IMG/VR virus record: IMGVR_UViG_3300010278_000172
DNA: 64,000 nucleotides
DNA from: an uncultured virus (IMG/VR IMGVR_UViG_3300010278_000172)
Taxonomy: Duplodnaviria; Heunggongvirae; Uroviricota; Caudoviricetes
Reading direction: 5' to 3' (one strand)
The notes below the pieces were generated by a model. The model saw only the letters and a program-made list of their open reading frames with translations. It had not been told where the DNA came from and made no database searches. The position numbers were made by a program, and so were the translations under genes. Shown here piece after piece: positions 1 to 64,000 of this stretch (the stretch's first letter is position 1; each line of letters starts with the position of its first letter).

Positions 1-1
1 A

Positions 2-385
2 TTCCGCCAGCCATTCCCAGGCCCGGGACTTGGAATCCGAATCATCGGTGATGTGACAGCAGAGAAGGTGAGAATCGTCCAGGACGCTGACGCCATCTAT
101 CGTGAGGAGATCGCAAAGGCGGGTCTCGACAGAAGCCTTGGCCAGTATTTCGCAGCCTTGACCAACATGCGTTCCGTAGGTGTCATGGGTGACTTCAGAA
201 CCTACGATTATGCCATTGCACTTCGGGCAGTGAACACCACAGACTTCATGACAGCTGACTGTTCAGAGATACCATTTGAGGTACTTCAGAAGGTTATGAA
301 CAGGATTATCAATGAGGTGAAGGGTGTGAACAGAGTAATGTATGATCTGACCAGTAAACCACCTGGAACGATTGAGTTTGAATAA
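2..385 (+). CDS. guaA: GMP synthase, C-terminal part (host gene, begins before window)
   Basis: Frame reads [12 protein letters not shown]...[11 protein letters not shown]...[19 protein letters not shown], the conserved GuaA C-terminus. Confidence 0.97.
371..385 (+). repeat. attL core (last codons of guaA)
   Basis: ATTGAGTTTGAATAA; 14/15 match to 61930-61944, with GAGTTTGAATAA exact. Confidence 0.85.
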
Positions 386-395
386 CGGACATTTG

Positions 396-434
396 AGCCA
401 CGAATCCTTATTTTACTGGGATTGTGGCTCTTTT
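396..434 (+). terminator. Intrinsic terminator-like hairpin after guaA
   Basis: GAGCCAC.AATCC...GGATTGTGGCTC followed by TTTT. Confidence 0.6.
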
Positions 435-444
435 GTTTTGTTCC

Positions 445-465
445 GTGATGTTAATGTGATGTTAA
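445..465 (+). repeat. Putative integrase arm-type sites (left)
   Basis: GTGATGTTAA twice, 11 bp apart; the same TGATGTTA core is repeated 11 bp apart at 61811-61831. Confidence 0.6.
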
Positions 466-585
466 GAATGATGTGCCATTACTTTTCCTACTTCAAACGG
501 ACATTATTCTGATGATGTGCAGCTTCCTGTCAAATGCAGGGAGTAAATAGAAAGAGCCGCCCCAATCTGGAACGGCTTCTGTGAT

Positions 586-1665
586 TTAATTCTTGCGAAA
601 CTGGTTCAATCGGTCAGCCAGCTTCTGATCTTTATCCGGATAAAGATGTGAGTATGTGTCGAGAGTGGTCTTTATAGATTCGTGACCTAGCCGCTCCGCA
701 ATCTCCAATGGAGTAAAACCGAGTTCTATCAGCATGCTTGCATGAGAGTGCCGCAGGTCATGAACTCTGATCGGCTTCAGACCAACCCTTTCTGATACCC
801 TTTTCATTTCTTTTTCGAGAGCTGTCTTCTGGAAGTAAAATATCCTGTCGCCATTTCCAATACCATAGAGCTTTGAAATGTATTCCTGGATATCGTTATA
901 TAAGAAGTCCGGAATGGAAATACATCGCTTTGCTTTTGGTGTCTTCGGTTCAAGGAATAACTCCTCACCCTTGATTTTTGCATAATTCTTATTGATATCG
1001 ATTCGCTTGGATGAAAGAATGTCTGCCGGAGTGAGAGCCAAAAGCTCTCCGGAACGCATACCGGTATAAAACAATATGTCAAACGCAAGCTTCATCGATG
1101 ATTTATTGATTGCACTTGAAAACTTCTCATACTCAGCCTGTGTCCAGATGTTCATTTCATCTGCTTTGCTCTTTCCCATACTGCCGGCCGCCTTGCATGG
1201 ATTGACAGGTAGGCGGTAATGAGATACTGCGTAGTTCATTATTGCTGACAGCTGATTATTCACAGTTTTTAAATATGTTTGGGAGAATGGCTTTCCATCA
1301 TCATCCCGATAGGAGATAAGCTCATTCTGCCATTTTCTGACCTTTATTGTATCAATGTCACAAATCTTCTGTTTTCCAAAGTAGGGGAGCAGCTTCGTGT
1401 CGATAATAAACCGCTTATTCTCCATTGTCGTAGGCTTCAAGCGGTGTTCCATATCTTCAAGATAATTTGCGACGAGGGAAGAAAAGAGTATGTCGCTTGA
1501 AGTGTTCTGCTGATCCAGAAAAGACCTCTCATAATCTTTTGCTTCCCTCTGTGTTTTAAATCCTCGTTTACAGATATGCTTCTTTTCTCCAGTCCAATCG
1601 GTGTAATAAAAATTAGCATACCATAATGTTTTTCCACTTTTCAGAGTGTATTTATATGCCGGCAT
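586..1665 (-). CDS. int: Tyrosine recombinase (phage integrase)
   Basis: N-terminal arm-binding region (KRGFKTQREA), TGMRSGE, HDLRHSHA, LGH, catalytic Y in TYSHL. Confidence 0.96.
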   Translation of the reverse strand: MPAYKYTLKSGKTLWYANFYYTDWTGEKKHICKRGFKTQREAKDYERSFLDQQNTSSDILFSSLVANYLEDMEHRLKPTTMENKRFIIDTKLLPYFGKQKICDIDTIKVRKWQNELISYRDDDGKPFSQTYLKTVNNQLSAIMNYAVSHYRLPVNPCKAAGSMGKSKADEMNIWTQAEYEKFSSAINKSSMKLAFDILFYTGMRSGELLALTPADILSSKRIDINKNYAKIKGEELFLEPKTPKAKRCISIPDFLYNDIQEYISKLYGIGNGDRIFYFQKTALEKEMKRVSERVGLKPIRVHDLRHSHASMLIELGFTPLEIAERLGHESIKTTLDTYSHLYPDKDQKLADRLNQFRKN

Positions 1666-2312
1666 TAGATGTCCTCGGATGAATTAACCACACGAGCCAA
1701 TATCTGATAAATATATTCCGGCTGACGGGTTTCCAAAGGATACTGTTGATCGCCGAACTGGAAAGCAATGCCATTCTGATAAGGAGTTACAGCTGACAAT
1801 GCCGAAATCTTCTTATCGAAAGCTCCTTTGTTTGCTGAAAATACAACTCTCTTATTCGTAATAGAAAGAACTCCCTGTGTACGCTCCTGCACGTCACCAC
1901 GGATTGGAGCTGCCTTTCTCGCCCCAAGATGTACCGACATACCTTTTGCAATACGGACACTGGTGCCGCGGCTTCCTCCGGAATATCCTACAACCACATT
2001 CTTTGTTTTAACAAAAGTAGCTGGTCCACAGTAATGACACACCTCTCCGTTTGCAAGCATTACATTTGATGGCACAACTGGTAGTGGAGCATCTGCTGAA
2101 ATCTGCATTGGTCTGTTGCCCTGGATGCGTTCCCTATGAAGTGCTGCCAGCAGGTACCGGATGCAGTCAACAAACCATCCGATACAAAACAATCCGAATG
2201 TACATAGGTAAAGGATACCCATGCCAATTTTCTTTTCTCTGAATTTATGAACCCCAAGCCATCCAAACAGGAGGCAGATAACAAAATCGGTCCAAGCTGC
2301 AGTCCATACCAT
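1665..2312 (-). CDS. TM2-domain membrane protein in the lysogeny operon
   Basis: LFGWLGVHKF...GILYLCTFGLFCIGWFVD TM2 pattern; lies between repressor and int. Confidence 0.75.
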   Translation of the reverse strand: MVWTAAWTDFVICLLFGWLGVHKFREKKIGMGILYLCTFGLFCIGWFVDCIRYLLAALHRERIQGNRPMQISADAPLPVVPSNVMLANGEVCHYCGPATFVKTKNVVVGYSGGSRGTSVRIAKGMSVHLGARKAAPIRGDVQERTQGVLSITNKRVVFSANKGAFDKKISALSAVTPYQNGIAFQFGDQQYPLETRQPEYIYQILARVVNSSEDI

Positions 2313-2342
2313 AATATTCCTCCAATCGTTCTGTTATTTTTT

Positions 2343-2996
2343 TTAAGCCCCTTTTCCTTCGGTACCACTCGAAGGAAATGATTTTTTTTCTTCGTCTGCG
2401 TATTTGCCATACTCACCAGCTGCAACTGCCGAGATACCCTCTACGCACAAAACACCTGCCTTTGCTATAAGATAGTTTTTGCATTGGTCATCGCACTTGT
2501 TAAATAATTGAAGGAGCGATTCTTCGTCCGATGACAGCCTTTTTCTTCTTGAAATGTCGAGAAGATAATCTGCTGATACATCTAATGCACCGGTGATTTT
2601 TATGAGATCCTCTATTGATGGCATTCTGTTGCCATATAGATAAGCATCCTTTTCATCTTTACTAAAACCAGTACTTTGCATGAAATCATCTTCAGTCATT
2701 CCTTGCTCAGAAATTAGTTCCCGAATTCTCATTTTGAAATCGAGAGCGAATTCAGATTCGTCTATCTGAAAGTTCGCATAATCAAGTCCTCCCTGCCTGT
2801 CAACACCGAGCAAGTAATCTAATGAAACATGGAAGTAGTCACATATCTGTTTTTTGATTTGATCGTTCGGTGTGCTTTTGCCACTTTCATATAATGAAAC
2901 TGTAGATTTTACTATTCCGAACTTCTTACCAAATTCTTCCTGTGTCATTTCTGCTGACAAGCGGAGGCTTTTAATCCTATCAGATAGATTTGCCAT
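2343..2996 (-). CDS. CI-like XRE repressor with two HTH-like domains
   Basis: RIKSLR...TQEEFG...STVSLYESG...VSLDYLLG plus a second repeat ending VSADYLL; divergent from cro-like gene. Confidence 0.88.
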   Translation of the reverse strand: MANLSDRIKSLRLSAEMTQEEFGKKFGIVKSTVSLYESGKSTPNDQIKKQICDYFHVSLDYLLGVDRQGGLDYANFQIDESEFALDFKMRIRELISEQGMTEDDFMQSTGFSKDEKDAYLYGNRMPSIEDLIKITGALDVSADYLLDISRRKRLSSDEESLLQLFNKCDDQCKNYLIAKAGVLCVEGISAVAAGEYGKYADEEKKSFPSSGTEGKGA

Positions 2997-3015
2997 AATA
3001 ATCGCCTCCGTGTAA

Positions 3016-3157
3016 GTTTAATAATTTCAAACTCATTATATAACACATCCTTTCTAAATTGAAGAAATAAAAACAAAGTTGCAGAAACTTCAACAAAACG
3101 CTTGACAACAAAATAAAGTTGAAGTAATATGAACATGAAAGTTGAAGAAACATAAAC
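3016..3157. promoter_or_regulatory. Lysis/lysogeny switch: divergent promoters and 17-bp operator-like boxes
   Basis: TTGACA(3102)-17-TAATAT(3125) rightward; TATAAT on minus at 3035-3040; imperfect GTTGAAG-N3-CTTCAAC boxes at 3016, 3058, 3078, 3118, 3141 (and 3383). Confidence 0.7.
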
Positions 3158-3175
3158 ACATAAGGAGGTAAGACA

Positions 3176-3454
3176 ATGGATCTGGCACTATTGAGAGCAG
3201 AGCGAATGAAACGCGGTATAACACAGGAGAAACTTGCAAAGTGCCTCGGCTTCAAAGACAAAAGCAGTTACTGCCTGATGGAAAAAGGGAAAACCTCTAT
3301 TTCCGTAGATATAGCAAATCAAATCGCAATCCATCTCGGATTATCCAAAGAGATGACATATAAAATTTTTTTTGCAAAAGAAGTTCAAGAAACTTCAACT
3401 GATACCATTTTAACGCATGGAGGTGATGTAGAAAATGGCAAATGTGACAGCTAA
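3176..3454 (+). CDS. Cro-like XRE regulator
   Basis: LRAERMKRGITQEKLAKCLG HTH, strong RBS, divergent from repressor. Confidence 0.85.
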   Translation: MDLALLRAERMKRGITQEKLAKCLGFKDKSSYCLMEKGKTSISVDIANQIAIHLGLSKEMTYKIFFAKEVQETSTDTILTHGGDVENGKCDS

Positions 3455-3908
3455 GACAAGCTCCAACATCTTTTACAAAGCCCGTTGCGAAGCGGCAACA
3501 CACAATGAGCAGTTGAGCAGTAGAGAAGGAGCTGCAGATTACATGTCAATTGACAGAGGGAGACTTTATCGAATAGAGAGTGGCATTGCAGTTCCTTATC
3601 CAGAGGAAATAAGACTGATGGCAGATTTATACAATGCTCCGGAATTGGAAAATTATTTTTGCAGAACGATGTGTCCGCTCGGATGCGAAATGCCAAAAGC
3701 GGAGCTGGCAAATTTGGACAGAATCACAGTCAGAACGCTTTCGGTTTTCCGGAAGATAGGGAAAACAAAAGAAATGCTTCTCGACATCACCGCAGATGGT
3801 GTGATTGATGAAAGTGAAAAGCCTGAGCTTGATGAGGTAGTAAAAAACTTAGAAGAGGTAGAGGAGATTGCACAAAGCATGAGGCTTTGGATTAAGAAGA
3901 ATATGTAA
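3435..3908 (+). CDS. Phage regulatory protein (XRE/CII-like)
   Basis: HTH-like N-terminus (SREGAADYMSIDRGRLYRIESG) and ITADGVIDESE C-terminal motif common in phage early regulators. Confidence 0.6.
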   Translation: MANVTAKTSSNIFYKARCEAATHNEQLSSREGAADYMSIDRGRLYRIESGIAVPYPEEIRLMADLYNAPELENYFCRTMCPLGCEMPKAELANLDRITVRTLSVFRKIGKTKEMLLDITADGVIDESEKPELDEVVKNLEEVEEIAQSMRLWIKKNM

Positions 3909-4018
3909 GAAATAGGCTTGAATGGTCGGCAGTATCATTGGACAGAGCGAAAGCAAGGACAGTCTGGCGGTGCTATTGGCAGAGTAGAGCTTAATAATTT
4001 TTTTATTTACATTCTGCG

Positions 4019-4114
4019 GACATTTGACAGCAAGTGACAACAAATGTGTCCGTAATCCAATCCAATCCGAATCCAAATCCAAATCGGGAAACCAATACAA
4101 TATTTGCTCGGAGC
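4019..4114 (+). repeat. Non-coding copy of an internal segment of the replication initiator gene
   Basis: 45 bp identical (4036-4080 = 12030-12074), 15 bp identical (4019-4033 = 11993-12007), similar flank to 4114/12108. Confidence 0.9.
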
Positions 4115-4147
4115 TTCAAGCAGCTCCAAGCCGCAGGAGGTGACATT

Positions 4148-4579
4148 TTGTATTTAGCGGGAAACTTAAAATTCCTTCGGGAACAGATAGGGAAGACACA
4201 ACAGGAGTTGGCGAATCTCTTTGGAGTTGAACAAAAGACAATGTCTTCATGGGAATGCGGAAGTCGAACTCCGGGAATTGAAATAATTGTGGAATTAGCA
4301 AGATATCATGGAGTATCGCTTGACGATCTAGTGTTGAGAGATATGAAGCCTGCAATGCCGGTATATGTGCTCAATCTTATGTATTTGCGTAAAAAGCATG
4401 GTATGACACAACAGGACATATCTGAATTGCTAGGTTACAGAGGGAAACAAGGGTACAACGCAATTGAAACGGGAAAAGCAAAGCCGACAATAGACATCTT
4501 AGAAAAACTAGCAGATTTCTTTGGTGTAACTATGGACCAGATTGTTAAACAAGATTTATCGCAGGAGGTGAGCGAATGA
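4148..4579 (+). CDS. Tandem double-HTH XRE regulator
   Basis: Two XRE repeats (NLKFLRE...; NLMYLRK...); TTG start at 4148 chosen from the AGGAGG RBS. Confidence 0.8.
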   Translation: MYLAGNLKFLREQIGKTQQELANLFGVEQKTMSSWECGSRTPGIEIIVELARYHGVSLDDLVLRDMKPAMPVYVLNLMYLRKKHGMTQQDISELLGYRGKQGYNAIETGKAKPTIDILEKLADFFGVTMDQIVKQDLSQEVSE

Positions 4580-4800
4580 ACGCATTGGCGACAGCACCGG
4601 GTGTTATTGCGACACCGGGGAAATATTACATAGGAGCACAAGAAGTAATGGAATATCTTGACTGCAAGGAAAACAAGGCTTATGAGCTGATAAGGCAGCT
4701 TCGGGACGAGCTGGTAAAGGCAGGAAAGCTGACACCGGCATATCCAATTGGCAAAGTTCCGAGAAAGTATTTTTTTGAGAGATGCATGATTGAAGAATAG
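4576..4800 (+). CDS. Excisionase-like small DNA-binding protein
   Basis: AQEVMEYLDCKENKAYELIRQLRDEL...GKVPRKYF; similar to 62890-63072. Confidence 0.65.
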   Translation: MNALATAPGVIATPGKYYIGAQEVMEYLDCKENKAYELIRQLRDELVKAGKLTPAYPIGKVPRKYFFERCMIEE

Positions 4801-4810
4801 GAGGTGCAAG

Positions 4811-5005
4811 ATGGCATATTACAATGTTTGCCCACATTGCGGTTGCAATCTGGATCCAGGAGAGAAGTGCGATTGCGAAAGCATTAAGGCGAGAGAACAG
4901 GAGACGAGCAGGATTTTCTACAGTCAGATTTTGATGACTGATGAAAAAGGAGGTCAGATGGCATTTACGTTCGACCATCCAAAAGGAGGTGCGGTGTCAG
5001 CATGA
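4811..5005 (+). CDS. Small Cys-rich hypothetical protein
   Basis: CPHCGCNLDPGEKCDC; RBS GGAGG. Confidence 0.6.
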   Translation: MAYYNVCPHCGCNLDPGEKCDCESIKAREQETSRIFYSQILMTDEKGGQMAFTFDHPKGGAVSA

Positions 5006-5604
5006 GAAACAAATGTCTTTTTAGTTTAGGGTTGGTGTTTGTGATTTCGCTGACATCAATGGTTGCCTTTGCTTTCAGCTTTGTAGGAACTCCGGCAGAT
5101 GAGGCGGATAGCAGAGATATTATTGTTCAATCAATGATTTCTGATGAAGCGAATGCGACACCGACTGCAACATCGGTTGCAACAACTGCTCCAGAGCAGG
5201 AAACAGAGAAAGCAGAGCGGTCAAAAATCGGCAGTATGGACTGGGATTCGGATGATGCGTACCGACTGGCCAAGATAGCAATGGCTGAAGCTGAATCCGA
5301 GGACACAGAGGGAAAGGCTCTTGTAATGCTTGTGGTCCTCAATAGGGTTTGGAGTGATGAATTTCCGGACACAATCGAAGATGTTATTTTCCAGAAGGGG
5401 CAGTTTAGCCCAATCAGCAATGGAAGATATGACGAGGTAGAGCCGGACGAGGACTGCTATAGAGCATTGCAGCTTATTCAGACTGGTGGATGGGATGAAA
5501 GCCATGGAGCAACTTACTTTGAGAGCAAGAGCGATTCTACATGGCATAGTGAAAATCTTACTTTCCTGTTTAAGCATGGAAAACATTATTTTTACAAGGA
5601 GTGA
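5002..5604 (+). CDS. Secreted cell wall hydrolase (SleB/CwlJ-like Hydrolase_2)
   Basis: Signal/TM N-terminus; LAKIAMAEAESE...VVLNRV...FPDTIEDVIFQKGQFSP...GATYF...HGKHYFY. Confidence 0.85.
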   Translation: MRNKCLFSLGLVFVISLTSMVAFAFSFVGTPADEADSRDIIVQSMISDEANATPTATSVATTAPEQETEKAERSKIGSMDWDSDDAYRLAKIAMAEAESEDTEGKALVMLVVLNRVWSDEFPDTIEDVIFQKGQFSPISNGRYDEVEPDEDCYRALQLIQTGGWDESHGATYFESKSDSTWHSENLTFLFKHGKHYFYKE

Positions 5605-5610
5605 GGACAA

Positions 5611-5877
5611 ATGAGGAAGACACTGAAAAGAGATTTGATAGCGGTTATCTGGACGCTGCTTGTCACATACGCTATCGGGAAATGGGCTTTTCATCTTGCC
5701 TATATCGAGAGAGGATACGAGGCTGTCGGAGGTGAGTATTTGTTGATTCTGGCAGTTTACTGGGGAGCATGGAAGGCAATTAACTATTTATTTGATTCAT
5801 TGGAGGAATTGGAAGATGAAAGAAATTGTAGAAAAAAGAGAAGTAGAGGAACTGCTCGGATGCGAAATTACAGATGA
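5611..5877 (+). CDS. Hypothetical membrane protein
   Basis: Two hydrophobic segments around AYIERGYEAVGGE. Confidence 0.6.
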   Translation: MRKTLKRDLIAVIWTLLVTYAIGKWAFHLAYIERGYEAVGGEYLLILAVYWGAWKAINYLFDSLEELEDERNCRKKRSRGTARMRNYR

Positions 5878-6124
5878 ACAGTTCGAGGAGGCATTGAAAT
5901 ATGCCAGACATAAGCAGGAGTACATATACCAGCGTGAGCGAAGACAGGTTGTGTTACAGCATTGGTATCTTGTGAAGCTCACAGAGGAATATGTGAGAAA
6001 CCTTGCTTTTTCAAAATTCACTATGGATTTATGCAGAACATTGCGTGATATGGAAAAAGAGCACTCGATCAGAAATCAGAGTGCCCCTACGGATAACCAT
6101 ATTGTAGCAGTTCCTGCTTTATAA
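5816..6124 (+). CDS. Hypothetical protein
   Basis: ORF with RBS in early operon. Confidence 0.55.
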   Translation: MKEIVEKREVEELLGCEITDEQFEEALKYARHKQEYIYQRERRQVVLQHWYLVKLTEEYVRNLAFSKFTMDLCRTLRDMEKEHSIRNQSAPTDNHIVAVPAL

Positions 6125-6160
6125 ATCAAGCAAATATTACACAATATGGAGGTTTTATCT

Positions 6161-7318
6161 ATGAACAATTCAAATGCTTTGGCTGAAATTCAGTCCAAAT
6201 ATCCAAACTGCAATCTGCTGTTACCAGCAGCTACATCAGTGCAGATTAACCCATTTTATAAGTGCTCCGTTATGGAAGTGGTGGCGGACACAGCACCAAG
6301 CTCAGGAGATATCTTCTCGGTCGGAAAGGTAAAGACTGGAGAGGATGGAAAAGGAAAAGCCATATATGAGGATGTTTTCTCACCTGCAAAGCCACTTCTT
6401 ATGAAGCTGGCAACTGCGGCAGGAATCCAGTTCCACCCTGAGTACACGACAGTTATAAGAGAGAATACAAACACCTATGTTGGAAAGGCATACGGAGCAG
6501 TAAGACTTCCGGATGGAAGTTACAAGACGCACATGGAAACAAAGCGTATCTGCCTTGATGATGAAGAGTCGAAGTACCGCCTTGAATTTATGGACAAGTC
6601 AATTATGGGAATCCATGATTGGAGAGCTGCCAAGGCCGCCTCTGAAATGTTTAAAGGGGAGTGGAAAGATGATCCGGAGAAGATGAATCAGTGGGGCGAG
6701 CCGGAGAAATATTATGTCATTGCTGACAGTGACAGGGAAAAGTATATCGAGAGGTCAATCTTGGTGAATATGACACTTCTCAGAAAGACTGCTTCTGAAA
6801 AAGCACAGACGGGAGCAATCCTCAGAGTTATCAGAGCATTGCTTGGTATTAAGGGTACATACTCAAAGGCAGAATTGGAGAAGCCGTTTGTTGTTCCTAC
6901 AGTAACATTTGCACCAGATTACACGGATCCTAAAGTGAGAAGTGCAATGCTCCAGCAGGGGATGAATTCCATGGGGAATATGTTCGGAGCTTCATCCACA
7001 CCGCCTGCAATCTCCACTGCATTTTCTGGCGAAGCATTTTCGTCAGACTTTAATCCGGAGGATGAAATTGACAATCCTGCATTTGCTTCCGAACAGGCTG
7101 AGGATAGTGATGGGGCTGTGGAAGAGCAGGAGAGAAACTGGTTCGATCAGGACCAGCCGGCACAGGAACAGCCACAGCCGACGGTAAATGGAAATGAGAC
7201 AACGGGATATTACTGTGACGGATGCGGAGCAGAAATCAACGAGAGGGTATATGAGTATTCGCTCAATAAATTTGGAAGACCGCTGTGCATGAAGTGTCAG
7301 AAAGGAGCTGGTAAGTAA
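6161..7318 (+). CDS. Hypothetical recombination-module protein with acidic linker and C-terminal Zn finger
   Basis: Long ORF; C-terminal CDGC...CMKC; sits upstream of the SbcCD-like gene. Confidence 0.6.
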   Translation: MNNSNALAEIQSKYPNCNLLLPAATSVQINPFYKCSVMEVVADTAPSSGDIFSVGKVKTGEDGKGKAIYEDVFSPAKPLLMKLATAAGIQFHPEYTTVIRENTNTYVGKAYGAVRLPDGSYKTHMETKRICLDDEESKYRLEFMDKSIMGIHDWRAAKAASEMFKGEWKDDPEKMNQWGEPEKYYVIADSDREKYIERSILVNMTLLRKTASEKAQTGAILRVIRALLGIKGTYSKAELEKPFVVPTVTFAPDYTDPKVRSAMLQQGMNSMGNMFGASSTPPAISTAFSGEAFSSDFNPEDEIDNPAFASEQAEDSDGAVEEQERNWFDQDQPAQEQPQPTVNGNETTGYYCDGCGAEINERVYEYSLNKFGRPLCMKCQKGAGK

Positions 7319-7758
7319 TGAAACTGATTAAGATTTCAACGGACCTTGAACTGACTGTGCATGATTTTCCGACAGGAACACATTCAGAACAGAACGATTA
7401 CCTTAGAGGACTGATTGGAAATGACTGCGAGCTGTATGAGCATGTTATGCCAGAGCGATTATATACAGACTTGAAGATGAAAGACCGACCAACAAAGATA
7501 CCGGGACAGTGCGTGAGCATGCTGATTGATGAGGAGGGGCGATTAAAGCCAAACACACCAAACCTCATTGGAAGCTATCTTTATAAAACAGACGAGCATA
7601 ATCAGCCAATTGTGGGAAATGTGCTCTTTGTTGGCGAAGAATGGAGCGGTGATGGTATCGACTTCTGTGGATTGGAGGAGGAGACATTTAAGCTTCTGGA
7701 ACTCGAATTACACAATATGATTATGGCTATGAAAGCCACTATGGAGGTGTTGAAATGA
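7318..7758 (+). CDS. DUF3846-like protein
   Basis: LIDEEGRLK..PNLIGSYLY...IVGNV pattern. Confidence 0.6.
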   Translation: MKLIKISTDLELTVHDFPTGTHSEQNDYLRGLIGNDCELYEHVMPERLYTDLKMKDRPTKIPGQCVSMLIDEEGRLKPNTPNLIGSYLYKTDEHNQPIVGNVLFVGEEWSGDGIDFCGLEEETFKLLELELHNMIMAMKATMEVLK

Positions 7759-10700
7759 AGATATTACATACAGCTGACTGGCATCTTGGAACATTCCGAA
7801 GCCCAGTCAAGGACGGAGTAAATCTCCGAACAGAGGACACGAAAAGATGTCTGGATGAACTGATCAGAGTGGCAAATGAGGAAAAACCGGATTACTCGCT
7901 TGTATCTGGTGACATATTCCATGTTGGCCGCCTGTGGTCCGACAGGTGCTGCGAGGAAATTATCACTGCAATTCATTATATCAGAGAGCTTGCGGCAGTA
8001 TCAAAGCAGGTCGTTGTTATGAGAGGCACTCCAAACCATGACGGATCAGGACAGTTCAATGTCCTATCTGAAATGTTTGCAGATGTTCCGAATGTTCATG
8101 TGGTGATTACCCCACAGGTAATTTCATTTGATGATGTTGATATTGCGGTGCTCCCGGGATTTGACAGGGGAGTGTTCAGAGCTAATCATCCGGGATTGTC
8201 AAGTGATGAAGAAAATGTGGTGTTTACCAATGAATTATCAAATATTGTAACAGGGCTGAAAGCACAATGCTCTCCAGAAAAGAAAAGTATTCTGATGGCA
8301 CATTATACGGTACCAGGATGCAATACCGAGAGCGGACAGACAATGATGCTCACACAGTTTGAGCCAATCATTCCGCAGGAGGCTTTATTGGCGGCCAATT
8401 ACAATCTGGTTGCTTTAGGACATATTCACAGACCACAGAAGATAATGCACAGAGACTGGTATTATTCCGGTGCGATAAATGCCATGAACTTTAATGATGA
8501 GGGACAGCAGAGGGGCTTTTGGATTCACAACTGGCACGAGCTGGGAACGTGGCAGAGTATTTTCCATGAAACACCTATCAGAGAGTTTGCAACCATTGAA
8601 CTCAATGATGATGATGTGACACAGATAAATATGCAGGCTATGGATTTTGTTGCTACTGAGAAGTGGAGAGGACAGATCGATGGAAAGATTGTCCGTGTTC
8701 ATTATAGCTGCACCGCAGAAAACAGCAAGGCTCTGAATAAGGCAACTTTGGAAAGAGAGCTTCTGGAAGACGGAGCATTTATGGTGTGGGAAATTCTTCC
8801 GGACAAAATAGATGAATTCGCCAACAGAACACAGCTTGAAAATGCCACGGATCCAGAAGCGAACCTTATTAAGTATCTTGAGGAAAAGCAGGTACCGCAG
8901 GAAAGAATACAGGAACTTGTATTAAAGGCAAGACCGATTATTGCTGAAGCTGAGGCAAACATGACAGCGACAGCAAATAGCGGAACATTTGAACCTGTAG
9001 AAATTGCTGTTAAGAATTATCGTAACTACGAAGAGGAAACATTTAATTTCGAGGATATCACTTTCTGCACAATCAACGGTCAGAATGGAGCAGGAAAGAG
9101 CAGCTTGTTTATGGATGCGATTATCGACTGCCTTTATGAAGAACCGAGAGAGGGTGTAATCAAGGATGATACAGGAAAGGCACCATGGCTTAGAAATGAT
9201 GAAAGTGTCCGTTCTGGTTCGATTATGTTTACATTCCGTATCGGAGAGAAAAAGTATCGTGTTACACGAACCAGAGCCCGTTCCGGAAAAGGAACTTTGA
9301 ATATCTCCCAGCTTGTTGAGAATGAATGGAAAGATTGTTCCAAAGAACGATACAACGATACCCAGCAGGAAATATTGAACATCCTCGGAATGGACAGCTT
9401 TACATTCAAGTCATGTGCTCTGATTATGCAGGATCAGTACGGATTATTTCTACAGGCGAAACCAGAGGAAAGAGTTGAAGTCCTTGGAACACTTCTTGGA
9501 CTTGGAGTGTATCAGCTAATGGAGAGAATCGCTTCTGACAAGGCGAAAGTGAATGGGGCTAAGAACAGGGATTTGAAGCAGGAAATCACAATTCATAATG
9601 TTACAATTGCAGAATTTGGCAAGCCGGACGAAGAACTGGAAGCATGCAAGACGGAATTGACAGAGCAGGAAGCCAGACTGCAGGCAAAGATTAATGAGAG
9701 AGACCAGAAGAAACTTATCCTGTCGAATCAGCAGGAAGCCGCAGAAAGGCGAAAGAAAGCTCTTGCAGCTGTTACAACCTTACAGGCAAAAAAGACCATT
9801 GCAGAGCAGAACAGAGCTACACAGCAGGCGATAGCAGACAGTAGTTCGGCAACTCTCGCCCAGAAGCCTGAAATAGAGGAAAAGATTGCTGAAAGAAATG
9901 ATTTGTTGAAGCGGGAACTGGAACTTGCAGGACAGTCAGCACTCTATACCACAAAGAAACAGGAGGCTGAAAATCTTGCAAAGCAGGCTGAAAGTGAACA
10001 GAAGAACATTCTGGAGTTGCAGGCTGCTTTACAGAAGAAACAGGATGAAAAGAATGCAATGATACTGGATTCGGTCAATGATGGTGAGGTCAGGCAGAAA
10101 GCCGAAACATACACCAAAAAGAAAGCAGAGTTAGAGGATATGCAGGAAAAAGCTGTTGCATACCAGAAAGCAAAAACCGAATACTCTGCGGCAGTTTTCC
10201 ATGAAAGCGAGACAAGGTCAAGCTTTGACAGGGAGAAGCAGAAAGCGGACGAGCAGAAACAGGTTCTTGAAAAGAAAGTTGCAATTTTGAACGAATCAGG
10301 ATGTGTGGATATCGAGAAAGCACACTGTAAATTCTTGCAGGATGCCATTGAAGCAAAGGAACAGCTGGCAGTACATGAGGCATTGTATGTAGACATTGCC
10401 GCTCGTAGAGATTGCGAACTTGAAAAGAGCAGACAGGCAATAGCGGACAAACAGGCTGAAATGGATGCGATAGGATATGATGCGGCTGCTTTAACAGTCC
10501 TGCAAAACGAATGTGCAACATTGCTTCCGTATGTGGCACAGCTCGAAAAAATCAACCAGAGGGAAAACAATCTCGCTTTGATTAAGGCGGCTTTGGAACA
10601 TTTAAAGTCAAATATATCAGAAGCAGAAAACAGGCTTGCTGAGGTCAAATTAAAGGGCACACAGGCAGAAACAGAGCGTGATATATATGCCAAAGCGTTT

Positions 10701-11600
10701 GAAGAACATGTGCATGTGCTTAGTGCCATTACTGCTCTTGATCCGTGGGTAGAAAAGGAAAAAATGCTCCCAGTAGCAGAGGAAAGAAATGCAACAGCAT
10801 TGAACAGGGTTCTGGAGTTGACAGCAGAAATTACCGGTATCGATGATGAAATCTCAGAGAGACAGGCAGAGGCTGATAAAGAGATACTTGCTATTGCGGG
10901 AATGGAAGAGGCTCAGGCGATTGTAAACGGACTGGATACAGAAGTGAATGCCATTAACAGCATGGTAAAGGAAAAACAGATGCGAATTGGAGCTTTACAG
11001 CAGAAATCGGAACAGATTGCAAAGTTGAAGCAGGATATTGCAGCTTTACAGGACAAGCAGGTGGAATATGCCAAGGAGACAGCTGATTACGATACATTGA
11101 AAGTCGCATTTAGCCAGAGCGGTGTGCCACATCAGATTATCCGTTCTATTATTCCACATCTGACAGCTACAGCAAATACCATTCTTGGACAGATGACTGG
11201 CGGAAAAATGGGAGTGGAGTTCAGACTGGAGAGACTCCAAAAAAATGGAAAGGAAAAGGTATCTTTGGATATTTACATCGAGGAATATGGTAAGTCGGTG
11301 CTTCCATACCTTTCAAAATCCGGTGGAGAGAAAGTTAAGTCTTCATTATCGGTAATTCTTGCATTGGCAGAGATTAAATCATCTTCAGCAGGAATCCAGC
11401 TCGGAATGCTCTTTATTGATGAACCTCCATTCTTGGACGGGGACGGAATACAGGCATATTGCGACGCATTGGAGACAATACAGAGCCGATACAGCAACAT
11501 TAAAATAATGGCTATCACTCATGATCCGACAATGAAAGCCAGATTCCCTCAGAATTTGGATGTAGTCAAAACGGAAAATGGTAGCAAGGTAATTTATTAA
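7755..11600 (+). CDS. Single-chain SbcD(Mre11)-SbcC(Rad50) nuclease-ATPase fusion
   Basis: Metallophosphoesterase motifs HTADWHLG, GDIFH, NHD, ALGHIH, then Walker A GQNGAGKSS, long coiled coil, KSGGE signature, LFIDE Walker B, ITH switch. Confidence 0.92.
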   Translation: MKILHTADWHLGTFRSPVKDGVNLRTEDTKRCLDELIRVANEEKPDYSLVSGDIFHVGRLWSDRCCEEIITAIHYIRELAAVSKQVVVMRGTPNHDGSGQFNVLSEMFADVPNVHVVITPQVISFDDVDIAVLPGFDRGVFRANHPGLSSDEENVVFTNELSNIVTGLKAQCSPEKKSILMAHYTVPGCNTESGQTMMLTQFEPIIPQEALLAANYNLVALGHIHRPQKIMHRDWYYSGAINAMNFNDEGQQRGFWIHNWHELGTWQSIFHETPIREFATIELNDDDVTQINMQAMDFVATEKWRGQIDGKIVRVHYSCTAENSKALNKATLERELLEDGAFMVWEILPDKIDEFANRTQLENATDPEANLIKYLEEKQVPQERIQELVLKARPIIAEAEANMTATANSGTFEPVEIAVKNYRNYEEETFNFEDITFCTINGQNGAGKSSLFMDAIIDCLYEEPREGVIKDDTGKAPWLRNDESVRSGSIMFTFRIGEKKYRVTRTRARSGKGTLNISQLVENEWKDCSKERYNDTQQEILNILGMDSFTFKSCALIMQDQYGLFLQAKPEERVEVLGTLLGLGVYQLMERIASDKAKVNGAKNRDLKQEITIHNVTIAEFGKPDEELEACKTELTEQEARLQAKINERDQKKLILSNQQEAAERRKKALAAVTTLQAKKTIAEQNRATQQAIADSSSATLAQKPEIEEKIAERNDLLKRELELAGQSALYTTKKQEAENLAKQAESEQKNILELQAALQKKQDEKNAMILDSVNDGEVRQKAETYTKKKAELEDMQEKAVAYQKAKTEYSAAVFHESETRSSFDREKQKADEQKQVLEKKVAILNESGCVDIEKAHCKFLQDAIEAKEQLAVHEALYVDIAARRDCELEKSRQAIADKQAEMDAIGYDAAALTVLQNECATLLPYVAQLEKINQRENNLALIKAALEHLKSNISEAENRLAEVKLKGTQAETERDIYAKAFEEHVHVLSAITALDPWVEKEKMLPVAEERNATALNRVLELTAEITGIDDEISERQAEADKEILAIAGMEEAQAIVNGLDTEVNAINSMVKEKQMRIGALQQKSEQIAKLKQDIAALQDKQVEYAKETADYDTLKVAFSQSGVPHQIIRSIIPHLTATANTILGQMTGGKMGVEFRLERLQKNGKEKVSLDIYIEEYGKSVLPYLSKSGGEKVKSSLSVILALAEIKSSSAGIQLGMLFIDEPPFLDGDGIQAYCDALETIQSRYSNIKIMAITHDPTMKARFPQNLDVVKTENGSKVIY

Positions 11601-11651
11601 GTCAGGAGCTGGAGGGGGGCACTCTCCAGCATCCGAAAGGAGGATGATCGA

Positions 11652-12437
11652 ATGCCAAACAGGATAATCAAGGAGAGCATCTGCAGGAGCGAAGAAATAG
11701 ATTCTTTATCTTGGTTCGAGGAAGTTCTGTTTTATAGATTGATTGTAACCTGTGACGACTTCGGCAGATACGACGGAAGAGCAAAGATAATCAAGGGAAG
11801 CTGCTTTCCTCTGAAAGATATTACGGAAAAAGATATAGATAAGGCGCTTGGTAGGTTGTCGGCGGTGGGCTTGGTCAGAGTGTATGAGGCACAGGGAAGA
11901 CCGTACCTGCAATTGGTAACTTGGGCGGATCATCAGAGAATTCGTAATCAAAAGAGCAAGTATCCCGGATTTTCAGAGGATTGTGAATTGCTGACATTTG
12001 ACAGCAAAGGTCAGCAGATAAAAACATCAGACAACAAATGTGTCCGTAATCCAATCCAATCCGAATCCAAATCCGAATCGGAAACCAATACAAATATATG
12101 CTCCGAGCAGACAGTAGCTGCGGAGCCGCCAGTAATAGGTATCATGATGAATACTGGTGAAGAATACCCGATTACACAGAGTTATGTTCTTGAACTCGCA
12201 GAATTATATCCTGCTGTTGACATTATGCAGGAACTAAGAGCGATGAAAGGCTGGTGTGATGCTAATCCAAGGAAACGGAAAACAGCAGGAGGAATGAAAC
12301 GATTTATCAATGCTTGGATTTCAAAGGTCCAGAACAGAGGTGGAACACCTGGTTATACGCAATCTTACAGTCAGACAGCCGGCGGCTCAAAGGTAGAGCA
12401 GTTTGCACAAGGAGCAAGGGAGTGGGCGAATGAATAA
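11652..12437 (+). CDS. Phage replication initiator / replisome organiser
   Basis: MPNRIIKESI...DDFGR N-terminus typical of phage initiators; central low-complexity linker with DNA repeats; followed by loader gene. Confidence 0.75.
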   Translation: MPNRIIKESICRSEEIDSLSWFEEVLFYRLIVTCDDFGRYDGRAKIIKGSCFPLKDITEKDIDKALGRLSAVGLVRVYEAQGRPYLQLVTWADHQRIRNQKSKYPGFSEDCELLTFDSKGQQIKTSDNKCVRNPIQSESKSESETNTNICSEQTVAAEPPVIGIMMNTGEEYPITQSYVLELAELYPAVDIMQELRAMKGWCDANPRKRKTAGGMKRFINAWISKVQNRGGTPGYTQSYSQTAGGSKVEQFAQGAREWANE

Positions 12438-13071
12438 ACAGCAATTTGCGACATTGGCAATCGGAATTAAATCCGCATATCCAGCTTCAAAAATACTCGA
12501 AGATAATGCCTCAATGGATTTTTGGTATATGACACTTAAAGATATTCCGTATGAGATTGCTGAAAATGCTGTTATGGAGCATATTTGCACAAATGTTTTT
12601 CCACCCAATATAGCTGAAATAAGGAAACTATGTATGGAAAGGTGCAAGCCCAAAATCCTGAGTTTTGATGAAGCTTGGGGAGTGGTACAAAAAGCTATGG
12701 CAGATTACGGATGGTATCATCCGCAGGAAGCATTCGCAATAATGGACGAACTGACATTGTCGGTGGTCAAAAATTTGGGATGGAGCAGGCTGTGCCAGAG
12801 CGAAAATCCAACTGCGGAAAGGGCGAACTTCCGAGAGGCATATATGAGAAAAGCTGCGGAGGCACAAAATACAAATTCGCTTCCGGATTTCGTCGCACAG
12901 AACAAGGCATTACTGCAACAACATTATGTACCGGCGATAGAAAAGAAAGAAGTGCCAAAGATAGAAAGTGAAGATAAACCAGAACCGATGCAGCTTACAG
13001 AAGAACAGCTGGAAGAAAGAAAACGAATGTTTGAGGAGGCAAAAAGGAGGATTTTAGGTGGCAAAGCATAG
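12430..13071 (+). CDS. Replicative helicase loader/inhibitor (SPP1 G39P-like)
   Basis: WYMTLKDIPYE...FPPNIAEIR motif; position after initiator. Confidence 0.7.
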   Translation: MNKQQFATLAIGIKSAYPASKILEDNASMDFWYMTLKDIPYEIAENAVMEHICTNVFPPNIAEIRKLCMERCKPKILSFDEAWGVVQKAMADYGWYHPQEAFAIMDELTLSVVKNLGWSRLCQSENPTAERANFREAYMRKAAEAQNTNSLPDFVAQNKALLQQHYVPAIEKKEVPKIESEDKPEPMQLTEEQLEERKRMFEEAKRRILGGKA

Positions 13072-13891
13072 TGAAGCTATACAGGGGACTGAAAAGGAAT
13101 TTTTAGACGAATTTCAAAAACTCTGTTATTCACGAAGTTCTTGGCAGGTGTGGGCCGACTTGATGGCAGCTATGGCATGTTCAATCAGCAATGTGGCTGA
13201 CAGAAGCCCGGAGCATTATGAGAGCAGAGAAAAAGAATATGCACAATGCATAGAGAGACTTGGTTCTGTGGAAGTTCCTGCAAAAATGCTTGCAATCATT
13301 GTTGAAGCCTTAGAAAGAAATCCAGAACAGGATTTTCTTGGGGCTATGTATATGCAGTTAAATCTAGGAAATCACTGGAAAGGACAGTTTTTCACACCGT
13401 ATTGCGTATGCAAGATGATGTCTGAAATAACCTGCGAGGATGTTGACAGCCATATCGAGAAGCAAGGGTATTTATCTATATGCGATCCTGCCTGCGGAGC
13501 GGGTGCAACATTGATAGCTGCCGCAAATACTATGAAGAAATGCAAACATAATTTTCAAAATCATGTGGTTTTTGTTGCACAGGACATAGACAGAATAACT
13601 GGGATGATGTGTTACATACAGCTTTCACTTTTGGGATGTGCAGGATATGTGTGTATAGCAAATACGATTACAAATCCTTTGACGGGGCATGTACTGTTCC
13701 CTAATGAAAAAGATGGACAGGAACTCTGGTATATGCCAATGTTTCAAAATCAAATATGGACATGGAGAAGATTGTTCCAGTCAATGGGCGGTCTTGGTGG
13801 AACTGCAACCACCGAAAAAACAGTGGAAAAAGAGCACTTTTATATGTTTTTCGATTTCGATAAAAAGGAGGAAGCCTATGGAAACAGGTAG
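13058..13891 (+). CDS. N-6 DNA methyltransferase-like SAM-binding protein
   Basis: GQFFTP and DPACGAG motifs; no canonical NPPY/NPPF seen. Confidence 0.7.
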   Translation: MAKHSEAIQGTEKEFLDEFQKLCYSRSSWQVWADLMAAMACSISNVADRSPEHYESREKEYAQCIERLGSVEVPAKMLAIIVEALERNPEQDFLGAMYMQLNLGNHWKGQFFTPYCVCKMMSEITCEDVDSHIEKQGYLSICDPACGAGATLIAAANTMKKCKHNFQNHVVFVAQDIDRITGMMCYIQLSLLGCAGYVCIANTITNPLTGHVLFPNEKDGQELWYMPMFQNQIWTWRRLFQSMGGLGGTATTEKTVEKEHFYMFFDFDKKEEAYGNR

Positions 13892-14825
13892 AAATGTAAT
13901 GCACTACGCATTAGGAGATAATCAAGATTACGAACACGAATGGAGCAAAGCTGTTCTTGAGTATCTGGAAAACGGATATTCTTCGGAAGATAGCAAGAGC
14001 GAAGTTGAGGTAGGGAATACTACCTACAAGATATTAAAGAGAGAGAAAGTAACCGCATTCTATGACGCTGACGGTAACACATTGTTTGATATAGAGAACG
14101 ACAGATTAAAAGAAGAATATGAGGCTATGGAAAGCCTGGATGAAACAGAGCCGAAGTCAGAGATTGGAAGAGCCATTGCAGGGATTGAGAAACAGGCATT
14201 TGAGCAGGCGGTTGATGATGATATAGATGCAGATGATACGGTCCCGATGGGAACAGCAAGTCTTAAAGAAATTGTGGAAGGAATTCCAGCACCTACATCA
14301 GAAGAAGTTGAAGCTGAAAAGAAAAATAACAGTTCTGTTTATATCGGAGTTGTTGGAGCAGTTACGAAGTTGCAGGAGGAATTGAAAAAGGCTAAGGATA
14401 AAGCTTTTGCAGATCCTGTTATCAAACATTTGATTGAAAGATGCGAGGAATCGGAAAGCTTAGCTTCAGATATATGCCAGGACCATAAAACTTGGGAGAA
14501 ATGTTATAAGTACATTTATGAGCAGGCAAGGAAACAGGCAAAAGGAAGTAGTTGCGCAGTTCGTGATGATGTGGTTTATGAATGGGCTGAGGATTATTTC
14601 CATAAAGACGATAAGGCTGAGGAGGATAAAAAAGCTAAAGAAGCTGCGGAGAGAAAGAAAAAGCAAGATGAAAAGACTAAGGCAGACAGTAAGAAAAAGG
14701 AAGTTTCCAAGCCAGCAGTAGAGCCGGAGAAAAAAACAGAGGCACCAAAGCCAGAGGCAAAGCCTAAAAGGAATAATAAGGACATGGATGGCCAGCTTGA
14801 TATGTTTTCTCTTTTAGGAATGTAG
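13878..14825 (+). CDS. PcfK-like protein
   Basis: C-terminal KTWEKCYKYI...AVRDDVVYEWAEDYF; directly upstream of PcfJ; ends QLDMF. Confidence 0.6.
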   Translation: METGRNVMHYALGDNQDYEHEWSKAVLEYLENGYSSEDSKSEVEVGNTTYKILKREKVTAFYDADGNTLFDIENDRLKEEYEAMESLDETEPKSEIGRAIAGIEKQAFEQAVDDDIDADDTVPMGTASLKEIVEGIPAPTSEEVEAEKKNNSSVYIGVVGAVTKLQEELKKAKDKAFADPVIKHLIERCEESESLASDICQDHKTWEKCYKYIYEQARKQAKGSSCAVRDDVVYEWAEDYFHKDDKAEEDKKAKEAAERKKKQDEKTKADSKKKEVSKPAVEPEKKTEAPKPEAKPKRNNKDMDGQLDMFSLLGM

Positions 14826-14837
14826 GAGGCGATATGG

Positions 14838-16919
14838 ATGAAAAAGAAAGATTTAAAAGACATACCGGTCTCAAAAGTAAATCTGGAAACAATACATGAT
14901 ATTGCTGCTGCGGGCAAGGGCAAACGAGGTGTGATTTCCACACAAAAGAAAAAAGTTGGTGCTGAGGAAACATTGATACTTAATGTATATCAGACCAGTG
15001 GAAGAAATAAGAGAGATATTTCGTTGATGTTTAGAGTGTTCTGCCAAAAGGAGAATTACATAACGCTTGAAGTGGAATGCGGCAAATGGAGAACGGGAGC
15101 CTTACTCAATCTGGTTTGCCGGGAATCGGGTTGGGCGGAATATTGGTGGAGCTATGAACAGCTTGAGTTCCTAACGGATATGGATGCAAAGAGAGCGGAG
15201 AGTACATTTAGAAAATGGCTAAAAACCAGAGATGAATGTGGTGTACGACCTGCATTTGCACTGTTGGAACGCTATCAGGATAAAGTCAAAGCAATGAGGC
15301 TTGCAAAGAAACATAAGAAGGAAACAGATGTTATCGTTCAGGAAATGGAGCGATTCAAAGCTTTGCCAGATGATTACCAGACATTTGTTGAAGAAACGGT
15401 ATTCAAGGATGAAAATTATATTTTTTACAATACCGACAGAAAGGAAGCCTATTGCACAAGCTGCAAGCATACTTTCATCTTGGAAAATAAGCATTTGAAG
15501 CATAAGACAATACCTGTTTGGAATAACCAAGACGAGGTCAAACACAATCGAATCGTAAGGTGTCCGTACTGTAATAAATTCCTTCAAGCGAAAAGTGAGG
15601 GAATGAGCAGACAAAGTCTTGTATCGGTTGTATGGAGCGTGTTGGTTCAGCCAGATGGAGAAAACATTCTGACAAGATATTTTTGCCATGTAAAAGATTT
15701 CAGACTGGATTTTCATAATCCGAGAATAACCACAAGTGAAGGATACCGAACAATACACAGAGATAGCGGTGTCACTGATTATATGTGGGCGAGATATAAG
15801 AACACTGATATGAGGTGGTGCTATTACAGGGATAGATACACAGGATGGTACCCTCCGTCAGAATCAATATATCCAAGAAGTGTGGTTATGTATAACCAGG
15901 AACTTGCGGGCGATATAAAGGGGACCTGTATGCAATATAGTGTTCCAGATGTTTTTGTCAATAAGATTGCCGGCGATCCAAGATATTTTAACACACCATG
16001 GTTGATAGATAATTACTTCAACTCATACAGGAAATATCCATTTATAGAACAGCTGTTAAAGGTTGGATTCTATAGAATGACTAGAGAGTTTTTGGATGAT
16101 AACAGACAGAACGAAAATGTATTCAATAGCGGAAAGAGAAACATTATGGAAACCCTTGGAATCGGGAAAACACAGTACAACATGCTTCGAGAAGTTGGAG
16201 ACCCCAGCATAAGGGACTTGGAGATTCTTAGATATAAGCCAGACTTAAAGAGGGATGAATTCCAAACATTAAGATACATCACAGACAATGGACGAGCGAA
16301 TAATTACACAAATTACATTGACATGATGAAATACACCACTCTCCATAAGGTCTGCCGCTACATATCGGATAAGAAAATAAAATATGATCATGATTACTTT
16401 GATTATATCGGATGGATTGAAAAGATGGGCTATGACATGACCAACGAGTTTAATCTGTTCCCTAAAAACTTTGTGAATGTACACGATGAAATGTCAAAAC
16501 AGTATGTGAAATTCAAGGACAAGCAGGCGAGAGAAGATGCCAAGAGATTTAATCAGACCTTGAAGAAACTGAGAAAAGAAACAAAGGATGTTGAAGCAAT
16601 GAATCTCAACATAGAGGGACTGTTTATAAGGCTTCCGAATCGTTTAGAGGAACTGAAAAAAGAAGGAGAAGCATTACATCATTGTGTTGGCACCTATATG
16701 GAGAGAGTTAGAAAGGGAGAAACCATGATTTTCTTCATTCGGAGGAAAGAAGAGCCGGAGAAACCCTACTACACTTTGGAATGGCATGGGAAAGTAGTCC
16801 AGTGCAGAGGTTCTCATAATTGCGATATGACACCAGAAGTAAAAGCGTTTGTTCAGATATTTCAAGAAAAAATGACGGAATATGCGAGCGAACCCCCAAA
16901 GCATAGAAAGGCGGGATGA
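14838..16919 (+). CDS. PcfJ-domain protein
   Basis: C-terminal LKKEGEALHHCVGTY...IFFIR...PYYTLE...QCRG. Confidence 0.85.
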   Translation: MKKKDLKDIPVSKVNLETIHDIAAAGKGKRGVISTQKKKVGAEETLILNVYQTSGRNKRDISLMFRVFCQKENYITLEVECGKWRTGALLNLVCRESGWAEYWWSYEQLEFLTDMDAKRAESTFRKWLKTRDECGVRPAFALLERYQDKVKAMRLAKKHKKETDVIVQEMERFKALPDDYQTFVEETVFKDENYIFYNTDRKEAYCTSCKHTFILENKHLKHKTIPVWNNQDEVKHNRIVRCPYCNKFLQAKSEGMSRQSLVSVVWSVLVQPDGENILTRYFCHVKDFRLDFHNPRITTSEGYRTIHRDSGVTDYMWARYKNTDMRWCYYRDRYTGWYPPSESIYPRSVVMYNQELAGDIKGTCMQYSVPDVFVNKIAGDPRYFNTPWLIDNYFNSYRKYPFIEQLLKVGFYRMTREFLDDNRQNENVFNSGKRNIMETLGIGKTQYNMLREVGDPSIRDLEILRYKPDLKRDEFQTLRYITDNGRANNYTNYIDMMKYTTLHKVCRYISDKKIKYDHDYFDYIGWIEKMGYDMTNEFNLFPKNFVNVHDEMSKQYVKFKDKQAREDAKRFNQTLKKLRKETKDVEAMNLNIEGLFIRLPNRLEELKKEGEALHHCVGTYMERVRKGETMIFFIRRKEEPEKPYYTLEWHGKVVQCRGSHNCDMTPEVKAFVQIFQEKMTEYASEPPKHRKAG

Positions 16920-16922
16920 TAA

Positions 16923-17126
16923 ATGGCAGACAATCAGAGACACAGAATAAAGAATTTACTCCAGAAGCTCAATGATGAGGATAGAAATTCCCTCTGTTGC
17001 TTATTAGTGAAAGCTGGTTATGCGGTAAGGATTGGGAAAGAGCGGCCGGGAGGAAAAGGACAGACAATGTACTTTGTAGAGTATTGGGTGGAAGGAGATG
17101 ATACAAGTGCTGAAACAGGTAACTAG
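16923..17126 (+). CDS. Hypothetical protein
   Basis: Short ORF in operon. Confidence 0.55.
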   Translation: MADNQRHRIKNLLQKLNDEDRNSLCCLLVKAGYAVRIGKERPGGKGQTMYFVEYWVEGDDTSAETGN

Positions 17127-17373
17127 CTTGATAATACCGAAGTTTATTGCAAGAAAACCAAAAATCAAGCATGGAACATACAACAAGTATGGCTTTGTTA
17201 TTACACTTCATCAGTACTGCATATGTCCTAGATGTAACCATATCCTCAATGCCGGTCCAGATTATCAGCCGGATTATTGCAGTAAGTGCGGACAGCATGT
17301 TAATTGTTCAGATGTTCCATGGGAAGAGGAAGTTCAGCTTGGATATGTCAGAAAGGAGGAACGCCGTGAATAA
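17098..17373 (+). CDS. Zn-ribbon hypothetical protein
   Basis: CPRC...YCSKCGQ. Confidence 0.6.
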   Translation: MIQVLKQVTSLIIPKFIARKPKIKHGTYNKYGFVITLHQYCICPRCNHILNAGPDYQPDYCSKCGQHVNCSDVPWEEEVQLGYVRKEERRE

Positions 17374-18409
17374 ATCAAAAATTGAGTGGTGTGATCATAC
17401 ATGGAATCCGATTACAGGATGCCGACACAACTGTTCATATTGCTATGCAAGAAGAATGACCGCCAGATTTGCTGGAGATGTAAGACTGAATTTGATGGCG
17501 AAGAAAGATTATTCAATAGAGCCTGCGGCAGATAATTCAGACAATGTATTTGTTTTGGAAGAACCAATGCTAAATGAAACGGGAAATACATTGGTTTATC
17601 CATTTGGATTTGAACCTACATACCACAAGTACCGCATGGATTATCCGGAAAAGCTCAAAATGGGAAATAACATTTTTGTTGGGGCAATGGCTGACATATT
17701 TGGGAAATGGGTTCCGGACGAATGGATCAGAGATGTAATGGAAACCTGTTTGGATAACCCAATTCACAATTACCTGTTTCTTACAAAGAATCCGGAGAGA
17801 TATACGGAAGTTGGAGTGCCGGCGGGACTGGAAAATATGTGGTACGGAACAACCATTACCTGTGATGCGGATGCTGACAGATTTAATTATCTTCCTGCTG
17901 GATGCAATACGTTTGTCAGCATTGAACCACTAATGGGGGACATTGTTTCTAAGCATAATGTGATGTTTCGACAGGTTGATTGGATAATCATCGGAGCAGA
18001 GACGGGACGTAACAAAAATAAAATAGTGCCAGAACTGCAATGGATAAAAGATATCGTTGTAGAAGCTGATTATAATTCAGTGCCAGTTTTCATGAAAGAC
18101 AGTCTGATTCCGATTGTCGGGGAAGAAAATATGCGCCGAGAATTTCCAAAGCAGCTGCAACATTCAGAGATTAGCCCGAAGCTGAAAGCAAAGTTGTTTG
18201 ATGGCTGTGCATCATGCAAGGCTCATTTGAGAAAAAGCGAAATGATAACCCTGCTGGCAAGGTCAAAAAGAGGCGAACAGCCCAAACAATTCGGGTTTAT
18301 GTGCAGGGATTGCTTCAAGGAGTTTTGCAAAGGCCTTGGATTAGATATACCGGAGCTTATTGGATTGGCAGAGAGCGTAACGATAGGTCCAGGTGATGAA
18401 GATGAGTAA
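17366..18409 (+). CDS. DUF5131 (Gp37/Gp68-like, radical-SAM-like) protein
   Basis: SKIEWCDHTWNPITGC..NCSYCYA, LTKNP, SIEPL, WIIIGAETG; GTG start after AGGAGG. Confidence 0.85.
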   Translation: MNKSKIEWCDHTWNPITGCRHNCSYCYARRMTARFAGDVRLNLMAKKDYSIEPAADNSDNVFVLEEPMLNETGNTLVYPFGFEPTYHKYRMDYPEKLKMGNNIFVGAMADIFGKWVPDEWIRDVMETCLDNPIHNYLFLTKNPERYTEVGVPAGLENMWYGTTITCDADADRFNYLPAGCNTFVSIEPLMGDIVSKHNVMFRQVDWIIIGAETGRNKNKIVPELQWIKDIVVEADYNSVPVFMKDSLIPIVGEENMRREFPKQLQHSEISPKLKAKLFDGCASCKAHLRKSEMITLLARSKRGEQPKQFGFMCRDCFKEFCKGLGLDIPELIGLAESVTIGPGDEDE

Positions 18410-18785
18410 ATGGAACGCAAACAGAGAGGGCTATGCTGACAATACCGCCAGCATAGCAATCCAGAGAGTGTCAAAAGAAGAAAGGAAGAACGATATGGCA
18501 AAGAGAAGCTGCAGACGAACAACTGACGAGAATGCTATTCACAATAAGGCTGTAAAGATAAGAAAAATGACAGATGAGCAGCTGGTACATTACGTTGAGG
18601 ACAGAGTGGAAAAGGCGAGAAGTGAAGGTTTTAATTGTGGAAAAACACAGGCACCCAAACATAAAACTGTGGATATTACAGGAATTATCGAGGAAATTAG
18701 CTCTGTGAAAGGAATTGGAGCAACTAAATTGGCTGATATAAAAGCTATTCTTGAAAAACATCTGGAGGTGAGAACTGATGCCTGA
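18393..18785 (+). CDS. Hypothetical protein with C-terminal HhH-like motif
   Basis: VKGIGATKLADI. Confidence 0.55.
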   Translation: MMKMSKWNANREGYADNTASIAIQRVSKEERKNDMAKRSCRRTTDENAIHNKAVKIRKMTDEQLVHYVEDRVEKARSEGFNCGKTQAPKHKTVDITGIIEEISSVKGIGATKLADIKAILEKHLEVRTDA

Positions 18786-19329
18786 TCCTCGAAGACAGCT
18801 TGTTGGCAGGAGAAGCAAAGCATCCGGAGAGACATTCGAGAGGTGGATTTCAAATGCGTGTGAATTCTATCTGCAAAACGGATGGGCTCACATAGAAAAG
18901 ACACCAGAGCCATTTCATATCACAGGCAAGGATAGGGATGGAACTGTCAAAGGATATTACGAGAAGAAAGGACAGCCTGATTACAAAGGAATCCTCTGTG
19001 ATGGAACTGGGATTATGTTTGAAGCGAAGCATACTGACGGTGACAGAATCAGACAAAATGTTGTGACAGATACGCAATGGGAGAGCTTGGACATATACGA
19101 GAAGTTCGGTGCTCATTGTTATGTGATGGTATCGCTAGGGCTAACAAAATTCTATAGAGTGCCATGGGCGACTTGGAAGAAAATGAAAGAATTGTTTTGC
19201 CACAAATTTATGACAGAACAGGAACTGGAGCCTTATAGGTTGCAGGAAAAACAATGCACGATTCTTATTTTGGAAGGAGTGGAATTGAAAGATGAAAATA
19301 CAGAAAACGGAGCTTGCAACAAAGCTTAA
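18778..19329 (+). CDS. recU: Holliday junction resolvase, RecU family
   Basis: GETFE, IEKTPEP, PDYKG, FEAKHT, Q...L motifs. Confidence 0.8.
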   Translation: MPDPRRQLVGRRSKASGETFERWISNACEFYLQNGWAHIEKTPEPFHITGKDRDGTVKGYYEKKGQPDYKGILCDGTGIMFEAKHTDGDRIRQNVVTDTQWESLDIYEKFGAHCYVMVSLGLTKFYRVPWATWKKMKELFCHKFMTEQELEPYRLQEKQCTILILEGVELKDENTENGACNKA

Positions 19330-20341
19330 TCAGATTAAGGGGGTTGTTCCCAAAAAGACAACAATGCCTATCTTACAGGGAATTTTGGTAAAGGAAGGGT
19401 ATTTAATCGCCAACAACTTAGAAATGACCGTTAAGGCGAAGTTAGAGGGCACAGAGGGAGAATGCTTTATTATTCCAGAGAGAGCCTTTGACCTTATCAA
19501 TAATCTGCCAGACGGCGAAGTAGATATTTCTGTTTCAAATGGCAATACAATGACGATAAGAGCAGACAAAATCAAAAATAAGTATCAGACAATGGATCCG
19601 GAACCATTTCCGGTAGCGGATATTGATGGAGAGGGTAGTGAGTTTACACTTAAAGCGGGACAATTACTGGAATCCGTAAAAAGAGTTTCTTATGCAATTC
19701 CTCAACAGGGAGGAAATGCCACTATGTCAACTATGTGTCTGCAGGCTAAGGACGGACAGTTGAATTTCGTAGGACTTGATGGACATGTCCTTGCATGGGA
19801 CAAGATTGATTATGACGGAGAATTCGAGCTGCTTATTCCAAAGAATACTATAGATAAGCTGAAGACACTCGGATTAACCGGAGAGGTAAGAATCAGACAT
19901 AGTAATGCAATGGCTATATTTGCAACGGAAGATTTTGAAATATGCACAAGACTTGTACAGGGAGAGTATTACAAATATCAGAATATGTTTAAAGAACTGC
20001 CACTACATACTGTAATATCTCGCAAAGAACTTCTGGATGCAATGGTACGAGCCAAAATGTGTACTGCTGAAAAATGCCCCGTTAAATTTGAAATAGCAGG
20101 AAGTCAGCTGGGTTTAAGTATCAAAGACCAGACAACGGATTACCATGAGACAGTTGATTTACAGGAAAATATTTCAGAGGAATTGACCATAGGATTTGAT
20201 GCCAGATTGGTAATTGAAACACTTAAAGCATTTGATTGTGACAATGTGGGTATTTCCTTGCAGAGTCCCAAAATGCCAATGATTATTGAAGCAGAGGATA
20301 GCGATTTCAAGACAATCGTTCTTCCTGTGGCTATAAAGTAA
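19292..20341 (+). CDS. dnaN: Phage-encoded DNA polymerase III beta sliding clamp
   Basis: KTTMPILQGIL, GLDGH, LVQGEY, IGFDARL, VLPV; 349 aa. Confidence 0.88.
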   Translation: MKIQKTELATKLNQIKGVVPKKTTMPILQGILVKEGYLIANNLEMTVKAKLEGTEGECFIIPERAFDLINNLPDGEVDISVSNGNTMTIRADKIKNKYQTMDPEPFPVADIDGEGSEFTLKAGQLLESVKRVSYAIPQQGGNATMSTMCLQAKDGQLNFVGLDGHVLAWDKIDYDGEFELLIPKNTIDKLKTLGLTGEVRIRHSNAMAIFATEDFEICTRLVQGEYYKYQNMFKELPLHTVISRKELLDAMVRAKMCTAEKCPVKFEIAGSQLGLSIKDQTTDYHETVDLQENISEELTIGFDARLVIETLKAFDCDNVGISLQSPKMPMIIEAEDSDFKTIVLPVAIK

Positions 20342-20454
20342 GCACCAAGCATCTATCAACAAATATTTATGTACCATCTGATTGGTCTCGGATAAGGAAT
20401 ATATCACACAAATAAAAAGGGCGGTAGGTGCTTCCGCCCGGAAAGGAGAAACAA

Positions 20455-20604
20455 ATGGTGTTCAAAATAATACTTATAATAATTGCATTTGTTATGCTTT
20501 GCGGAATGGTTGCTGATGAAAGCAGATATAACAAGAGAACATATTGTATTGGATTCGTGGCTTGCATTATTGCAAGAGCAATTTTGGAAGGAGGATTATT
20601 TTAG
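20455..20604 (+). CDS. Small membrane protein (49 aa, below ORF-track cutoff)
   Basis: AAGGAG RBS, MVFKIILIIIAFVMLCGMVA...; stop overlaps next GTG. Confidence 0.5.
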   Translation: MVFKIILIIIAFVMLCGMVADESRYNKRTYCIGFVACIIARAILEGGLF

Positions 20605-20843
20605 TGAGAGGTTATAAGCCGGTTAGCAGATGTAAGGACTGCGGGAAGATATATGATAAGGGCATTCCATATATATGTTCAAAATGTGGGGCAGAAATTG
20701 GAAAACCCACACCAACAATTTTACAAATGATGGGATGTGGAGAAGTTACACTTACAGAAAAATGCGAGAAGGTTGTTGCTAAAAAAGGTTTGTTTGGATG
20801 GAAGGTTAGAGAACCACAGAATCCCGAGGTTATGCAGGAATGA
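20604..20843 (+). CDS. Zn-finger hypothetical protein
   Basis: CKDC...CSKC. Confidence 0.5.
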   Translation: MRGYKPVSRCKDCGKIYDKGIPYICSKCGAEIGKPTPTILQMMGCGEVTLTEKCEKVVAKKGLFGWKVREPQNPEVMQE

Positions 20844-20873
20844 CACCAAAGGAGATGTGTAACAGCTGCACCC

Positions 20874-21203
20874 ATGAAAATTACTGCATGGGTGCATATC
20901 ACAAAGACCATTGGTGCGGCAATCACACCAGAAAGGATAGAAAATATGAAATGTCCAAGATGCGGAAAAGAAACAGAGTGGTTAAGAGCACTTTCAAGAG
21001 TAGACAATAAGACAATGATATGCGATGAGTGCGGAACAAAGGAAGCTTTAGATGCCGCTGGATTAACGGAAGGAAGTTCTATAAGAAAATCCATACTCGC
21101 ATGCGTTGGCAGAGGTTCTACACCGCAGGAGAGAGCCGAAGCGAAGATTCGGGCTACTGGAAATAAGTGGGCGATGGAGAATTTTAGAGATACGCATAAC
21201 TAA
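20874..21203 (+). CDS. Zn-finger hypothetical protein
   Basis: CPRC...ALSRVDNKTMICDECG; true start may be downstream. Confidence 0.55.
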   Translation: MKITAWVHITKTIGAAITPERIENMKCPRCGKETEWLRALSRVDNKTMICDECGTKEALDAAGLTEGSSIRKSILACVGRGSTPQERAEAKIRATGNKWAMENFRDTHN

Positions 21204-21222
21204 GAGTGATGGAGGAAGGACA

Positions 21223-21611
21223 ATGGAATTAAAAGAATTTGCGAATTTAATTGATGGAAGACAATATGACTATCGAATGTTTACCAAAGAAGAATTACAG
21301 CTTGCCAAAGATAACAGAATTGTAATTGTTACAGGTGCAAGTGATGACCTGGTTGAATTAGAGGGAGCAATAACAGATGAGGGGGATTGCTGGGAAGGTG
21401 GCAAATATATGTTAAGGCTATCCCTAATGGTGGAATAGTACACAACTGTGAGCGTTCGGATGTATTCGGATTTACTGCAAAATGGTGTGAAGAGAAAGAT
21501 AAGAACGGAAAGATAATATCATGGACATATGATGTTCCAATAGAACATGAAACATTTGTGATTTATGAAGATGATGAACCTTACTGCAGGGGATTTGTAT
21601 TTAGGGTTTAG
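21223..21611 (+). pseudogene. Phage hypothetical gene split by a 1-bp frameshift near 21403
   Basis: GASDDLVELEGAITDE..CWEGG in one frame continues as ...SWTYDVPIEHETFVIYEDDEPYCRGFVF in the -1 frame. Confidence 0.6.
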
Positions 21612-21617
21612 CCTAAA

Positions 21618-21830
21618 ATGAAATTTAGGAGGCATATTATGACAAAAGAACAGATTCACGAAGCACTGTGCAAAGCTCCAGATGAAGATAAAATGAGGCT
21701 GGCTATAGCTTGTCAGATGAATGGTATTGACGTTCGGGATATAGAGACAGGATTGGCAAATGTGCTTACAGGTGTACAAAAAGCTATAAAACCAGCAATC
21801 GAATATTACAGATATTTAGGAGGAAAATAG
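21618..21830 (+). CDS. Hypothetical protein
   Basis: ORF in operon; start likely a few codons downstream. Confidence 0.5.
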   Translation: MKFRRHIMTKEQIHEALCKAPDEDKMRLAIACQMNGIDVRDIETGLANVLTGVQKAIKPAIEYYRYLGGK

Positions 21831-21831
21831 T

Positions 21832-22587
21832 ATGGCAAATTTTGATGAAGATATTAAGAGAATCACAGATGAAATCCTATCGGATGGAACTGTTGATCAG
21901 ATTATTAGAGAAAAGGTGACGGATGGAATAGAAAAAGCAATAGCTAGTTCATTTAATTATGGAAAGCTTGAAAAGGCGGTCAAAGAAAGAGTTGAGCAGG
22001 TTTTAGTTCCGTTTATTGAAAGCTACGACATGAGTGGATACATTGTAAAATTGGACACACTTCTTACGGAAATGGTCAATAAGTCTGTCCTTATTGACAA
22101 CAAAAATTTGCTGGAAAATTTTAAGTTTATGATGGAAGAACCGCAGGAAACAGATATAAAGATATCTGATTTGTTCAAGGAATATAAGAAGTTTGTTGCC
22201 GGTGATATGGAGGTAGAGGGCCGAGAGATTGTGATAGAGGATAATGCTGAATACGAGGCGATGGATGTACATTTTGAATTCGAAGAAGAGGGTGAGAGAA
22301 GCTGGAGCTCATTCAAGTATGCAACTATTGACTTTACAGTGGATGATGAAGAACAGCAGGATGAATTAAACAGAACAGTACGTCTTTCGCACTGGACAGG
22401 GGATAGAAAAGCCGGATGGGAAATTAGAACAGACACAAATCCTGACATATATTCACTTAGGCACATGAATAAGTTTGATTTGCTTCTTGCGAAACTGCAG
22501 AGAGCGGATGCACGAATTATCATAGACGAGACTGCAGACGAGGATTTTGTTTATTCCGATACAAAGCCAGAGCCGACCTATGAATAG
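21832..22587 (+). CDS. Acidic phage hypothetical protein
   Basis: 251-aa ORF with AGGAGG RBS. Confidence 0.7.
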   Translation: MANFDEDIKRITDEILSDGTVDQIIREKVTDGIEKAIASSFNYGKLEKAVKERVEQVLVPFIESYDMSGYIVKLDTLLTEMVNKSVLIDNKNLLENFKFMMEEPQETDIKISDLFKEYKKFVAGDMEVEGREIVIEDNAEYEAMDVHFEFEEEGERSWSSFKYATIDFTVDDEEQQDELNRTVRLSHWTGDRKAGWEIRTDTNPDIYSLRHMNKFDLLLAKLQRADARIIIDETADEDFVYSDTKPEPTYE

Positions 22588-22589
22588 CC

Positions 22590-22904
22590 ATGAACGGTCA
22601 GCTAACATTTGATAAATTTATGAATATAACAGAGGAAAAGCCATCGGAACATAAGCAAGAGAGAGTTCCGATGGTGGATCCATGTTACTACTGTTTATGC
22701 AGGTCGTGCATCAATAATGCAGAGAGCCTTACTGTCAATCCGGAAGAAGTGCCATACGATTGGCACCCGTGTTTCTTTTGCGATATATGCAATAATTTTG
22801 ATGGAGAAAGTCCCGAAAATATGGAAAGAGAGGAATGCCATGAATATGTGATAGATGATTATCATGCAAGGCAGAATAGGAAAAAATTTAGAATTGTGAG
22901 GTAA
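22590..22904 (+). CDS. Cys-rich hypothetical protein
   Basis: CYYCLCRSC...CFFCDIC. Confidence 0.6.
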   Translation: MNGQLTFDKFMNITEEKPSEHKQERVPMVDPCYYCLCRSCINNAESLTVNPEEVPYDWHPCFFCDICNNFDGESPENMEREECHEYVIDDYHARQNRKKFRIVR

Positions 22905-22909
22905 AGATT

Positions 22910-23164
22910 ATGAGTATAGAACTTAAAACGTGTCCGTTTTGTGGCGGGAGGGCAGTAATGAAGGCTGTCAATAAGAAATACGGGTTCACTATTTGGTGTC
23001 AGTGTAGAAAATGTGGTGCGAGAACCGAGGGATATTGTCCTGATATGAACCATGAAGATAATACTATTACCAGTATTGAAGAGTGCAAAGATATGGCTGC
23101 AAAGGTATGGAATAACAGGGCAGAAAGTGCAAATGAAACTGCGGAAGGTGGGGAAGTCTCTTGA
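22910..23164 (+). CDS. Lar-family restriction alleviation-like Zn protein
   Basis: ELKTCPFCGG...CRKCGA...WNNR. Confidence 0.7.
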   Translation: MSIELKTCPFCGGRAVMKAVNKKYGFTIWCQCRKCGARTEGYCPDMNHEDNTITSIEECKDMAAKVWNNRAESANETAEGGEVS

Positions 23165-23269
23165 TGGAAAAACATGAGAAAGAAAATGTGTGCATTGACT
23201 GCAAACATTATGAAGCCTGTGGAAAACCAGAACGATTTATGAGGTGCTTGGGATATGAGAAAGCAGTAA

Positions 23270-23587
23270 ATGCAGAAAGGAAAGACAATGATAGATGAAC
23301 TTATGGAAAAGTTGCTGGAAGAGCCAGTAGTAGATAATAATGAAATAGTGTTTACGAGCAGAGCTGTGGAACTGATACACGAAATTTCAGAGAAGTGTAA
23401 AGGCATTCAGATCGTAGAGCAAACGAGGGAACAGGCGGAGGAATATGCTAAGGATTTATCCGCAGAGGAAGTGTACTATGATATGCTCCGTAAAATTGTG
23501 GATGCTCCAACTACATTGCATATGAAATGCTCGGTCAGAATGCTTATTCCAATCATTGATCGCAAGCTGAGAGAAAGGGGATTGTGA
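23270..23587 (+). CDS. Hypothetical protein
   Basis: ORF in operon. Confidence 0.55.
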   Translation: MQKGKTMIDELMEKLLEEPVVDNNEIVFTSRAVELIHEISEKCKGIQIVEQTREQAEEYAKDLSAEEVYYDMLRKIVDAPTTLHMKCSVRMLIPIIDRKLRERGL

Positions 23588-24141
23588 TGGATAGAAAGAA
23601 AACAACGGAATTTCTTGGAAATCTTCTTGTGTCAGATAAATTCGGAGGATTTGGAAAGTATTGGGCGAGTGAGGTTAGTATTGATCCGTGGGCCGCAAAA
23701 GGAAAACCTAAAAGAGTTGACTTTATGCAGTTTATTCCTGCCGGACAATGTTCCATATCTGAAATCGAAAAAGGAATATTTGTTTGCTATGAAATAAAAA
23801 GTTGCAAGCAGGATGTTTATTCTGGAAATGGATTAAATTTCATTGGAGAAAAGAATTACATAGTAACAACAATGGAGTGTTATAAGGATTTGTTACCAGA
23901 TATGAGAGATGGGAAGTTTTATAAACATCTGCATGAGGTTTCTCCGGATTCATCAGGACACTTCGGAATAATGGTAGCGATTCCTTATATGTCGGAATTA
24001 ACGGATGAGTTTGAAAACCCGACAGAGTTAGATTTTGAAAAAAGCAGATGGAAGCTTGCTGTTATAAGTAACTGCAGACTTGGTTTGAGGAAGAAATCTA
24101 CTACCGAGTTGCTATTTTGTATGCTTAGAAGTGGAAGATAG
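23584..24141 (+). CDS. PD-(D/E)XK nuclease-like protein
   Basis: EV...RVDFM...YEIKSCKQD pattern. Confidence 0.55.
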   Translation: MMDRKKTTEFLGNLLVSDKFGGFGKYWASEVSIDPWAAKGKPKRVDFMQFIPAGQCSISEIEKGIFVCYEIKSCKQDVYSGNGLNFIGEKNYIVTTMECYKDLLPDMRDGKFYKHLHEVSPDSSGHFGIMVAIPYMSELTDEFENPTELDFEKSRWKLAVISNCRLGLRKKSTTELLFCMLRSGR

Positions 24142-24344
24142 GAGAATGACTATGGGAATGTATCATAAAAATCATTTGATAGGACCAAAATCAAAGAGAT
24201 ATGCAAAAAGACAGACTTCAAGAGGTATGAGAAGAGCTGTGAAGAGAAGCTGCACCGACGAGAGCATTACATTGAGAGGCAAATCAAAAAATTTGTATGG
24301 ATATGATTCGTGGTTGTTTAACTAAATGAGAGACAAGAAAAGAG

Positions 24345-24743
24345 GTGATGATAGACATGAAGATAGTTTGCATTTCAGACTATGCAATACATCATCGAAT
24401 AGGCAGGAGCGAGCCAACAGGAACTACATACACTACACGATTTGGAAATACTAGACAGAAAAATGTGTTCAAGGAATTCTACAAGACCAATATAGGGGAA
24501 TTTACTCCAGAAAAGTGGTTGGAAGCTACCTTACAGATAATACAGACACTTATGGAAAATGAACTTCTGGAGGAAATAAAGGAACATGTCGCAGGTCATT
24601 GTGTGTGGCTTAAAAATGATAAGGAGATTGAAGAATACTCGGCATCCTGTTTAGCTTCTGGGGCATATATGTACTGGGGAGATTTTAAGGACAAGAGACT
24701 ACCGGCACATAAGGTATTTATCTTTGAGGGAGGTGATTTCTGA
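24345..24743 (+). CDS. Hypothetical protein
   Basis: 132-aa ORF in operon. Confidence 0.6.
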   Translation: MMIDMKIVCISDYAIHHRIGRSEPTGTTYTTRFGNTRQKNVFKEFYKTNIGEFTPEKWLEATLQIIQTLMENELLEEIKEHVAGHCVWLKNDKEIEEYSASCLASGAYMYWGDFKDKRLPAHKVFIFEGGDF

Positions 24744-24955
24744 TGGCAGTCTGTATGGAATGCGGAAGAAAATTGAGAAGCCAACAAAGCAAGGAAGTAG
24801 GATACGGACCGGTATGTTATAAGAGAGTGTTCGGTACCAGTATGCGGATCCGTGATGGAGATTCAAAAACAGGTACTGCTTCAGACGATTTTCCATATTA
24901 TGAAATACCAGGGCAAATGTCGATTGAGGATTTTATAAAAGCAGATGAAAAGTAA
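24743..24955 (+). CDS. DUF6011-like Zn-finger protein
   Basis: CMECGRKL...S...GYGPVC. Confidence 0.65.
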   Translation: MAVCMECGRKLRSQQSKEVGYGPVCYKRVFGTSMRIRDGDSKTGTASDDFPYYEIPGQMSIEDFIKADEK

Positions 24956-25047
24956 AAGGAGAGTGCTTTCGCAACCCTCCCAACAGACAGTTAGATTATA
25001 TCATAATTCGTTATGAATTTGAAATAAAAAAGAAGGAGGGCGACAGC

Positions 25048-25647
25048 ATGGACAGCCAATCAACAGAAGAAAGAGCAGAAAAAGTTATAATAGCTCTTAC
25101 ACCAGAACAATTGAAGGATATTTGTGCAAATGCAGCTGAAATTGGAGCAAAGGAAGCATTAAAAACCTATGATCAGGAAAGAAAAAAAGATCAGGGAAAA
25201 CGGGCAGACAGAAGATTGCGAAATACAAAGCTGCTCCTGCGTAATTATCACATGCTCAAAGAACATGCGGAAAACTCAGTTTTCGGGCGAACACAGATGG
25301 AGGAATCGGCTTTGGATATCTTGGAATCAATGATGAATCTTTATGACAATGAGGTAATCATTGAAAGTATCAAGAGAAGTGCAACCAGAACGGCTATTAT
25401 CGTATCGCATATCGAGACGATGTTCGGTTTGTATGATGCCTATTGTGAAAAATCTCCGAACCAGGATATAGACCGTAGGAGATACGAGGTGGTTTGGGAT
25501 AAATACATGGCAGAGCCGGTTCTTACCGTAAAAGAGATTGCGGCAAAACACAATATGTCAAAGGAAAATGTGTATTCCGATTTGAGAGTTGCAGAGGAAA
25601 GATTGACCGCTCTTATATTCGGGGTGGACGGATTGAAAGTACGATAA
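25048..25647 (+). CDS. Putative late-gene transcription regulator (C-terminal sigma-region-4-like HTH)
   Basis: LRNTKLLLRNY and LTVKEIAAKHNMSKENVY; last early gene, directly before a promoter. Confidence 0.65.
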   Translation: MDSQSTEERAEKVIIALTPEQLKDICANAAEIGAKEALKTYDQERKKDQGKRADRRLRNTKLLLRNYHMLKEHAENSVFGRTQMEESALDILESMMNLYDNEVIIESIKRSATRTAIIVSHIETMFGLYDAYCEKSPNQDIDRRRYEVVWDKYMAEPVLTVKEIAAKHNMSKENVYSDLRVAEERLTALIFGVDGLKVR

Positions 25648-25672
25648 AGCCACCGTCTACAAAATAATTACA

Positions 25673-25701
25673 TTGACATCACAGCTTATAAATGGCAAAA
25701 T
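25673..25701 (+). promoter_or_regulatory. Putative late promoter
   Basis: TTGACA-17 bp-CAAAAT with TG at the extended -10 position. Confidence 0.55.
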
Positions 25702-25733
25702 CGTATTTGTAAAATTCTAAATCAAACGTCGGG

Positions 25734-25766
25734 GAAGTCTGCAGAGTTGTTGCAGGCTTCTTTTTT
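25734..25766 (+). terminator. Intrinsic terminator-like hairpin just downstream of the late promoter
   Basis: GAAGTCTGCA-loop-TGCAGGCTTC followed by T6. Confidence 0.65.
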
Positions 25767-25849
25767 GATGCAAACTTTCCGAGAAAGGAGAGACGATTGA
25801 ACAGGAAATGCACCTGCTCCTCCAGAATAATATTGATTGGAGGATAATA

Positions 25850-27235
25850 ATGAATTACACAATTATGGTGCTGGCTGCTTATGCGGTAATTATGATTGCG
25901 GCAACAGTACTTATGACAAACAAAGAGAAAAGCGTCGAAAGGTTTTGTGTTGGAAATAGAAATACAGGATGGTTTATATCTGCATTAAGCATTGCAGCTA
26001 CATGGATATGGGCTCCTGCACTATTTACATCAACAGAGAATGCTTATACCAAAGGCTTTGCAGGGCTGTTTTGGTTTCTGGTACCTAATGTGCTTTGCCT
26101 CATATTCTTTATTCCGTTTGCTAGGAGAATAAGAAAAGAAATGCCGGAAGGAATCACACTGTCTGGATATATGCACCAGAAATACCAGTCTGAATCGGTA
26201 AAAAATATTTACCTGTTTCAGCTTGGAGCATTATCGGCATTATCTACAGGAGTCCAGTTATTGGCAGGAAGTAAAATATTAAGTATGCTGACAGGCATTC
26301 CATTCTGGATCATGACAGTAATCATGGCTGTGATTGCCTATTCGTATTCACAGTTCTCTGGAATAAAGGCTTCGATACTGACGGATTCTATACAGATGGT
26401 CTTTATGTTGATTGCAAGCGTTTGCTTTGCAGTTTTCGGCATTAAGAATGGTGGTGGTATTCAAAATATGTTCGCAGGAATTGGCGGATATACAGGAGAG
26501 TGCAGCTCCCTTTTCTCTGCAAAAGGTATAGAGATATTTCTTGGTTTTGGACTCCCCACAACAGTTGGGCTTATCTCGGGACCATTTGGCGACCAATGTT
26601 TTTGGCAGAGAGCATTTTGTGTAAAGAAAAATCGAATAGGAAGGGCTTTCTTTGTTGGAGCAATTCTATTTGGCATGGTGCCATTGTCAATGGGAATCCT
26701 TGGGTTTGTCGGAGCTGGAATGGGATATACGGCAATTGATACAGGTGTGATTAACTTTGAACTCATTTCAGAGTTATTTCCGAGCTGGGCGGTAATCCCA
26801 TTTTTATTTATGATTGTATCTGGATTATTATCTACGATTGACAGTAATCTGTGTGCAATATCATCCCTCACAACAGACATATTCAAAAAGAATACACTCG
26901 GAAAGACCAAGATTGCCATGGTTGCGCTGTTGGTAATAGGAATTATAGTTGCCAATATCCCAGGGCTTACAGTTACGCATTTGTTTTTAATGTATGGCAC
27001 ACTCAGAGCAGCAACGCTTCTCCCAACAATATTTACATTAAAGGGAGTAAAGCTCAAACCAGAAGGTGTTGTTACTGGTATTGCGACCGCACTGATTATA
27101 GGACTTCCTGTATTTGCTTATGGAAATATCACAGGAACTGCAGCTTATAAAACAGCAGGCAGTCTTTTGACAGTCCTGTTATCCGGAACAGTCGCTTTGA
27201 TTGTAAGCAGAAAGAGGGGGGCAGAGAATGGATAG
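25850..27235 (+). CDS. Sodium:solute symporter family transporter
   Basis: About 12-13 hydrophobic segments; F.VGNR...SIAATWIWA...AY..G, GIKASILTD..Q, WQRAF, LSTIDS. Confidence 0.85.
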   Translation: MNYTIMVLAAYAVIMIAATVLMTNKEKSVERFCVGNRNTGWFISALSIAATWIWAPALFTSTENAYTKGFAGLFWFLVPNVLCLIFFIPFARRIRKEMPEGITLSGYMHQKYQSESVKNIYLFQLGALSALSTGVQLLAGSKILSMLTGIPFWIMTVIMAVIAYSYSQFSGIKASILTDSIQMVFMLIASVCFAVFGIKNGGGIQNMFAGIGGYTGECSSLFSAKGIEIFLGFGLPTTVGLISGPFGDQCFWQRAFCVKKNRIGRAFFVGAILFGMVPLSMGILGFVGAGMGYTAIDTGVINFELISELFPSWAVIPFLFMIVSGLLSTIDSNLCAISSLTTDIFKKNTLGKTKIAMVALLVIGIIVANIPGLTVTHLFLMYGTLRAATLLPTIFTLKGVKLKPEGVVTGIATALIIGLPVFAYGNITGTAAYKTAGSLLTVLLSGTVALIVSRKRGAENG

Positions 27236-28013
27236 CGTACTCGGAAGAAAGCAGCGAATCAAAAACTCTGACTGGATAGAAACTTTTGACAAAATCGAAC
27301 AGCTGATAACCAAAGAAGAACTGGATCAGCTTGTGAATAAGACAATACAGGATATTAAAGCCAAGACAAAGGGAAAGCAAGCCGCCTATGCATGGAGCGG
27401 TGGAAAAGATTCCCTTGTTCTTGGAGAAATTTGCCGTCGGGCAGGAATAAGCTCCTGCGTCCTCGTAATCAGCAATTTGGAGTATAAAGCATTTACGCAA
27501 TGGGTTGAGGATAATAAGCCTCCGGAATTGACAATTATCAATACAGGGCAGGACTTAAAATGGCTTGTTGCCCATCCGCACATGCTTTTCCCACAGGATA
27601 GCAAGTATGCCGCCCAATGGTTTCACATTGTTCAGCACAGAGGACAGGCAAAATACTACAAAGAAAACAATCTTGATATGCTCCTTCTCGGAAGACGAAG
27701 AGCTGATGGGAATTATGTTGGAAAAGGAGATAACATTTATACCAACAGTCAGGGAGTTACAAGATACAGCCCTTTGTCAGATTGGACGCATGAGCAGGTT
27801 TTGGCATATATCCATTATTATAATTTGGCTATGCCGCCTATATATGATTGGAAAAATGGCTATCTGTGCGGAACACATCCTTGGCCAGCAAGGCAATGGA
27901 CAGGAAGTACGGAGAATGCCTGGAGCGAAATCTATGAGATTGACAGCTCCATAGTAAATGAGGCGGCAGAATATTTTGAGAGTGCAAAAGCATTCTTGAA
28001 GACAATAAAATAA
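27228..28013 (+). CDS. PP-loop (PAPS-reductase-like) protein A
   Basis: AWSGGKDS, GRRRADG, PLSDWTHEQV; no ECGLH C-terminus. Confidence 0.8.
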   Translation: MDSVLGRKQRIKNSDWIETFDKIEQLITKEELDQLVNKTIQDIKAKTKGKQAAYAWSGGKDSLVLGEICRRAGISSCVLVISNLEYKAFTQWVEDNKPPELTIINTGQDLKWLVAHPHMLFPQDSKYAAQWFHIVQHRGQAKYYKENNLDMLLLGRRRADGNYVGKGDNIYTNSQGVTRYSPLSDWTHEQVLAYIHYYNLAMPPIYDWKNGYLCGTHPWPARQWTGSTENAWSEIYEIDSSIVNEAAEYFESAKAFLKTIK

Positions 28014-28134
28014 GTTGCTGACATTTGACAGCATTTGCAGACAAAGGATTGCAAGTGCTGTCTTTTGCTATTTGCAGATAGCTTATATATCATACGGATT
28101 TGTTCCTCCAATCAAAATACAGGAGGATACAAAG

Positions 28135-28764
28135 ATGGAAATTATCACAATGAAGCTGGTGGACCTTGTGAAGCCGGAAAAGAATGTCAGAATTCATACG
28201 GAGCAACAGCTGAAGGAGTTCCAAAGAAGTGTCAAAATGTTCGGACAGATCCGTCCGATTGTTGTTGACGAAAACAATGTAATCTTGGCAGGAAATGGTT
28301 TGTATGAAACATTGATTGCCATGGGAAAAGAAACAGCTGATGTTTATAAGTATGACAATCTTACTGAAAATCAGAAAAAGAAGCTGATGATTGCAGACAA
28401 CAAGATTTTCAGCTTAGGTATTGAAAATCTCGATACACTCAATAGCTTTTTAGAAGACCTGCAGGGCGACCTTGATATCCCGGGCTTTGATGAAGACATA
28501 TTAAAGCAGATGGTGTCAGAGGCAGAGGATGTTACAGAAAAGCTCTCCGAGTATGGCACTTTGGATGATGAAGAAATCCAGAGTATTAAAGAAAGCGGAG
28601 AGAGAAAAGAACAGCAGATTCAAAAAGCGGAGGCGGAGCAGGCAACACCAGCACCGCAGCCAATTGCTCAGCCACAACAGGAAATGCCAGAGGACAGTGA
28701 AGATACCACCGAAGTAAAGAAATTTGTTATCTGTCCGAAATGCGGGGAAAAAATATGGCTATAA
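28135..28764 (+). CDS. ParB/Srx N-terminal domain protein with C-terminal Zn ribbon
   Basis: NVRIH, RPIVVDENNVILAGNG, ADNK, CPKCG. Confidence 0.8.
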   Translation: MEIITMKLVDLVKPEKNVRIHTEQQLKEFQRSVKMFGQIRPIVVDENNVILAGNGLYETLIAMGKETADVYKYDNLTENQKKKLMIADNKIFSLGIENLDTLNSFLEDLQGDLDIPGFDEDILKQMVSEAEDVTEKLSEYGTLDDEEIQSIKESGERKEQQIQKAEAEQATPAPQPIAQPQQEMPEDSEDTTEVKKFVICPKCGEKIWL

Positions 28765-29903
28765 AGCGGTGCGAATCCAGTATAGATGTTGTAAAGGCCG
28801 CCAAAATCCGTATAAGAAATGTATTCCAAAACGGATTGCCGGTGTATATGTCTTTCAGCGGTGGTAAGGACAGCCTTTGTATGGCACAGCTTGTTATGGA
28901 GCTTGTGCAGGCAGGGGAAATCAATCCGGCACAGCTTATTGTACAATTTATAGATGAAGAAGCCATTTTCCCTTGCATGGAAGATAAGGTGAGGGAATGG
29001 CGAAAAAGATTTATGTTAATTGGAGCAAAGTTTGAGTGGTATTGCCTTGAGGTAAAACACTACAACTGCTTTAATGAACTGTCCAACGATGAAACATTTA
29101 TTTGTTGGGACAGATATAAAAAAGATGTTTGGGTAAGACAGCCACCATCATTCGCAATCAGAAACCATCCGCTGTTAAGACCTCGCATTGATGCATATCA
29201 GGATTTTCTTCCAAGAATATGCAGCGGAGGAATTACGATTACAGGAATCCGAACAGCGGAATCAGTACAGAGACTGCAGAATATTGCAACTATGCTGAGA
29301 GCAGGAAAGACCATGACGAATAAACACCAGGTATTTCCGATATATGATTGGACCAATAATGATGTATGGCTTTACCTCCTTCGGGAAAAAGTTGACATAC
29401 CAGAGATTTACCTGTTCTTGTGGCAGTCAGGAACACGAAAAGGACAATTGAGGGTATCGCAGTTCTTTTCGATTGACACGGCAAAAAGCCTTGTCAAAAT
29501 GAATGAATATTATCCGGATCTTATGGAACGGATAGTAAGGCGAGAACCGAACGCATATCTGGCCGCCTTGTATTGGGATAGCGAGATGTTCGGTAGAAGC
29601 ACAGCTGCAAGAAAACAAAACGAGAAGGGGATGACGGAAAAAGATTATAAGGCCGCCCTTTTAGAATTGTTTTCTGATATGGATGGAAATTTCCAAACGA
29701 AGCACAAGAGATATGTTGCGGAACGATACAGGAACTTCTTTATGAGTGTTTCTGCTATTGCGGACAATAAGGATTGCAAGGCTATATATGAAGGACTTAT
29801 TTCTGGTGATCCAAAGCTGCGTTCCTATCGTGCTTTATATCAGAGAATCTATGGTAAATACATTACAGAAGCCAAAAAGAAGGAGGGCATGACAAATGGA
29901 TAA
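28755..29903 (+). CDS. PP-loop (PAPS-reductase-like) protein B, IbrA/YbdN-like
   Basis: SFSGGKDS, FIDEEA, GIRTAES..R, PIYDW...DVW, LRVSQ. Confidence 0.8.
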   Translation: MAIKRCESSIDVVKAAKIRIRNVFQNGLPVYMSFSGGKDSLCMAQLVMELVQAGEINPAQLIVQFIDEEAIFPCMEDKVREWRKRFMLIGAKFEWYCLEVKHYNCFNELSNDETFICWDRYKKDVWVRQPPSFAIRNHPLLRPRIDAYQDFLPRICSGGITITGIRTAESVQRLQNIATMLRAGKTMTNKHQVFPIYDWTNNDVWLYLLREKVDIPEIYLFLWQSGTRKGQLRVSQFFSIDTAKSLVKMNEYYPDLMERIVRREPNAYLAALYWDSEMFGRSTAARKQNEKGMTEKDYKAALLELFSDMDGNFQTKHKRYVAERYRNFFMSVSAIADNKDCKAIYEGLISGDPKLRSYRALYQRIYGKYITEAKKKEGMTNG

Positions 29904-30417
29904 GAAATTGAGTAGTCCGCTTTCCACTCTCCAATGGGTAGACAGGGACAGAGTAAAACCAAACGATTACAACCCAAATAAAGTATCGAAGCAGAACTTG
30001 GAATTGCTGAAGCAATCCATACTAACCAACGGATGGACGCTGCCGATTGTCGTGAGACCAGATTTCACGATTATTGATGGCTTTCATCGTTGGACTGTTG
30101 CAGGGGAAGAACCTCTGAAATCAATGCTTGAAGGCAAGGTTCCTGTTGTAATTGTAGAACATAAGGATAAAGCCGGTAATATTTACGGTACTGTAACCCA
30201 CAACAGGGCAAGAGGTACACATTTGCTTGAACCTATGAAAGCGATTGTTAGAGAGCTTATGGGAGAGGGGAAATCTGTTGAAGAAATCGGTAAGCAGCTT
30301 GGTATGAGACCAGAGGAAATATTCCGATTATCGGACTTCTCCAAAGAGGACTTTTTGAATATGATGATTAAACCAAATCAAGGTTATTCAAAAGCAGAGT
30401 TTATAACGAAGATTTAA
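29896..30417 (+). CDS. ParB/Srx-like protein, IbrB/YbdM-like
   Basis: PNDYNPN, PIVV, IIDGFHR, HNRARG, C-terminal HTH. Confidence 0.82.
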   Translation: MDKKLSSPLSTLQWVDRDRVKPNDYNPNKVSKQNLELLKQSILTNGWTLPIVVRPDFTIIDGFHRWTVAGEEPLKSMLEGKVPVVIVEHKDKAGNIYGTVTHNRARGTHLLEPMKAIVRELMGEGKSVEEIGKQLGMRPEEIFRLSDFSKEDFLNMMIKPNQGYSKAEFITKI

Positions 30418-30518
30418 TGTTAAAACAATAAATATTCGTGAGAGTGACACACGGGAGGGCATACACCCTCCCTTTTGTGCGTCCACGATTGCAAAACGAA
30501 CAGGAGAGAGGTGGTGAT

Positions 30519-31328
30519 ATGCCGAGAGCACCGAGCGAGAAAGTAACACAAGCTGAAAAGCTATTCAACGATGGTATGGCAATGGTTGAGATTGCTAAGA
30601 AACTGGAAGTTTCAGACGGAACAGTACGCAGCTGGAAGAACCGGTACGGATGGGGAAAAGCCTCAAAAAAAAACAAGTGCAACGTTGCGAAAAAAAATGA
30701 GAAGAAAAATGCAACGTTGCAAAAGAAAAAGAGGGGAGGTCAACCAAAAAATCAGAATGCAAAAGGCGGTTCTGGCAATCCAAACCCAAACCCTCCACCA
30801 GACAGAACAAAGCATGGCGGTTATGTTCCTGTATTTATGGATGCGTTGGATTCAGATGAGCAGGAACTTCTTGAGTCTATTCCAGAAGATACAGAGCTTC
30901 AACTGATGGAACAGATACAGCTTTTTTCGATTAGAGAGCGAAGAATACTTAAAGCAATCAATAAATACCGCGAACAAAAAGGAGAGGTTGCGGTAATGGA
31001 TGTGAACCGAAGCGAGTCAAAGCGCTCGTTTAAAGACCAAGAGGAAGAGGCAGAGTACGATAGGCGCCAGAAGGAGAAGGTTGATAATAAAGAAATTCTT
31101 CCGGGTAAGTCCTATAATATAGCAACACACACAGCTAATAAGGATATGATCATAGCGAGGCTGGAACAGGAACTTTCTACTGTGCAGAGCAAAAAGACAA
31201 AGGCTATTGAAGCGTTGTCCAAGTATCGCATAGAAAAGGCAAGGCTTGAAAGTGAAAGTGCTGGCAACGATGCGGTTGATGATTGGATTGCAGCTGTATT
31301 GGGAGAGGAAGTGAGCGAAGATGAATAA
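30519..31328 (+). CDS. Terminase small subunit
   Basis: N-terminal HTH (EIAKKLEVSDGTVRSWKNRYGW), GGQPKNQNA, KHG; precedes TerL. Confidence 0.85.
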   Translation: MPRAPSEKVTQAEKLFNDGMAMVEIAKKLEVSDGTVRSWKNRYGWGKASKKNKCNVAKKNEKKNATLQKKKRGGQPKNQNAKGGSGNPNPNPPPDRTKHGGYVPVFMDALDSDEQELLESIPEDTELQLMEQIQLFSIRERRILKAINKYREQKGEVAVMDVNRSESKRSFKDQEEEAEYDRRQKEKVDNKEILPGKSYNIATHTANKDMIIARLEQELSTVQSKKTKAIEALSKYRIEKARLESESAGNDAVDDWIAAVLGEEVSEDE

Positions 31329-32751
31329 GAACTCACGGACATTACGAAGAAAATTCTTCCAGAAGAAAATCCCAATATACAGGAAAAATCCGGTGCTATT
31401 TGCACAAGAGGTATTGCTGTTTGAGCCTGATGATTGGCAAAAACAAGCTTTGATGGATTTGGCAGAAAGCCCGAAGGTTGCAATCAAGTCTGGACAGGGT
31501 GTTGGAAAAACAGGTATGGAAGCTGTTGCTTTGCTATGGTTTTTATGCTGCTATCCCTATCCAAGAATTGTTGCAACAGCTCCTACCAAACAGCAGTTGC
31601 ACGATGTATTGTGGTCCGAAGTCAGCAAGTGGATGAGCAAGTCTCCTTTGCTCTCAGACATCCTCAAATGGACGAAGACCTATATTTATATGGTTGGCAA
31701 CGAAAAGCGTTGGTTTGCCGTAGCTAGGACTGCTACAAAGCCGGAGAATATGCAAGGTTTTCACGAAGATAATATGCTGTTCATTGTTGATGAAGCTTCT
31801 GGTGTTGCAGATCCTATCATGGAAGCAATACTCGGTACTCTTTCTGGTGCAAACAATAAGCTGCTGATGTGCGGAAACCCTACAAGAACATCTGGAACAT
31901 TTTACGATGCTTTCAATGTGGATAGGTCAATATACAGGTGCCATACGGTATCGTCGGCAGATAGCAAGAGGACCAACAAACAGAATATCGAATCTCTCAT
32001 ACGGAAATATGGGAAAGACAGTAATGTTGTTCTTGTCCGTGTGTTCGGAGAATTTCCAAAGCAGGAAGATGATGTGTTTATAGCCCTTTCCATAGTAGAG
32101 CATTGCTGCATGTTGGATTTGCCAGACGATGTTCCTATTAAGCGAATATCATTCGGTGTGGATGTTGCGAGATATGGCTCGGATGAAACAGTTATTGCTA
32201 AGAACGTAGGAGGAAGAATAACGCTTCCTGTATCATTCAGAGGGCAAAGTCTTATGACAACAGTTGGAAAGATTGTGCAGCTCTATAGGCAAGCTATAAC
32301 AGAGTTCCCACGATACAGAGGGAAGATATACATTAACATTGATGATTGCGGCCTTGGCGGCGGAGTTACAGACCGCCTTGAGGAAGTAAAGCAGGAAGAA
32401 AAGCTCACACGAATGGTGATTGTTCCGGTTAATGCCGCAGGTAAAGTTCCGGAAGAAACAATTGGTGATGGGAAGCAGAAAGCCTGTGATATTTACGACA
32501 ATATGACAACATATCTTTGGGGCACAGTGAAAGATGCCTTGATGATGGAGGAAGTAAGTCTGGAAAATGACAATGAGCTTGTCGCTCAGTTTACTTGCAG
32601 GAAATACAGGCTGACGAGCAGGGGAAAGATGCTGCTTGAAAGCAAAGAGGAAATGAAGAAACGAGGAATTGATTCCCCGGATAGAGCAGATGCGGTTGCG
32701 CTGTCTTGCTATCAGAAAAAGACATTCAATATTGGAAGTCTCGTAGATTAG
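31321..32751 (+). CDS. Terminase large subunit
   Basis: Walker A SGQGVGKT, Walker B IVDEA, GNP, nuclease GVDVAR, SPDRADA. Confidence 0.93.
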   Translation: MNKNSRTLRRKFFQKKIPIYRKNPVLFAQEVLLFEPDDWQKQALMDLAESPKVAIKSGQGVGKTGMEAVALLWFLCCYPYPRIVATAPTKQQLHDVLWSEVSKWMSKSPLLSDILKWTKTYIYMVGNEKRWFAVARTATKPENMQGFHEDNMLFIVDEASGVADPIMEAILGTLSGANNKLLMCGNPTRTSGTFYDAFNVDRSIYRCHTVSSADSKRTNKQNIESLIRKYGKDSNVVLVRVFGEFPKQEDDVFIALSIVEHCCMLDLPDDVPIKRISFGVDVARYGSDETVIAKNVGGRITLPVSFRGQSLMTTVGKIVQLYRQAITEFPRYRGKIYINIDDCGLGGGVTDRLEEVKQEEKLTRMVIVPVNAAGKVPEETIGDGKQKACDIYDNMTTYLWGTVKDALMMEEVSLENDNELVAQFTCRKYRLTSRGKMLLESKEEMKKRGIDSPDRADAVALSCYQKKTFNIGSLVD

Positions 32752-32762
32752 GAGGTGAGGAA

Positions 32763-34925
32763 ATGCAGGACAATGAGAAAGAAAGCAGAGCAGATGGATA
32801 TAAGAATCTGATGAATAAGTATGGTACTCAAGATGATGTGTCAGAGCAGTATCGCTTTGAGAGTGATGATCCTGTAACTGATGTGGAGCTCACACTGAAC
32901 TACGAGGAAAACGGATTGTTCGCTAAGATAATAGATATCCCATCTGATGATGCTGTTAGTAGTGGATTTGAATATGGTGTAAATGATGTTGACCTGGAAA
33001 CATTTATCAATGATTCACTTGACGAGTTGGACTTTGAGGGTGCAGCTTCTACAGCTATCAAATGGTCGAGACTATATGGCGGTTCGCTTATGGTGATGAT
33101 AATTGATGATGGGAAACAGATTGATGAGCCTGTGGATTGGGATAATATCAGAGGGATTGATGAACTGCTTGTGTTTGAAAGACCTTTGATTACACCAGAT
33201 TACAACAGCATATATAATCACGATCCAAAGACCGGTAAATGGTCGAAATTTGGAAAGCCTGAATTCTACGATGTATCTCCAATGTATGGCAAGCAGTTTC
33301 GTGTCCACGAAAGCAGGTGCCTATTGTTCAAGAATGGAACTCTTCCACAGTCAAGTTCAAGAACCGAGTATCGGTTCTTTGGAATGCCGGAGTACACGAG
33401 AATACATAAAGCCTTGCAGGAAACTGTTACATCGCATGGAAATGGAGTTAAACTGCTTGATAGGGCGGTACAGGCAATTTACAAGATGAATGACCTTGCC
33501 AATCTTCTGGAAACAGACGAGGGTGAGGATATTGTTCTTAGAAGATTGCGTATAATTGATATGGCGAAAGGCATCATCAATTCTATAGCTATTGATGCGA
33601 ACGGAGAAGATTACGATTATAAGACTGTGACATTTTCCGGAGTAAAGGATATTATCGATGCGACATGCAATATGCTTTCGGCAGTAACAAACATCCCACA
33701 GACGAAGCTCTTTGGAAGGTCACCAGCCGGCGAAAACTCCACCGGAGAGGGAGATATGGAGAACTATTACTCCTATGTGAATAAGATTCAGAAGTTGAAC
33801 CTCAAAAGAAATCTTGGAGTGCTGATTGATATTATCTTGATAGCCGGAAAGTATAAAGGCGAGTTCGAGGAAATACCGGATTATACACTGAAATTTAAAC
33901 CTCTTTGGAACCTGAGTGAAGCGGAACAGGCTGGGGTTGATCAGACGAAGGCGGCAACTGAACTTACAAAGGCACAGACCGCACAGGTTTATGTCGATAT
34001 GCAGGCTCTTGATGCTTCGGAAGTCAGAAAGCGATTGGCAGAGAACGGAGAATTTACTGTTAATGATATTCTGGATGATGAAGACGATTGGGAGGCTATG
34101 GTAGATGATGCTCCGGTTAATGCCAATGAATCAGCCGAAACATCGAATACAGCATTGTCTGCAGAAACAAAAGCACCAAAGGAGCAAGAAGAAACTGAAA
34201 CTGATTCAGCAACGGATACAACTATTCCTACCGGATGCGGTGTCATTGTTGTGAAAGATGGGAAAGTGCTTGTTGGCACAAGGAAAGACAATGGACTTGT
34301 GTGTGGACCTGGAGGACATATTGAAATAGGGGAAACACCGGAAGAGGCAGCTATAAGAGAAACAAGGGAAGAATTTGGGATTAACATAGCAGATATTATT
34401 CCTGTTACTCTTGTTTCTGGAATGTCTGAAGAATATTGTCCATCACAGGTATTCCTTTGCACGGAATATTATGGAGAACCGATATGCTTCAATACAGAGA
34501 TGGAAAATGCCCGATTTGAGGATGTTGAAAGTCTTCTCGATATGAATTTGTTTCTTCCGTTCAAACTGTCGCTCGAAGACTTTTTAAGACAGCTTAATGA
34601 AATCCGATTGACACTTGATGAAAGTCAAAGTAATATAGAGACAGATGGAGGTCCTGGCTCCGGAAGATACCCAAAAGGTAGCGGAAAAAAGAATGAAAAG
34701 AGCGGCTCTAAGAAAAAGAAATCCCAGTCCTTGCCAATGACTGCAAAGGAAAAGGCGAAGGTGACGCATGATATAAATAATGTGTATCACGCAAAGTATA
34801 AGGGTAAGTCGAGCTGCTATATAAGGACGCATTCAAATGAGCCAGATAGCCCAGCTTATGTATATCGATTCAGAAACCATGGCTTTGATGATTACGAAAT
34901 ATACATGAAGGAATCCACAGATTAA
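32763..34925 (+). CDS. Portal protein (DUF1073-like) fused to a Nudix hydrolase and an unknown C-terminal domain
   Basis: Portal motifs RLYGG, IPQTKLFGRSPAG, DMENYY, FKPLW; Nudix box GHIEIGETPEEAAIRETREEFG; then DGGPGSG and a basic tail. Confidence 0.85.
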   Translation: MQDNEKESRADGYKNLMNKYGTQDDVSEQYRFESDDPVTDVELTLNYEENGLFAKIIDIPSDDAVSSGFEYGVNDVDLETFINDSLDELDFEGAASTAIKWSRLYGGSLMVMIIDDGKQIDEPVDWDNIRGIDELLVFERPLITPDYNSIYNHDPKTGKWSKFGKPEFYDVSPMYGKQFRVHESRCLLFKNGTLPQSSSRTEYRFFGMPEYTRIHKALQETVTSHGNGVKLLDRAVQAIYKMNDLANLLETDEGEDIVLRRLRIIDMAKGIINSIAIDANGEDYDYKTVTFSGVKDIIDATCNMLSAVTNIPQTKLFGRSPAGENSTGEGDMENYYSYVNKIQKLNLKRNLGVLIDIILIAGKYKGEFEEIPDYTLKFKPLWNLSEAEQAGVDQTKAATELTKAQTAQVYVDMQALDASEVRKRLAENGEFTVNDILDDEDDWEAMVDDAPVNANESAETSNTALSAETKAPKEQEETETDSATDTTIPTGCGVIVVKDGKVLVGTRKDNGLVCGPGGHIEIGETPEEAAIRETREEFGINIADIIPVTLVSGMSEEYCPSQVFLCTEYYGEPICFNTEMENARFEDVESLLDMNLFLPFKLSLEDFLRQLNEIRLTLDESQSNIETDGGPGSGRYPKGSGKKNEKSGSKKKKSQSLPMTAKEKAKVTHDINNVYHAKYKGKSSCYIRTHSNEPDSPAYVYRFRNHGFDDYEIYMKESTD

Positions 34926-34937
34926 GGAGGTTGTCCT

Positions 34938-35138
34938 ATGAAAGAACAATTATTATCTGAATTGAAGGAATTGACTGAAAATGTCTCAGACACATACGAT
35001 GACTTTGTGTATGGAATAAACTGTACAATGAAAAAGCAGGATGAAGAGGACATTCAAAGTGTCATTGATTTCATCAAAGAGAATCCAGAGAGAACATCAT
35101 CCGATATTATTGAGTATTTGGATGAACTTGGAATATAA
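34938..35138 (+). CDS. Small acidic protein, immunity-like position
   Basis: 66 aa, strong AAGGAGG RBS, directly after the portal extension. Confidence 0.65.
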   Translation: MKEQLLSELKELTENVSDTYDDFVYGINCTMKKQDEEDIQSVIDFIKENPERTSSDIIEYLDELGI

Positions 35139-35143
35139 GATAC

Positions 35144-35216
35144 GAGCCTTGCTGAGCGTGAGGCTCTTTTCTTTTGCCCTGTAGTGCCGCTAATTGTGGC
35201 ATTATGGGGCTTTTTT
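35144..35216 (+). terminator. Two tandem terminator-like hairpins
   Basis: GAGCCT...AGGCTC-TTTT and GCCCTGTAGTGCCGC-TAATT-GTGGCATTATGGGGC-T6. Confidence 0.6.
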
Positions 35217-35267
35217 AGTGCCAACAGTCAAATAGACGATTATAAGCTAATTTCCGAATAAGAGGCA

Positions 35268-36209
35268 ATGAGAGAAGGTGAGAGTTTGGATGAAAGATTA
35301 AGAAAAGAACTGTTGCGGTCTGAATTAAAAGAGCGGAATAAGGGGAAAAAGATTATCCGATGCAAATACAGACCCAAGTATCCTGACAGTGCAGAAAGAG
35401 AGTATGTAAGATTGATAAATGCCTATATGACCATTGAGAAAGAAGTGCTTATGAAGTATATACCAGAGATTAAGCAAATACTCAATGATGGTACACAGCT
35501 GCATACTGATTCCAAGAAAGATAACGAGAAGAAACGCAGGACAGCTCGTTTTTCAGCTTTGGATAATACAATAGTCCGTCTTACAATTCTTTTTAAGACT
35601 ATTCAGAGAGAGCTTGATAGTGCCTTTGGACTTTATGATTTGAAAAGGCAGATAAATAGAATTGCCAACCTTGATCACAAACTCACAGTTCGGGAATGGA
35701 AAAAAGCAGTAAGTAAGACATTAGGTATTGATTTGCTTGATGACTATTATTCTGGAGAATATTACGCACAGATATTGGAAAAGTGGGTGTCTGACAATGT
35801 GGACTTAATAAAGACGGTTCCTAATCAATCTCTTGAGCGGATGAAGGAACTGGTTTATGAAAGCTATATGAAAGGTTCAACCACAACGAATATCGTAAGA
35901 GAAATTCAGCGCCAATATGGAATGAGTAAGCGTCATGCAAAACTAATAGCCAGAGACCAGACAGCGAAGCTTAATGCAGATATTACGGAGAGCCAACAGA
36001 GGGATGCGGGTGTGTCAAAGTATGAATGGTCTGGAGTAATGGATAGACGAGAGCGGAAAAGCCATAGAGAGCTGGAAGGAAAGATAATCAGCTGGGACAA
36101 TCCGCCAGATGTAGGAAATGGCAGAAAATGCCATCCTGGACAGGATTATCAATGCCGGTGTTGCGCAATTCCGGTGTTTGATATAGATAATCTGGATTTG
36201 CCAGTTTGA
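35268..36209 (+). CDS. Minor head protein (MuF / SPP1 gp7-like)
   Basis: AKLIARDQTAKLN, YEW....D.RER.SH, HPGQDYQCRC. Confidence 0.9.
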   Translation: MREGESLDERLRKELLRSELKERNKGKKIIRCKYRPKYPDSAEREYVRLINAYMTIEKEVLMKYIPEIKQILNDGTQLHTDSKKDNEKKRRTARFSALDNTIVRLTILFKTIQRELDSAFGLYDLKRQINRIANLDHKLTVREWKKAVSKTLGIDLLDDYYSGEYYAQILEKWVSDNVDLIKTVPNQSLERMKELVYESYMKGSTTTNIVREIQRQYGMSKRHAKLIARDQTAKLNADITESQQRDAGVSKYEWSGVMDRRERKSHRELEGKIISWDNPPDVGNGRKCHPGQDYQCRCCAIPVFDIDNLDLPV

Positions 36210-36249
36210 AAGGAAGTGGTTGCATTGAAAAAGTGACAGAAAGCAGGAG

Positions 36250-37608
36250 GTGCAGAAAGTGAAGCTGAAACGAATTGACAGCATTTCCATGGATCAGACT
36301 TATTACACAGATGAAGGCTATCTTGTAGATCACCCAATCGTGACTACATGTGGCATATTTGAGTATAAGAATGATGATGGAAGCACACGGAGGGAACTCC
36401 GATTGCCTGAGAATGTCTTTGACAAGAAATCGTTGGAGAGTTACAAGGGCAAACCAATCATCATTACACATGATGCTGGAGAAGTGGATAAGGAGAATGT
36501 CCGCAGAGAACAGATAGGCACAATTATGAGTGAAGGATACAGGGATGGAGATAGCGTTCGCTGTGAGATTATTATTCATGATACAAATGCTTTGAAAAGT
36601 TGCGGATTGAAAGAGTTATCCCTTGGATACAGCCTTGATACTGATGATACTCCGGGAGTATATCACGGAGAGAAATACGATTGTATTCAGAAAAATATCG
36701 AAATTAATCATCTTGCACTTGTCGGAGAAGCAAGAGCGGGAGAAACTGCTCGCTTGAATATCGATGGCAAGGATGATGATACACAAATCTTAAAAGGAGG
36801 CAAAGCAATTATGTACAAACCTAATTCAAAAGGCCGCAGAGCTGATGAGGGCGAAGAGCTTACACCAGAAGAGATGGAAGCTGCTATTGCTTTATTCAAG
36901 GCTCAGAAAGCCGCAAATCAGGCAACTGGTGAGGGAGTTGATGGAGAAGATCCAGAGGAAACACCAGCAGACAATCCGGAGGAAAATGGAGAACCGGAAA
37001 AGACACCCGTTGAAAAGGTCAAGGAGAATATTGACCGCAGAGATGCTGAGGGTGATGGTATGTCGCCAGAGGATATTATTGCAGAGCAGAAAGCAGATCT
37101 TGATACTCTCTTACAGGAGATTGACAAGATGCAGGCTCAGAGCGATATGAATGGTGATGAAGGAGAAGATACTGGAGAGAAAGATGAAACTGCTCCTACA
37201 GACGAAAACACAGATTCGGATGATGAGGGAGCGGGTGCAGAATGCGATCCGGAGAAACAGAAAGGAGTAAACATGGATTCTGTGGATAAAATTATTCAGG
37301 ACCGCCTTGATGTGTGCCGAATGGCTGACCGATTAAACCTTGATGGAGTTGAGGGACTTTCGGTAAGAGAAGGAAGAAAACGCATTATCAAGGCAGTTAA
37401 TCCGAAGATGAATCTTGATGGAAAGAGTGACAGCTATATCAATGCAGCTTATGACATTGCAAAGCAGTCATTCCATGAGAGAAAGAGCACTAATGATCAG
37501 AGAGAGAGAATTGCAGCTGATAAGGTCCGCAAGGATGCAAAAGAGGTTAGTAATTCAACATCTGCTCGTAAGAAAATGATTGCGAATATGACAGGAGGTA
37601 GAAAGTAA
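36250..37608 (+). CDS. DUF2213 head protease/scaffold protein
   Basis: TDEGYL, ELSLGY, INHLALV..ARAG, acidic C-terminal scaffold region. Confidence 0.85.
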   Translation: MQKVKLKRIDSISMDQTYYTDEGYLVDHPIVTTCGIFEYKNDDGSTRRELRLPENVFDKKSLESYKGKPIIITHDAGEVDKENVRREQIGTIMSEGYRDGDSVRCEIIIHDTNALKSCGLKELSLGYSLDTDDTPGVYHGEKYDCIQKNIEINHLALVGEARAGETARLNIDGKDDDTQILKGGKAIMYKPNSKGRRADEGEELTPEEMEAAIALFKAQKAANQATGEGVDGEDPEETPADNPEENGEPEKTPVEKVKENIDRRDAEGDGMSPEDIIAEQKADLDTLLQEIDKMQAQSDMNGDEGEDTGEKDETAPTDENTDSDDEGAGAECDPEKQKGVNMDSVDKIIQDRLDVCRMADRLNLDGVEGLSVREGRKRIIKAVNPKMNLDGKSDSYINAAYDIAKQSFHERKSTNDQRERIAADKVRKDAKEVSNSTSARKKMIANMTGGRK

Positions 37609-38120
37609 TGAGCACAGCAGTACAGACAAGTTATGGCTTTGGCTTTCCTAAAGGAGTGGCCGGCGGGCTGTTTGATTTATCGGCCCATGATGTTACAACA
37701 AGACAGGCAGAAGGTGATGGTGTTGCATTTGGTCTTGGTGTTGTCGTTGGAACAAATAAAGGCACTGACGTAAAACTTCCGGCAACAGGTGCAACGTCTG
37801 ATGATTTTGAGGGTGTTGTAGTACACAATTCTGTTATGGTGGAAAAGGATATGGATAACAATGTTTCCATCAACAGCAAGCGTACAGTAGGCTGCCTTCA
37901 TTTTGGAAGAATTTGGGTGCAGACTGGAGCAGCAGCTAAACCTGCATACAAGGAGAAGGTTTACTTAATTACGGATGGTGATGAGGCAGGAAAGTTCACA
38001 ACATCTGCAGATACAGCAACCAAGGTGGAAGTAAATGCTATTTTCCTTGGAGAAACTGATAATGGCATTGCAAACGCAGAGTTCAGACCGGGTGCGGTTG
38101 TGAAAGCTGCGGAGAAATAA
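37608..38120 (+). CDS. Head decoration/cement protein
   Basis: Position between scaffold and capsid; FGLGVV, GRIWV. Confidence 0.65.
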   Translation: MSTAVQTSYGFGFPKGVAGGLFDLSAHDVTTRQAEGDGVAFGLGVVVGTNKGTDVKLPATGATSDDFEGVVVHNSVMVEKDMDNNVSINSKRTVGCLHFGRIWVQTGAAAKPAYKEKVYLITDGDEAGKFTTSADTATKVEVNAIFLGETDNGIANAEFRPGAVVKAAEK

Positions 38121-38137
38121 GAAGGAGGTATTCACGA

Positions 38138-39151
38138 ATGAAAGATTTTAACATGGATGACTACAGTGCATTAAAGGGCTCTACCCTTGTTAAGGGGCTT
38201 GCGGGAAGTGAGCAGCTTCGTTTTGATAGTGTTGAATCTGCAACTGTATTCTTTGCCAGAGAACTTGACCAGGTAAAGACAAAGACTTATGACAAGCAGT
38301 ATCCGGAGCTCTCTGCATTGTCTTACTTCCCTATCACTTCTGAGGTTAATGAGGGAGCAGAAACCACAACATATTACAGCTATGATATTACCGGTATGGC
38401 GGCGATCATTAACAATTATGCCACAGACCTTCCTAGAGTTGATGTACAGGGCGAATCCCACACTGCTTCTATTAAGTCTGTCGGTGACAGCTATGGTTAC
38501 AATGTGCAGGAAATGAGAGCTTCCAGAATGGCAGGAAAGTCTCTTGATGCCAGAAAAGGTGCAGCTGCAAGAAGAGCGTCAGATTATATGGTTAATAAGA
38601 TTGCTTTTGCAGGCGATAAGAAACATAATCTTGTCGGCATTTTCTCTGATGGTACCGACATTCCTCTGTACACTTTGTCCGAGGTTGAAGTTGATGGAAA
38701 GAAGTACACAGACTGGGCACATAAGACTGCTGATCAGATTCTTGAGGATATCAATGGCATGCAGAAGTTTGTTGACAAGATTACAATGTCTATCGAAAAG
38801 CCTGATACATTAGCTCTTCCGTCGTACATTTACATGGATCTTTCAACAAGAAGAATTCCAGATACGGAGACTACTGTACTAAGCTTTATCAAAGACCATG
38901 CACCATACTTAAAGAACTTCGAGAGCATGGCAGAGTTACAGGATTCCGCTACTGATATCAATCCTACAGGAAAGAATGTTGCGTTTATGTACACGAAGGA
39001 TCCGGAAAAGTTCAGTTTGGAAATTCCGCTTCCGTTCTACCAGTACCCATTGCAGGTACAGAAACTCGAGACAGAGATTCCTTGCGAAACAAGAACTGCT
39101 GGACTTATCATTTATTATCCGTTATCAATGCTTCTTGCATACGGAATTTAA
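38138..39151 (+). CDS. Major capsid protein (DUF2184-like)
   Basis: 337 aa, FFARELD, DLPRVD, NKIAFAGD, PDTLALP; position. Confidence 0.85.
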   Translation: MKDFNMDDYSALKGSTLVKGLAGSEQLRFDSVESATVFFARELDQVKTKTYDKQYPELSALSYFPITSEVNEGAETTTYYSYDITGMAAIINNYATDLPRVDVQGESHTASIKSVGDSYGYNVQEMRASRMAGKSLDARKGAAARRASDYMVNKIAFAGDKKHNLVGIFSDGTDIPLYTLSEVEVDGKKYTDWAHKTADQILEDINGMQKFVDKITMSIEKPDTLALPSYIYMDLSTRRIPDTETTVLSFIKDHAPYLKNFESMAELQDSATDINPTGKNVAFMYTKDPEKFSLEIPLPFYQYPLQVQKLETEIPCETRTAGLIIYYPLSMLLAYGI

Positions 39152-39166
39152 GGAGGAAATGACATT

Positions 39167-39571
39167 ATGAAGATTATCAATAAGTCGAGAAAGATTATCG
39201 GAATCAACGGAGAGCCACTCCTTCCTGGAGCGGATTTAGAGTTACCGGAGGGAATGGAAACCCATCCGGTAATTTCTTACTATCTGCAGAAAGGAATTGT
39301 GGTTGACTCCCAGAATGCCTCTGCGGAGGAGAAAACAGGTATTAGTGACCTTGAAAGAGCTCACATTGAGGAGGAAGCTATTGCCAAGTACAAGGCAGAG
39401 CAGGAGAAAGCGGCAAAAGCCGCAGCTTCTAAAGAAACTGAAATTAAGGCTGTTAATACCATGAAGAAAGACGAGCTGCTTACTAAGGCTGCCGGTATGG
39501 GACTTGAAGTAAACGACGATGATAAGGTTGAAACTTTGAAGGAGAAGATCATAGCCGAACTCAGCAAATAG
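39167..39571 (+). CDS. Head-associated hypothetical protein
   Basis: Follows capsid; C-terminal KKDELL...GL...KVETLK helical motif. Confidence 0.6.
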   Translation: MKIINKSRKIIGINGEPLLPGADLELPEGMETHPVISYYLQKGIVVDSQNASAEEKTGISDLERAHIEEEAIAKYKAEQEKAAKAAASKETEIKAVNTMKKDELLTKAAGMGLEVNDDDKVETLKEKIIAELSK

Positions 39572-39574
39572 GAG

Positions 39575-39973
39575 GTGGCTGTTATGGATGCCTTTGAAAT
39601 TATTCGGAAAACTATGAATGAGTTTGCGGAGGTGTCAGATGATACGATACAGGCTTTCATATCTCTTGCAGAGCCACTAATCAGCAAAAAGAGGTTCAGA
39701 AAGTTGTATCCGCAGGCTTTGGCATATTTAGCGGCACATAAAATGAAAATGTCTGGTTTAGGAAAGACAATCGGCATAGGAACGATAGGGGACACCATTG
39801 GATTATCTTCTGTTTCGGAAGGTGAGACATCGGTGTCCTTTTCCAATAATCAGGCAGGAAACACTGCGACGGATTCAGAATTTGGATTAACAGTATACGG
39901 CATGCAGTATCTCAATTTGAGAAAGCGTTGCATTGTTACTATTGTGTCGGCGGGTGTTGATTATGGCGGTTAA
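39575..39973 (+). CDS. Head-tail adaptor (DUF4054-like)
   Basis: YLAAH, SEGETSVSF, TVYGMQY. Confidence 0.75.
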   Translation: MAVMDAFEIIRKTMNEFAEVSDDTIQAFISLAEPLISKKRFRKLYPQALAYLAAHKMKMSGLGKTIGIGTIGDTIGLSSVSEGETSVSFSNNQAGNTATDSEFGLTVYGMQYLNLRKRCIVTIVSAGVDYGG

Positions 39974-40427
39974 AGTCAGAGAGAAAGTTACTGCTGATGG
40001 CAAGAAGTTTCAGAAGATGTTAGAGGACCTTGACAAACTGGAGGTACGAATAGGCATACAGCAGGGAGCTGGTAGCGATAATGGTGTGGATTTGGTTGAT
40101 ATCGCAATGTTCAATGAACTTGGAACTGTCCATATTCCGTCGAGACCATTCCTGCGAGATAGTGTTGACGCTCATTCTTCTGAAATCAATGCTTTTTTGC
40201 AGTCAATGAGGACGCAGCTGGTAAAAGGTGGCTCTGCAGAAGATACACTAAAGAAAATAGGAGTGTTTCAGAAAGGCTTGATACAGAAAGAGATTGTTAA
40301 TGGCGATTTTGTTCCGAATTCTCCGGAAACGATTAAAAGAAAAGGTTCTGATAAGCCATTGATTGATACAGGCCGCATGAGGCAGTCAATTAACTATGTA
40401 ATACAGGAGAAAGGAGGTTCTGACTAA
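39963..40427 (+). CDS. Neck/tail completion protein
   Basis: NELGT..IPSRPFLR, PNSPETIKRKGSDKPLIDTG. Confidence 0.75.
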   Translation: MAVKVREKVTADGKKFQKMLEDLDKLEVRIGIQQGAGSDNGVDLVDIAMFNELGTVHIPSRPFLRDSVDAHSSEINAFLQSMRTQLVKGGSAEDTLKKIGVFQKGLIQKEIVNGDFVPNSPETIKRKGSDKPLIDTGRMRQSINYVIQEKGGSD

Positions 40428-40804
40428 TGCCATTCTTTGGAAACACATACACATTGAGAAGATATGGGGAAGACCAGATTATAGATGGATATCCGACTGC
40501 CGGATACGAAGACATCCAAGTTGTTCTTGATGTGCAGACTATGTCGGATGATGAAGTGATAGAAGCTGGCGGGAGCAGAGATGAACAGATGTTGAAAACA
40601 TTTGGTAATTTTTCAATCAGAACATCGAAACAGGAAGAATGTGTTAGGTCAGACCAGCTTCTGTATGATGGAAGATGGTTTGAATGTATGTCTTCTCGCC
40701 TAAGCAGGAATACAATTTTGAAGCATTGGACATCAACATTTAAGCTGATACCAGTCAGCGAGAACAAAGAGCCGAGCAATTCTGAAATGGAGGAAACAGA
40801 ATGA
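40427..40804 (+). CDS. Head closure-like protein
   Basis: Size and position in neck module. Confidence 0.55.
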   Translation: MPFFGNTYTLRRYGEDQIIDGYPTAGYEDIQVVLDVQTMSDDEVIEAGGSRDEQMLKTFGNFSIRTSKQEECVRSDQLLYDGRWFECMSSRLSRNTILKHWTSTFKLIPVSENKEPSNSEMEETE

Positions 40805-41391
40805 CATTTTCGGAGGTTAAGAAGTTCATTTACGAACTTGTTAAGCGATATCATCCAGGAGCGATGGTGGTGTGGACGAAAACCAAAGGTGTAACACCTA
40901 AACCGCCATATATAACGCTTGGATATAGCAATTTGAATAGGTCAGCCTTTCCTTTGTCAGACGATGAAAGAGAACATAGATATTACAATTATGATTTCAT
41001 TTTTGAAATCAACTTATATACTGTTGGGAAAGAGGTAAAAGCTGGAAATGGAAGCTACTTTGAGAATACAGCAGTAGAAGATTTGGAAGAATTTATCAGA
41101 TTTCTTGATTCGGATGGAATTACAGAAGAATTGGCTGAAAAGAATGTAACTATTGTTATGAATCCACCAATAAGAGATTTATCAGAGCTGATCGGAGATA
41201 CGAAATTCAATTATCGTTCCATGTGCGAATTCACAATAACATTTGTCGGATTGGCTGATGGAAAGTATGGAGTATCTGGAATTCAAACCGTTCCGAATCC
41301 AAGCGGTGGAGGAATGAAGGAATTTGTAGAGGCAGAAACCTATGCAATAGAAGAAATAAGAATACAGGAGGAAACAGACAATGGCAATTAG
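40801..41391 (+). CDS. Tail terminator-like neck protein
   Basis: PKPPYITL; directly before sheath. Confidence 0.6.
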   Translation: MTFSEVKKFIYELVKRYHPGAMVVWTKTKGVTPKPPYITLGYSNLNRSAFPLSDDEREHRYYNYDFIFEINLYTVGKEVKAGNGSYFENTAVEDLEEFIRFLDSDGITEELAEKNVTIVMNPPIRDLSELIGDTKFNYRSMCEFTITFVGLADGKYGVSGIQTVPNPSGGGMKEFVEAETYAIEEIRIQEETDNGN

Positions 41392-42502
41392 AAATAATCT
41401 TGATGATATTGTTAATGTAGACATTGAGATTTCTACTCCGGGTTCAAGTGACGAAAGTTTCAACAATGTATTACTTGTTGTTGAAGGACCTGTTGTTGGA
41501 AAGAAATCAACTGACAATATCGGAACAAAAGTCATTAGTGTAGCGCAGGCAGGAGAACTTGCGGACTATGGCTTTTCAACAGAATCACAGGCATACATTA
41601 TGGCGAATGTGGCATTTTCACAATCACCAAAGCCAAGTCTTGTTTATGTTATTGCGAGACAGGTTGTGAGTGATGAAAGCGATCCTGTTACATATGAGAA
41701 AATTAGCGTCACTCTTGACAGGGCGAAAGAAGCTGGCGGATGGTATGGAATTGCTTTATCAAAAGCATTTCTTAATAAAGCAGATATTGAAGAAACAATC
41801 AAATGGACAGAAGCCAATAAGAAGATCTTTGGATTTACATTTGTTGAGCAGACTTTGCCAGTTAGCACAACGAATTATTTCCGCAGCTTTGCTGTCTATG
41901 GAGGTGGTGTCCCTGATGTTGAGGAAACACCGGACGAAAATTATTATATTTCGTTGGCAATGATGGCTAAGTGCTTTGGATATGATCCAGGAAGTGAAAC
42001 ATGGGGATTAAAACAACTGGCTGCGGTATATCCGTGCAAGTTATCAACTGATATGAAAAAATACTGTGATGGAAACTATGTCACATATTTTACAACTTAT
42101 GCTAAAAAGAACGTTACAAGTTCGATGGGCGGTAAGGTGCTTGGAAACGAATGGATTGACACAATTCGATTCAGAGATTGGCTAAAGAATGACATGCAGG
42201 AAAGAGTATTTAATCTTCTTGTGTTGAACACGAAAGTGCCTTTTACTGATGAAGGTATTACTGCGATTGAAGGTAAGATGGAAGAATCGTTAAAAGTGGG
42301 ACAGAAAGTAGGGGGTGTTGCTCCAACTGAGTATGACGACGATGATAACGAGATTCCAGGATATACAATTATCGTACCTTCGTCTGCAAGTATGAGTGAT
42401 GTAGAAAAGGCATCCCGACAGTTAACAGGCTGCAAATTTACAGCTAAATTAGCTGGAGCAATCCAGGTTGTAAATATCAATGGAAATCTTGTGTACGCAT
42501 AG
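41381..42502 (+). CDS. Tail sheath protein (DUF3383-like)
   Basis: FSQSPKP, EWID.IRFRDWL, KVPFTDEG, LAGAI. Confidence 0.85.
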   Translation: MAIRNNLDDIVNVDIEISTPGSSDESFNNVLLVVEGPVVGKKSTDNIGTKVISVAQAGELADYGFSTESQAYIMANVAFSQSPKPSLVYVIARQVVSDESDPVTYEKISVTLDRAKEAGGWYGIALSKAFLNKADIEETIKWTEANKKIFGFTFVEQTLPVSTTNYFRSFAVYGGGVPDVEETPDENYYISLAMMAKCFGYDPGSETWGLKQLAAVYPCKLSTDMKKYCDGNYVTYFTTYAKKNVTSSMGGKVLGNEWIDTIRFRDWLKNDMQERVFNLLVLNTKVPFTDEGITAIEGKMEESLKVGQKVGGVAPTEYDDDDNEIPGYTIIVPSSASMSDVEKASRQLTGCKFTAKLAGAIQVVNINGNLVYA

Positions 42503-42518
42503 AAGGAGGTGAAGGTTA

Positions 42519-42932
42519 ATGCCAAGAGTAACAACTTATAATCCGAAAAAGGTAACGCTTGCACTTGGAAACCATATTGCAAGCGGTTTTGCTGATGACA
42601 GCTTTATTGTTATTGAGCCTGCCGGAGACGGTAATAGTTATGTAGCAGGAGCGGATGGAGAGGTATGCGTAAGCGTAGATCCATCTTCTATTTACACAGT
42701 AAAGGTATCTGTTCTTCAGAACTCTAAGACTAACGCATATTGCAAGAAGATGTATGAGAAGATGAAGAAAAACGGAAAAGGATTTTTCCCTGTTACAGTA
42801 AAAGATCTCGTTGGAAATGAAAAATTCAGTGCTTCTACTGGTTGGATTACTAAAATCGCAGGCAAAACTTACGGAAAGGCTCAGAACAACCGTGAGTGGG
42901 AGATTGTGGTAGCTGACGGTGTAGAAAGTTAG
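42519..42932 (+). CDS. Tail tube protein (DUF3277-like)
   Basis: TYNPKKV, GFADDSFI, GADGE, REW; follows sheath. Confidence 0.8.
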   Translation: MPRVTTYNPKKVTLALGNHIASGFADDSFIVIEPAGDGNSYVAGADGEVCVSVDPSSIYTVKVSVLQNSKTNAYCKKMYEKMKKNGKGFFPVTVKDLVGNEKFSASTGWITKIAGKTYGKAQNNREWEIVVADGVES

Positions 42933-42942
42933 GAGGTAAAAT

Positions 42943-43482
42943 ATGGCACGATTAAAGCAGCTTGAACCAAAGAAGGAAACGATTGGAGGTCTGAATTTTT
43001 ATATAAGACCTTTTCCAGCTATGGTTGCCGCAAACCTTACGGGAGATTTAGCTTCGTTGCTTACCCCGGTTCTTGCAGCACTTATGCCGCTTGTAGGCAA
43101 TAGCGACAATGAAAGCGATGGGGAAGATGGAGATTTGATGGACATTGATGTAAATGATGCGGCCGCTTCCATTTCAAAGAGTATGGAAGGGTTTTCTGGT
43201 AGCAAAGTTGAATCGATGATGAAAAAATTGCTCATTGCTCATAAGAATGTAGTCGTTGAACTTCCTGTAATGGATGAGGACGATGTGGAGACAGGAGAGT
43301 ATTCACAGGAAATACTTGATATGGATATCGTAAATGAGATTTTTTGCGGGGATGTACAGAACATGTTCATTCTCGCTTTTTATGTTATCCGTTTGAACTT
43401 CAATGGTTTTTTCAAGAGACTCGCCGGCCCATCTGGGAAAGCAGGCGAGGCTATAGCGAAGAAGATGAGGAAGATATTGTAA
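42943..43482 (+). CDS. Tail assembly chaperone (G-like)
   Basis: Between tube and tape measure; contains slippery T TTT TTC at 43407-43413. Confidence 0.75.
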   Translation: MARLKQLEPKKETIGGLNFYIRPFPAMVAANLTGDLASLLTPVLAALMPLVGNSDNESDGEDGDLMDIDVNDAAASISKSMEGFSGSKVESMMKKLLIAHKNVVVELPVMDEDDVETGEYSQEILDMDIVNEIFCGDVQNMFILAFYVIRLNFNGFFKRLAGPSGKAGEAIAKKMRKIL

Positions 43483-43682
43483 AATACGGAAAACTTGACA
43501 CCTCACAATTTTCCGAGCTGGAGTTGAGAATGTACATATTGATTAAAGCTAAATTAGCTTCAATGTTCGAGCTGAAGGAATATTACACCTTAGACGAGGC
43601 ATTGAAGCTATATGCTTTATATCGTATGGACATGGATATTCAGAATGGAAAGGCCGAGGAAATGAGAGAAAGGAGGGAATAG
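43407..43682 (+). CDS. Tail assembly chaperone extension (GT-like, -1 frame)
   Basis: Open -1 frame from the slippery site to just before the tape measure; YTLDEALKL motif. Confidence 0.6.
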   Translation, partial: FFQETRRPIWESRRGYSEEDEEDIVKYGKLDTSQFSELELRMYILIKAKLASMFELKEYYTLDEALKLYALYRMDMDIQNGKAEEMRERRE

Positions 43683-43684
43683 CA

Positions 43685-46360
43685 TTGACGATAAGAGATA
43701 TTGCGGTTGCATTTGGTATTGAAGTTGAACAGAAAAGTGTCGGTGCTGCAGAGAACGCCATCAAAGGTGTAAAAAATATGGCTTCAAAGCTATTAGGCGC
43801 TATTGGAATAGGTTTTTCAATTGCTGGCATTGCAAACTTAGCGGAAGCAGCGGCAGATGCAGAGGCATTAAAATCACAGTTTTCGCAGGTATTTGGAGAT
43901 TTAGAGCAGGATGCTTCAGACAAGCTTGATAAGATTGCTGATGAAACTGGAGTAACCGTAAATAGAATGAAGGGCAGTTTTACCCAGATAGCCGCATTTG
44001 CAAAGACAACAGGAATGGAGCAGGCGGACGCATTAGATATTGCTGACAGATCCATGAAAGCTGTTGCGGATTCTGCTGCATTCTACGATAGAAGCATAGA
44101 AGATGTAACTAATTCCCTCCAGTCTTTCTTGAAAGGTAATTTTGAAAATGACGCTGCTCTTGGTCTTTCATGTACTGAGACAACGAGAAATACAGCCGCA
44201 AATGCGTTGTACGGAAAGTCGTTTAAAGACTTGTCAGAAGCGGAAAAACAGCTGACATTACTGCAGATGGTTGAGGATGCGAATAAAGCCTCTGGTGCAA
44301 TAGGGCAGGCGGCCAGAGAATCTGATACATGGACCAATCAGCTTGGTAATTTGAAACAGAATGTGCAGGATTTGAAAGCGGCTGCTGGAAATGCGTTCTT
44401 AAAGCCGGCAGTAATGGTATTAAAACTGCTAAATTCCCTAGTATCAAAGGCAACTGTGGGGATGAAAAAGCTGACATCAGAGACAGGAATCCTAACCAAA
44501 GCGTTCAATGGTATGCATGCTTTAGTAAAAAGATTGAAGCCAGCTATTGATCGAATGATGCAGACCTTGCAGATAGGGGCTAAAAAAGGCATGGGAATGG
44601 TGAAAAATGTTATAGATAAACTTGGTGGAGTTGATAACGCTCTGAAGCTCTTGGCTATTATTGCCGGAGCTTTTTTTATTGTAATGAATTGGAGCAAAAT
44701 CATATCTGGAGCAAAGACATTTATTACATTACTTACAAAAATGAAAGGCTTATTCAGCTTGGCGAATTTGAAGACTTTGGCTATTGTGGCGGCGGTAGTG
44801 CTGTTGGCACTGATTGTTGAAGATTTTATAAATTTCCTTATGGGAAATGATTCTGTTATTGGAACAATATTTGACAAGGCAGGTATTGGTGCAGATAATG
44901 CCAGGGAAGCTATTTTCAAAGCATGGCAGAAAGTTAAAGAATTTCTGCTTAATGTATGGGATTTCCTCAAGCAAGCTGCCGGAATGTGGGTTGATACTGT
45001 TAAAGGGTTCTTCGAGAGGCATGGAGAAAGTATAAAGGCTAACTTCATGAGAGTTTGGGGAATCATAAAAACATTCCTGAGTGGAGTATGGACATTTATC
45101 TCCCAGCTGGCGGCAACGATATTTGGAGGAACGGAAGATAGTATAGATGGTTCTACAACAAGCACGAAGGACAAACTTTTAGCTGTATGGCAAGCTATTC
45201 TCGATGCTTTGTCAGCGGTTTGGGATGCTTTATATGAAGCTGGGAGTGCTGTATTCAATGCTATTGCGACTGTAATAGAAACTGTATTTGGATGGATCCA
45301 GACATTTTGGAATGCGTGGGGTTCTACGATACTCGCATGGTTTAAAGGGCTGTGGGACAACTGCGGACAATTTATAAATGGATTCCTCGAAGTAATAAAA
45401 GGACTTGCGAATTTTATAAGCTCTGTATTCACAGGAAACTGGTCTGGGGCATGGGAGGCTATCAAACAGATATTCTCTGGAATATGGGATATGATTGTAG
45501 CTTTCTTACAGCAGGCATGGAACACAATATCAACAGTTCTGACTATTGGATTAGGTGCTTTGCAGGCACTTTGGAACGCAATTTGGGGTGCAATAAGTGC
45601 ATTTTTCTCTGGAATATGGAATGGAATAGTTTCTTTCTTGACAGGAATATGGAATACAATAACAAGCACTATTTCAAATGCAATCAATTCTGCTTATAAC
45701 ACGATAGTTTCAGTGTTGCAGTCCATATACAACTTTTTCAGTAGTATTTTTTCAAACATAGCTAATTCCGTAAGTTCCACATTCAATAATATAGTGAGTG
45801 GAATTAAAGGTGCCGTGGGGAATATCAAATCTGCTATTGTTGATGGATTCAATGCGGCAATCAGCTTTATAACAAGCCTTCCGTCGAAGGCGGTCCAATG
45901 GGGTGCTGATTTCATCGGGGGCTTAAAAAACGGAATTATGTCTGGTGTGCAGGGGATTGTAAATGCTGTAAAAGGTATTGGAGATAAGATCAAATCATTT
46001 CTGCATTTCTCAGTTCCGGATGAAGGACCATTAACTGATTATGAAAGTTGGATGCCTGATTTTATGGGCGGACTGGCCGAAGGTATCAGTTCAAATGAAG
46101 ACACTGTTCTTGACAAAGTTAAAGGGCTCGCAGGCGGCATATCAACCATTATGAAAGGAGCTACAGCTTCAGCTGCAACAGCAACTGGAAGTGCAGTAAA
46201 TAACACAAGTAATACGACAAATGTGACACAGAACAATACCTTCAATAATTCTTACTCTGGCAGTGATGTACAGGCACAACAGAATGTATCGAAGGGCATG
46301 AAACAGTCGGCACAGGATGCCACAAGCTATATGGCTAAAGGGCTGGCATATGCAAGGTAG
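43685..46360 (+). CDS. Tape measure protein
   Basis: 891 aa, Ala/Gly-rich helical, periodic W/F repeats, LHFSVPDEGPL. Confidence 0.92.
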   Translation: MTIRDIAVAFGIEVEQKSVGAAENAIKGVKNMASKLLGAIGIGFSIAGIANLAEAAADAEALKSQFSQVFGDLEQDASDKLDKIADETGVTVNRMKGSFTQIAAFAKTTGMEQADALDIADRSMKAVADSAAFYDRSIEDVTNSLQSFLKGNFENDAALGLSCTETTRNTAANALYGKSFKDLSEAEKQLTLLQMVEDANKASGAIGQAARESDTWTNQLGNLKQNVQDLKAAAGNAFLKPAVMVLKLLNSLVSKATVGMKKLTSETGILTKAFNGMHALVKRLKPAIDRMMQTLQIGAKKGMGMVKNVIDKLGGVDNALKLLAIIAGAFFIVMNWSKIISGAKTFITLLTKMKGLFSLANLKTLAIVAAVVLLALIVEDFINFLMGNDSVIGTIFDKAGIGADNAREAIFKAWQKVKEFLLNVWDFLKQAAGMWVDTVKGFFERHGESIKANFMRVWGIIKTFLSGVWTFISQLAATIFGGTEDSIDGSTTSTKDKLLAVWQAILDALSAVWDALYEAGSAVFNAIATVIETVFGWIQTFWNAWGSTILAWFKGLWDNCGQFINGFLEVIKGLANFISSVFTGNWSGAWEAIKQIFSGIWDMIVAFLQQAWNTISTVLTIGLGALQALWNAIWGAISAFFSGIWNGIVSFLTGIWNTITSTISNAINSAYNTIVSVLQSIYNFFSSIFSNIANSVSSTFNNIVSGIKGAVGNIKSAIVDGFNAAISFITSLPSKAVQWGADFIGGLKNGIMSGVQGIVNAVKGIGDKIKSFLHFSVPDEGPLTDYESWMPDFMGGLAEGISSNEDTVLDKVKGLAGGISTIMKGATASAATATGSAVNNTSNTTNVTQNNTFNNSYSGSDVQAQQNVSKGMKQSAQDATSYMAKGLAYAR

Positions 46361-46370
46361 GTGAAAAGGA

Positions 46371-46994
46371 ATGGCAAGAAATCTAAAACCGGTTAGCATT
46401 GCCGGAATAGAAGGGGATGCTCTAATCAGCGAAGATATTAGTTATTCTGCTGACATTCCCGAGTATCCTGTTGAGAATGGGTACAATGTATCAGACACAA
46501 TTATATTAAAACCTATTCAGTTAAGCATCACGTTATATATAAGTGATAGCCCAGCTACATGGAGGAATCGCAAAGGACATAGCCCATCGGCGGGCAGAAC
46601 CAAGAAGATATGTGAAAAGTTTGAGAAATTGTATTTTCAGAGAAAATTGGTAAAGGTTGTCACTACAGACAAGATATATACCAATATGGGAATTACATCA
46701 ATGTCAATTTCTCATAGTTCGGAAATTGGGTACGCACGACAGATACAGTTTTCATTAAAGAAAGTGTATGTAACCAAAAGAAAAACGGTTTACATACCTA
46801 AATATATTTTGCAGAGTGGAGAATCGAAGAAGAGCGCAGGAAAAGCGACAACGTCATCCAGTAGTTCAAAATCTTCGGGTTCTTCGACAAGCAAATCTGG
46901 AGGCTCTAATAAATCCGGAGGCTCTGGCAAGTCGAGTGGTGGAAAGAAGGGCTCTATATTATATAACATCGGAAAAAAAACAGGATTTTTGTAG
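46371..46994 (+). CDS. Baseplate / tube initiator protein
   Basis: YPVENG..VSD motif; follows tape measure. Confidence 0.65.
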   Translation: MARNLKPVSIAGIEGDALISEDISYSADIPEYPVENGYNVSDTIILKPIQLSITLYISDSPATWRNRKGHSPSAGRTKKICEKFEKLYFQRKLVKVVTTDKIYTNMGITSMSISHSSEIGYARQIQFSLKKVYVTKRKTVYIPKYILQSGESKKSAGKATTSSSSSKSSGSSTSKSGGSNKSGGSGKSSGGKKGSILYNIGKKTGFL

Positions 46995-47005
46995 GAGGTG
47001 GGTAA

Positions 47006-47323
47006 ATGCTATATATTACAGTTCCGGATATGAACGATAGCGTATCGTCGGTGACGATTGCAGAAAAAGAGTATCTTATCCGCTTTACATACAATGGAAC
47101 AGGAGATTTTTGGAGCTTTGGATTATCAGACACAGACGAAAATCCTATTATTTCTCCGACCAAGATTGTGCCTAATTTCCCGCTGACACATTTTATGAAT
47201 TTCACATCATTGCCAGATGGAATATTCGGTGCAATTAGTGAAGAAACAAGACTTACAAGGGAATCTTTCAATAATGGAACCGCAGAATTTGTTTTTATAC
47301 CTTGGGATGAATGGGAGGATTAA
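47006..47323 (+). CDS. Baseplate plug-like protein
   Basis: Size and position; FTYN...FWS. Confidence 0.55.
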   Translation: MLYITVPDMNDSVSSVTIAEKEYLIRFTYNGTGDFWSFGLSDTDENPIISPTKIVPNFPLTHFMNFTSLPDGIFGAISEETRLTRESFNNGTAEFVFIPWDEWED

Positions 47324-47324
47324 A

Positions 47325-48203
47325 ATGGCACAGGAGAATTTTATCAGAAGATATCTTATGAAGGCTGGGAAAATGGGGCATAACGGATTTCAAATCGGTC
47401 AAACTTCAACCGAGAATCCGCATGCATTGCATATAAGTTTTAGCATTGAAAAATCGACATCAGAAACTGCCAATACAGCCAAGGTACAAATATGGAATTT
47501 ATCCCCTGCCAATCTCAGCATCCTCGACACGAAAGATTGCACAATTGAATTACAGGCGGGATATGCCAATCACATTGCATTGATTCTAGCAGGAAATGTA
47601 GTTACATCGTCAACTGAAATGGATGGGGCAGACAGAATGACGGAAATAGAAGTTGTCGACGGAAGGGTTGCTTTGAGAGATACATATATATCCATTTCTC
47701 GCTCTGGAAAAGTTAACAGCAAGGAGGTATTTGACCAAATTGCAGGAGAAATGGGTGTGTCGGTTGTGTATTCAAAAGGTTGCAAATTCAAAACCTTACC
47801 GCATGGATTTAGTTATGTAGGAGCAGCCAAAACAGCTTTGAAAAAGCTATGTAAGACATGTGGTCTTAAATGGTCTATTCAGAATTCGGTTTTACAAATA
47901 AGGAAACCAAATGAGGCTATAACAACTAGGGCGTATCTTTTAAGTACCGATACGGGACTTTTAGAGGTGCCTAAGCGAATAACTATATCCTCCGAAAGCG
48001 ACGATTCGAGCAACGGAAAAAGCAATAGTCAGATAGGCTATGAAGTGAAATATTTTTTGAATGGAGCGATTGGAGTGAATGATTATATAAGATTGGAAAG
48101 CGACAAAGTGCGTGGATATTTTAGAGTTTACAAGCTGACGATTGACGGAGACAATCTGGAAGGTGATTGGATATGCACAGCACAGCTTTTGGAGGTGAAA
48201 TAA
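47325..48203 (+). CDS. Baseplate hub protein
   Basis: AKVQIWNL, LQAGY, WSIQN, TGLL..P, GDN. Confidence 0.7.
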   Translation: MAQENFIRRYLMKAGKMGHNGFQIGQTSTENPHALHISFSIEKSTSETANTAKVQIWNLSPANLSILDTKDCTIELQAGYANHIALILAGNVVTSSTEMDGADRMTEIEVVDGRVALRDTYISISRSGKVNSKEVFDQIAGEMGVSVVYSKGCKFKTLPHGFSYVGAAKTALKKLCKTCGLKWSIQNSVLQIRKPNEAITTRAYLLSTDTGLLEVPKRITISSESDDSSNGKSNSQIGYEVKYFLNGAIGVNDYIRLESDKVRGYFRVYKLTIDGDNLEGDWICTAQLLEVK

Positions 48204-48772
48204 TGTTACAAGAATTTGTAGAACAGGTCGAAAAGGCTGCAAGGTCGGTAATGGAAGAAATGCATACTGCGATTCCTGGAAAAATAACGGCATTTAATGC
48301 AGGAACAGGATTTGCAACTGTAAAACCTTATGGAACATACACTACTGATTCTGGAAGAAAAATGGCATACCCAACAGTAACGGAAGTACCGGTCATTATT
48401 CCTCAAAGTCAGGTGAATGACATTTATATTGCCTTTCCAATAACAGTTGGTATGGATTGCTTGCTAATCATTTCAGAACAGGAATTGGATGCATGGATAG
48501 GTGGCGGCGAATCAGAAAACGATATTCGGTTTGACTTGACAAGTGCCATAGCAATCCCCGGATTGTCCAATAAGGGCAACGCTGCTTTGAGGGAGGCTTG
48601 CAGTAAAAAGAGTTTGATATTGCAGAATGGTGCGACAAAGGTGTCGGTGAATAAAGACAATGTGGAAATCGCAGGAAATTTAATTGTGAGTGGCGATGTA
48701 AAAGCTGGAAATATATCTCTGAAAAATCATACACATGCAGGTGTGCACGGAGACACATCAAAGGCAAAATAA
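48203..48772 (+). CDS. Baseplate spike (Gp138/gpV-like)
   Basis: HTAIPG, C-terminal SLKNHTHAGV double-His tip motif. Confidence 0.8.
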   Translation: MLQEFVEQVEKAARSVMEEMHTAIPGKITAFNAGTGFATVKPYGTYTTDSGRKMAYPTVTEVPVIIPQSQVNDIYIAFPITVGMDCLLIISEQELDAWIGGGESENDIRFDLTSAIAIPGLSNKGNAALREACSKKSLILQNGATKVSVNKDNVEIAGNLIVSGDVKAGNISLKNHTHAGVHGDTSKAK

Positions 48773-48788
48773 AGAAGGAGGCGAGGAA

Positions 48789-49136
48789 GTGGATATATTG
48801 CTTGACAGTAATGGTGACTTGGCATTCAAGGGAACAGACATTGTCCTTGCCAATTCTGTTCGCCAAAAGATAAAAATTCGGTTAAAGTGGTTTTTTCAAG
48901 AATGGAGATGGGATGATGAAGCTGGTGTTCCGTATTTTGAATATCTTTTTGTGAAAAATCCAGATATAGACCAGATTAAAGAATTGATAGAAGAACAAAT
49001 TTTCAATGTAGACGAAATTACGGAAGTTAATGATGTATCTATAGAAATTGATAGCTTGAAAAGGTCGGCAGTAATCCGATACGAAGCTGTTACAGATGAA
49101 AAAACATATAAGGAAGAGGTGAAGATTGGTGGCTGA
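48789..49136 (+). CDS. Baseplate wedge / sheath initiator protein
   Basis: VRQKIKIRL..F..EW..D...GVPY. Confidence 0.65.
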   Translation: MDILLDSNGDLAFKGTDIVLANSVRQKIKIRLKWFFQEWRWDDEAGVPYFEYLFVKNPDIDQIKELIEEQIFNVDEITEVNDVSIEIDSLKRSAVIRYEAVTDEKTYKEEVKIGG

Positions 49137-50589
49137 ATATGGAATTACAGATAAAGGATTTGAGATTAAAAGATTGGATGAAATATTGGAGGAACTTCAT
49201 TCAGAACTTTCTGGAAAATTTGGATTTAACACCAGATTGGATCCTCAATCATTTCTGAATGTACTAATAACAACATACGGCGGACAAATTTCCGAGCTTT
49301 GGGAAGTGGCACAGGCCAGTTATTATGCAAAATATCCGTCTACAGCTGAAGGAGTAAGCCTTGATAATGCTGTGCAGTACGGTGGCATTCGACGAAGCCC
49401 TAATAAATACAGTTATTACACATTGCATTGTACAGGCGATGATGGAACGGTTGTAAGACAGGGAGCTACAGTTGCGACAAATACAGCGCCACAAGCTAAA
49501 CTGGCGGCTGTTTCAGAATTTGTTATAACGAGGGAATCTTTCAACAAGGTGTCAATAAGGGTATCAGCTCCTATTACAGGGGCTATATATTCTGTATCAA
49601 TAAACGGTGTTCAGTACAGTTTTACAAGTGTGTCCGATGATGAATTATCAATCATTGAAGGCCTGAGTAAAGCTGTAAATCCAGATGGATATAAGGTATC
49701 TGTGAATGAAAGCAATATTACATTGGATGTGATCAGTGAATCGGCATCAAGGAGTGGAATACTTGTGCTTTCTGACAATTTAACAACAGCAAGTGTTACA
49801 ACACTTGCTGATTTTGCAACTATAGATTATGGAAAACTTATATTTCCTAACGGAACGATAACAATCATGATTACAAATATTAGTGGGTTCAATGCTGTTG
49901 AGAATTTGATTGCACCTACATACGGAAGGTTACAGGAAACGGATGTAGAACTTCGACATTCATATTTGGCAAAATCGGCTATTCGCTCTACAAGGATGAT
50001 AGACAGTATTTGTTCTCAGTTAATAAATAATGTTCCGAATGTAGAAAGTGCAACAGGATATGAGAACAATACGGATGATACAGACGAGGAAGGAAGACCT
50101 CCGCATAGCGTTGAAATAATAGTAGATGGCGGAGATGAAACAAGTATCGCAAGCATTATTCTGGATAAAAAAGCTGCTGGTATTCAGACGTTTGGCTCTA
50201 TTTCTGTTAATGTTGCAACAGAGTATGGAGATTCCATTCCTATAAGCTTCAATAGACCAGAATATATTTATGTCTGGATGAAAGTTACATTAGATGCAGA
50301 TAAATCATATCTTCCTACAAATTATGCAAACTTGGCGATAAATTCAATTGTCAAAGATGCTTCCAAATTACAGGCAGGTGACAATATGTTGTCACAGACA
50401 TTCAATGATGGGATTTATTCGGCAGTGGGCGGTGTAACTTATGTAGATATTAAATGTGCTGCCACAAAAGACAAAGAGCGTATTCCGACCAGCGATGAAT
50501 ACACAAAGGTAAATATAAATGTTGAAAGCAGACAGAAGATTGTGGTTGCAGATACGAGAATTGAGGTGGTGTATAGTGGACATTCTTGA
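49129..50589 (+). CDS. Baseplate J-like protein
   Basis: TAEGVSLD, ETDVELR, PPHSVEIIVDGG, AAGIQTFG. Confidence 0.85.
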   Translation: MAEYGITDKGFEIKRLDEILEELHSELSGKFGFNTRLDPQSFLNVLITTYGGQISELWEVAQASYYAKYPSTAEGVSLDNAVQYGGIRRSPNKYSYYTLHCTGDDGTVVRQGATVATNTAPQAKLAAVSEFVITRESFNKVSIRVSAPITGAIYSVSINGVQYSFTSVSDDELSIIEGLSKAVNPDGYKVSVNESNITLDVISESASRSGILVLSDNLTTASVTTLADFATIDYGKLIFPNGTITIMITNISGFNAVENLIAPTYGRLQETDVELRHSYLAKSAIRSTRMIDSICSQLINNVPNVESATGYENNTDDTDEEGRPPHSVEIIVDGGDETSIASIILDKKAAGIQTFGSISVNVATEYGDSIPISFNRPEYIYVWMKVTLDADKSYLPTNYANLAINSIVKDASKLQAGDNMLSQTFNDGIYSAVGGVTYVDIKCAATKDKERIPTSDEYTKVNINVESRQKIVVADTRIEVVYSGHS

Positions 50590-51733
50590 TAAATGGTTGG
50601 ATGATTTACCGCAACAGTTTCAAGGAAAGAAATACATAGAAGCCCTTATTTCGGTGTTCGCAAAGCAATTAGAGGATTTATATAAGGTATTCAAACAGCT
50701 TGATACAGAGACAGATTTAGATAGTGCTGTTGGTATGAATTTGGATATGGTCGGAGATATTGTGACACTTACACGAAAAGAAGCTGGTGTTCTTGCAGGT
50801 ATTGATGTTGAGGATCCTGTTATTAGCGATGAGAGGTACCGCCAGTTCTTAAAGTATCAGATGCTGGTTAATACAAATGAATGTACCTACCATGACCTTA
50901 TGGACGGATTGGCATTATTATGGGATGTATCTCCGATTTATTACAGAGAAGATCCAGCACTTCCTGCTGTGATTATCCTCACAATGCCATTTCTTACACC
51001 AGGCGGAAAAGTTGTAACATTGGGTGAAGTTCCGATGGTAAAGCCGGCAGGTGTCAGAATTGAATTTGAGTATTATATCAAGGCTATCGTTGAGGTAGCC
51101 TTTAATTTTTGGATATCATCCTATGACGTACCGAGATGCAACACTATTGTTTGCGGCACACACCCAAAGAGAGCAACACTTGGAACTATTATTGAAGTTC
51201 GCTGTGAACAGGATGTGAATGCTTTGATAGCAGCTTTTGAATCAAGCAAAACAGGTACAATTCGGATAGGCGGAACTGCATATAATGCGACACTTGGACA
51301 ATTGCTTAAAAAGGATATAGAAATTGAGATTGACAGCAACCTACAAATCGTAGACTTTCTGCAGTCTGGACAAAGTGTGGCAGGATTGAAGCCAAATAAG
51401 GCAAAGAAGGGAATGATAATTCCGAAAGATATTCTTATCGATGGAAGCACATATTTACAGAAATACAACATGCCAGCTTCTGGCCGTCAAACATCTGGCG
51501 GTGGAGTGCTGGCTGATTCTTTATCCGTGGATGTTCAGAGCGGCATACAAGCTGAGAAAAATATAATGCTTGGAACATCAACCGAGATATATGCCTCGCC
51601 AGAGCACAAAGCTGGTAAAGCATATAAAACGCTTGCTGTTTCATCATCAGAAACAGAGGCAGATGTAAATGTATTCATTGCTTCGGCTACCATCAGACGA
51701 TGTGGAACCAGAAGCTGTGGAAATAAAGAATAG
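50576..51733 (+). CDS. Baseplate wedge protein (DUF2612-like) with repetitive C-terminal extension
   Basis: AVGMNLDMVGDIV, SDERYR, KPAGV; follows baseplate J. Confidence 0.7.
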   Translation: MDILDKWLDDLPQQFQGKKYIEALISVFAKQLEDLYKVFKQLDTETDLDSAVGMNLDMVGDIVTLTRKEAGVLAGIDVEDPVISDERYRQFLKYQMLVNTNECTYHDLMDGLALLWDVSPIYYREDPALPAVIILTMPFLTPGGKVVTLGEVPMVKPAGVRIEFEYYIKAIVEVAFNFWISSYDVPRCNTIVCGTHPKRATLGTIIEVRCEQDVNALIAAFESSKTGTIRIGGTAYNATLGQLLKKDIEIEIDSNLQIVDFLQSGQSVAGLKPNKAKKGMIIPKDILIDGSTYLQKYNMPASGRQTSGGGVLADSLSVDVQSGIQAEKNIMLGTSTEIYASPEHKAGKAYKTLAVSSSETEADVNVFIASATIRRCGTRSCGNKE

Positions 51734-51744
51734 GAGGTAGCAAG

Positions 51745-52059
51745 ATGGGATTCTGGGAAAAAGATTTTCTCGACAGAAGACGGCAGGAATGGATGAGCTC
51801 TATTCATAAATTCCAGTACCAAGTAAATGGAAATTGGTATGATGCCAAAATCAATAGTAAGAAAATCACAGGCAACAAGATTGTTTTTATTGTAAGTTTG
51901 CTCACCACTCCCAAGACAGCCCACACAATTACCGGAATTCGCCTTTGGGACATTACCGGTCGCATTTGTGGAGGACTGGAAGTTGCCGTTAAAAGGACGG
52001 CAAATCAGGGTGTGTTAGCTAAATTTGAATTTCCAATTTACGAGAAAGGAGATGAATAG
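51745..52059 (+). CDS. Tail-associated hypothetical protein
   Basis: Strong RBS, tail module. Confidence 0.6.
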   Translation: MGFWEKDFLDRRRQEWMSSIHKFQYQVNGNWYDAKINSKKITGNKIVFIVSLLTTPKTAHTITGIRLWDITGRICGGLEVAVKRTANQGVLAKFEFPIYEKGDE

Positions 52060-52061
52060 GG

Positions 52062-52544
52062 ATGAATGTATTACCAGAATATTTGGAAGGCAACAGAACT
52101 GGCTCATACACACCAGAACAGTGGCTTGACGAAGTAAAGGACAAAAATTCGGACGAGATTATCCAGGAGGGAACTCCAATGGATGCCGAACACTTCAATC
52201 ACATGGAGCAGGGCATTCATAACAACTCACTTATGTTGGCTCTTTTGTTAGAGAATGTAAAGCATACTCAGCAAAGCGTAGAGTCTGTTGATGGTGAGGA
52301 ACTTGAAGTTACATTGACCAACACAAAGGATTTCTATTTTAATAATTCTGTTAAGACTGTGGCGCTTGCGAATATGCGTAGCACATTGGATTACAGGGTT
52401 ATCACAGAAGTACAAGGCAATCCTGTAAATGTTGGCGATGTGGTTGTCTATGATAAGCAGGTGAATGGCTTTAAGATTGCTTTTACAGGCAGTGCTAAAA
52501 GCGTGACTGTTCGTTGCTTTGTACAGGGAGGAGGTACGGTGTAG
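52062..52544 (+). CDS. Tail fibre-associated protein
   Basis: QEGTPMDAEHFNHMEQGI, NGFKIAFTGSA. Confidence 0.6.
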   Translation: MNVLPEYLEGNRTGSYTPEQWLDEVKDKNSDEIIQEGTPMDAEHFNHMEQGIHNNSLMLALLLENVKHTQQSVESVDGEELEVTLTNTKDFYFNNSVKTVALANMRSTLDYRVITEVQGNPVNVGDVVVYDKQVNGFKIAFTGSAKSVTVRCFVQGGGTV

Positions 52545-52714
52545 TGGCAAATATCATTATTCATAGTGACGAAAGAAAAGCTGAAACAAACAGAACCCTT
52601 CGTGATTATGGTATCAATCCGGAACATGCAACCAAAGCACAAAGAGATATGGCAGATTGCGTAGCCCAGAAGACAGGCGAAGCCTGCAGAGAATTAAGGA
52701 GGTATGACAGATGA
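52544..52714 (+). CDS. Small hypothetical protein
   Basis: GGAGG RBS, GTG start overlapping previous stop. Confidence 0.5.
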   Translation: MANIIIHSDERKAETNRTLRDYGINPEHATKAQRDMADCVAQKTGEACRELRRYDR

Positions 52715-53055
52715 AAGTCGTAGAGGTAAATGTTGGAAAGAAAATTGAGTACAGTGTATCGAAAAATAAGATTACATTTGCTGATGAATTGATGCTCAAT
52801 TGCGAAAAGTTGGAGAGAGATAATGATGAATGTGTTGACATTTGCATTGCAAAGAATGGGATGATTACTTCTGGCCAGCTTGGTGAAAAGTATGCAGCAC
52901 AAATTGAGATTCCGGCAAGGCAGTATGTTGAAAAGGAAGTTCCTAATCCAGATTATGATCCTGAGGTAGAAAACAGCAGCGAAACAATTATGGAAAGAAC
53001 CCCTGTTCCGTTCAATATGGCAAATGTTACGCTCAAATTATATGCAATCGAATAA
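52711..53055 (+). CDS. Tail-associated hypothetical protein
   Basis: 114-aa ORF directly upstream of the DGR target. Confidence 0.6.
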   Translation: MKVVEVNVGKKIEYSVSKNKITFADELMLNCEKLERDNDECVDICIAKNGMITSGQLGEKYAAQIEIPARQYVEKEVPNPDYDPEVENSSETIMERTPVPFNMANVTLKLYAIE

Positions 53056-53066
53056 GGAGGACTATT

Positions 53067-54119
53067 ATGGGAAATTATGATCAGATGGCAGCTGCGGTAA
53101 GCGAGCTGTCAGGCGGAAAAAATGTGGTATTACTGGATGACATCGGAATGCCATCAATTTATGTAAGAATTCCAAAAGGAAAAAATTCAGAGCTTGTAAG
53201 CGGCCTTAGCGATAATGTTCATTATGCGTTTAATGTGGACAGTGTCGAGAAGACCGCTTTTTATTATTCCAAGTATCAGAATATTATTGTAAATGAAAGG
53301 GCATATTCTCTCGGACACAGAGATCCTGCAAATTCCATAAATTGGGATGCTGCAAGAAAGGCTTGCGAAAATAAAGGAGCGGGCTTCCACCTTGCAACAA
53401 TGGCAGAGTGGGCTTATATTGCTCTCTGGTGCCGCAAGAATGGCACTATGCCGCATGGAAACAATAATTACGGAAAAGATTCGGCTTATACACATGAACA
53501 CGGCGAGGAATCTTCAAAGGATAGCGGAAAAACTGGAAGATGTTTTACCGGTTCTGGACCTGTAACATGGAACCATAACCATCACGGAGATGGCATTTGT
53601 GACTTAAACGGAAATGTATGGGAGTGGAATGCAGGCATGCGTCTTGTTGATGGAGAAATCCAGATCATTCCATACAATAATGCAGCAATGGGTAGCAAAT
53701 GTGATATGTCGGCATCCTCTACTCTCTGGAAAGCAATTAAGGCGGATGGCTCGCTTGTAGAACCTGGAACGGCCGGAACATTAAAGTGGGATTGGGTATC
53801 AGGCAAAATTCAGCTTACTTCTGGTGCGATTACATATAAGACTGATAGCGGTGTCGGTGGACAGTATAAAGATATGACACTTGCAAGCGGGCTTACTGCT
53901 CCAGAAATTGCAAAGATGTTATTGCTCTACCCAGACGAACCAAACGGAGATTACGCAGGTGATTATCATTGGTTCGACCCTGTTGGCGAGCGTTTGCCGC
54001 TTTGCGGGGGCGGCTGGAACTCTGGTGCCATCGCTGGTGTCTTCCGCTTGTACCTCGACACTCCCCGCTCCTATGCGAGCTGGTACGTCGGTTTCCGCTC
54101 CGCTTTTGTTGATCTGTAA
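53067..54119 (+). CDS. DGR target protein (Mtd-like, FGE/C-type-lectin fold), probable receptor-binding protein
   Basis: HLATMAEW, DLNGNVWEW, GGGW...GFRSA; 3' end holds the VR. Confidence 0.9.
   Translation: MGNYDQMAAAVSELSGGKNVVLLDDIGMPSIYVRIPKGKNSELVSGLSDNVHYAFNVDSVEKTAFYYSKYQNIIVNERAYSLGHRDPANSINWDAARKACENKGAGFHLATMAEWAYIALWCRKNGTMPHGNNNYGKDSAYTHEHGEESSKDSGKTGRCFTGSGPVTWNHNHHGDGICDLNGNVWEWNAGMRLVDGEIQIIPYNNAAMGSKCDMSASSTLWKAIKADGSLVEPGTAGTLKWDWVSGKIQLTSGAITYKTDSGVGGQYKDMTLASGLTAPEIAKMLLLYPDEPNGDYAGDYHWFDPVGERLPLCGGGWNSGAIAGVFRLYLDTPRSYASWYVGFRSAFVDL
53990..54104 (+). repeat. DGR variable repeat (VR)
   Basis: 115-bp ungapped match to 54621-54735 with 15 mismatches, all opposite TR adenines. 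Confidence 0.97.
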
Positions 54120-54141
54120 TCTGTTGCACTGTAATCTGACT

Positions 54142-54161
54142 GAGGCTGCGATAGCAGCCTC
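54142..54161 (+). promoter_or_regulatory. DGR target-recognition hairpin/cruciform downstream of VR
   Basis: GAGGCTGC-GATA-GCAGCCTC, perfect 8-bp stem with a GRNA-type loop. Confidence 0.8.
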
Positions 54162-54271
54162 TTATTTTATTTTTTACCTTGCAATAACGAAATACGATAT
54201 AAAATAACAAATAAATCCGAAGCAGAACTATGTGTGGTAGAATGGAAAAAAATATGGTATAGAGGGACTTT

Positions 54272-54607
54272 ATGGAGGAATTAAAGATATTACAAAAGAC
54301 CTTCGATATGATGAACTATGCTTATCCTGCATTGGCACAATATCCAAAGGGCGAGAAATTCGCCCTTGTTGTGGATATAAAGAGGTGCATGGATGTTATG
54401 TTGGAGAGGATTATCGAGGCCAACAAAAAGTATTATAAGAAAACTACACTACAGGAATTAGATGTAGAAGTGGAAAAGTTAAAGGCATATGTCCGATTGT
54501 CATATAACTTAGGTTTTTTACCTCCGAAAAAATATGAACAATGGTCCGGTCTGGTAGTTGAAATTGGCAGAATGGTAGGAGGCTGGATAAAGAGTGTAAG
54601 CAAGTAG
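54272..54607 (+). CDS. avd: DGR accessory variability determinant (four-helix bundle)
   Basis: YPKGEKFAL, LQELDVE...L...VRLS, EIGRMVGGW; lies between VR and TR. Confidence 0.92.
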   Translation: MEELKILQKTFDMMNYAYPALAQYPKGEKFALVVDIKRCMDVMLERIIEANKKYYKKTTLQELDVEVEKLKAYVRLSYNLGFLPPKKYEQWSGLVVEIGRMVGGWIKSVSK

Positions 54608-54620
54608 GGTACGGAATACT

Positions 54621-54735
54621 GCGTTTGCCGATTTGCGGGGGCAACTGGAACAATGGTGCCAACGCTGGTGTCTTCAACTTGAACCTCAACAATCCCCGCT
54701 CCAATGCGAACTGGAACATCGGTTTCCGCTCCGCT
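54621..54735 (+). ncRNA. DGR template repeat (TR)
   Basis: AAC/AAT-rich copy of VR between avd and RT; followed by a structured spacer to 54889. Confidence 0.95.
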
Positions 54736-54889
54736 CTGCCTTCAAGTCAGATGCTGCAGACCTAATGGGTGTGCAGTCAGTACAGAGGTGTAAAGGATTC
54801 CGTCTCCTTTGCTCTCGCAAAAAAATGTAATGGGCATGAATGCCGGTAGTAGTATAAGCGAATCCCGCAATGCTCTGAAATGAGATAAT

Positions 54890-55996
54890 ATGTCCATTAA
54901 AAATGTGTATGCTCAAATCGTATCTTTTGATAATTTGCTACAGGCTGAGAAAGATGCCCGAGCAGGAAAAAGATATGAAAATGAGCAGCTTGCATTCTGG
55001 GGGAACCTGGAAGACAATATACATTCGATATCCGAAAAACTTAAATGCCATAATTATCCGCCAGACATATACCATCATTTTTATGTGTATGAGCCAAAAT
55101 TGCGAAAAGTAATATTTTCTGATTACACAACAAAGGTAATTCAAAGGGCAGCATACAATGTACTCAATCCTATAGTTTGTAAAGGGATGATTAGTGATAC
55201 CTATTCCTGCATAGAAGATAGAGGACAACTTAAATCTATGCAGAGATTAGCAGGGTGGGTTGATTTTGTAGAGAAAAGCGGTGAACGTTGGTACTATCTG
55301 AAAATGGATGTGGAGAAATTCTTCTATCGAATGGATCATGAGGTGCTTATGAGCATAATCCAGAAAAAGATAGGGGACAAGGAAGCGGTTAGATTCCTTG
55401 AACATTATGTGTGCCATGCTTCCAGAGCATTTGGACTTCCGCTTGGAGTAAAGTCACCACTGGAAATATCGGATAAAGAAATGCTGTGGGATGTAGGGAT
55501 TGCCATAGGTGGCGGATTGTCACACATGTATGGCAATATGTATTTAAACCCTATGGACCAAATGGCAAAGAGAAAAGAGGGCATACAGTATTATATTCGT
55601 TATATGGATGATGTGATTATTCTATCGACGGACAAGGAGCTGTTACACAGGTACAAGAATATGTTTTCTGATTTTTTAGGCGATGTTCTGAAACTTCGAT
55701 TAAATAATAAAACAGCAATTCGACCTGTCTCACATGGCATGGAGTTTGTTGGTTATACTATTCGCCCTTTTGATGTTCGATTGAGAAAAAGCACAAGCCT
55801 TAGAATGAAAAGGCATTTGAAAACAATACAGGAGCTTTATCGTGATTATGAGATAGACCTTGATAGAGCCCACTCCACTCTTATGAGTTATAAGGCCTTG
55901 ATGGACCATTGCGACTGCAGGGCTTTGGAAAAGAAAATATTTGAGGATTTTGTTCTTACGCACAATCCGAAGGAGGCTGATACAGACAATGGATGA
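54890..55996 (+). CDS. DGR reverse transcriptase
   Basis: YEPKLR, YLKMDVEKFF, GIAIGGGLSHMYGN, YIRYMDD, LNNKT, FVGY; VR/avd/TR context. Confidence 0.95.
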   Translation: MSIKNVYAQIVSFDNLLQAEKDARAGKRYENEQLAFWGNLEDNIHSISEKLKCHNYPPDIYHHFYVYEPKLRKVIFSDYTTKVIQRAAYNVLNPIVCKGMISDTYSCIEDRGQLKSMQRLAGWVDFVEKSGERWYYLKMDVEKFFYRMDHEVLMSIIQKKIGDKEAVRFLEHYVCHASRAFGLPLGVKSPLEISDKEMLWDVGIAIGGGLSHMYGNMYLNPMDQMAKRKEGIQYYIRYMDDVIILSTDKELLHRYKNMFSDFLGDVLKLRLNNKTAIRPVSHGMEFVGYTIRPFDVRLRKSTSLRMKRHLKTIQELYRDYEIDLDRAHSTLMSYKALMDHCDCRALEKKIFEDFVLTHNPKEADTDNG

Positions 55997-56216
55997 AGAC
56001 AATATGTTGGAACTGCTCGAACTTTATATGGATATGGTTGAAAAACAGGATGAAATCATATACCGCCTTGGAAAAATCGTAGCCAGACAGGCAACGGATA
56101 TTCAACTGTTGAAAAATGACAGGGAATTTTCGGACGATAAACTGACGGAGGATACAGCAATTGTAGATGAAGTTATCGGGCAGTATAACGATATGAAAAG
56201 CGAATTAGAGCCGTAA
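55989..56216 (+). CDS. Hypothetical coiled-coil protein
   Basis: AGGAGG RBS; overlaps RT stop. Confidence 0.6.
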   Translation: MDEDNMLELLELYMDMVEKQDEIIYRLGKIVARQATDIQLLKNDREFSDDKLTEDTAIVDEVIGQYNDMKSELEP

Positions 56217-56228
56217 GGCTCTTTTTTT
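56208..56228 (+). terminator. Terminator-like hairpin closing the DGR operon
   Basis: GAGCC-GTAA-GGCTC followed by T7. Confidence 0.6.
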
Positions 56229-56256
56229 ATGCCCTTTGGAAGGAGGTGAGAGAACA

Positions 56257-56565
56257 ATGGAGGATCCAATTACAAGAGCTGAGTATGAAGAATACCAAAA
56301 GCGAATGGAGCAGGAAGACCACAGGCAGAACCGACGGATTGAACAGTTGGAGGAAAATACCAAGCAGATCAACGCTCTTACGGTATCAATAGAAAAACTG
56401 GCACAGAGTGTTGAAAGCATGGTCAGGGAGCAGGAGGCACAGGGGAAACGTCTCGTGTCTTTGGAAAGCAAAGACGGAGAAATGTGGAGAAAAGTCGTTG
56501 GTTATGTAATAACTGCGGTAATAGGAATTGTCCTAGGATTTGCATTTACGCAAATTGGAATGTAA
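56257..56565 (+). CDS. Lysis-module protein, coiled coil plus C-terminal TM (XhlA-like)
   Basis: Coiled coil then VVGYVITAVIGIVLGFAF; position. Confidence 0.6.
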   Translation: MEDPITRAEYEEYQKRMEQEDHRQNRRIEQLEENTKQINALTVSIEKLAQSVESMVREQEAQGKRLVSLESKDGEMWRKVVGYVITAVIGIVLGFAFTQIGM

Positions 56566-56598
56566 CTTTAGTTGAGATTATTTATAGGAGGAATCATC

Positions 56599-56925
56599 AT
56601 GAACATGGAATTTATTATTGCTAATGCGTCACAGTTACTTGTTGTAGTTGCGGTTATCTGTACACTGATTTCTGTAATTACAGAGTTCACAAAAGAGATT
56701 GGGATTCTTAACAGAATTCCTACATCTTTGCAGGTCTTAATCCTGTCAATTATAATTTGCGTCACAGCCTTTTTTGCATATATTTCATATGCGAAAATCA
56801 CCTTCGTGTGGTATTACCTCGTGGCTGTAATTTTTGCTTCATTCATTGTTGCTATTGTTTGCTGCAAAGGTTGGGAATATCTGATTACTATTTGGAAAAG
56901 GTTCTATAAGCCGGAGGATAAATGA
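56599..56925 (+). CDS. Putative holin
   Basis: Three TM segments, upstream of endolysin. Confidence 0.7.
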   Translation: MNMEFIIANASQLLVVVAVICTLISVITEFTKEIGILNRIPTSLQVLILSIIICVTAFFAYISYAKITFVWYYLVAVIFASFIVAIVCCKGWEYLITIWKRFYKPEDK

Positions 56926-57173
56926 GAACGGTGATTATGGTCTACATAATCATTGCAATTTTAGGATTCACAGCAGGAGTGATTTTGCTTTGCAGGGCAA
57001 TGTATAAATCTATATCCAAAAGACACACAGAGAATACACCGGGGATAGTAATATTCCCGGTATTTCTTGTGTTAACATCAATAGCATGGCCGCTGTGTCT
57101 AATTGCACTTTGTGTACTGACCATAAAAGAATTGGATAATGAACAAAATAACTATGATCAAAGAGATTTGTAG
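56922..57173 (+). CDS. Small two-TM membrane protein
   Basis: Two hydrophobic segments in lysis module. Confidence 0.55.
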   Translation: MRTVIMVYIIIAILGFTAGVILLCRAMYKSISKRHTENTPGIVIFPVFLVLTSIAWPLCLIALCVLTIKELDNEQNNYDQRDL

Positions 57174-57182
57174 GAGGAACAC

Positions 57183-58988
57183 ATGAAAGAACAGGATTTT
57201 ATTCAGAAAATATGTGGATATGCGATAAGTGATATGAAAGAGAACGGAATTCTCGCCTCTGTCACGATTGCTCAGGCTATTCTTGAAAGTTCCTGGGGCA
57301 CATCTGAATTGGCGAAGAAAGCTAATAATTACTTCGGCATGAAATGCTCTCTGAGCAGCAACTCGTGGGGAAGTGTATGGGATAGAGTATCAAAATACAC
57401 AAAAGTCACTAACGAGCAGGATGAGGCCGGAAAAATTTATACTATCAAAGCGGATTTTAGGGCATATCCAGACATAGAAATGAGCATAAAGGACCATTCA
57501 ATGTATCTTGTTGGTGCTATGAATGGAACGGAACATAGATATTGTGGTATCGCAAACGAAAAAGACTACAGAAAAGCGGTTGAAATCATTAAAGCTGGAG
57601 GATATGCCACAGATATAAATTATGTGTCTAAGATTTGCTCAATCATAAAGAAATATGAATTAACACAGTATGACGAAATGGAGGAATTGAATATGGGAAT
57701 TGAAATCAGAAAGCAGATTGCAACGAATAGTCCCTGCAATAAAACGGGAGATGAAATTACTGTAAAGGGCTCTATGTTACATAGTGTAGGGTGTCCGCAG
57801 CCTAAGCCGGAAGTATTTGCAAAGATTTGGGAGACTTCTACAGGAGCCTGTGTTCATGCAGTTACAGGCGCTGACGCTTATGCAATTCAGTGTTTACCTC
57901 TTTTCCCGGAGCGGAAAAAGGCTAGAAGAGGATGGCATGGAGCAAGTGGAAAGAATGGCAGTGTCAACAACACACATTTATCTCTTGAAATGACAGAGCC
58001 GGCTACAATTAAGTATGTGGGAGGGGCTACATGGATTGAGACAGGAGACGGAAGCAATACCAAGAGACATGTCCTTGCAACATATGCGAATGCAGTACAG
58101 GTATTTGCTAAATGGTGCAAGGAATTTGGGCTAAATCCATTGGAGGATGGTGTAATTATCTCACATCATGAGGGAAATCAGAGAGGTATCGCAAGCAATC
58201 ATGGGGACGTTGAGCACATTTGGAACAAGTTCGGACTTACTATGGATCAGTTTAGAGAAGATGTTAAGAAAGCCATGGGAGGACAGACGATTGACACAGT
58301 GCCAGATGCACCAGTAGATAACAGCAGCGATGATACAAGTTCACAGGCTGTCAATCCTTTGAGTGGTTCTGTGAAGATTATTTACACAGGTGATGATGGA
58401 CTTAATGTAAGAAAAGCACCTTGTATATTAGACAAGTATGTTGATCATGTTGAACATGCAGGCACATTCACTGTGGTTGGTATATCAGCAGATGAAAAGT
58501 GGTACAAGTTAAAGAGCGGGCTTTTTATCACAACCATACCTGAATATGTATCATTCAAAGCAACACCAGAGCAGAAGCAGCAGACAGCAGGCACAGGATA
58601 TTACAGAGTAAGAAAGAACTGGGATGATGCGGACTCACAGATTGGAGCATTCAAGAATCAGAACAATGCCATTGAATTATGTAAGCAGAACAGCGGATAC
58701 AAGGTATTTGATAATGATGGCAATGAGATCTATCCTTGCATCAAAGATGATGGTACTCCTTTTAAGTTCCGGGTGACAATTCCTGATCTCAGAATCAGAA
58801 AAGGACCAGGAACTACTTATGATTACTGGAAGAAAAATGGAAGTCCGGAATATACTGGTAAAAATGTATTTACAATCATTGATACAGCTGAAGGTCCGGG
58901 AGCTAAAGTCTGGGGATTATTAAAATCGGGAGAAAAAGACAGAGACAGATGGATTTCTCTTGATGAAGATTATGGAAACAGACTGTAA
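57183..58988 (+). CDS. Endolysin: GH73 glucosaminidase + Amidase_2 + cell-wall-binding domains
   Basis: AQAILESSWG, NNYFGMK, GYATD..Y; then LHSVG...VHA...WHG...SHHE...HGD; LNVRK and LRIRKGPG SH3-like regions. Confidence 0.88.
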   Translation: MKEQDFIQKICGYAISDMKENGILASVTIAQAILESSWGTSELAKKANNYFGMKCSLSSNSWGSVWDRVSKYTKVTNEQDEAGKIYTIKADFRAYPDIEMSIKDHSMYLVGAMNGTEHRYCGIANEKDYRKAVEIIKAGGYATDINYVSKICSIIKKYELTQYDEMEELNMGIEIRKQIATNSPCNKTGDEITVKGSMLHSVGCPQPKPEVFAKIWETSTGACVHAVTGADAYAIQCLPLFPERKKARRGWHGASGKNGSVNNTHLSLEMTEPATIKYVGGATWIETGDGSNTKRHVLATYANAVQVFAKWCKEFGLNPLEDGVIISHHEGNQRGIASNHGDVEHIWNKFGLTMDQFREDVKKAMGGQTIDTVPDAPVDNSSDDTSSQAVNPLSGSVKIIYTGDDGLNVRKAPCILDKYVDHVEHAGTFTVVGISADEKWYKLKSGLFITTIPEYVSFKATPEQKQQTAGTGYYRVRKNWDDADSQIGAFKNQNNAIELCKQNSGYKVFDNDGNEIYPCIKDDGTPFKFRVTIPDLRIRKGPGTTYDYWKKNGSPEYTGKNVFTIIDTAEGPGAKVWGLLKSGEKDRDRWISLDEDYGNRL

Positions 58989-59113
58989 TAGTCAAGACGG
59001 GCAGTTGCTCCATAACTTATACCGATAAGATATAACACAATTCGCTATAAAATAACAAACGACACAAAAAGATGTCAGAAAATGCTATTTTATAACGGAA
59101 GGAGCAACGACGT

Positions 59114-59371
59114 ATGATAAGAATTTTACTATCTACAAAGCTCGGCGAAATGAAATGGAGTCAGGCGGATCTGGCCAGGGCAACCGGAATCAGACCCAAC
59201 ACCATCAGCGAATTGTACCATGAGTACACAGATAGGGTGAATTTGGAACACCTCGACCTAATATGCGAGGCTCTACATTGCGAACTCGATGAACTGATTG
59301 TTAGGGTGCCAAATGATTATGCGAAGATTACCCACACCAGATCCGGCTCCTTGATTTCGTCAGACAAGTAG
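59114..59371 (+). CDS. Small XRE/Cro-like HTH regulator
   Basis: SQADLARATGIRPNTISELY...LDLICEALHC. Confidence 0.85.
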   Translation: MIRILLSTKLGEMKWSQADLARATGIRPNTISELYHEYTDRVNLEHLDLICEALHCELDELIVRVPNDYAKITHTRSGSLISSDK

Positions 59372-59395
59372 TGCTGCAACACTGCTGTCATAGAG

Positions 59396-59426
59396 AAAGA
59401 CGTTCAAGGAACGAACGTCTTTTTTT
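59396..59426. terminator. Likely bidirectional terminator between convergent genes
   Basis: AAAGACGTTC-loop-GAACGTCTTT with T tract. Confidence 0.7.
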
Positions 59427-59438
59427 ATACCACAATAT

Positions 59439-59882
59439 TTATCTACATTCAATGGTATTTCTATCCAATGAATTCTCAAATAGTGCTAAATCAAAATTGT
59501 TATCAATATATCCCTGTCGGATAGTTTCTATGTAGGTCAAAGATGGTCTTCCGGGTGCACGCTGTTGGTCCATAATATAGACCATAGCTCTTTTCTTTTT
59601 TCCGCCAATATCAACCATTACATTCTGCTTATAATAATATCGGGGATATCCTTCGTATATATCTAATCTTTTCTCGTCTTCCGGTTCAATGTTCCATAGT
59701 AAAACAGGTACATATGAACCCTGCTTTTTGGCTATTGTTGCGTGCGAATTGGTTGCACTGCCTCTGTATAAAAGTTCCCAGTTAGTTAATTGCCCAGTAC
59801 CATAAATACTCGCAGAGGGGCATCTATAAGCCATTTGCTTTAAGTTGAGATTACTTCCGTATGCTACATACAATTTTTTCAT
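59439..59882 (-). CDS. Gamma-glutamylcyclotransferase (GGCT/AIG2-like)
   Basis: YVAYGSNLN..QM..RCP, LDIYEGYP..Y, AMVYIM. Confidence 0.88.
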   Translation of the reverse strand: MKKLYVAYGSNLNLKQMAYRCPSASIYGTGQLTNWELLYRGSATNSHATIAKKQGSYVPVLLWNIEPEDEKRLDIYEGYPRYYYKQNVMVDIGGKKKRAMVYIMDQQRAPGRPSLTYIETIRQGYIDNNFDLALFENSLDRNTIECR

Positions 59883-60058
59883 GCCGATACCTCCTCAATT
59901 TTAATTATTCTTATCCATGGATTTAACTCGCCTCTTGCCATTGACCTAGCAATGGTTTTATTTGGAGCTTTTACATGGTATTTATCAGATATACCACCAG
60001 ATATCATTATTCTGTACATTTTCCAAGGTGTGTCCGGGTTATTCGTTCGTCTTGCCAT
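59879..60058 (-). CDS. Small hypothetical protein (59 aa, below track cutoff)
   Basis: AGGAG RBS, MARRTNNPDTPWKMYR...; stop overlaps GGCT start (ATGA). Confidence 0.55.
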   Translation of the reverse strand: MARRTNNPDTPWKMYRIMISGGISDKYHVKAPNKTIARSMARGELNPWIRIIKIEEVSA

Positions 60059-60103
60059 ATTTTCTCCTATCTCCCCGTTTTGCCGCTAGGTCAGCACTTT
60101 TTA

Positions 60104-61027
60104 CTAAGCTGCCCGACAAGCCATTCCGGCAGCTTTTTTAAGTGGTGTCATAAGATGAAGCCTGCATGTTTTAAATTCGTCTCCATAAAGTCCCAGGCGG
60201 TGGGTAAGAATGTTTCTCATAATTGTAACTTTCTGTTCTGGTGAGTACCCATCCATTGAACGGAATACAATTTTTTCTTGTGAAGTGATAGCCCATGCTG
60301 ATACCGCCAAACAAAACTGTATATAGGCCTTGATTTTTCCTGCGTGAAGTGTGCTGTTAAAAAGTCTGAATTCCACTGTACCCTTGGTGAAGAAAGAATG
60401 GAGATTTACTCCATGATATCTTGTGGAATTGTAATGCTGATGATCGATTCCACCGCAATAACCATCATTTGCTCTGCTATACCAGATTTCTTCGGCTTTT
60501 TCTTTTGTAAGATTCTTATCCTTTTTCATGGCATCAAGTAGCGTTTTGTTAAGTTTGTGGCACCAGCTACTCTCACGGTCTCCGATTTGGAGTGCTTCGT
60601 AAATCAGATCCTGTCTGGCTGTCATAAAGTTAACTAATCTTCTGAGAGATACTGCTGTATGGTTTGCACCATCGACATGGATATGAATACCGCAACTGCT
60701 ATGAGCCTTTGCTCCGTTCTCTCGGAGTTTTCGTATGATGTTTTGGAGAAGTTCAATGTCGGAATAATTGAGCGGCGGTGTTACAAATTCGACTCTGTAT
60801 TCATCAAGAGGCTCGCTTGTATCATCGTTTCTTATTGGTGTGATAGATGAATCTCTCATAATTTTCCATTTGCGAGCTGCCTGATCAGCAATCGTGCGTG
60901 TGTGGTAGCAATTTGATTCTGGATGAGAAGGTGTTGTTCCAAGAACTCCGGCAACGAGACGAGCTGCTTTTTCTCTTGTAATACCTGTCATTTCTACTTC
61001 AACTCCGAATAATTGATTTTTTAACAT
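60104..61027 (-). CDS. Putative amidoligase (COOH-NH2 ligase, Amidoligase_2-like)
   Basis: FGVEVE, DSSI, EFVTPPL, SCGIHIHV, RYHGVN, TVEFRLFNSTL. Confidence 0.88.
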   Translation of the reverse strand: MLKNQLFGVEVEMTGITREKAARLVAGVLGTTPSHPESNCYHTRTIADQAARKWKIMRDSSITPIRNDDTSEPLDEYRVEFVTPPLNYSDIELLQNIIRKLRENGAKAHSSCGIHIHVDGANHTAVSLRRLVNFMTARQDLIYEALQIGDRESSWCHKLNKTLLDAMKKDKNLTKEKAEEIWYSRANDGYCGGIDHQHYNSTRYHGVNLHSFFTKGTVEFRLFNSTLHAGKIKAYIQFCLAVSAWAITSQEKIVFRSMDGYSPEQKVTIMRNILTHRLGLYGDEFKTCRLHLMTPLKKAAGMACRAA

Positions 61028-61050
61028 ATATTTATCCTCCTAAATTGTTT

Positions 61051-61195
61051 TTCTGTTTTATTGAACTTTTATTCTGTTTCTATGAATATATTACCATATG
61101 TACACCCAGTGTCAATGCTTTTTTCTAATATTCTGAATATTTTTTCTGGAAAAGCAGAATAAAAAGTTGACAAAACAGAAAAACGAATTTATAAT
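61051..61195. promoter_or_regulatory. Divergent promoters with repeated TTCTG-containing operator-like boxes
   Basis: Perfect TTGACA(61167)-17-TATAAT(61190) on +; TTGACA on - at 61110-61115; 15-bp boxes at 61051, 61072, 61123, 61145, 61166. Confidence 0.65.
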
Positions 61196-61212
61196 AAAAC
61201 AGAGGTGATTAT

Positions 61213-61374
61213 ATGATTGATGAAAGATTGAAAGAGCAATACAATCAATCGGTTGTCGAGCTAAAGGAAGCTCTTAAAAGGGAGCGTATTTTTAACAGGA
61301 TTTACCGAAATATGATTGCGATAATGGATAAATTAGAGAAAATTTTGCGAAAGACAGGGGGAGAAAGAAGATGA
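61213..61374 (+). CDS. Small hypothetical protein (53 aa)
   Basis: GAGGTG RBS after consensus promoter; stop overlaps next ATG. Confidence 0.5.
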   Translation: MIDERLKEQYNQSVVELKEALKRERIFNRIYRNMIAIMDKLEKILRKTGGERR

Positions 61375-61568
61375 TTTGCTACGATCGACTGTGGAAAACA
61401 CTAATTGATAAGCACTTGAAAAAGACAGAGCTTCGGGATAAAATAGGAATCAGTAATGCCACATTAGCGAAGCTTGGTAAAAATGAACCTGTCAATCTTA
61501 AAGTTATAGATGCTATATGTCAGGAGCTTGATTGTGATGTTGAAGATGTTTTGGAGATAAAACATTAA
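61371..61568 (+). CDS. Small XRE/Cro-like HTH regulator
   Basis: YDRLWKTLID...GISNATLAKLGKNE.V...IC..LDC. Confidence 0.85.
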   Translation: MICYDRLWKTLIDKHLKKTELRDKIGISNATLAKLGKNEPVNLKVIDAICQELDCDVEDVLEIKH

Positions 61569-61583
61569 ATTTAAGGAGGCATT

Positions 61584-61871
61584 ATGTACGTTGAACAGGA
61601 TAATAAAGTGCATTTTGACAAATCTGATTTAATTGATCCGGTTATTCCTTCTCCGTTTTGGAAAAAACCGTCTATCACAATGACGAATCCAGAGGTTCAA
61701 ATTATTGCAGAAAATTGTGATAATGAAAAAAATGCACAAGCAGGTGAATCTGATAGATTAGAACATCAGCCTATATTTGATACATATACTGGTATTGACA
61801 AAAACATAAATGATGTTATTATGATGTTATTAGAGAACACAAATAAAAGTAATGAAAGTAATCACAAATAA
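61584..61871 (+). CDS. Hypothetical protein
   Basis: Strong AAGGAGG RBS; 3' end runs into the att arm region. Confidence 0.45.
   Translation: MYVEQDNKVHFDKSDLIDPVIPSPFWKKPSITMTNPEVQIIAENCDNEKNAQAGESDRLEHQPIFDTYTGIDKNINDVIMMLLENTNKSNESNHK
61811..61831 (+). repeat. Putative integrase arm-type sites (right)
   Basis: TGATGTTATT twice, 11 bp apart. Confidence 0.6.
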
Positions 61872-61929
61872 AATTCATAAAATTAGTGGAAAAATTAACG
61901 ATGAACGTACACAGAAATGCTGTTACGAA

Positions 61930-61944
61930 ATCGAGTTTGAATAA
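61930..61944 (+). repeat. attR core, also the probable left junction of the next element
   Basis: ATCGAGTTTGAATAA, copy of the guaA 3' end. Confidence 0.85.
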
Positions 61945-62124
61945 TTCACACAATCACAAAATACCAGTATTTATGCGGGCCGCAAGCAAATTTGCTTAGT
62001 GATTGGCAACAAAATGGCAACATTTTGCGATTATTCAAGAGATAAAAATTTTATTTCATAACGTATATAAAGAAACCTTACTGATTTTCAGAAGTAAAAA
62101 CTGAATATCGGTAAGGTTTTTCTT

Positions 62125-62652
62125 TTATTTCTTTTTCTTATCAAATAAAGCCTGTACAAGGTGATCGCTCAATTCCTGAGAAGGCACTTTGGCATGTCTC
62201 TGGTAAGTATCCAGTTCTGGGTACTTATATCTCCATTCATCATATTCTTCCTTGCTGATTTCACCGTTTTCCAGTTTGTCAGCCTGTTCCATCCATGCAC
62301 GAAGCATCTGATCTACAGATGAGCCGGGAGCAGATATGGAACGGTCAAGACAGAGATAAGGCTGTCCGCTTATATTTTTGATTTTCAGACCGTACATATC
62401 TTCCAGTGCAAACAATGTGTGCATTAAACCGTCATAAGTATCAATATCAGGCACTGTTAAAGCATGAGTATTGACATCGAAGATCTGAGACATTTGTTTT
62501 ACAAGATCAATTTTAGGAACTCTGGCTTCTGATTCATACTGAGCCATGCGGACATCTGAGGTTTTACCCTTGAATCCCAGTAGTTCTCCGAGTTGTTTTT
62601 GCGTCATGCCCTTGCGGTTGCGAAAAAATTTGATACGTTGTCCGATTGCCAT
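62125..62652 (-). CDS. XRE-family repressor of the second element
   Basis: MAIGQRIKFFRNRKGMTQKQLG...QYESEARVPK; AAGGAGG RBS. Confidence 0.88.
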   Translation of the reverse strand: MAIGQRIKFFRNRKGMTQKQLGELLGFKGKTSDVRMAQYESEARVPKIDLVKQMSQIFDVNTHALTVPDIDTYDGLMHTLFALEDMYGLKIKNISGQPYLCLDRSISAPGSSVDQMLRAWMEQADKLENGEISKEEYDEWRYKYPELDTYQRHAKVPSQELSDHLVQALFDKKKK

Positions 62653-62889
62653 TGTTATTTGCCTCCTTATATATGACATTTCGTGTGTTGCCATGATTGA
62701 TTGTGATATGAAATAAAACAATTCTGTTTAGGCTCAGTATAGCATGAGCAAATTTGGATAGCAAGAAGAACTTAAACAAAACAATTTAATATTCTTGCCG
62801 AAACTACTTGACTTAAATAAATATGTTTAGTATCATGCAAATGTAATAACCTAAACAAATTGCGTTAAGAATGAAAGGGGAGATGCGAT

Positions 62890-63072
62890 GTGACGAACAG
62901 AACTTTTATGACAGTAGAAGAAGTTGCAGCGGAAATGGGAGTTTCCAAGTCTTATGCTTATAAGATTGTCAAACAGCTAAATGAAGAATTACAGAAGCTG
63001 GGTTATCTTACGGTGGCAGGCAGGGTGAATACCAATTATTTCCGTAAAAAAGTATGCTACAGCGAAGCGTAA
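62890..63072 (+). CDS. Excisionase-like protein
   Basis: FMTVEEVAAEMGVSKSYAYKIVKQLNEEL; directly upstream of integrase. Confidence 0.75.
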   Translation: MTNRTFMTVEEVAAEMGVSKSYAYKIVKQLNEELQKLGYLTVAGRVNTNYFRKKVCYSEA

Positions 63073-63093
63073 GAGAAAGAGAGGAGAATTGGT

Positions 63094-64000
63094 ATGAGCA
63101 TTTACAAAGATAATGCCACTGGGAAGTGGCGAGTGGTCTATCGTTATAACGATTGGACAGGAAAAACGAAACAAACCTCCAAACGAGGATTTCCTACGAA
63201 ACGGGAAGCTCAGATGTGGGAACACGAACAGATGTTAAAGCATGATGCAAAACTGGATATGACTTTCGCAAGTTTTTATGAAATCTATGTAGAAGATAAA
63301 AAAGAACGAATCCGGGATAACACATGGGGAACGAAAGGTCATATTGCAAGAACAAAGATTCTTCCATATTTCGGAGAGCGTAAGATTGCTGAGATAGAGC
63401 CAAGGGATATCATTGCATGGCAGAATCATTTACTTGCTTGCCGGAAGCCAAATGGACAACCATATTCTGCTTCGTATTTGCAGAAGATTCACAGCCAGTT
63501 AAGTGCCGTTTTTAATCACGCAGTTGATTTTTACCATCTGCCCTCTAATCCGGCACAGAAAGCAGGAAATATGGCTTCGGAAGAGCATAAGGAAATGTTG
63601 TTCTGGACGAAAGAAGAATATCTGAAATTCGCAGATGCCATGATGGATAAACCAGTTTCCTACTACGCATTTGAAATGCTGTACTGGTGTGGAATCCGTT
63701 TGGGAGAGTTGTTGGCACTGACACCTGCAGACTTTGATTTCAAATCCCACACGTTGCGAATCAATAAGTCTTATCAGAGATTGAACAGGGAAGATGTAAT
63801 CACACCACCAAAGACATTAAAAAGCAATCGAACGATTAAGATGCCGCAGTTCTTATGTGATGAGATGCAAGATTATATGGCAATGCTTTATGACCTGAAA
63901 GACGATGACAGAATCTTTACGATTTCTAAATCCTATTTGCATCATGAGATGAACAGAGGGGCGAAAGAAGCAGGCGTAAAAAGAATCCGGGTGCATGATC
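63094..64000 (+). CDS. int: Tyrosine integrase of the second element (runs off window)
   Basis: Manual translation MSIYKDNATGKW...DWTGK..TSKRGF...CGIRLGELLALTPAD...PKT...IRVHD; clearly homologous to 586-1665. Confidence 0.92.
   Translation, partial: MSIYKDNATGKWRVVYRYNDWTGKTKQTSKRGFPTKREAQMWEHEQMLKHDAKLDMTFASFYEIYVEDKKERIRDNTWGTKGHIARTKILPYFGERKIAEIEPRDIIAWQNHLLACRKPNGQPYSASYLQKIHSQLSAVFNHAVDFYHLPSNPAQKAGNMASEEHKEMLFWTKEEYLKFADAMMDKPVSYYAFEMLYWCGIRLGELLALTPADFDFKSHTLRINKSYQRLNREDVITPPKTLKSNRTIKMPQFLCDEMQDYMAMLYDLKDDDRIFTISKSYLHHEMNRGAKEAGVKRIRVHD

Follow-up and report, generated by a model that had tools for sequence, protein, structure and literature searches.

The first five genes of the late operon of this phage form a conserved block, placed directly 3′ of a promoter-plus-terminator leader and directly 5′ of terS. 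The core of the block is a trio encoding an IbrA/YbdN-type PP-loop protein (PP-loop B), an IbrB/YbdM-type ParB protein (IbrB) and a second ParB-fold protein (ParB-Zn). A transporter of the SSS family and a further PP-loop protein (PP-loop A) are add-ons to this core. The job of the block most likely concerns phage DNA about to be packaged. Our best reading, still a tentative one, is that of a DNA-directed, adenylation-dependent function that would be fed by an imported small solute.

The locus and its leader

In the window, that is, the whole stretch of 64,000 nucleotides analysed, the prophage is complete, temperate and myovirus-like, and belongs to gut Clostridia. It holds all five genes, on the same strand (Table 1). 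An earlier note on this DNA had described five such genes in pre-terminase position; their coordinates, together with the Pfam and PHROG matches, bear out the identities given there as well as the position. The same note had called the genes mostly overlapping. This is correct for SSS/PP-loop A (8 nt), ParB-Zn/PP-loop B (10-25 nt) and PP-loop B/IbrB (8 nt), but PP-loop A and ParB-Zn are about 120 nt apart, the gap containing a 14-bp hairpin. The true start of ParB-Zn is the ATG at 28135; a TTG at 28015 was rejected in its favour.

Table 1. Features of the late-operon head, with positions in the window.
Feature	Position	Strand	Remarks
up1558, candidate late regulator	25048..25647	+	phrog_1558 5.4e-53, function unknown
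Leader	25673..25849	+	promoter-like, terminator-like and SD elements
Promoter-like site TTGACA-17-CAAAAT	25673-25701	+	10/12 vs sigma-70 consensus
Second -10-like box GTAAAATTCTAAATCAAAC	25709-25727	+	in leader
Leader hairpin plus T-run	25734-25766	+	strong terminator, directly 3′ of promoter
SD-like GAAAGGAG	25783-25790	+	complementary to GCTCCTCC at 25816-25823
SSS-family (LeuT-fold) transporter	25850..27235	+	461 aa, about 11 hydrophobic segments; Pfam SSF PF00474 6.8e-23, 81.6 bits; phrog_20720 1e-244
PP-loop A	27228..28013	+	261 aa; PAPS_reduct 1.3e-10; SGGKDS present
14-bp hairpin, then TTTTGCTATT	28027..28062	+	between PP-loop A and ParB genes; terminator-like scan only
ParB-Zn (ParB-fold)	28135..28764	+	phrog_620 3.7e-52
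PP-loop B (IbrA/YbdN homologue)	28740..29903	+	387 aa (382 if start 28755); PAPS_reduct 2.8e-14; phrog_2302 7e-99
IbrB-like ParB (YbdM homologue)	29896..30417	+	ParB_N 5.8e-7; phrog_2159 1.5e-74
G+C-rich 7-bp hairpin plus T-run	30453..30472	+	between IbrB and likely terS start; terminator-like scan
terS	30519..31328	+	phrog_1889 3.3e-52; downstream bound of block
terL	31321..32751	+	phrog_2 1.7e-43; downstream bound of block

In the leader, the GCTCCTCC box is complementary not only to the upstream SD-like element but also to the real SD, TGGAGGA (25838-25844), giving an SD-sequestering hairpin. The order of the leader elements is the same across 27 aligned leaders, among them that of the Faecalibacterium phage FP_Taranis, and no Rfam family matched the leader at E<=1. 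The gene upstream of the leader, up1558, has no Pfam match; by eye, the C-terminal stretch of its product resembles sigma region 4 or an HTH. It precedes the transporter gene in 51/72 viral and 43/75 genomic loci having enough upstream DNA, and is replaced by a phrog_36 regulator in other backbones. At the other end of the block, 30519 is the likely start of terS because the PHROG alignment covers the ORF only from residue 28 on. Two hairpins resembling terminators, at 28027 and 30453, could break the block up into separate transcription units, which counts against our reading.

Linkage and composition of the block

Linkage was counted in IMG/VR loci that extend 4.7 kb or more past the transporter gene on its downstream side (n=58) and in species-genome loci with enough DNA (n=69). 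The earlier note had made its proposal depend on the co-occurrence of the transporter with the PP-loop and ParB genes in relatives. Downstream of the transporter, the trio is present in 58/58 viral and 65/69 genomic loci, and all four genes in 51/58 and 60/69, respectively; the proposal thus withstands this test. Taken singly, ParB-Zn is found in 58/58 viral and 67/69 genomic loci, PP-loop B in 58/58 and 66/69, and PP-loop A in 51/58 and 61/69. Rather than two enzyme-ParB pairs, the cassette is a core trio to which PP-loop A, lost in 7/58 viral loci, is accessory. Across the linked loci, transporter identity ranges from 54 to 100%, and the flanking families vary while the block persists (terminase phrog_1889 or phrog_57, regulator phrog_1558 or phrog_36). 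Since the linkage holds down to 54% identity and with differing regulator and terminase families, the block is not a chance neighbourhood.

Relatives of the transporter number 147 in IMG/VR and 159 in species genomes. The transporter belongs to a phage-specific clade, and cellular SSS proteins encoded in related genomes share at most 29% identity with it. IbrA relatives are widespread in phages (223 records), nearly all of them without this transporter, whereas a match covering 80% or more of the transporter is confined to 2 phage records; such a distribution is expected if the transporter is a supplier added to the core. Against this stands one genome (L250), where SSS and PP-loop A lie directly before terS without the trio. 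A point in favour of our reading comes from FP_Taranis, where another polytopic membrane protein, of a family with 866 matches, occupies the same slot before ParB-IbrA-IbrB. It is shorter than the SSS transporter and at best a remote relative of it (hhalign probability 8%, E 0.004), so that the role of the membrane protein may not be transport.

Gene context in other phages is informative as well. In phages of Streptococcus, Lactobacillus and Flavobacterium, IbrA or ParB-IbrA directly follows an SNF2 helicase gene, and the order ParB-IbrA-methyltransferase is found in a Bacillus phage. In one relative, a Tad2-like anti-defence gene is inserted between IbrB and terS; therefore, the slot before terS is able to hold counter-defence genes.

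Protein families and predicted contacts

Both PP-loop proteins have the PAPS-reductase/CysD/FAD-synthase fold, with structure-match Z values of 14-15.5. Enzymes of this branch (CysH, CysD, FAD synthase) make or use AMP-X anhydrides. The model of PP-loop A (pLDDT 93) matches PAPS reductase 2o8v_A (VIA Z 15.5, rmsd 3.1, 182 aligned) and CysD 1zun_A (Z 15.4), and its sequence profile reaches yeast PAPS reductase at E 3e-4. That of PP-loop B (pLDDT 78) matches APS reductase 4bwv_A (VIA Z 14.5) and CysD (Z 14.1). Although CysH (PAPS/APS reductase) and CysD are thus the best structural matches of both proteins, neither carries the C-terminal ECGLH, with its cysteine, as the earlier note had observed and the translated sequences confirm, and a CysN partner is absent. 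As CysH or DndC equivalogs, both proteins were rejected, every cut-off being missed.

The proposed kinship of PP-loop B and the last ParB protein with the E. coli pair YbdN/YbdM is upheld by profile alignment. Against YbdN, the alignment of PP-loop B spans 361 columns (residues 6-381 with 1-395 of 406; hhalign probability 99.8%, E 2e-27), and IbrB aligns with YbdM at 41% identity (probability 99.8%, E 3.9e-29). Homology to YbdN/YbdM, the E. coli K-12 paralogues of IbrA/IbrB, extends over the full length, with the same gene order and overlapping genes. Such pairs consist of a PAPS reductase/DUF3440 protein and a ParB-like protein; the Pfam DUF3440 model gave no match here at E<=0.01. In this block, the neighbours of the pair include another ParB-fold protein, another PP-loop protein and a transporter, and the place of the pair at the head of the late operon of the phage is fixed. 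Four cysteines are conserved in PP-loop B (C79, C102, C110, C122), but only C79 and C122 align with cysteines of YbdN, which argues that an Fe-S site is not a feature of the family and counts against our reading.

IbrB comprises a ParB/Srx-type N domain with the motif DGFHRW, an HTH-like stretch (113-145) and a C-terminal tail. Prediction of its complex with PP-loop B gave a score of 0.76, the best control reaching 0.00; such a score is attained by 116/157 solved complexes and 2/215 mismatched pairs. The runs had at least 54% of contacts in common, with a partner pLDDT of at least 63, and residues 144-172 of IbrB are predicted to contact PP-loop B. ParB-Zn has no Pfam match at E<=0.01, but also matches the N-terminal part of phrog_498 ParB-methyltransferases and the N-terminal region of PADLOC MTase_II (9e-15). 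In the alignment of its relatives, an acidic variable linker leads to an invariant C-terminal tail, FVICPKCGEKIWL. Of the Zn ribbon previously assigned to this protein, one invariant C-x-x-C (C201, C204) at the extreme C terminus stands, that is, half a ribbon only. By reading of the alignment, this second ParB (ILAGNGL) lacks the box-II arginines, which counts against our reading.

As for the transporter, scores were under the cut-offs of both panF and PutP. Its nearest solved relatives by profile are the urea/H+ symporter DUR3 (E 1.9e-22, 82.6 bits) and then the choline transporter CHT1 (2e-17), other solved SSS proteins reaching 7e-9 or weaker. The DUR3 residues W93, W95, D312 and P342 (TM1 W-x-W, TM6 aspartate, TM7 proline) are invariant in the phage clade. 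In contrast, 7/11 named DUR3 residues, urea-contacting or at the proton site, give way to others, chiefly F, L, A or C: T98, Y117, Q124, N305, Y315, W338 and E402 of AtDUR3 become A, F, C, L, F, F and N. The pocket keeps two tryptophans and the aspartate and has more aromatic residues besides. Judged from these residues, a small polar or cationic amine-type compound is a more probable solute than urea. If the transporter is produced only late in infection, the time left for it to work is short, a point that runs against our reading.

A possible function and its rivals

In the mechanism that we favour, the block would be an accessory module of temperate phages of gut Clostridia, placed first in their late operon (packaging and morphogenesis). 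The PP-loop ATP pyrophosphatase of the core would be held by the C-terminal tail of IbrB, a protein that would combine an NTP-binding-type N domain with an HTH, and the second ParB-fold protein ends in a tethered CxxC peptide. Around packaging time, the trio would act on phage DNA: the ParB proteins would bring the PP-loop enzyme to the DNA or switch it on there, and the enzyme, at the expense of ATP, would adenylate a group belonging to DNA or to a small molecule. Replacement of this activated group would leave a covalent mark, by which the packaged genome would be protected against host defences. In the Clostridia lineage, two genes would have been added in front of the trio. The DUR3/CHT-like transporter would import the small solute needed, and the CysH-like PP-loop protein devoid of catalytic cysteine tail would handle it.

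Several results raise the likelihood of a DNA-directed role: the SNF2 and methyltransferase neighbours, the ParB-type N domain and HTH-like stretch of IbrB, the predicted IbrA-IbrB binding and a published ParB precedent. Indeed, the phage DNA thymine dioxygenase 5mYOX176 is described as requiring, and being switched on by, a cognate ParB-like partner encoded next to it, ParB176 (PMC13229309). Unlike the PP-loop proteins, 5mYOX176 is presented as an Fe(II)/2-oxoglutarate dioxygenase, and ParB176-type proteins as devoid of a DNA-binding domain, no stable complex having been trapped in the work described (PMC13229309), whereas here IbrB has an HTH-like stretch and the interface is confidently predicted. 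The interpretation of the earlier note is partly supported. Phosphorothioation specifically is weakened, a P-loop NTPase partner being absent from the cassette and the DndC equivalog score reaching 29 for a cut-off of 290.

This last point bears on a defence or self-marking system of the Dnd/Ssp/BREX-4 type, which would be expressed in the lysogen and would mark host and prophage DNA, for instance by phosphorothioation, or exclude other phages. As in DndB-DndC, SspD and BrxP, a ParB-superfamily protein adjoins a PAPS-reductase-fold PP-loop ATP pyrophosphatase, PP-loop B has weak PADLOC matches to DndC (6e-9) and BrxP (7e-8), and the promoter-like site departs little from the sigma-70 consensus. 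However, the DndC cut-off is missed tenfold (TIGR03183, 29.3 vs 290.4). No P-loop or SMC-type NTPase (of the DndD/SspC/BrxC type), DndE, cysteine desulfurase or restriction partner occurs among the cassette genes. The minimum stated for all three known phosphorothioation systems is a PAPS-reductase-domain protein plus a P-loop NTPase (bioRxiv 10.1101/2024.06.03.597175); the lack of NTPase and desulfurase also counts against our own reading. DndB is described as having a regulatory role and not as a bound subunit (PMC10853773). With, in addition, a strong terminator directly after the promoter and genes that belong to the late operon and lie outside the lysogeny module (586-4579), we regard such a system as improbable. 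Far more improbable is auxiliary sulfur metabolism, in which both PP-loop proteins would be working PAPS/APS reductases or sulfurylase subunits boosting host sulfate assimilation during infection. The PAPS_reduct matches, and the treatment of phage PAPS reductases in this sense by phage annotations and some papers, as portrayed in PMC12323421, would agree with it. The missing catalytic tail, CysH and CysD NCBIfam scores far under the cut-offs (e.g., 23.3 vs 154, 42.7 vs 195) and the obligate linkage to ParB-fold proteins do not.

A role in regulation or in the start of packaging, with no DNA chemistry, is somewhat unlikely and yet the strongest rival. ParB-fold proteins would be nucleotide-gated clamps loading near the late promoter or a pac site and, with the IbrA-like ATPase, would co-activate late transcription or help terminase; the transporter and PP-loop A would be an unrelated metabolic moron in a permissive slot. 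Consistent with this are the constant position between late regulator and terS, beside a complex leader, the HTH-like stretch of IbrB, the arrangement in L250 and the RAST-type label "co-activator of prophage gene expression" carried by the pair. To our knowledge, IbrAB has a single published function, activating the prophage eib genes in E. coli, which counts against our reading; for the IbrA/IbrB (YbdN/YbdM) family, no biochemical function was found in the literature. E. coli ybdNM is moreover described as an ordinary repressed chromosomal operon (PMC9068703). On the other hand, a merely co-located moron is not expected to stay linked over such a range of transporter identity and through changing backbones, and the SNF2 and methyltransferase neighbours suggest DNA work and not transcription. 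We know of no regulatory role for a PP-loop enzyme of the CysH/CysD/FAD-synthase branch. Finally, the transporter may be imagined to import polyamines or another cation late in infection, neutralising DNA for dense packaging with no covalent attachment, while the PP-loop and ParB genes do something else. Polyamines occur in phage heads, the transporter gene heads the packaging module, and the nearest solved relatives and the aromatic pocket would suit such a solute; dur3 work in polyamine homeostasis is cited among the references of a DUR3 paper (PMC11840088). This counter-ion supply is unlikely, slightly less so than the defence system, given a DUR3 match of just 82.6 bits with most of the named residues differing, and it leaves unexplained both the strict coupling to the ParB/IbrA trio and the translational overlap with PP-loop A.

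The five-gene cassette and its distribution

The gene content along the window is that of a complete temperate, myovirus-like prophage. Replication and recombination genes are found between the repressor and a gene of family phrog_1558, a candidate late regulator. Five genes follow, coding for an SSS transporter, a PP-loop protein (A), a ParB-fold protein, a second PP-loop protein (B) and a second ParB-fold protein, IbrB; after them come, in order, terS, terL, portal, capsid, sheath, tape measure and baseplate genes. The identities given to the five genes in the earlier note are borne out by Pfam and PHROG matches, and the observation of the cassette itself is confirmed and strengthened. The first ParB-fold protein, PP-loop B and IbrB are hereafter referred to as the trio.

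Features of the prophage in window positions, with family matches and remarks
Feature	Position	Strand	Matches and remarks
Integrase	586-1665	minus
Repressor	2343-2996	minus
SbcD-SbcC-like gene	7755-11600		phrog_100 and phrog_77
phrog_1558 gene	25048-25647		function-less family; directly ahead of the five cassette genes
Leader ahead of the transporter	25673-25849		also at transporter locus L081 (2955-3160) and 25 other loci
SSS transporter	25850-27235		Pfam SSF 6.8e-23; near-perfect match to function-less phrog_20720
PP-loop A	27228-28013		PAPS_reduct 1.3e-10
First ParB-fold protein	28135-28764		start 28135 set by conserved N terminus; phrog_620 3.7e-52
PP-loop B	28740 or 28755 to 29903		PAPS_reduct 2.8e-14; phrog_2302 7e-99
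Second ParB protein (IbrB)	29896-30417		ParB_N 5.8e-7
Diversity-generating retroelement	54272-55996		Avd, phrog_3206, 4e-42; reverse transcriptase, phrog_1423, 2e-120
Moron pair	59439-61027	minus	phrog_2520 and phrog_2443

Linkage was studied at the loci of 80 of the 147 IMG/VR relatives of the transporter and of 80 of the 159 relatives in species-representative genomes. Cassette membership was scored by tblastn of the window proteins on the fetched loci, and the count was restricted to loci with at least 4.7 kb downstream. The trio was found at 58/58 such viral loci, 51 of which also have PP-loop A, and at 65 of the 69 genomic loci, with PP-loop A at 60. The earlier note would have been contradicted by a transporter not co-occurring with the PP-loop and ParB genes; this is not what these counts show. 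Since the loci were retrieved via the transporter, what the counts show is a dependence of the transporter on the trio, and not one in the other direction. There are four genomic exceptions. L230 has a truncated transporter with nothing downstream, and in L250 (Bilifractor sp., 5992-11908) the trio is missing, and the transporter and PP-loop A are immediately followed by terS, terL and a Mu-type portal gene. In L252, the transporter, ParB and PP-loop B are present and IbrB was not detected; L255 has the transporter and ParB only, with portal, protease and capsid genes further downstream.

Across loci, transporter identity ranges from 54 to 100%, and flanking gene families vary while the cassette keeps its slot between regulator and terS. 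For instance, the regulator of Anaerotruncus colihominis belongs to phrog_36 and its terS to phrog_57, with the cassette in the same place. The hosts of the genomic relatives are Lachnospiraceae, Oscillospiraceae, Anaerovorax and one Clostridioides difficile chromosome (OX246690.1, 3074998-3088368), where the full five-gene cassette, having a transporter of 61% identity, is followed by a terS match. Cultured strains among the carriers include Acetatifactor muris, Anaerotruncus colihominis and Agathobaculum desmolans. In one relative, L053 (4121-4917), IbrB and terS are separated by a DUF6275 gene and a Tad2-like (Thoeris anti-defence 2) gene; DUF6275 occupies the same place in Faecalibacterium phage FP_Taranis. 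Among 61 kin genomes, only the nearest carries the phage-type transporter (98% identity). Matches in the 18 others that have any are cellular SSS proteins at 29% identity or less; the nearest cellular SSS relative in kin genomes (G035) has 26% identity and an uninformative gene context.

IbrA-like proteins are present in 223 cultured-phage records, whereas the transporter, at 80% coverage or more, is found in two phage records only, of which one is close (MT836198, 59.6% identity). The neighbours of the IbrA pair differ among phage lineages. In three phages, Streptococcus thermophilus phage CHPC1148, Lactobacillus phage AQ113 and Flavobacterium phage FCL-2, IbrA or ParB-IbrA is immediately preceded by an SNF2-family helicase gene. 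The order in Bacillus phage 035JT001 is ParB, PAPS reductase and methyltransferase, with a second ParB further along, and a Riemerella phage has two ParB genes and a PAPS reductase ahead of terL. In FP_Taranis, a RinA-like regulator is followed by a 333-aa polytopic membrane protein, ParB, IbrA, IbrB, two small genes, terS and terL. Because of this variation, the trio, with two ParB-fold proteins and one IbrA-like enzyme, is the core of the cassette; the membrane protein is an addition in gut Clostridia phages and PP-loop A a further, dispensable one. The Taranis membrane protein (gp35) matched no Pfam or PHROG family and has 866 relatives in a database search. Compared with the SSS profile it gives an hhalign probability of 8% (E 0.004), and it has an AMSI-A-W stretch common to the SSS clade, so that it could be either a remote, shortened SSS homologue or an unrelated protein. 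Three database proteins of 394-565 aa (P0150, P0166 and P0169) combine a membrane protein of this type and a ParB_N domain in one ORF; these joined ORFs may be real fusions or gene-calling artefacts.

PP-loop enzymes and ParB-fold proteins

PP-loop B is homologous to E. coli YbdN over its full length, also beyond the PAPS-reductase domain (hhalign probability 99.8%, E 2e-27, 361 columns), and IbrB to YbdM (probability 99.8%, E 3.9e-29, 41% identity). Therefore, the IbrA/IbrB assignment made from the sequence was right. Pfam DUF3440 gave no match on PP-loop B at E<=0.01. The PP-loop motif of this protein reads SFSGGKDS, with G42, K43 and D44 invariant in 37 sequences; as noted earlier, inspection finds SGGKDS in both PP-loop proteins. 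PP-loop A is only distantly akin to PP-loop B (probability 86%, E 5e-6); in its sequence profile it is closer to true PAPS reductases (2oq2_A, E 3e-4).

The AlphaFold models have pLDDT values of 93 for PP-loop A and 78 for PP-loop B. Foldseek ranked NcsA, TtuA and LarE at the top for PP-loop B; re-ranking with VIA-align instead gave, for both models, CysH/APS reductases, CysD and the PAPS domain of FAD synthase. PP-loop A aligns with 2o8v_A at Z 15.5 (rmsd 3.1, 182 aligned), other PP-loop enzymes reaching Z 13-14.4, and PP-loop B with 4bwv_A at Z 14.5 (rmsd 4.5, 186 aligned), with FMN adenylyltransferases and yeast Fad1 at Z 11.6-11.9 and other PP-loop enzymes at Z 10-11. At the level of the fold, the models thus place both proteins in the PAPS-reductase-like branch of PP-loop ATP pyrophosphatases. 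The Foldseek and VIA lists for PP-loop B contain no chain of DndC or SspD, an absence that carries no evidential weight. Enzymes of the CysH/CysD/FAD-synthase branch make or use AMP-X anhydrides (APS, PAPS, FAD). This chemistry favours adenylyl transfer over, for example, amidation by ammonia.

Named identities were rejected. All CysH, CysD and DndC NCBIfam scores of the two proteins are far under the cut-offs: 23.3 and 17.8 for CysH (NF002537, cut-off 154) and 29.3 for DndC (TIGR03183, cut-off 290.4). CysH is marked by a catalytic C-terminal ECGLH tail, whereas both PP-loop proteins lack this motif and its cysteine, in agreement with the earlier note. PADLOC matches to DndC and BrxP are short, of about 55 residues only. 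An Fe-S cluster in PP-loop B was also dropped, since of its four conserved cysteines only C79 and C122 align with cysteines of YbdN.

The IbrB gene directly follows the IbrA-like gene, with an 8-nt overlap; the protein has invariant blocks DGFHRW and THNRARG and an HTH-like stretch at 113-145. A chromosome or plasmid partition ParB was rejected for the two ParB-fold proteins (TIGR00180 29.2 and 16.1, cut-off 58.45), and no ParA partner was found in the window. The first ParB has a conserved C-terminal tail, FVICPKCGEKIWL, after a variable acidic linker. The Zn ribbon ascribed to it in the earlier note does not hold, as two cysteine pairs are needed and the protein has a single CxxC (C201, C204), invariant in 37 sequences. 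The ParB box II motif carries arginines; in the alignment of first-ParB relatives, read against this motif, ILAGNGL stands in their place. According to a published survey, mutation of a box II arginine abolishes NTP binding (PMC12704722). Hence, the first ParB may be an adaptor that does not bind nucleotides.

The predicted complex of PP-loop B and IbrB scored 0.76, the best control reaching 0.00. This mark is attained by 116 of 157 solved complexes and by 2 of 215 mismatched pairs, custom alignments having been used here and the counts being only approximate. At least 54% of contacts are common to the runs, partner pLDDT is at least 63, and the predicted interface involves IbrB residues 144-172 and PP-loop B residues 8-20 and 203-237. 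The modelling supports binding of PP-loop B to IbrB; no comparable solved complex turned up in PDB searches. That a phage ParB-fold protein can be the obligate activator of a DNA-modifying enzyme has a direct precedent in 5mYOX176/ParB176 (PMC13229309).

The transporter and possible roles of the cassette

The transporter belongs to PF00474 (81.6 bits, gathering score 22.8). PanF (68.6, cut-off 328) and PutP (50.6, cut-off 515.5) were rejected as identities, TIGR00813 scored 117 for a cut-off of 184, and the ESM Atlas name, pantothenate permease, is automatic only. Among solved structures, the clade profile is nearest to DUR3 urea/H+ symporters (E 1.9e-22, 82.6 bits), then to the choline transporter CHT1 (E 2e-17), with SMCT1, SGLT, NIS and SMVT at E 7e-9 or weaker. 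The pocket was compared by means of a gap-free HMMER alignment to 9j7c_A and the residues that the AtDUR3 study lists for the urea and proton sites (W93, W95, T98, Y117, Q124, N305, D312, Y315, W338, E402, P342; PMC11840088). Four of the eleven are kept and invariant in 36 sequences: W93, W95, D312 and P342 correspond to W52, W54, D248 and P278. The others, T98, Y117, Q124, N305, Y315, W338 and E402, are replaced by A57, F76, C83, L241, F251, F274 and N333, so that the transporter does not have the full residue set of DUR3 urea transporters. Of the DUR3 pocket, the tryptophan pair and the acid thus remain, but the side chains that hydrogen-bond urea are lost, which tentatively suggests a small solute of cationic or amine type in place of urea.

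The transporter belongs to a large family (331 clusters at E<=1e-30). The cassette is missing from the 11 viral loci of a more distant SSS branch (P0370, about 30% identity), whose neighbours match neither the PDB nor PP-loop A. No viral locus was found for P0343. The 762-aa SSS protein P0255, considered as a cassette fusion, was set aside: its sole Pfam domain is SSF and it has no likeness to PP-loop A, the first ParB or PP-loop B.

Most likely, the cassette is one conserved system working on DNA, with a dedicated membrane transporter; to this extent the interpretation of the earlier note stands. Its comparison with DNA phosphorothioation fares less well. DndC/SspD/BrxP systems have an adjacent P-loop NTPase, and such a partner is required in all three known phosphorothioation systems, as stated in a preprint (bioRxiv 10.1101/2024.06.03.597175). 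In contrast, no DndD, SspC or BrxC-type NTPase occurs among the five genes or their neighbours, which makes phosphorothioation unlikely. The cassette also has no cysteine desulfurase as sulfur donor, a task that host IscS or SufS could perform. Sulfur assimilation is very unlikely, the catalytic tail of CysH being absent from both PP-loop proteins. A regulatory or packaging role is possible, and it is also possible that the transporter simply imports counter-ions.

A more specific version of a DNA-directed system may be envisaged, though we regard it as rather improbable. Gut-Clostridia phages would import an amine-type metabolite of the gut lumen via their own DUR3/CHT-like transporter and attach it covalently to replicated phage DNA. 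The ParB-guided PP-loop enzyme would adenylate a group on DNA, either a base carbonyl or a phosphate (backbone or terminal), with AMP then displaced by the imported compound. TilS adenylates a base carbonyl on tRNA. If true, this would represent a new class of DNA hypermodification, built from an environmental compound instead of a cell-made one, and the first biochemical function for the long-unexplained IbrAB/YbdNM family.

Few unexplained accessory genes of tailed phages are as common as IbrA/IbrB-type pairs, and E. coli K-12 has ybdNM; no biochemical function was found for them in print. Literature searches returned nothing on the transporter-IbrAB combination, nothing linking solute symporter, prophage and PAPS reductase and nothing linking Taranis, Faecalibacterium and phosphoadenosine; the words PAPS, IbrA and IbrB are absent from PMC5512222 and PMC12704722. 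In hundreds of prophages of dominant gut Clostridia, the cassette supplements this pair with a dedicated transporter. The transporter offers an experimental handle, as its cargo should indicate the chemistry of the whole IbrAB family. DNA modification by the module, if true, would affect sequencing, restriction and transfer of gut phage DNA; a module that does not modify DNA would nevertheless establish a new function of the late operon, one tied to the uptake of a solute.

Leader region and other genes of the prophage

The leader begins with a near-consensus promoter-like site and, 8 nt on, a second -10-like box, GTAAAATYCTAA. A strong hairpin with a T-run and an SD-like GAAAGGAG box follow, and then a CTCCTCC box complementary both to the SD-like box and to the real SD. 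This order is kept in 27 aligned leaders, that of Taranis included, with hairpin stems that differ in sequence. Compensatory changes occur in the anti-SD/SD pair among leaders; RNAalifold on the 27 leaders gave only a 5-bp GGAG:CUCC helix with little covariation. The leader is not a known riboswitch, since no Rfam family matched positions 24500-31000 at E<=1. The arrangement resembles a lambdoid late promoter with a downstream terminator, and the leader looks like a late promoter with an antitermination target and a translational switch. Late expression by antitermination would fit, with RNA polymerase also carried through the hairpins at 28027 and 30453.

Elsewhere in the prophage, the early region encodes a very long fused SbcD-SbcC-like protein of 1281 aa. 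Beyond the baseplate genes are found a diversity-generating retroelement, which adjoins the tail-fibre region, holin-like and endolysin genes and, past the endolysin, two morons coding for a gamma-glutamyl cyclotransferase-like protein and an amidoligase, a pairing familiar from comparative genomics.
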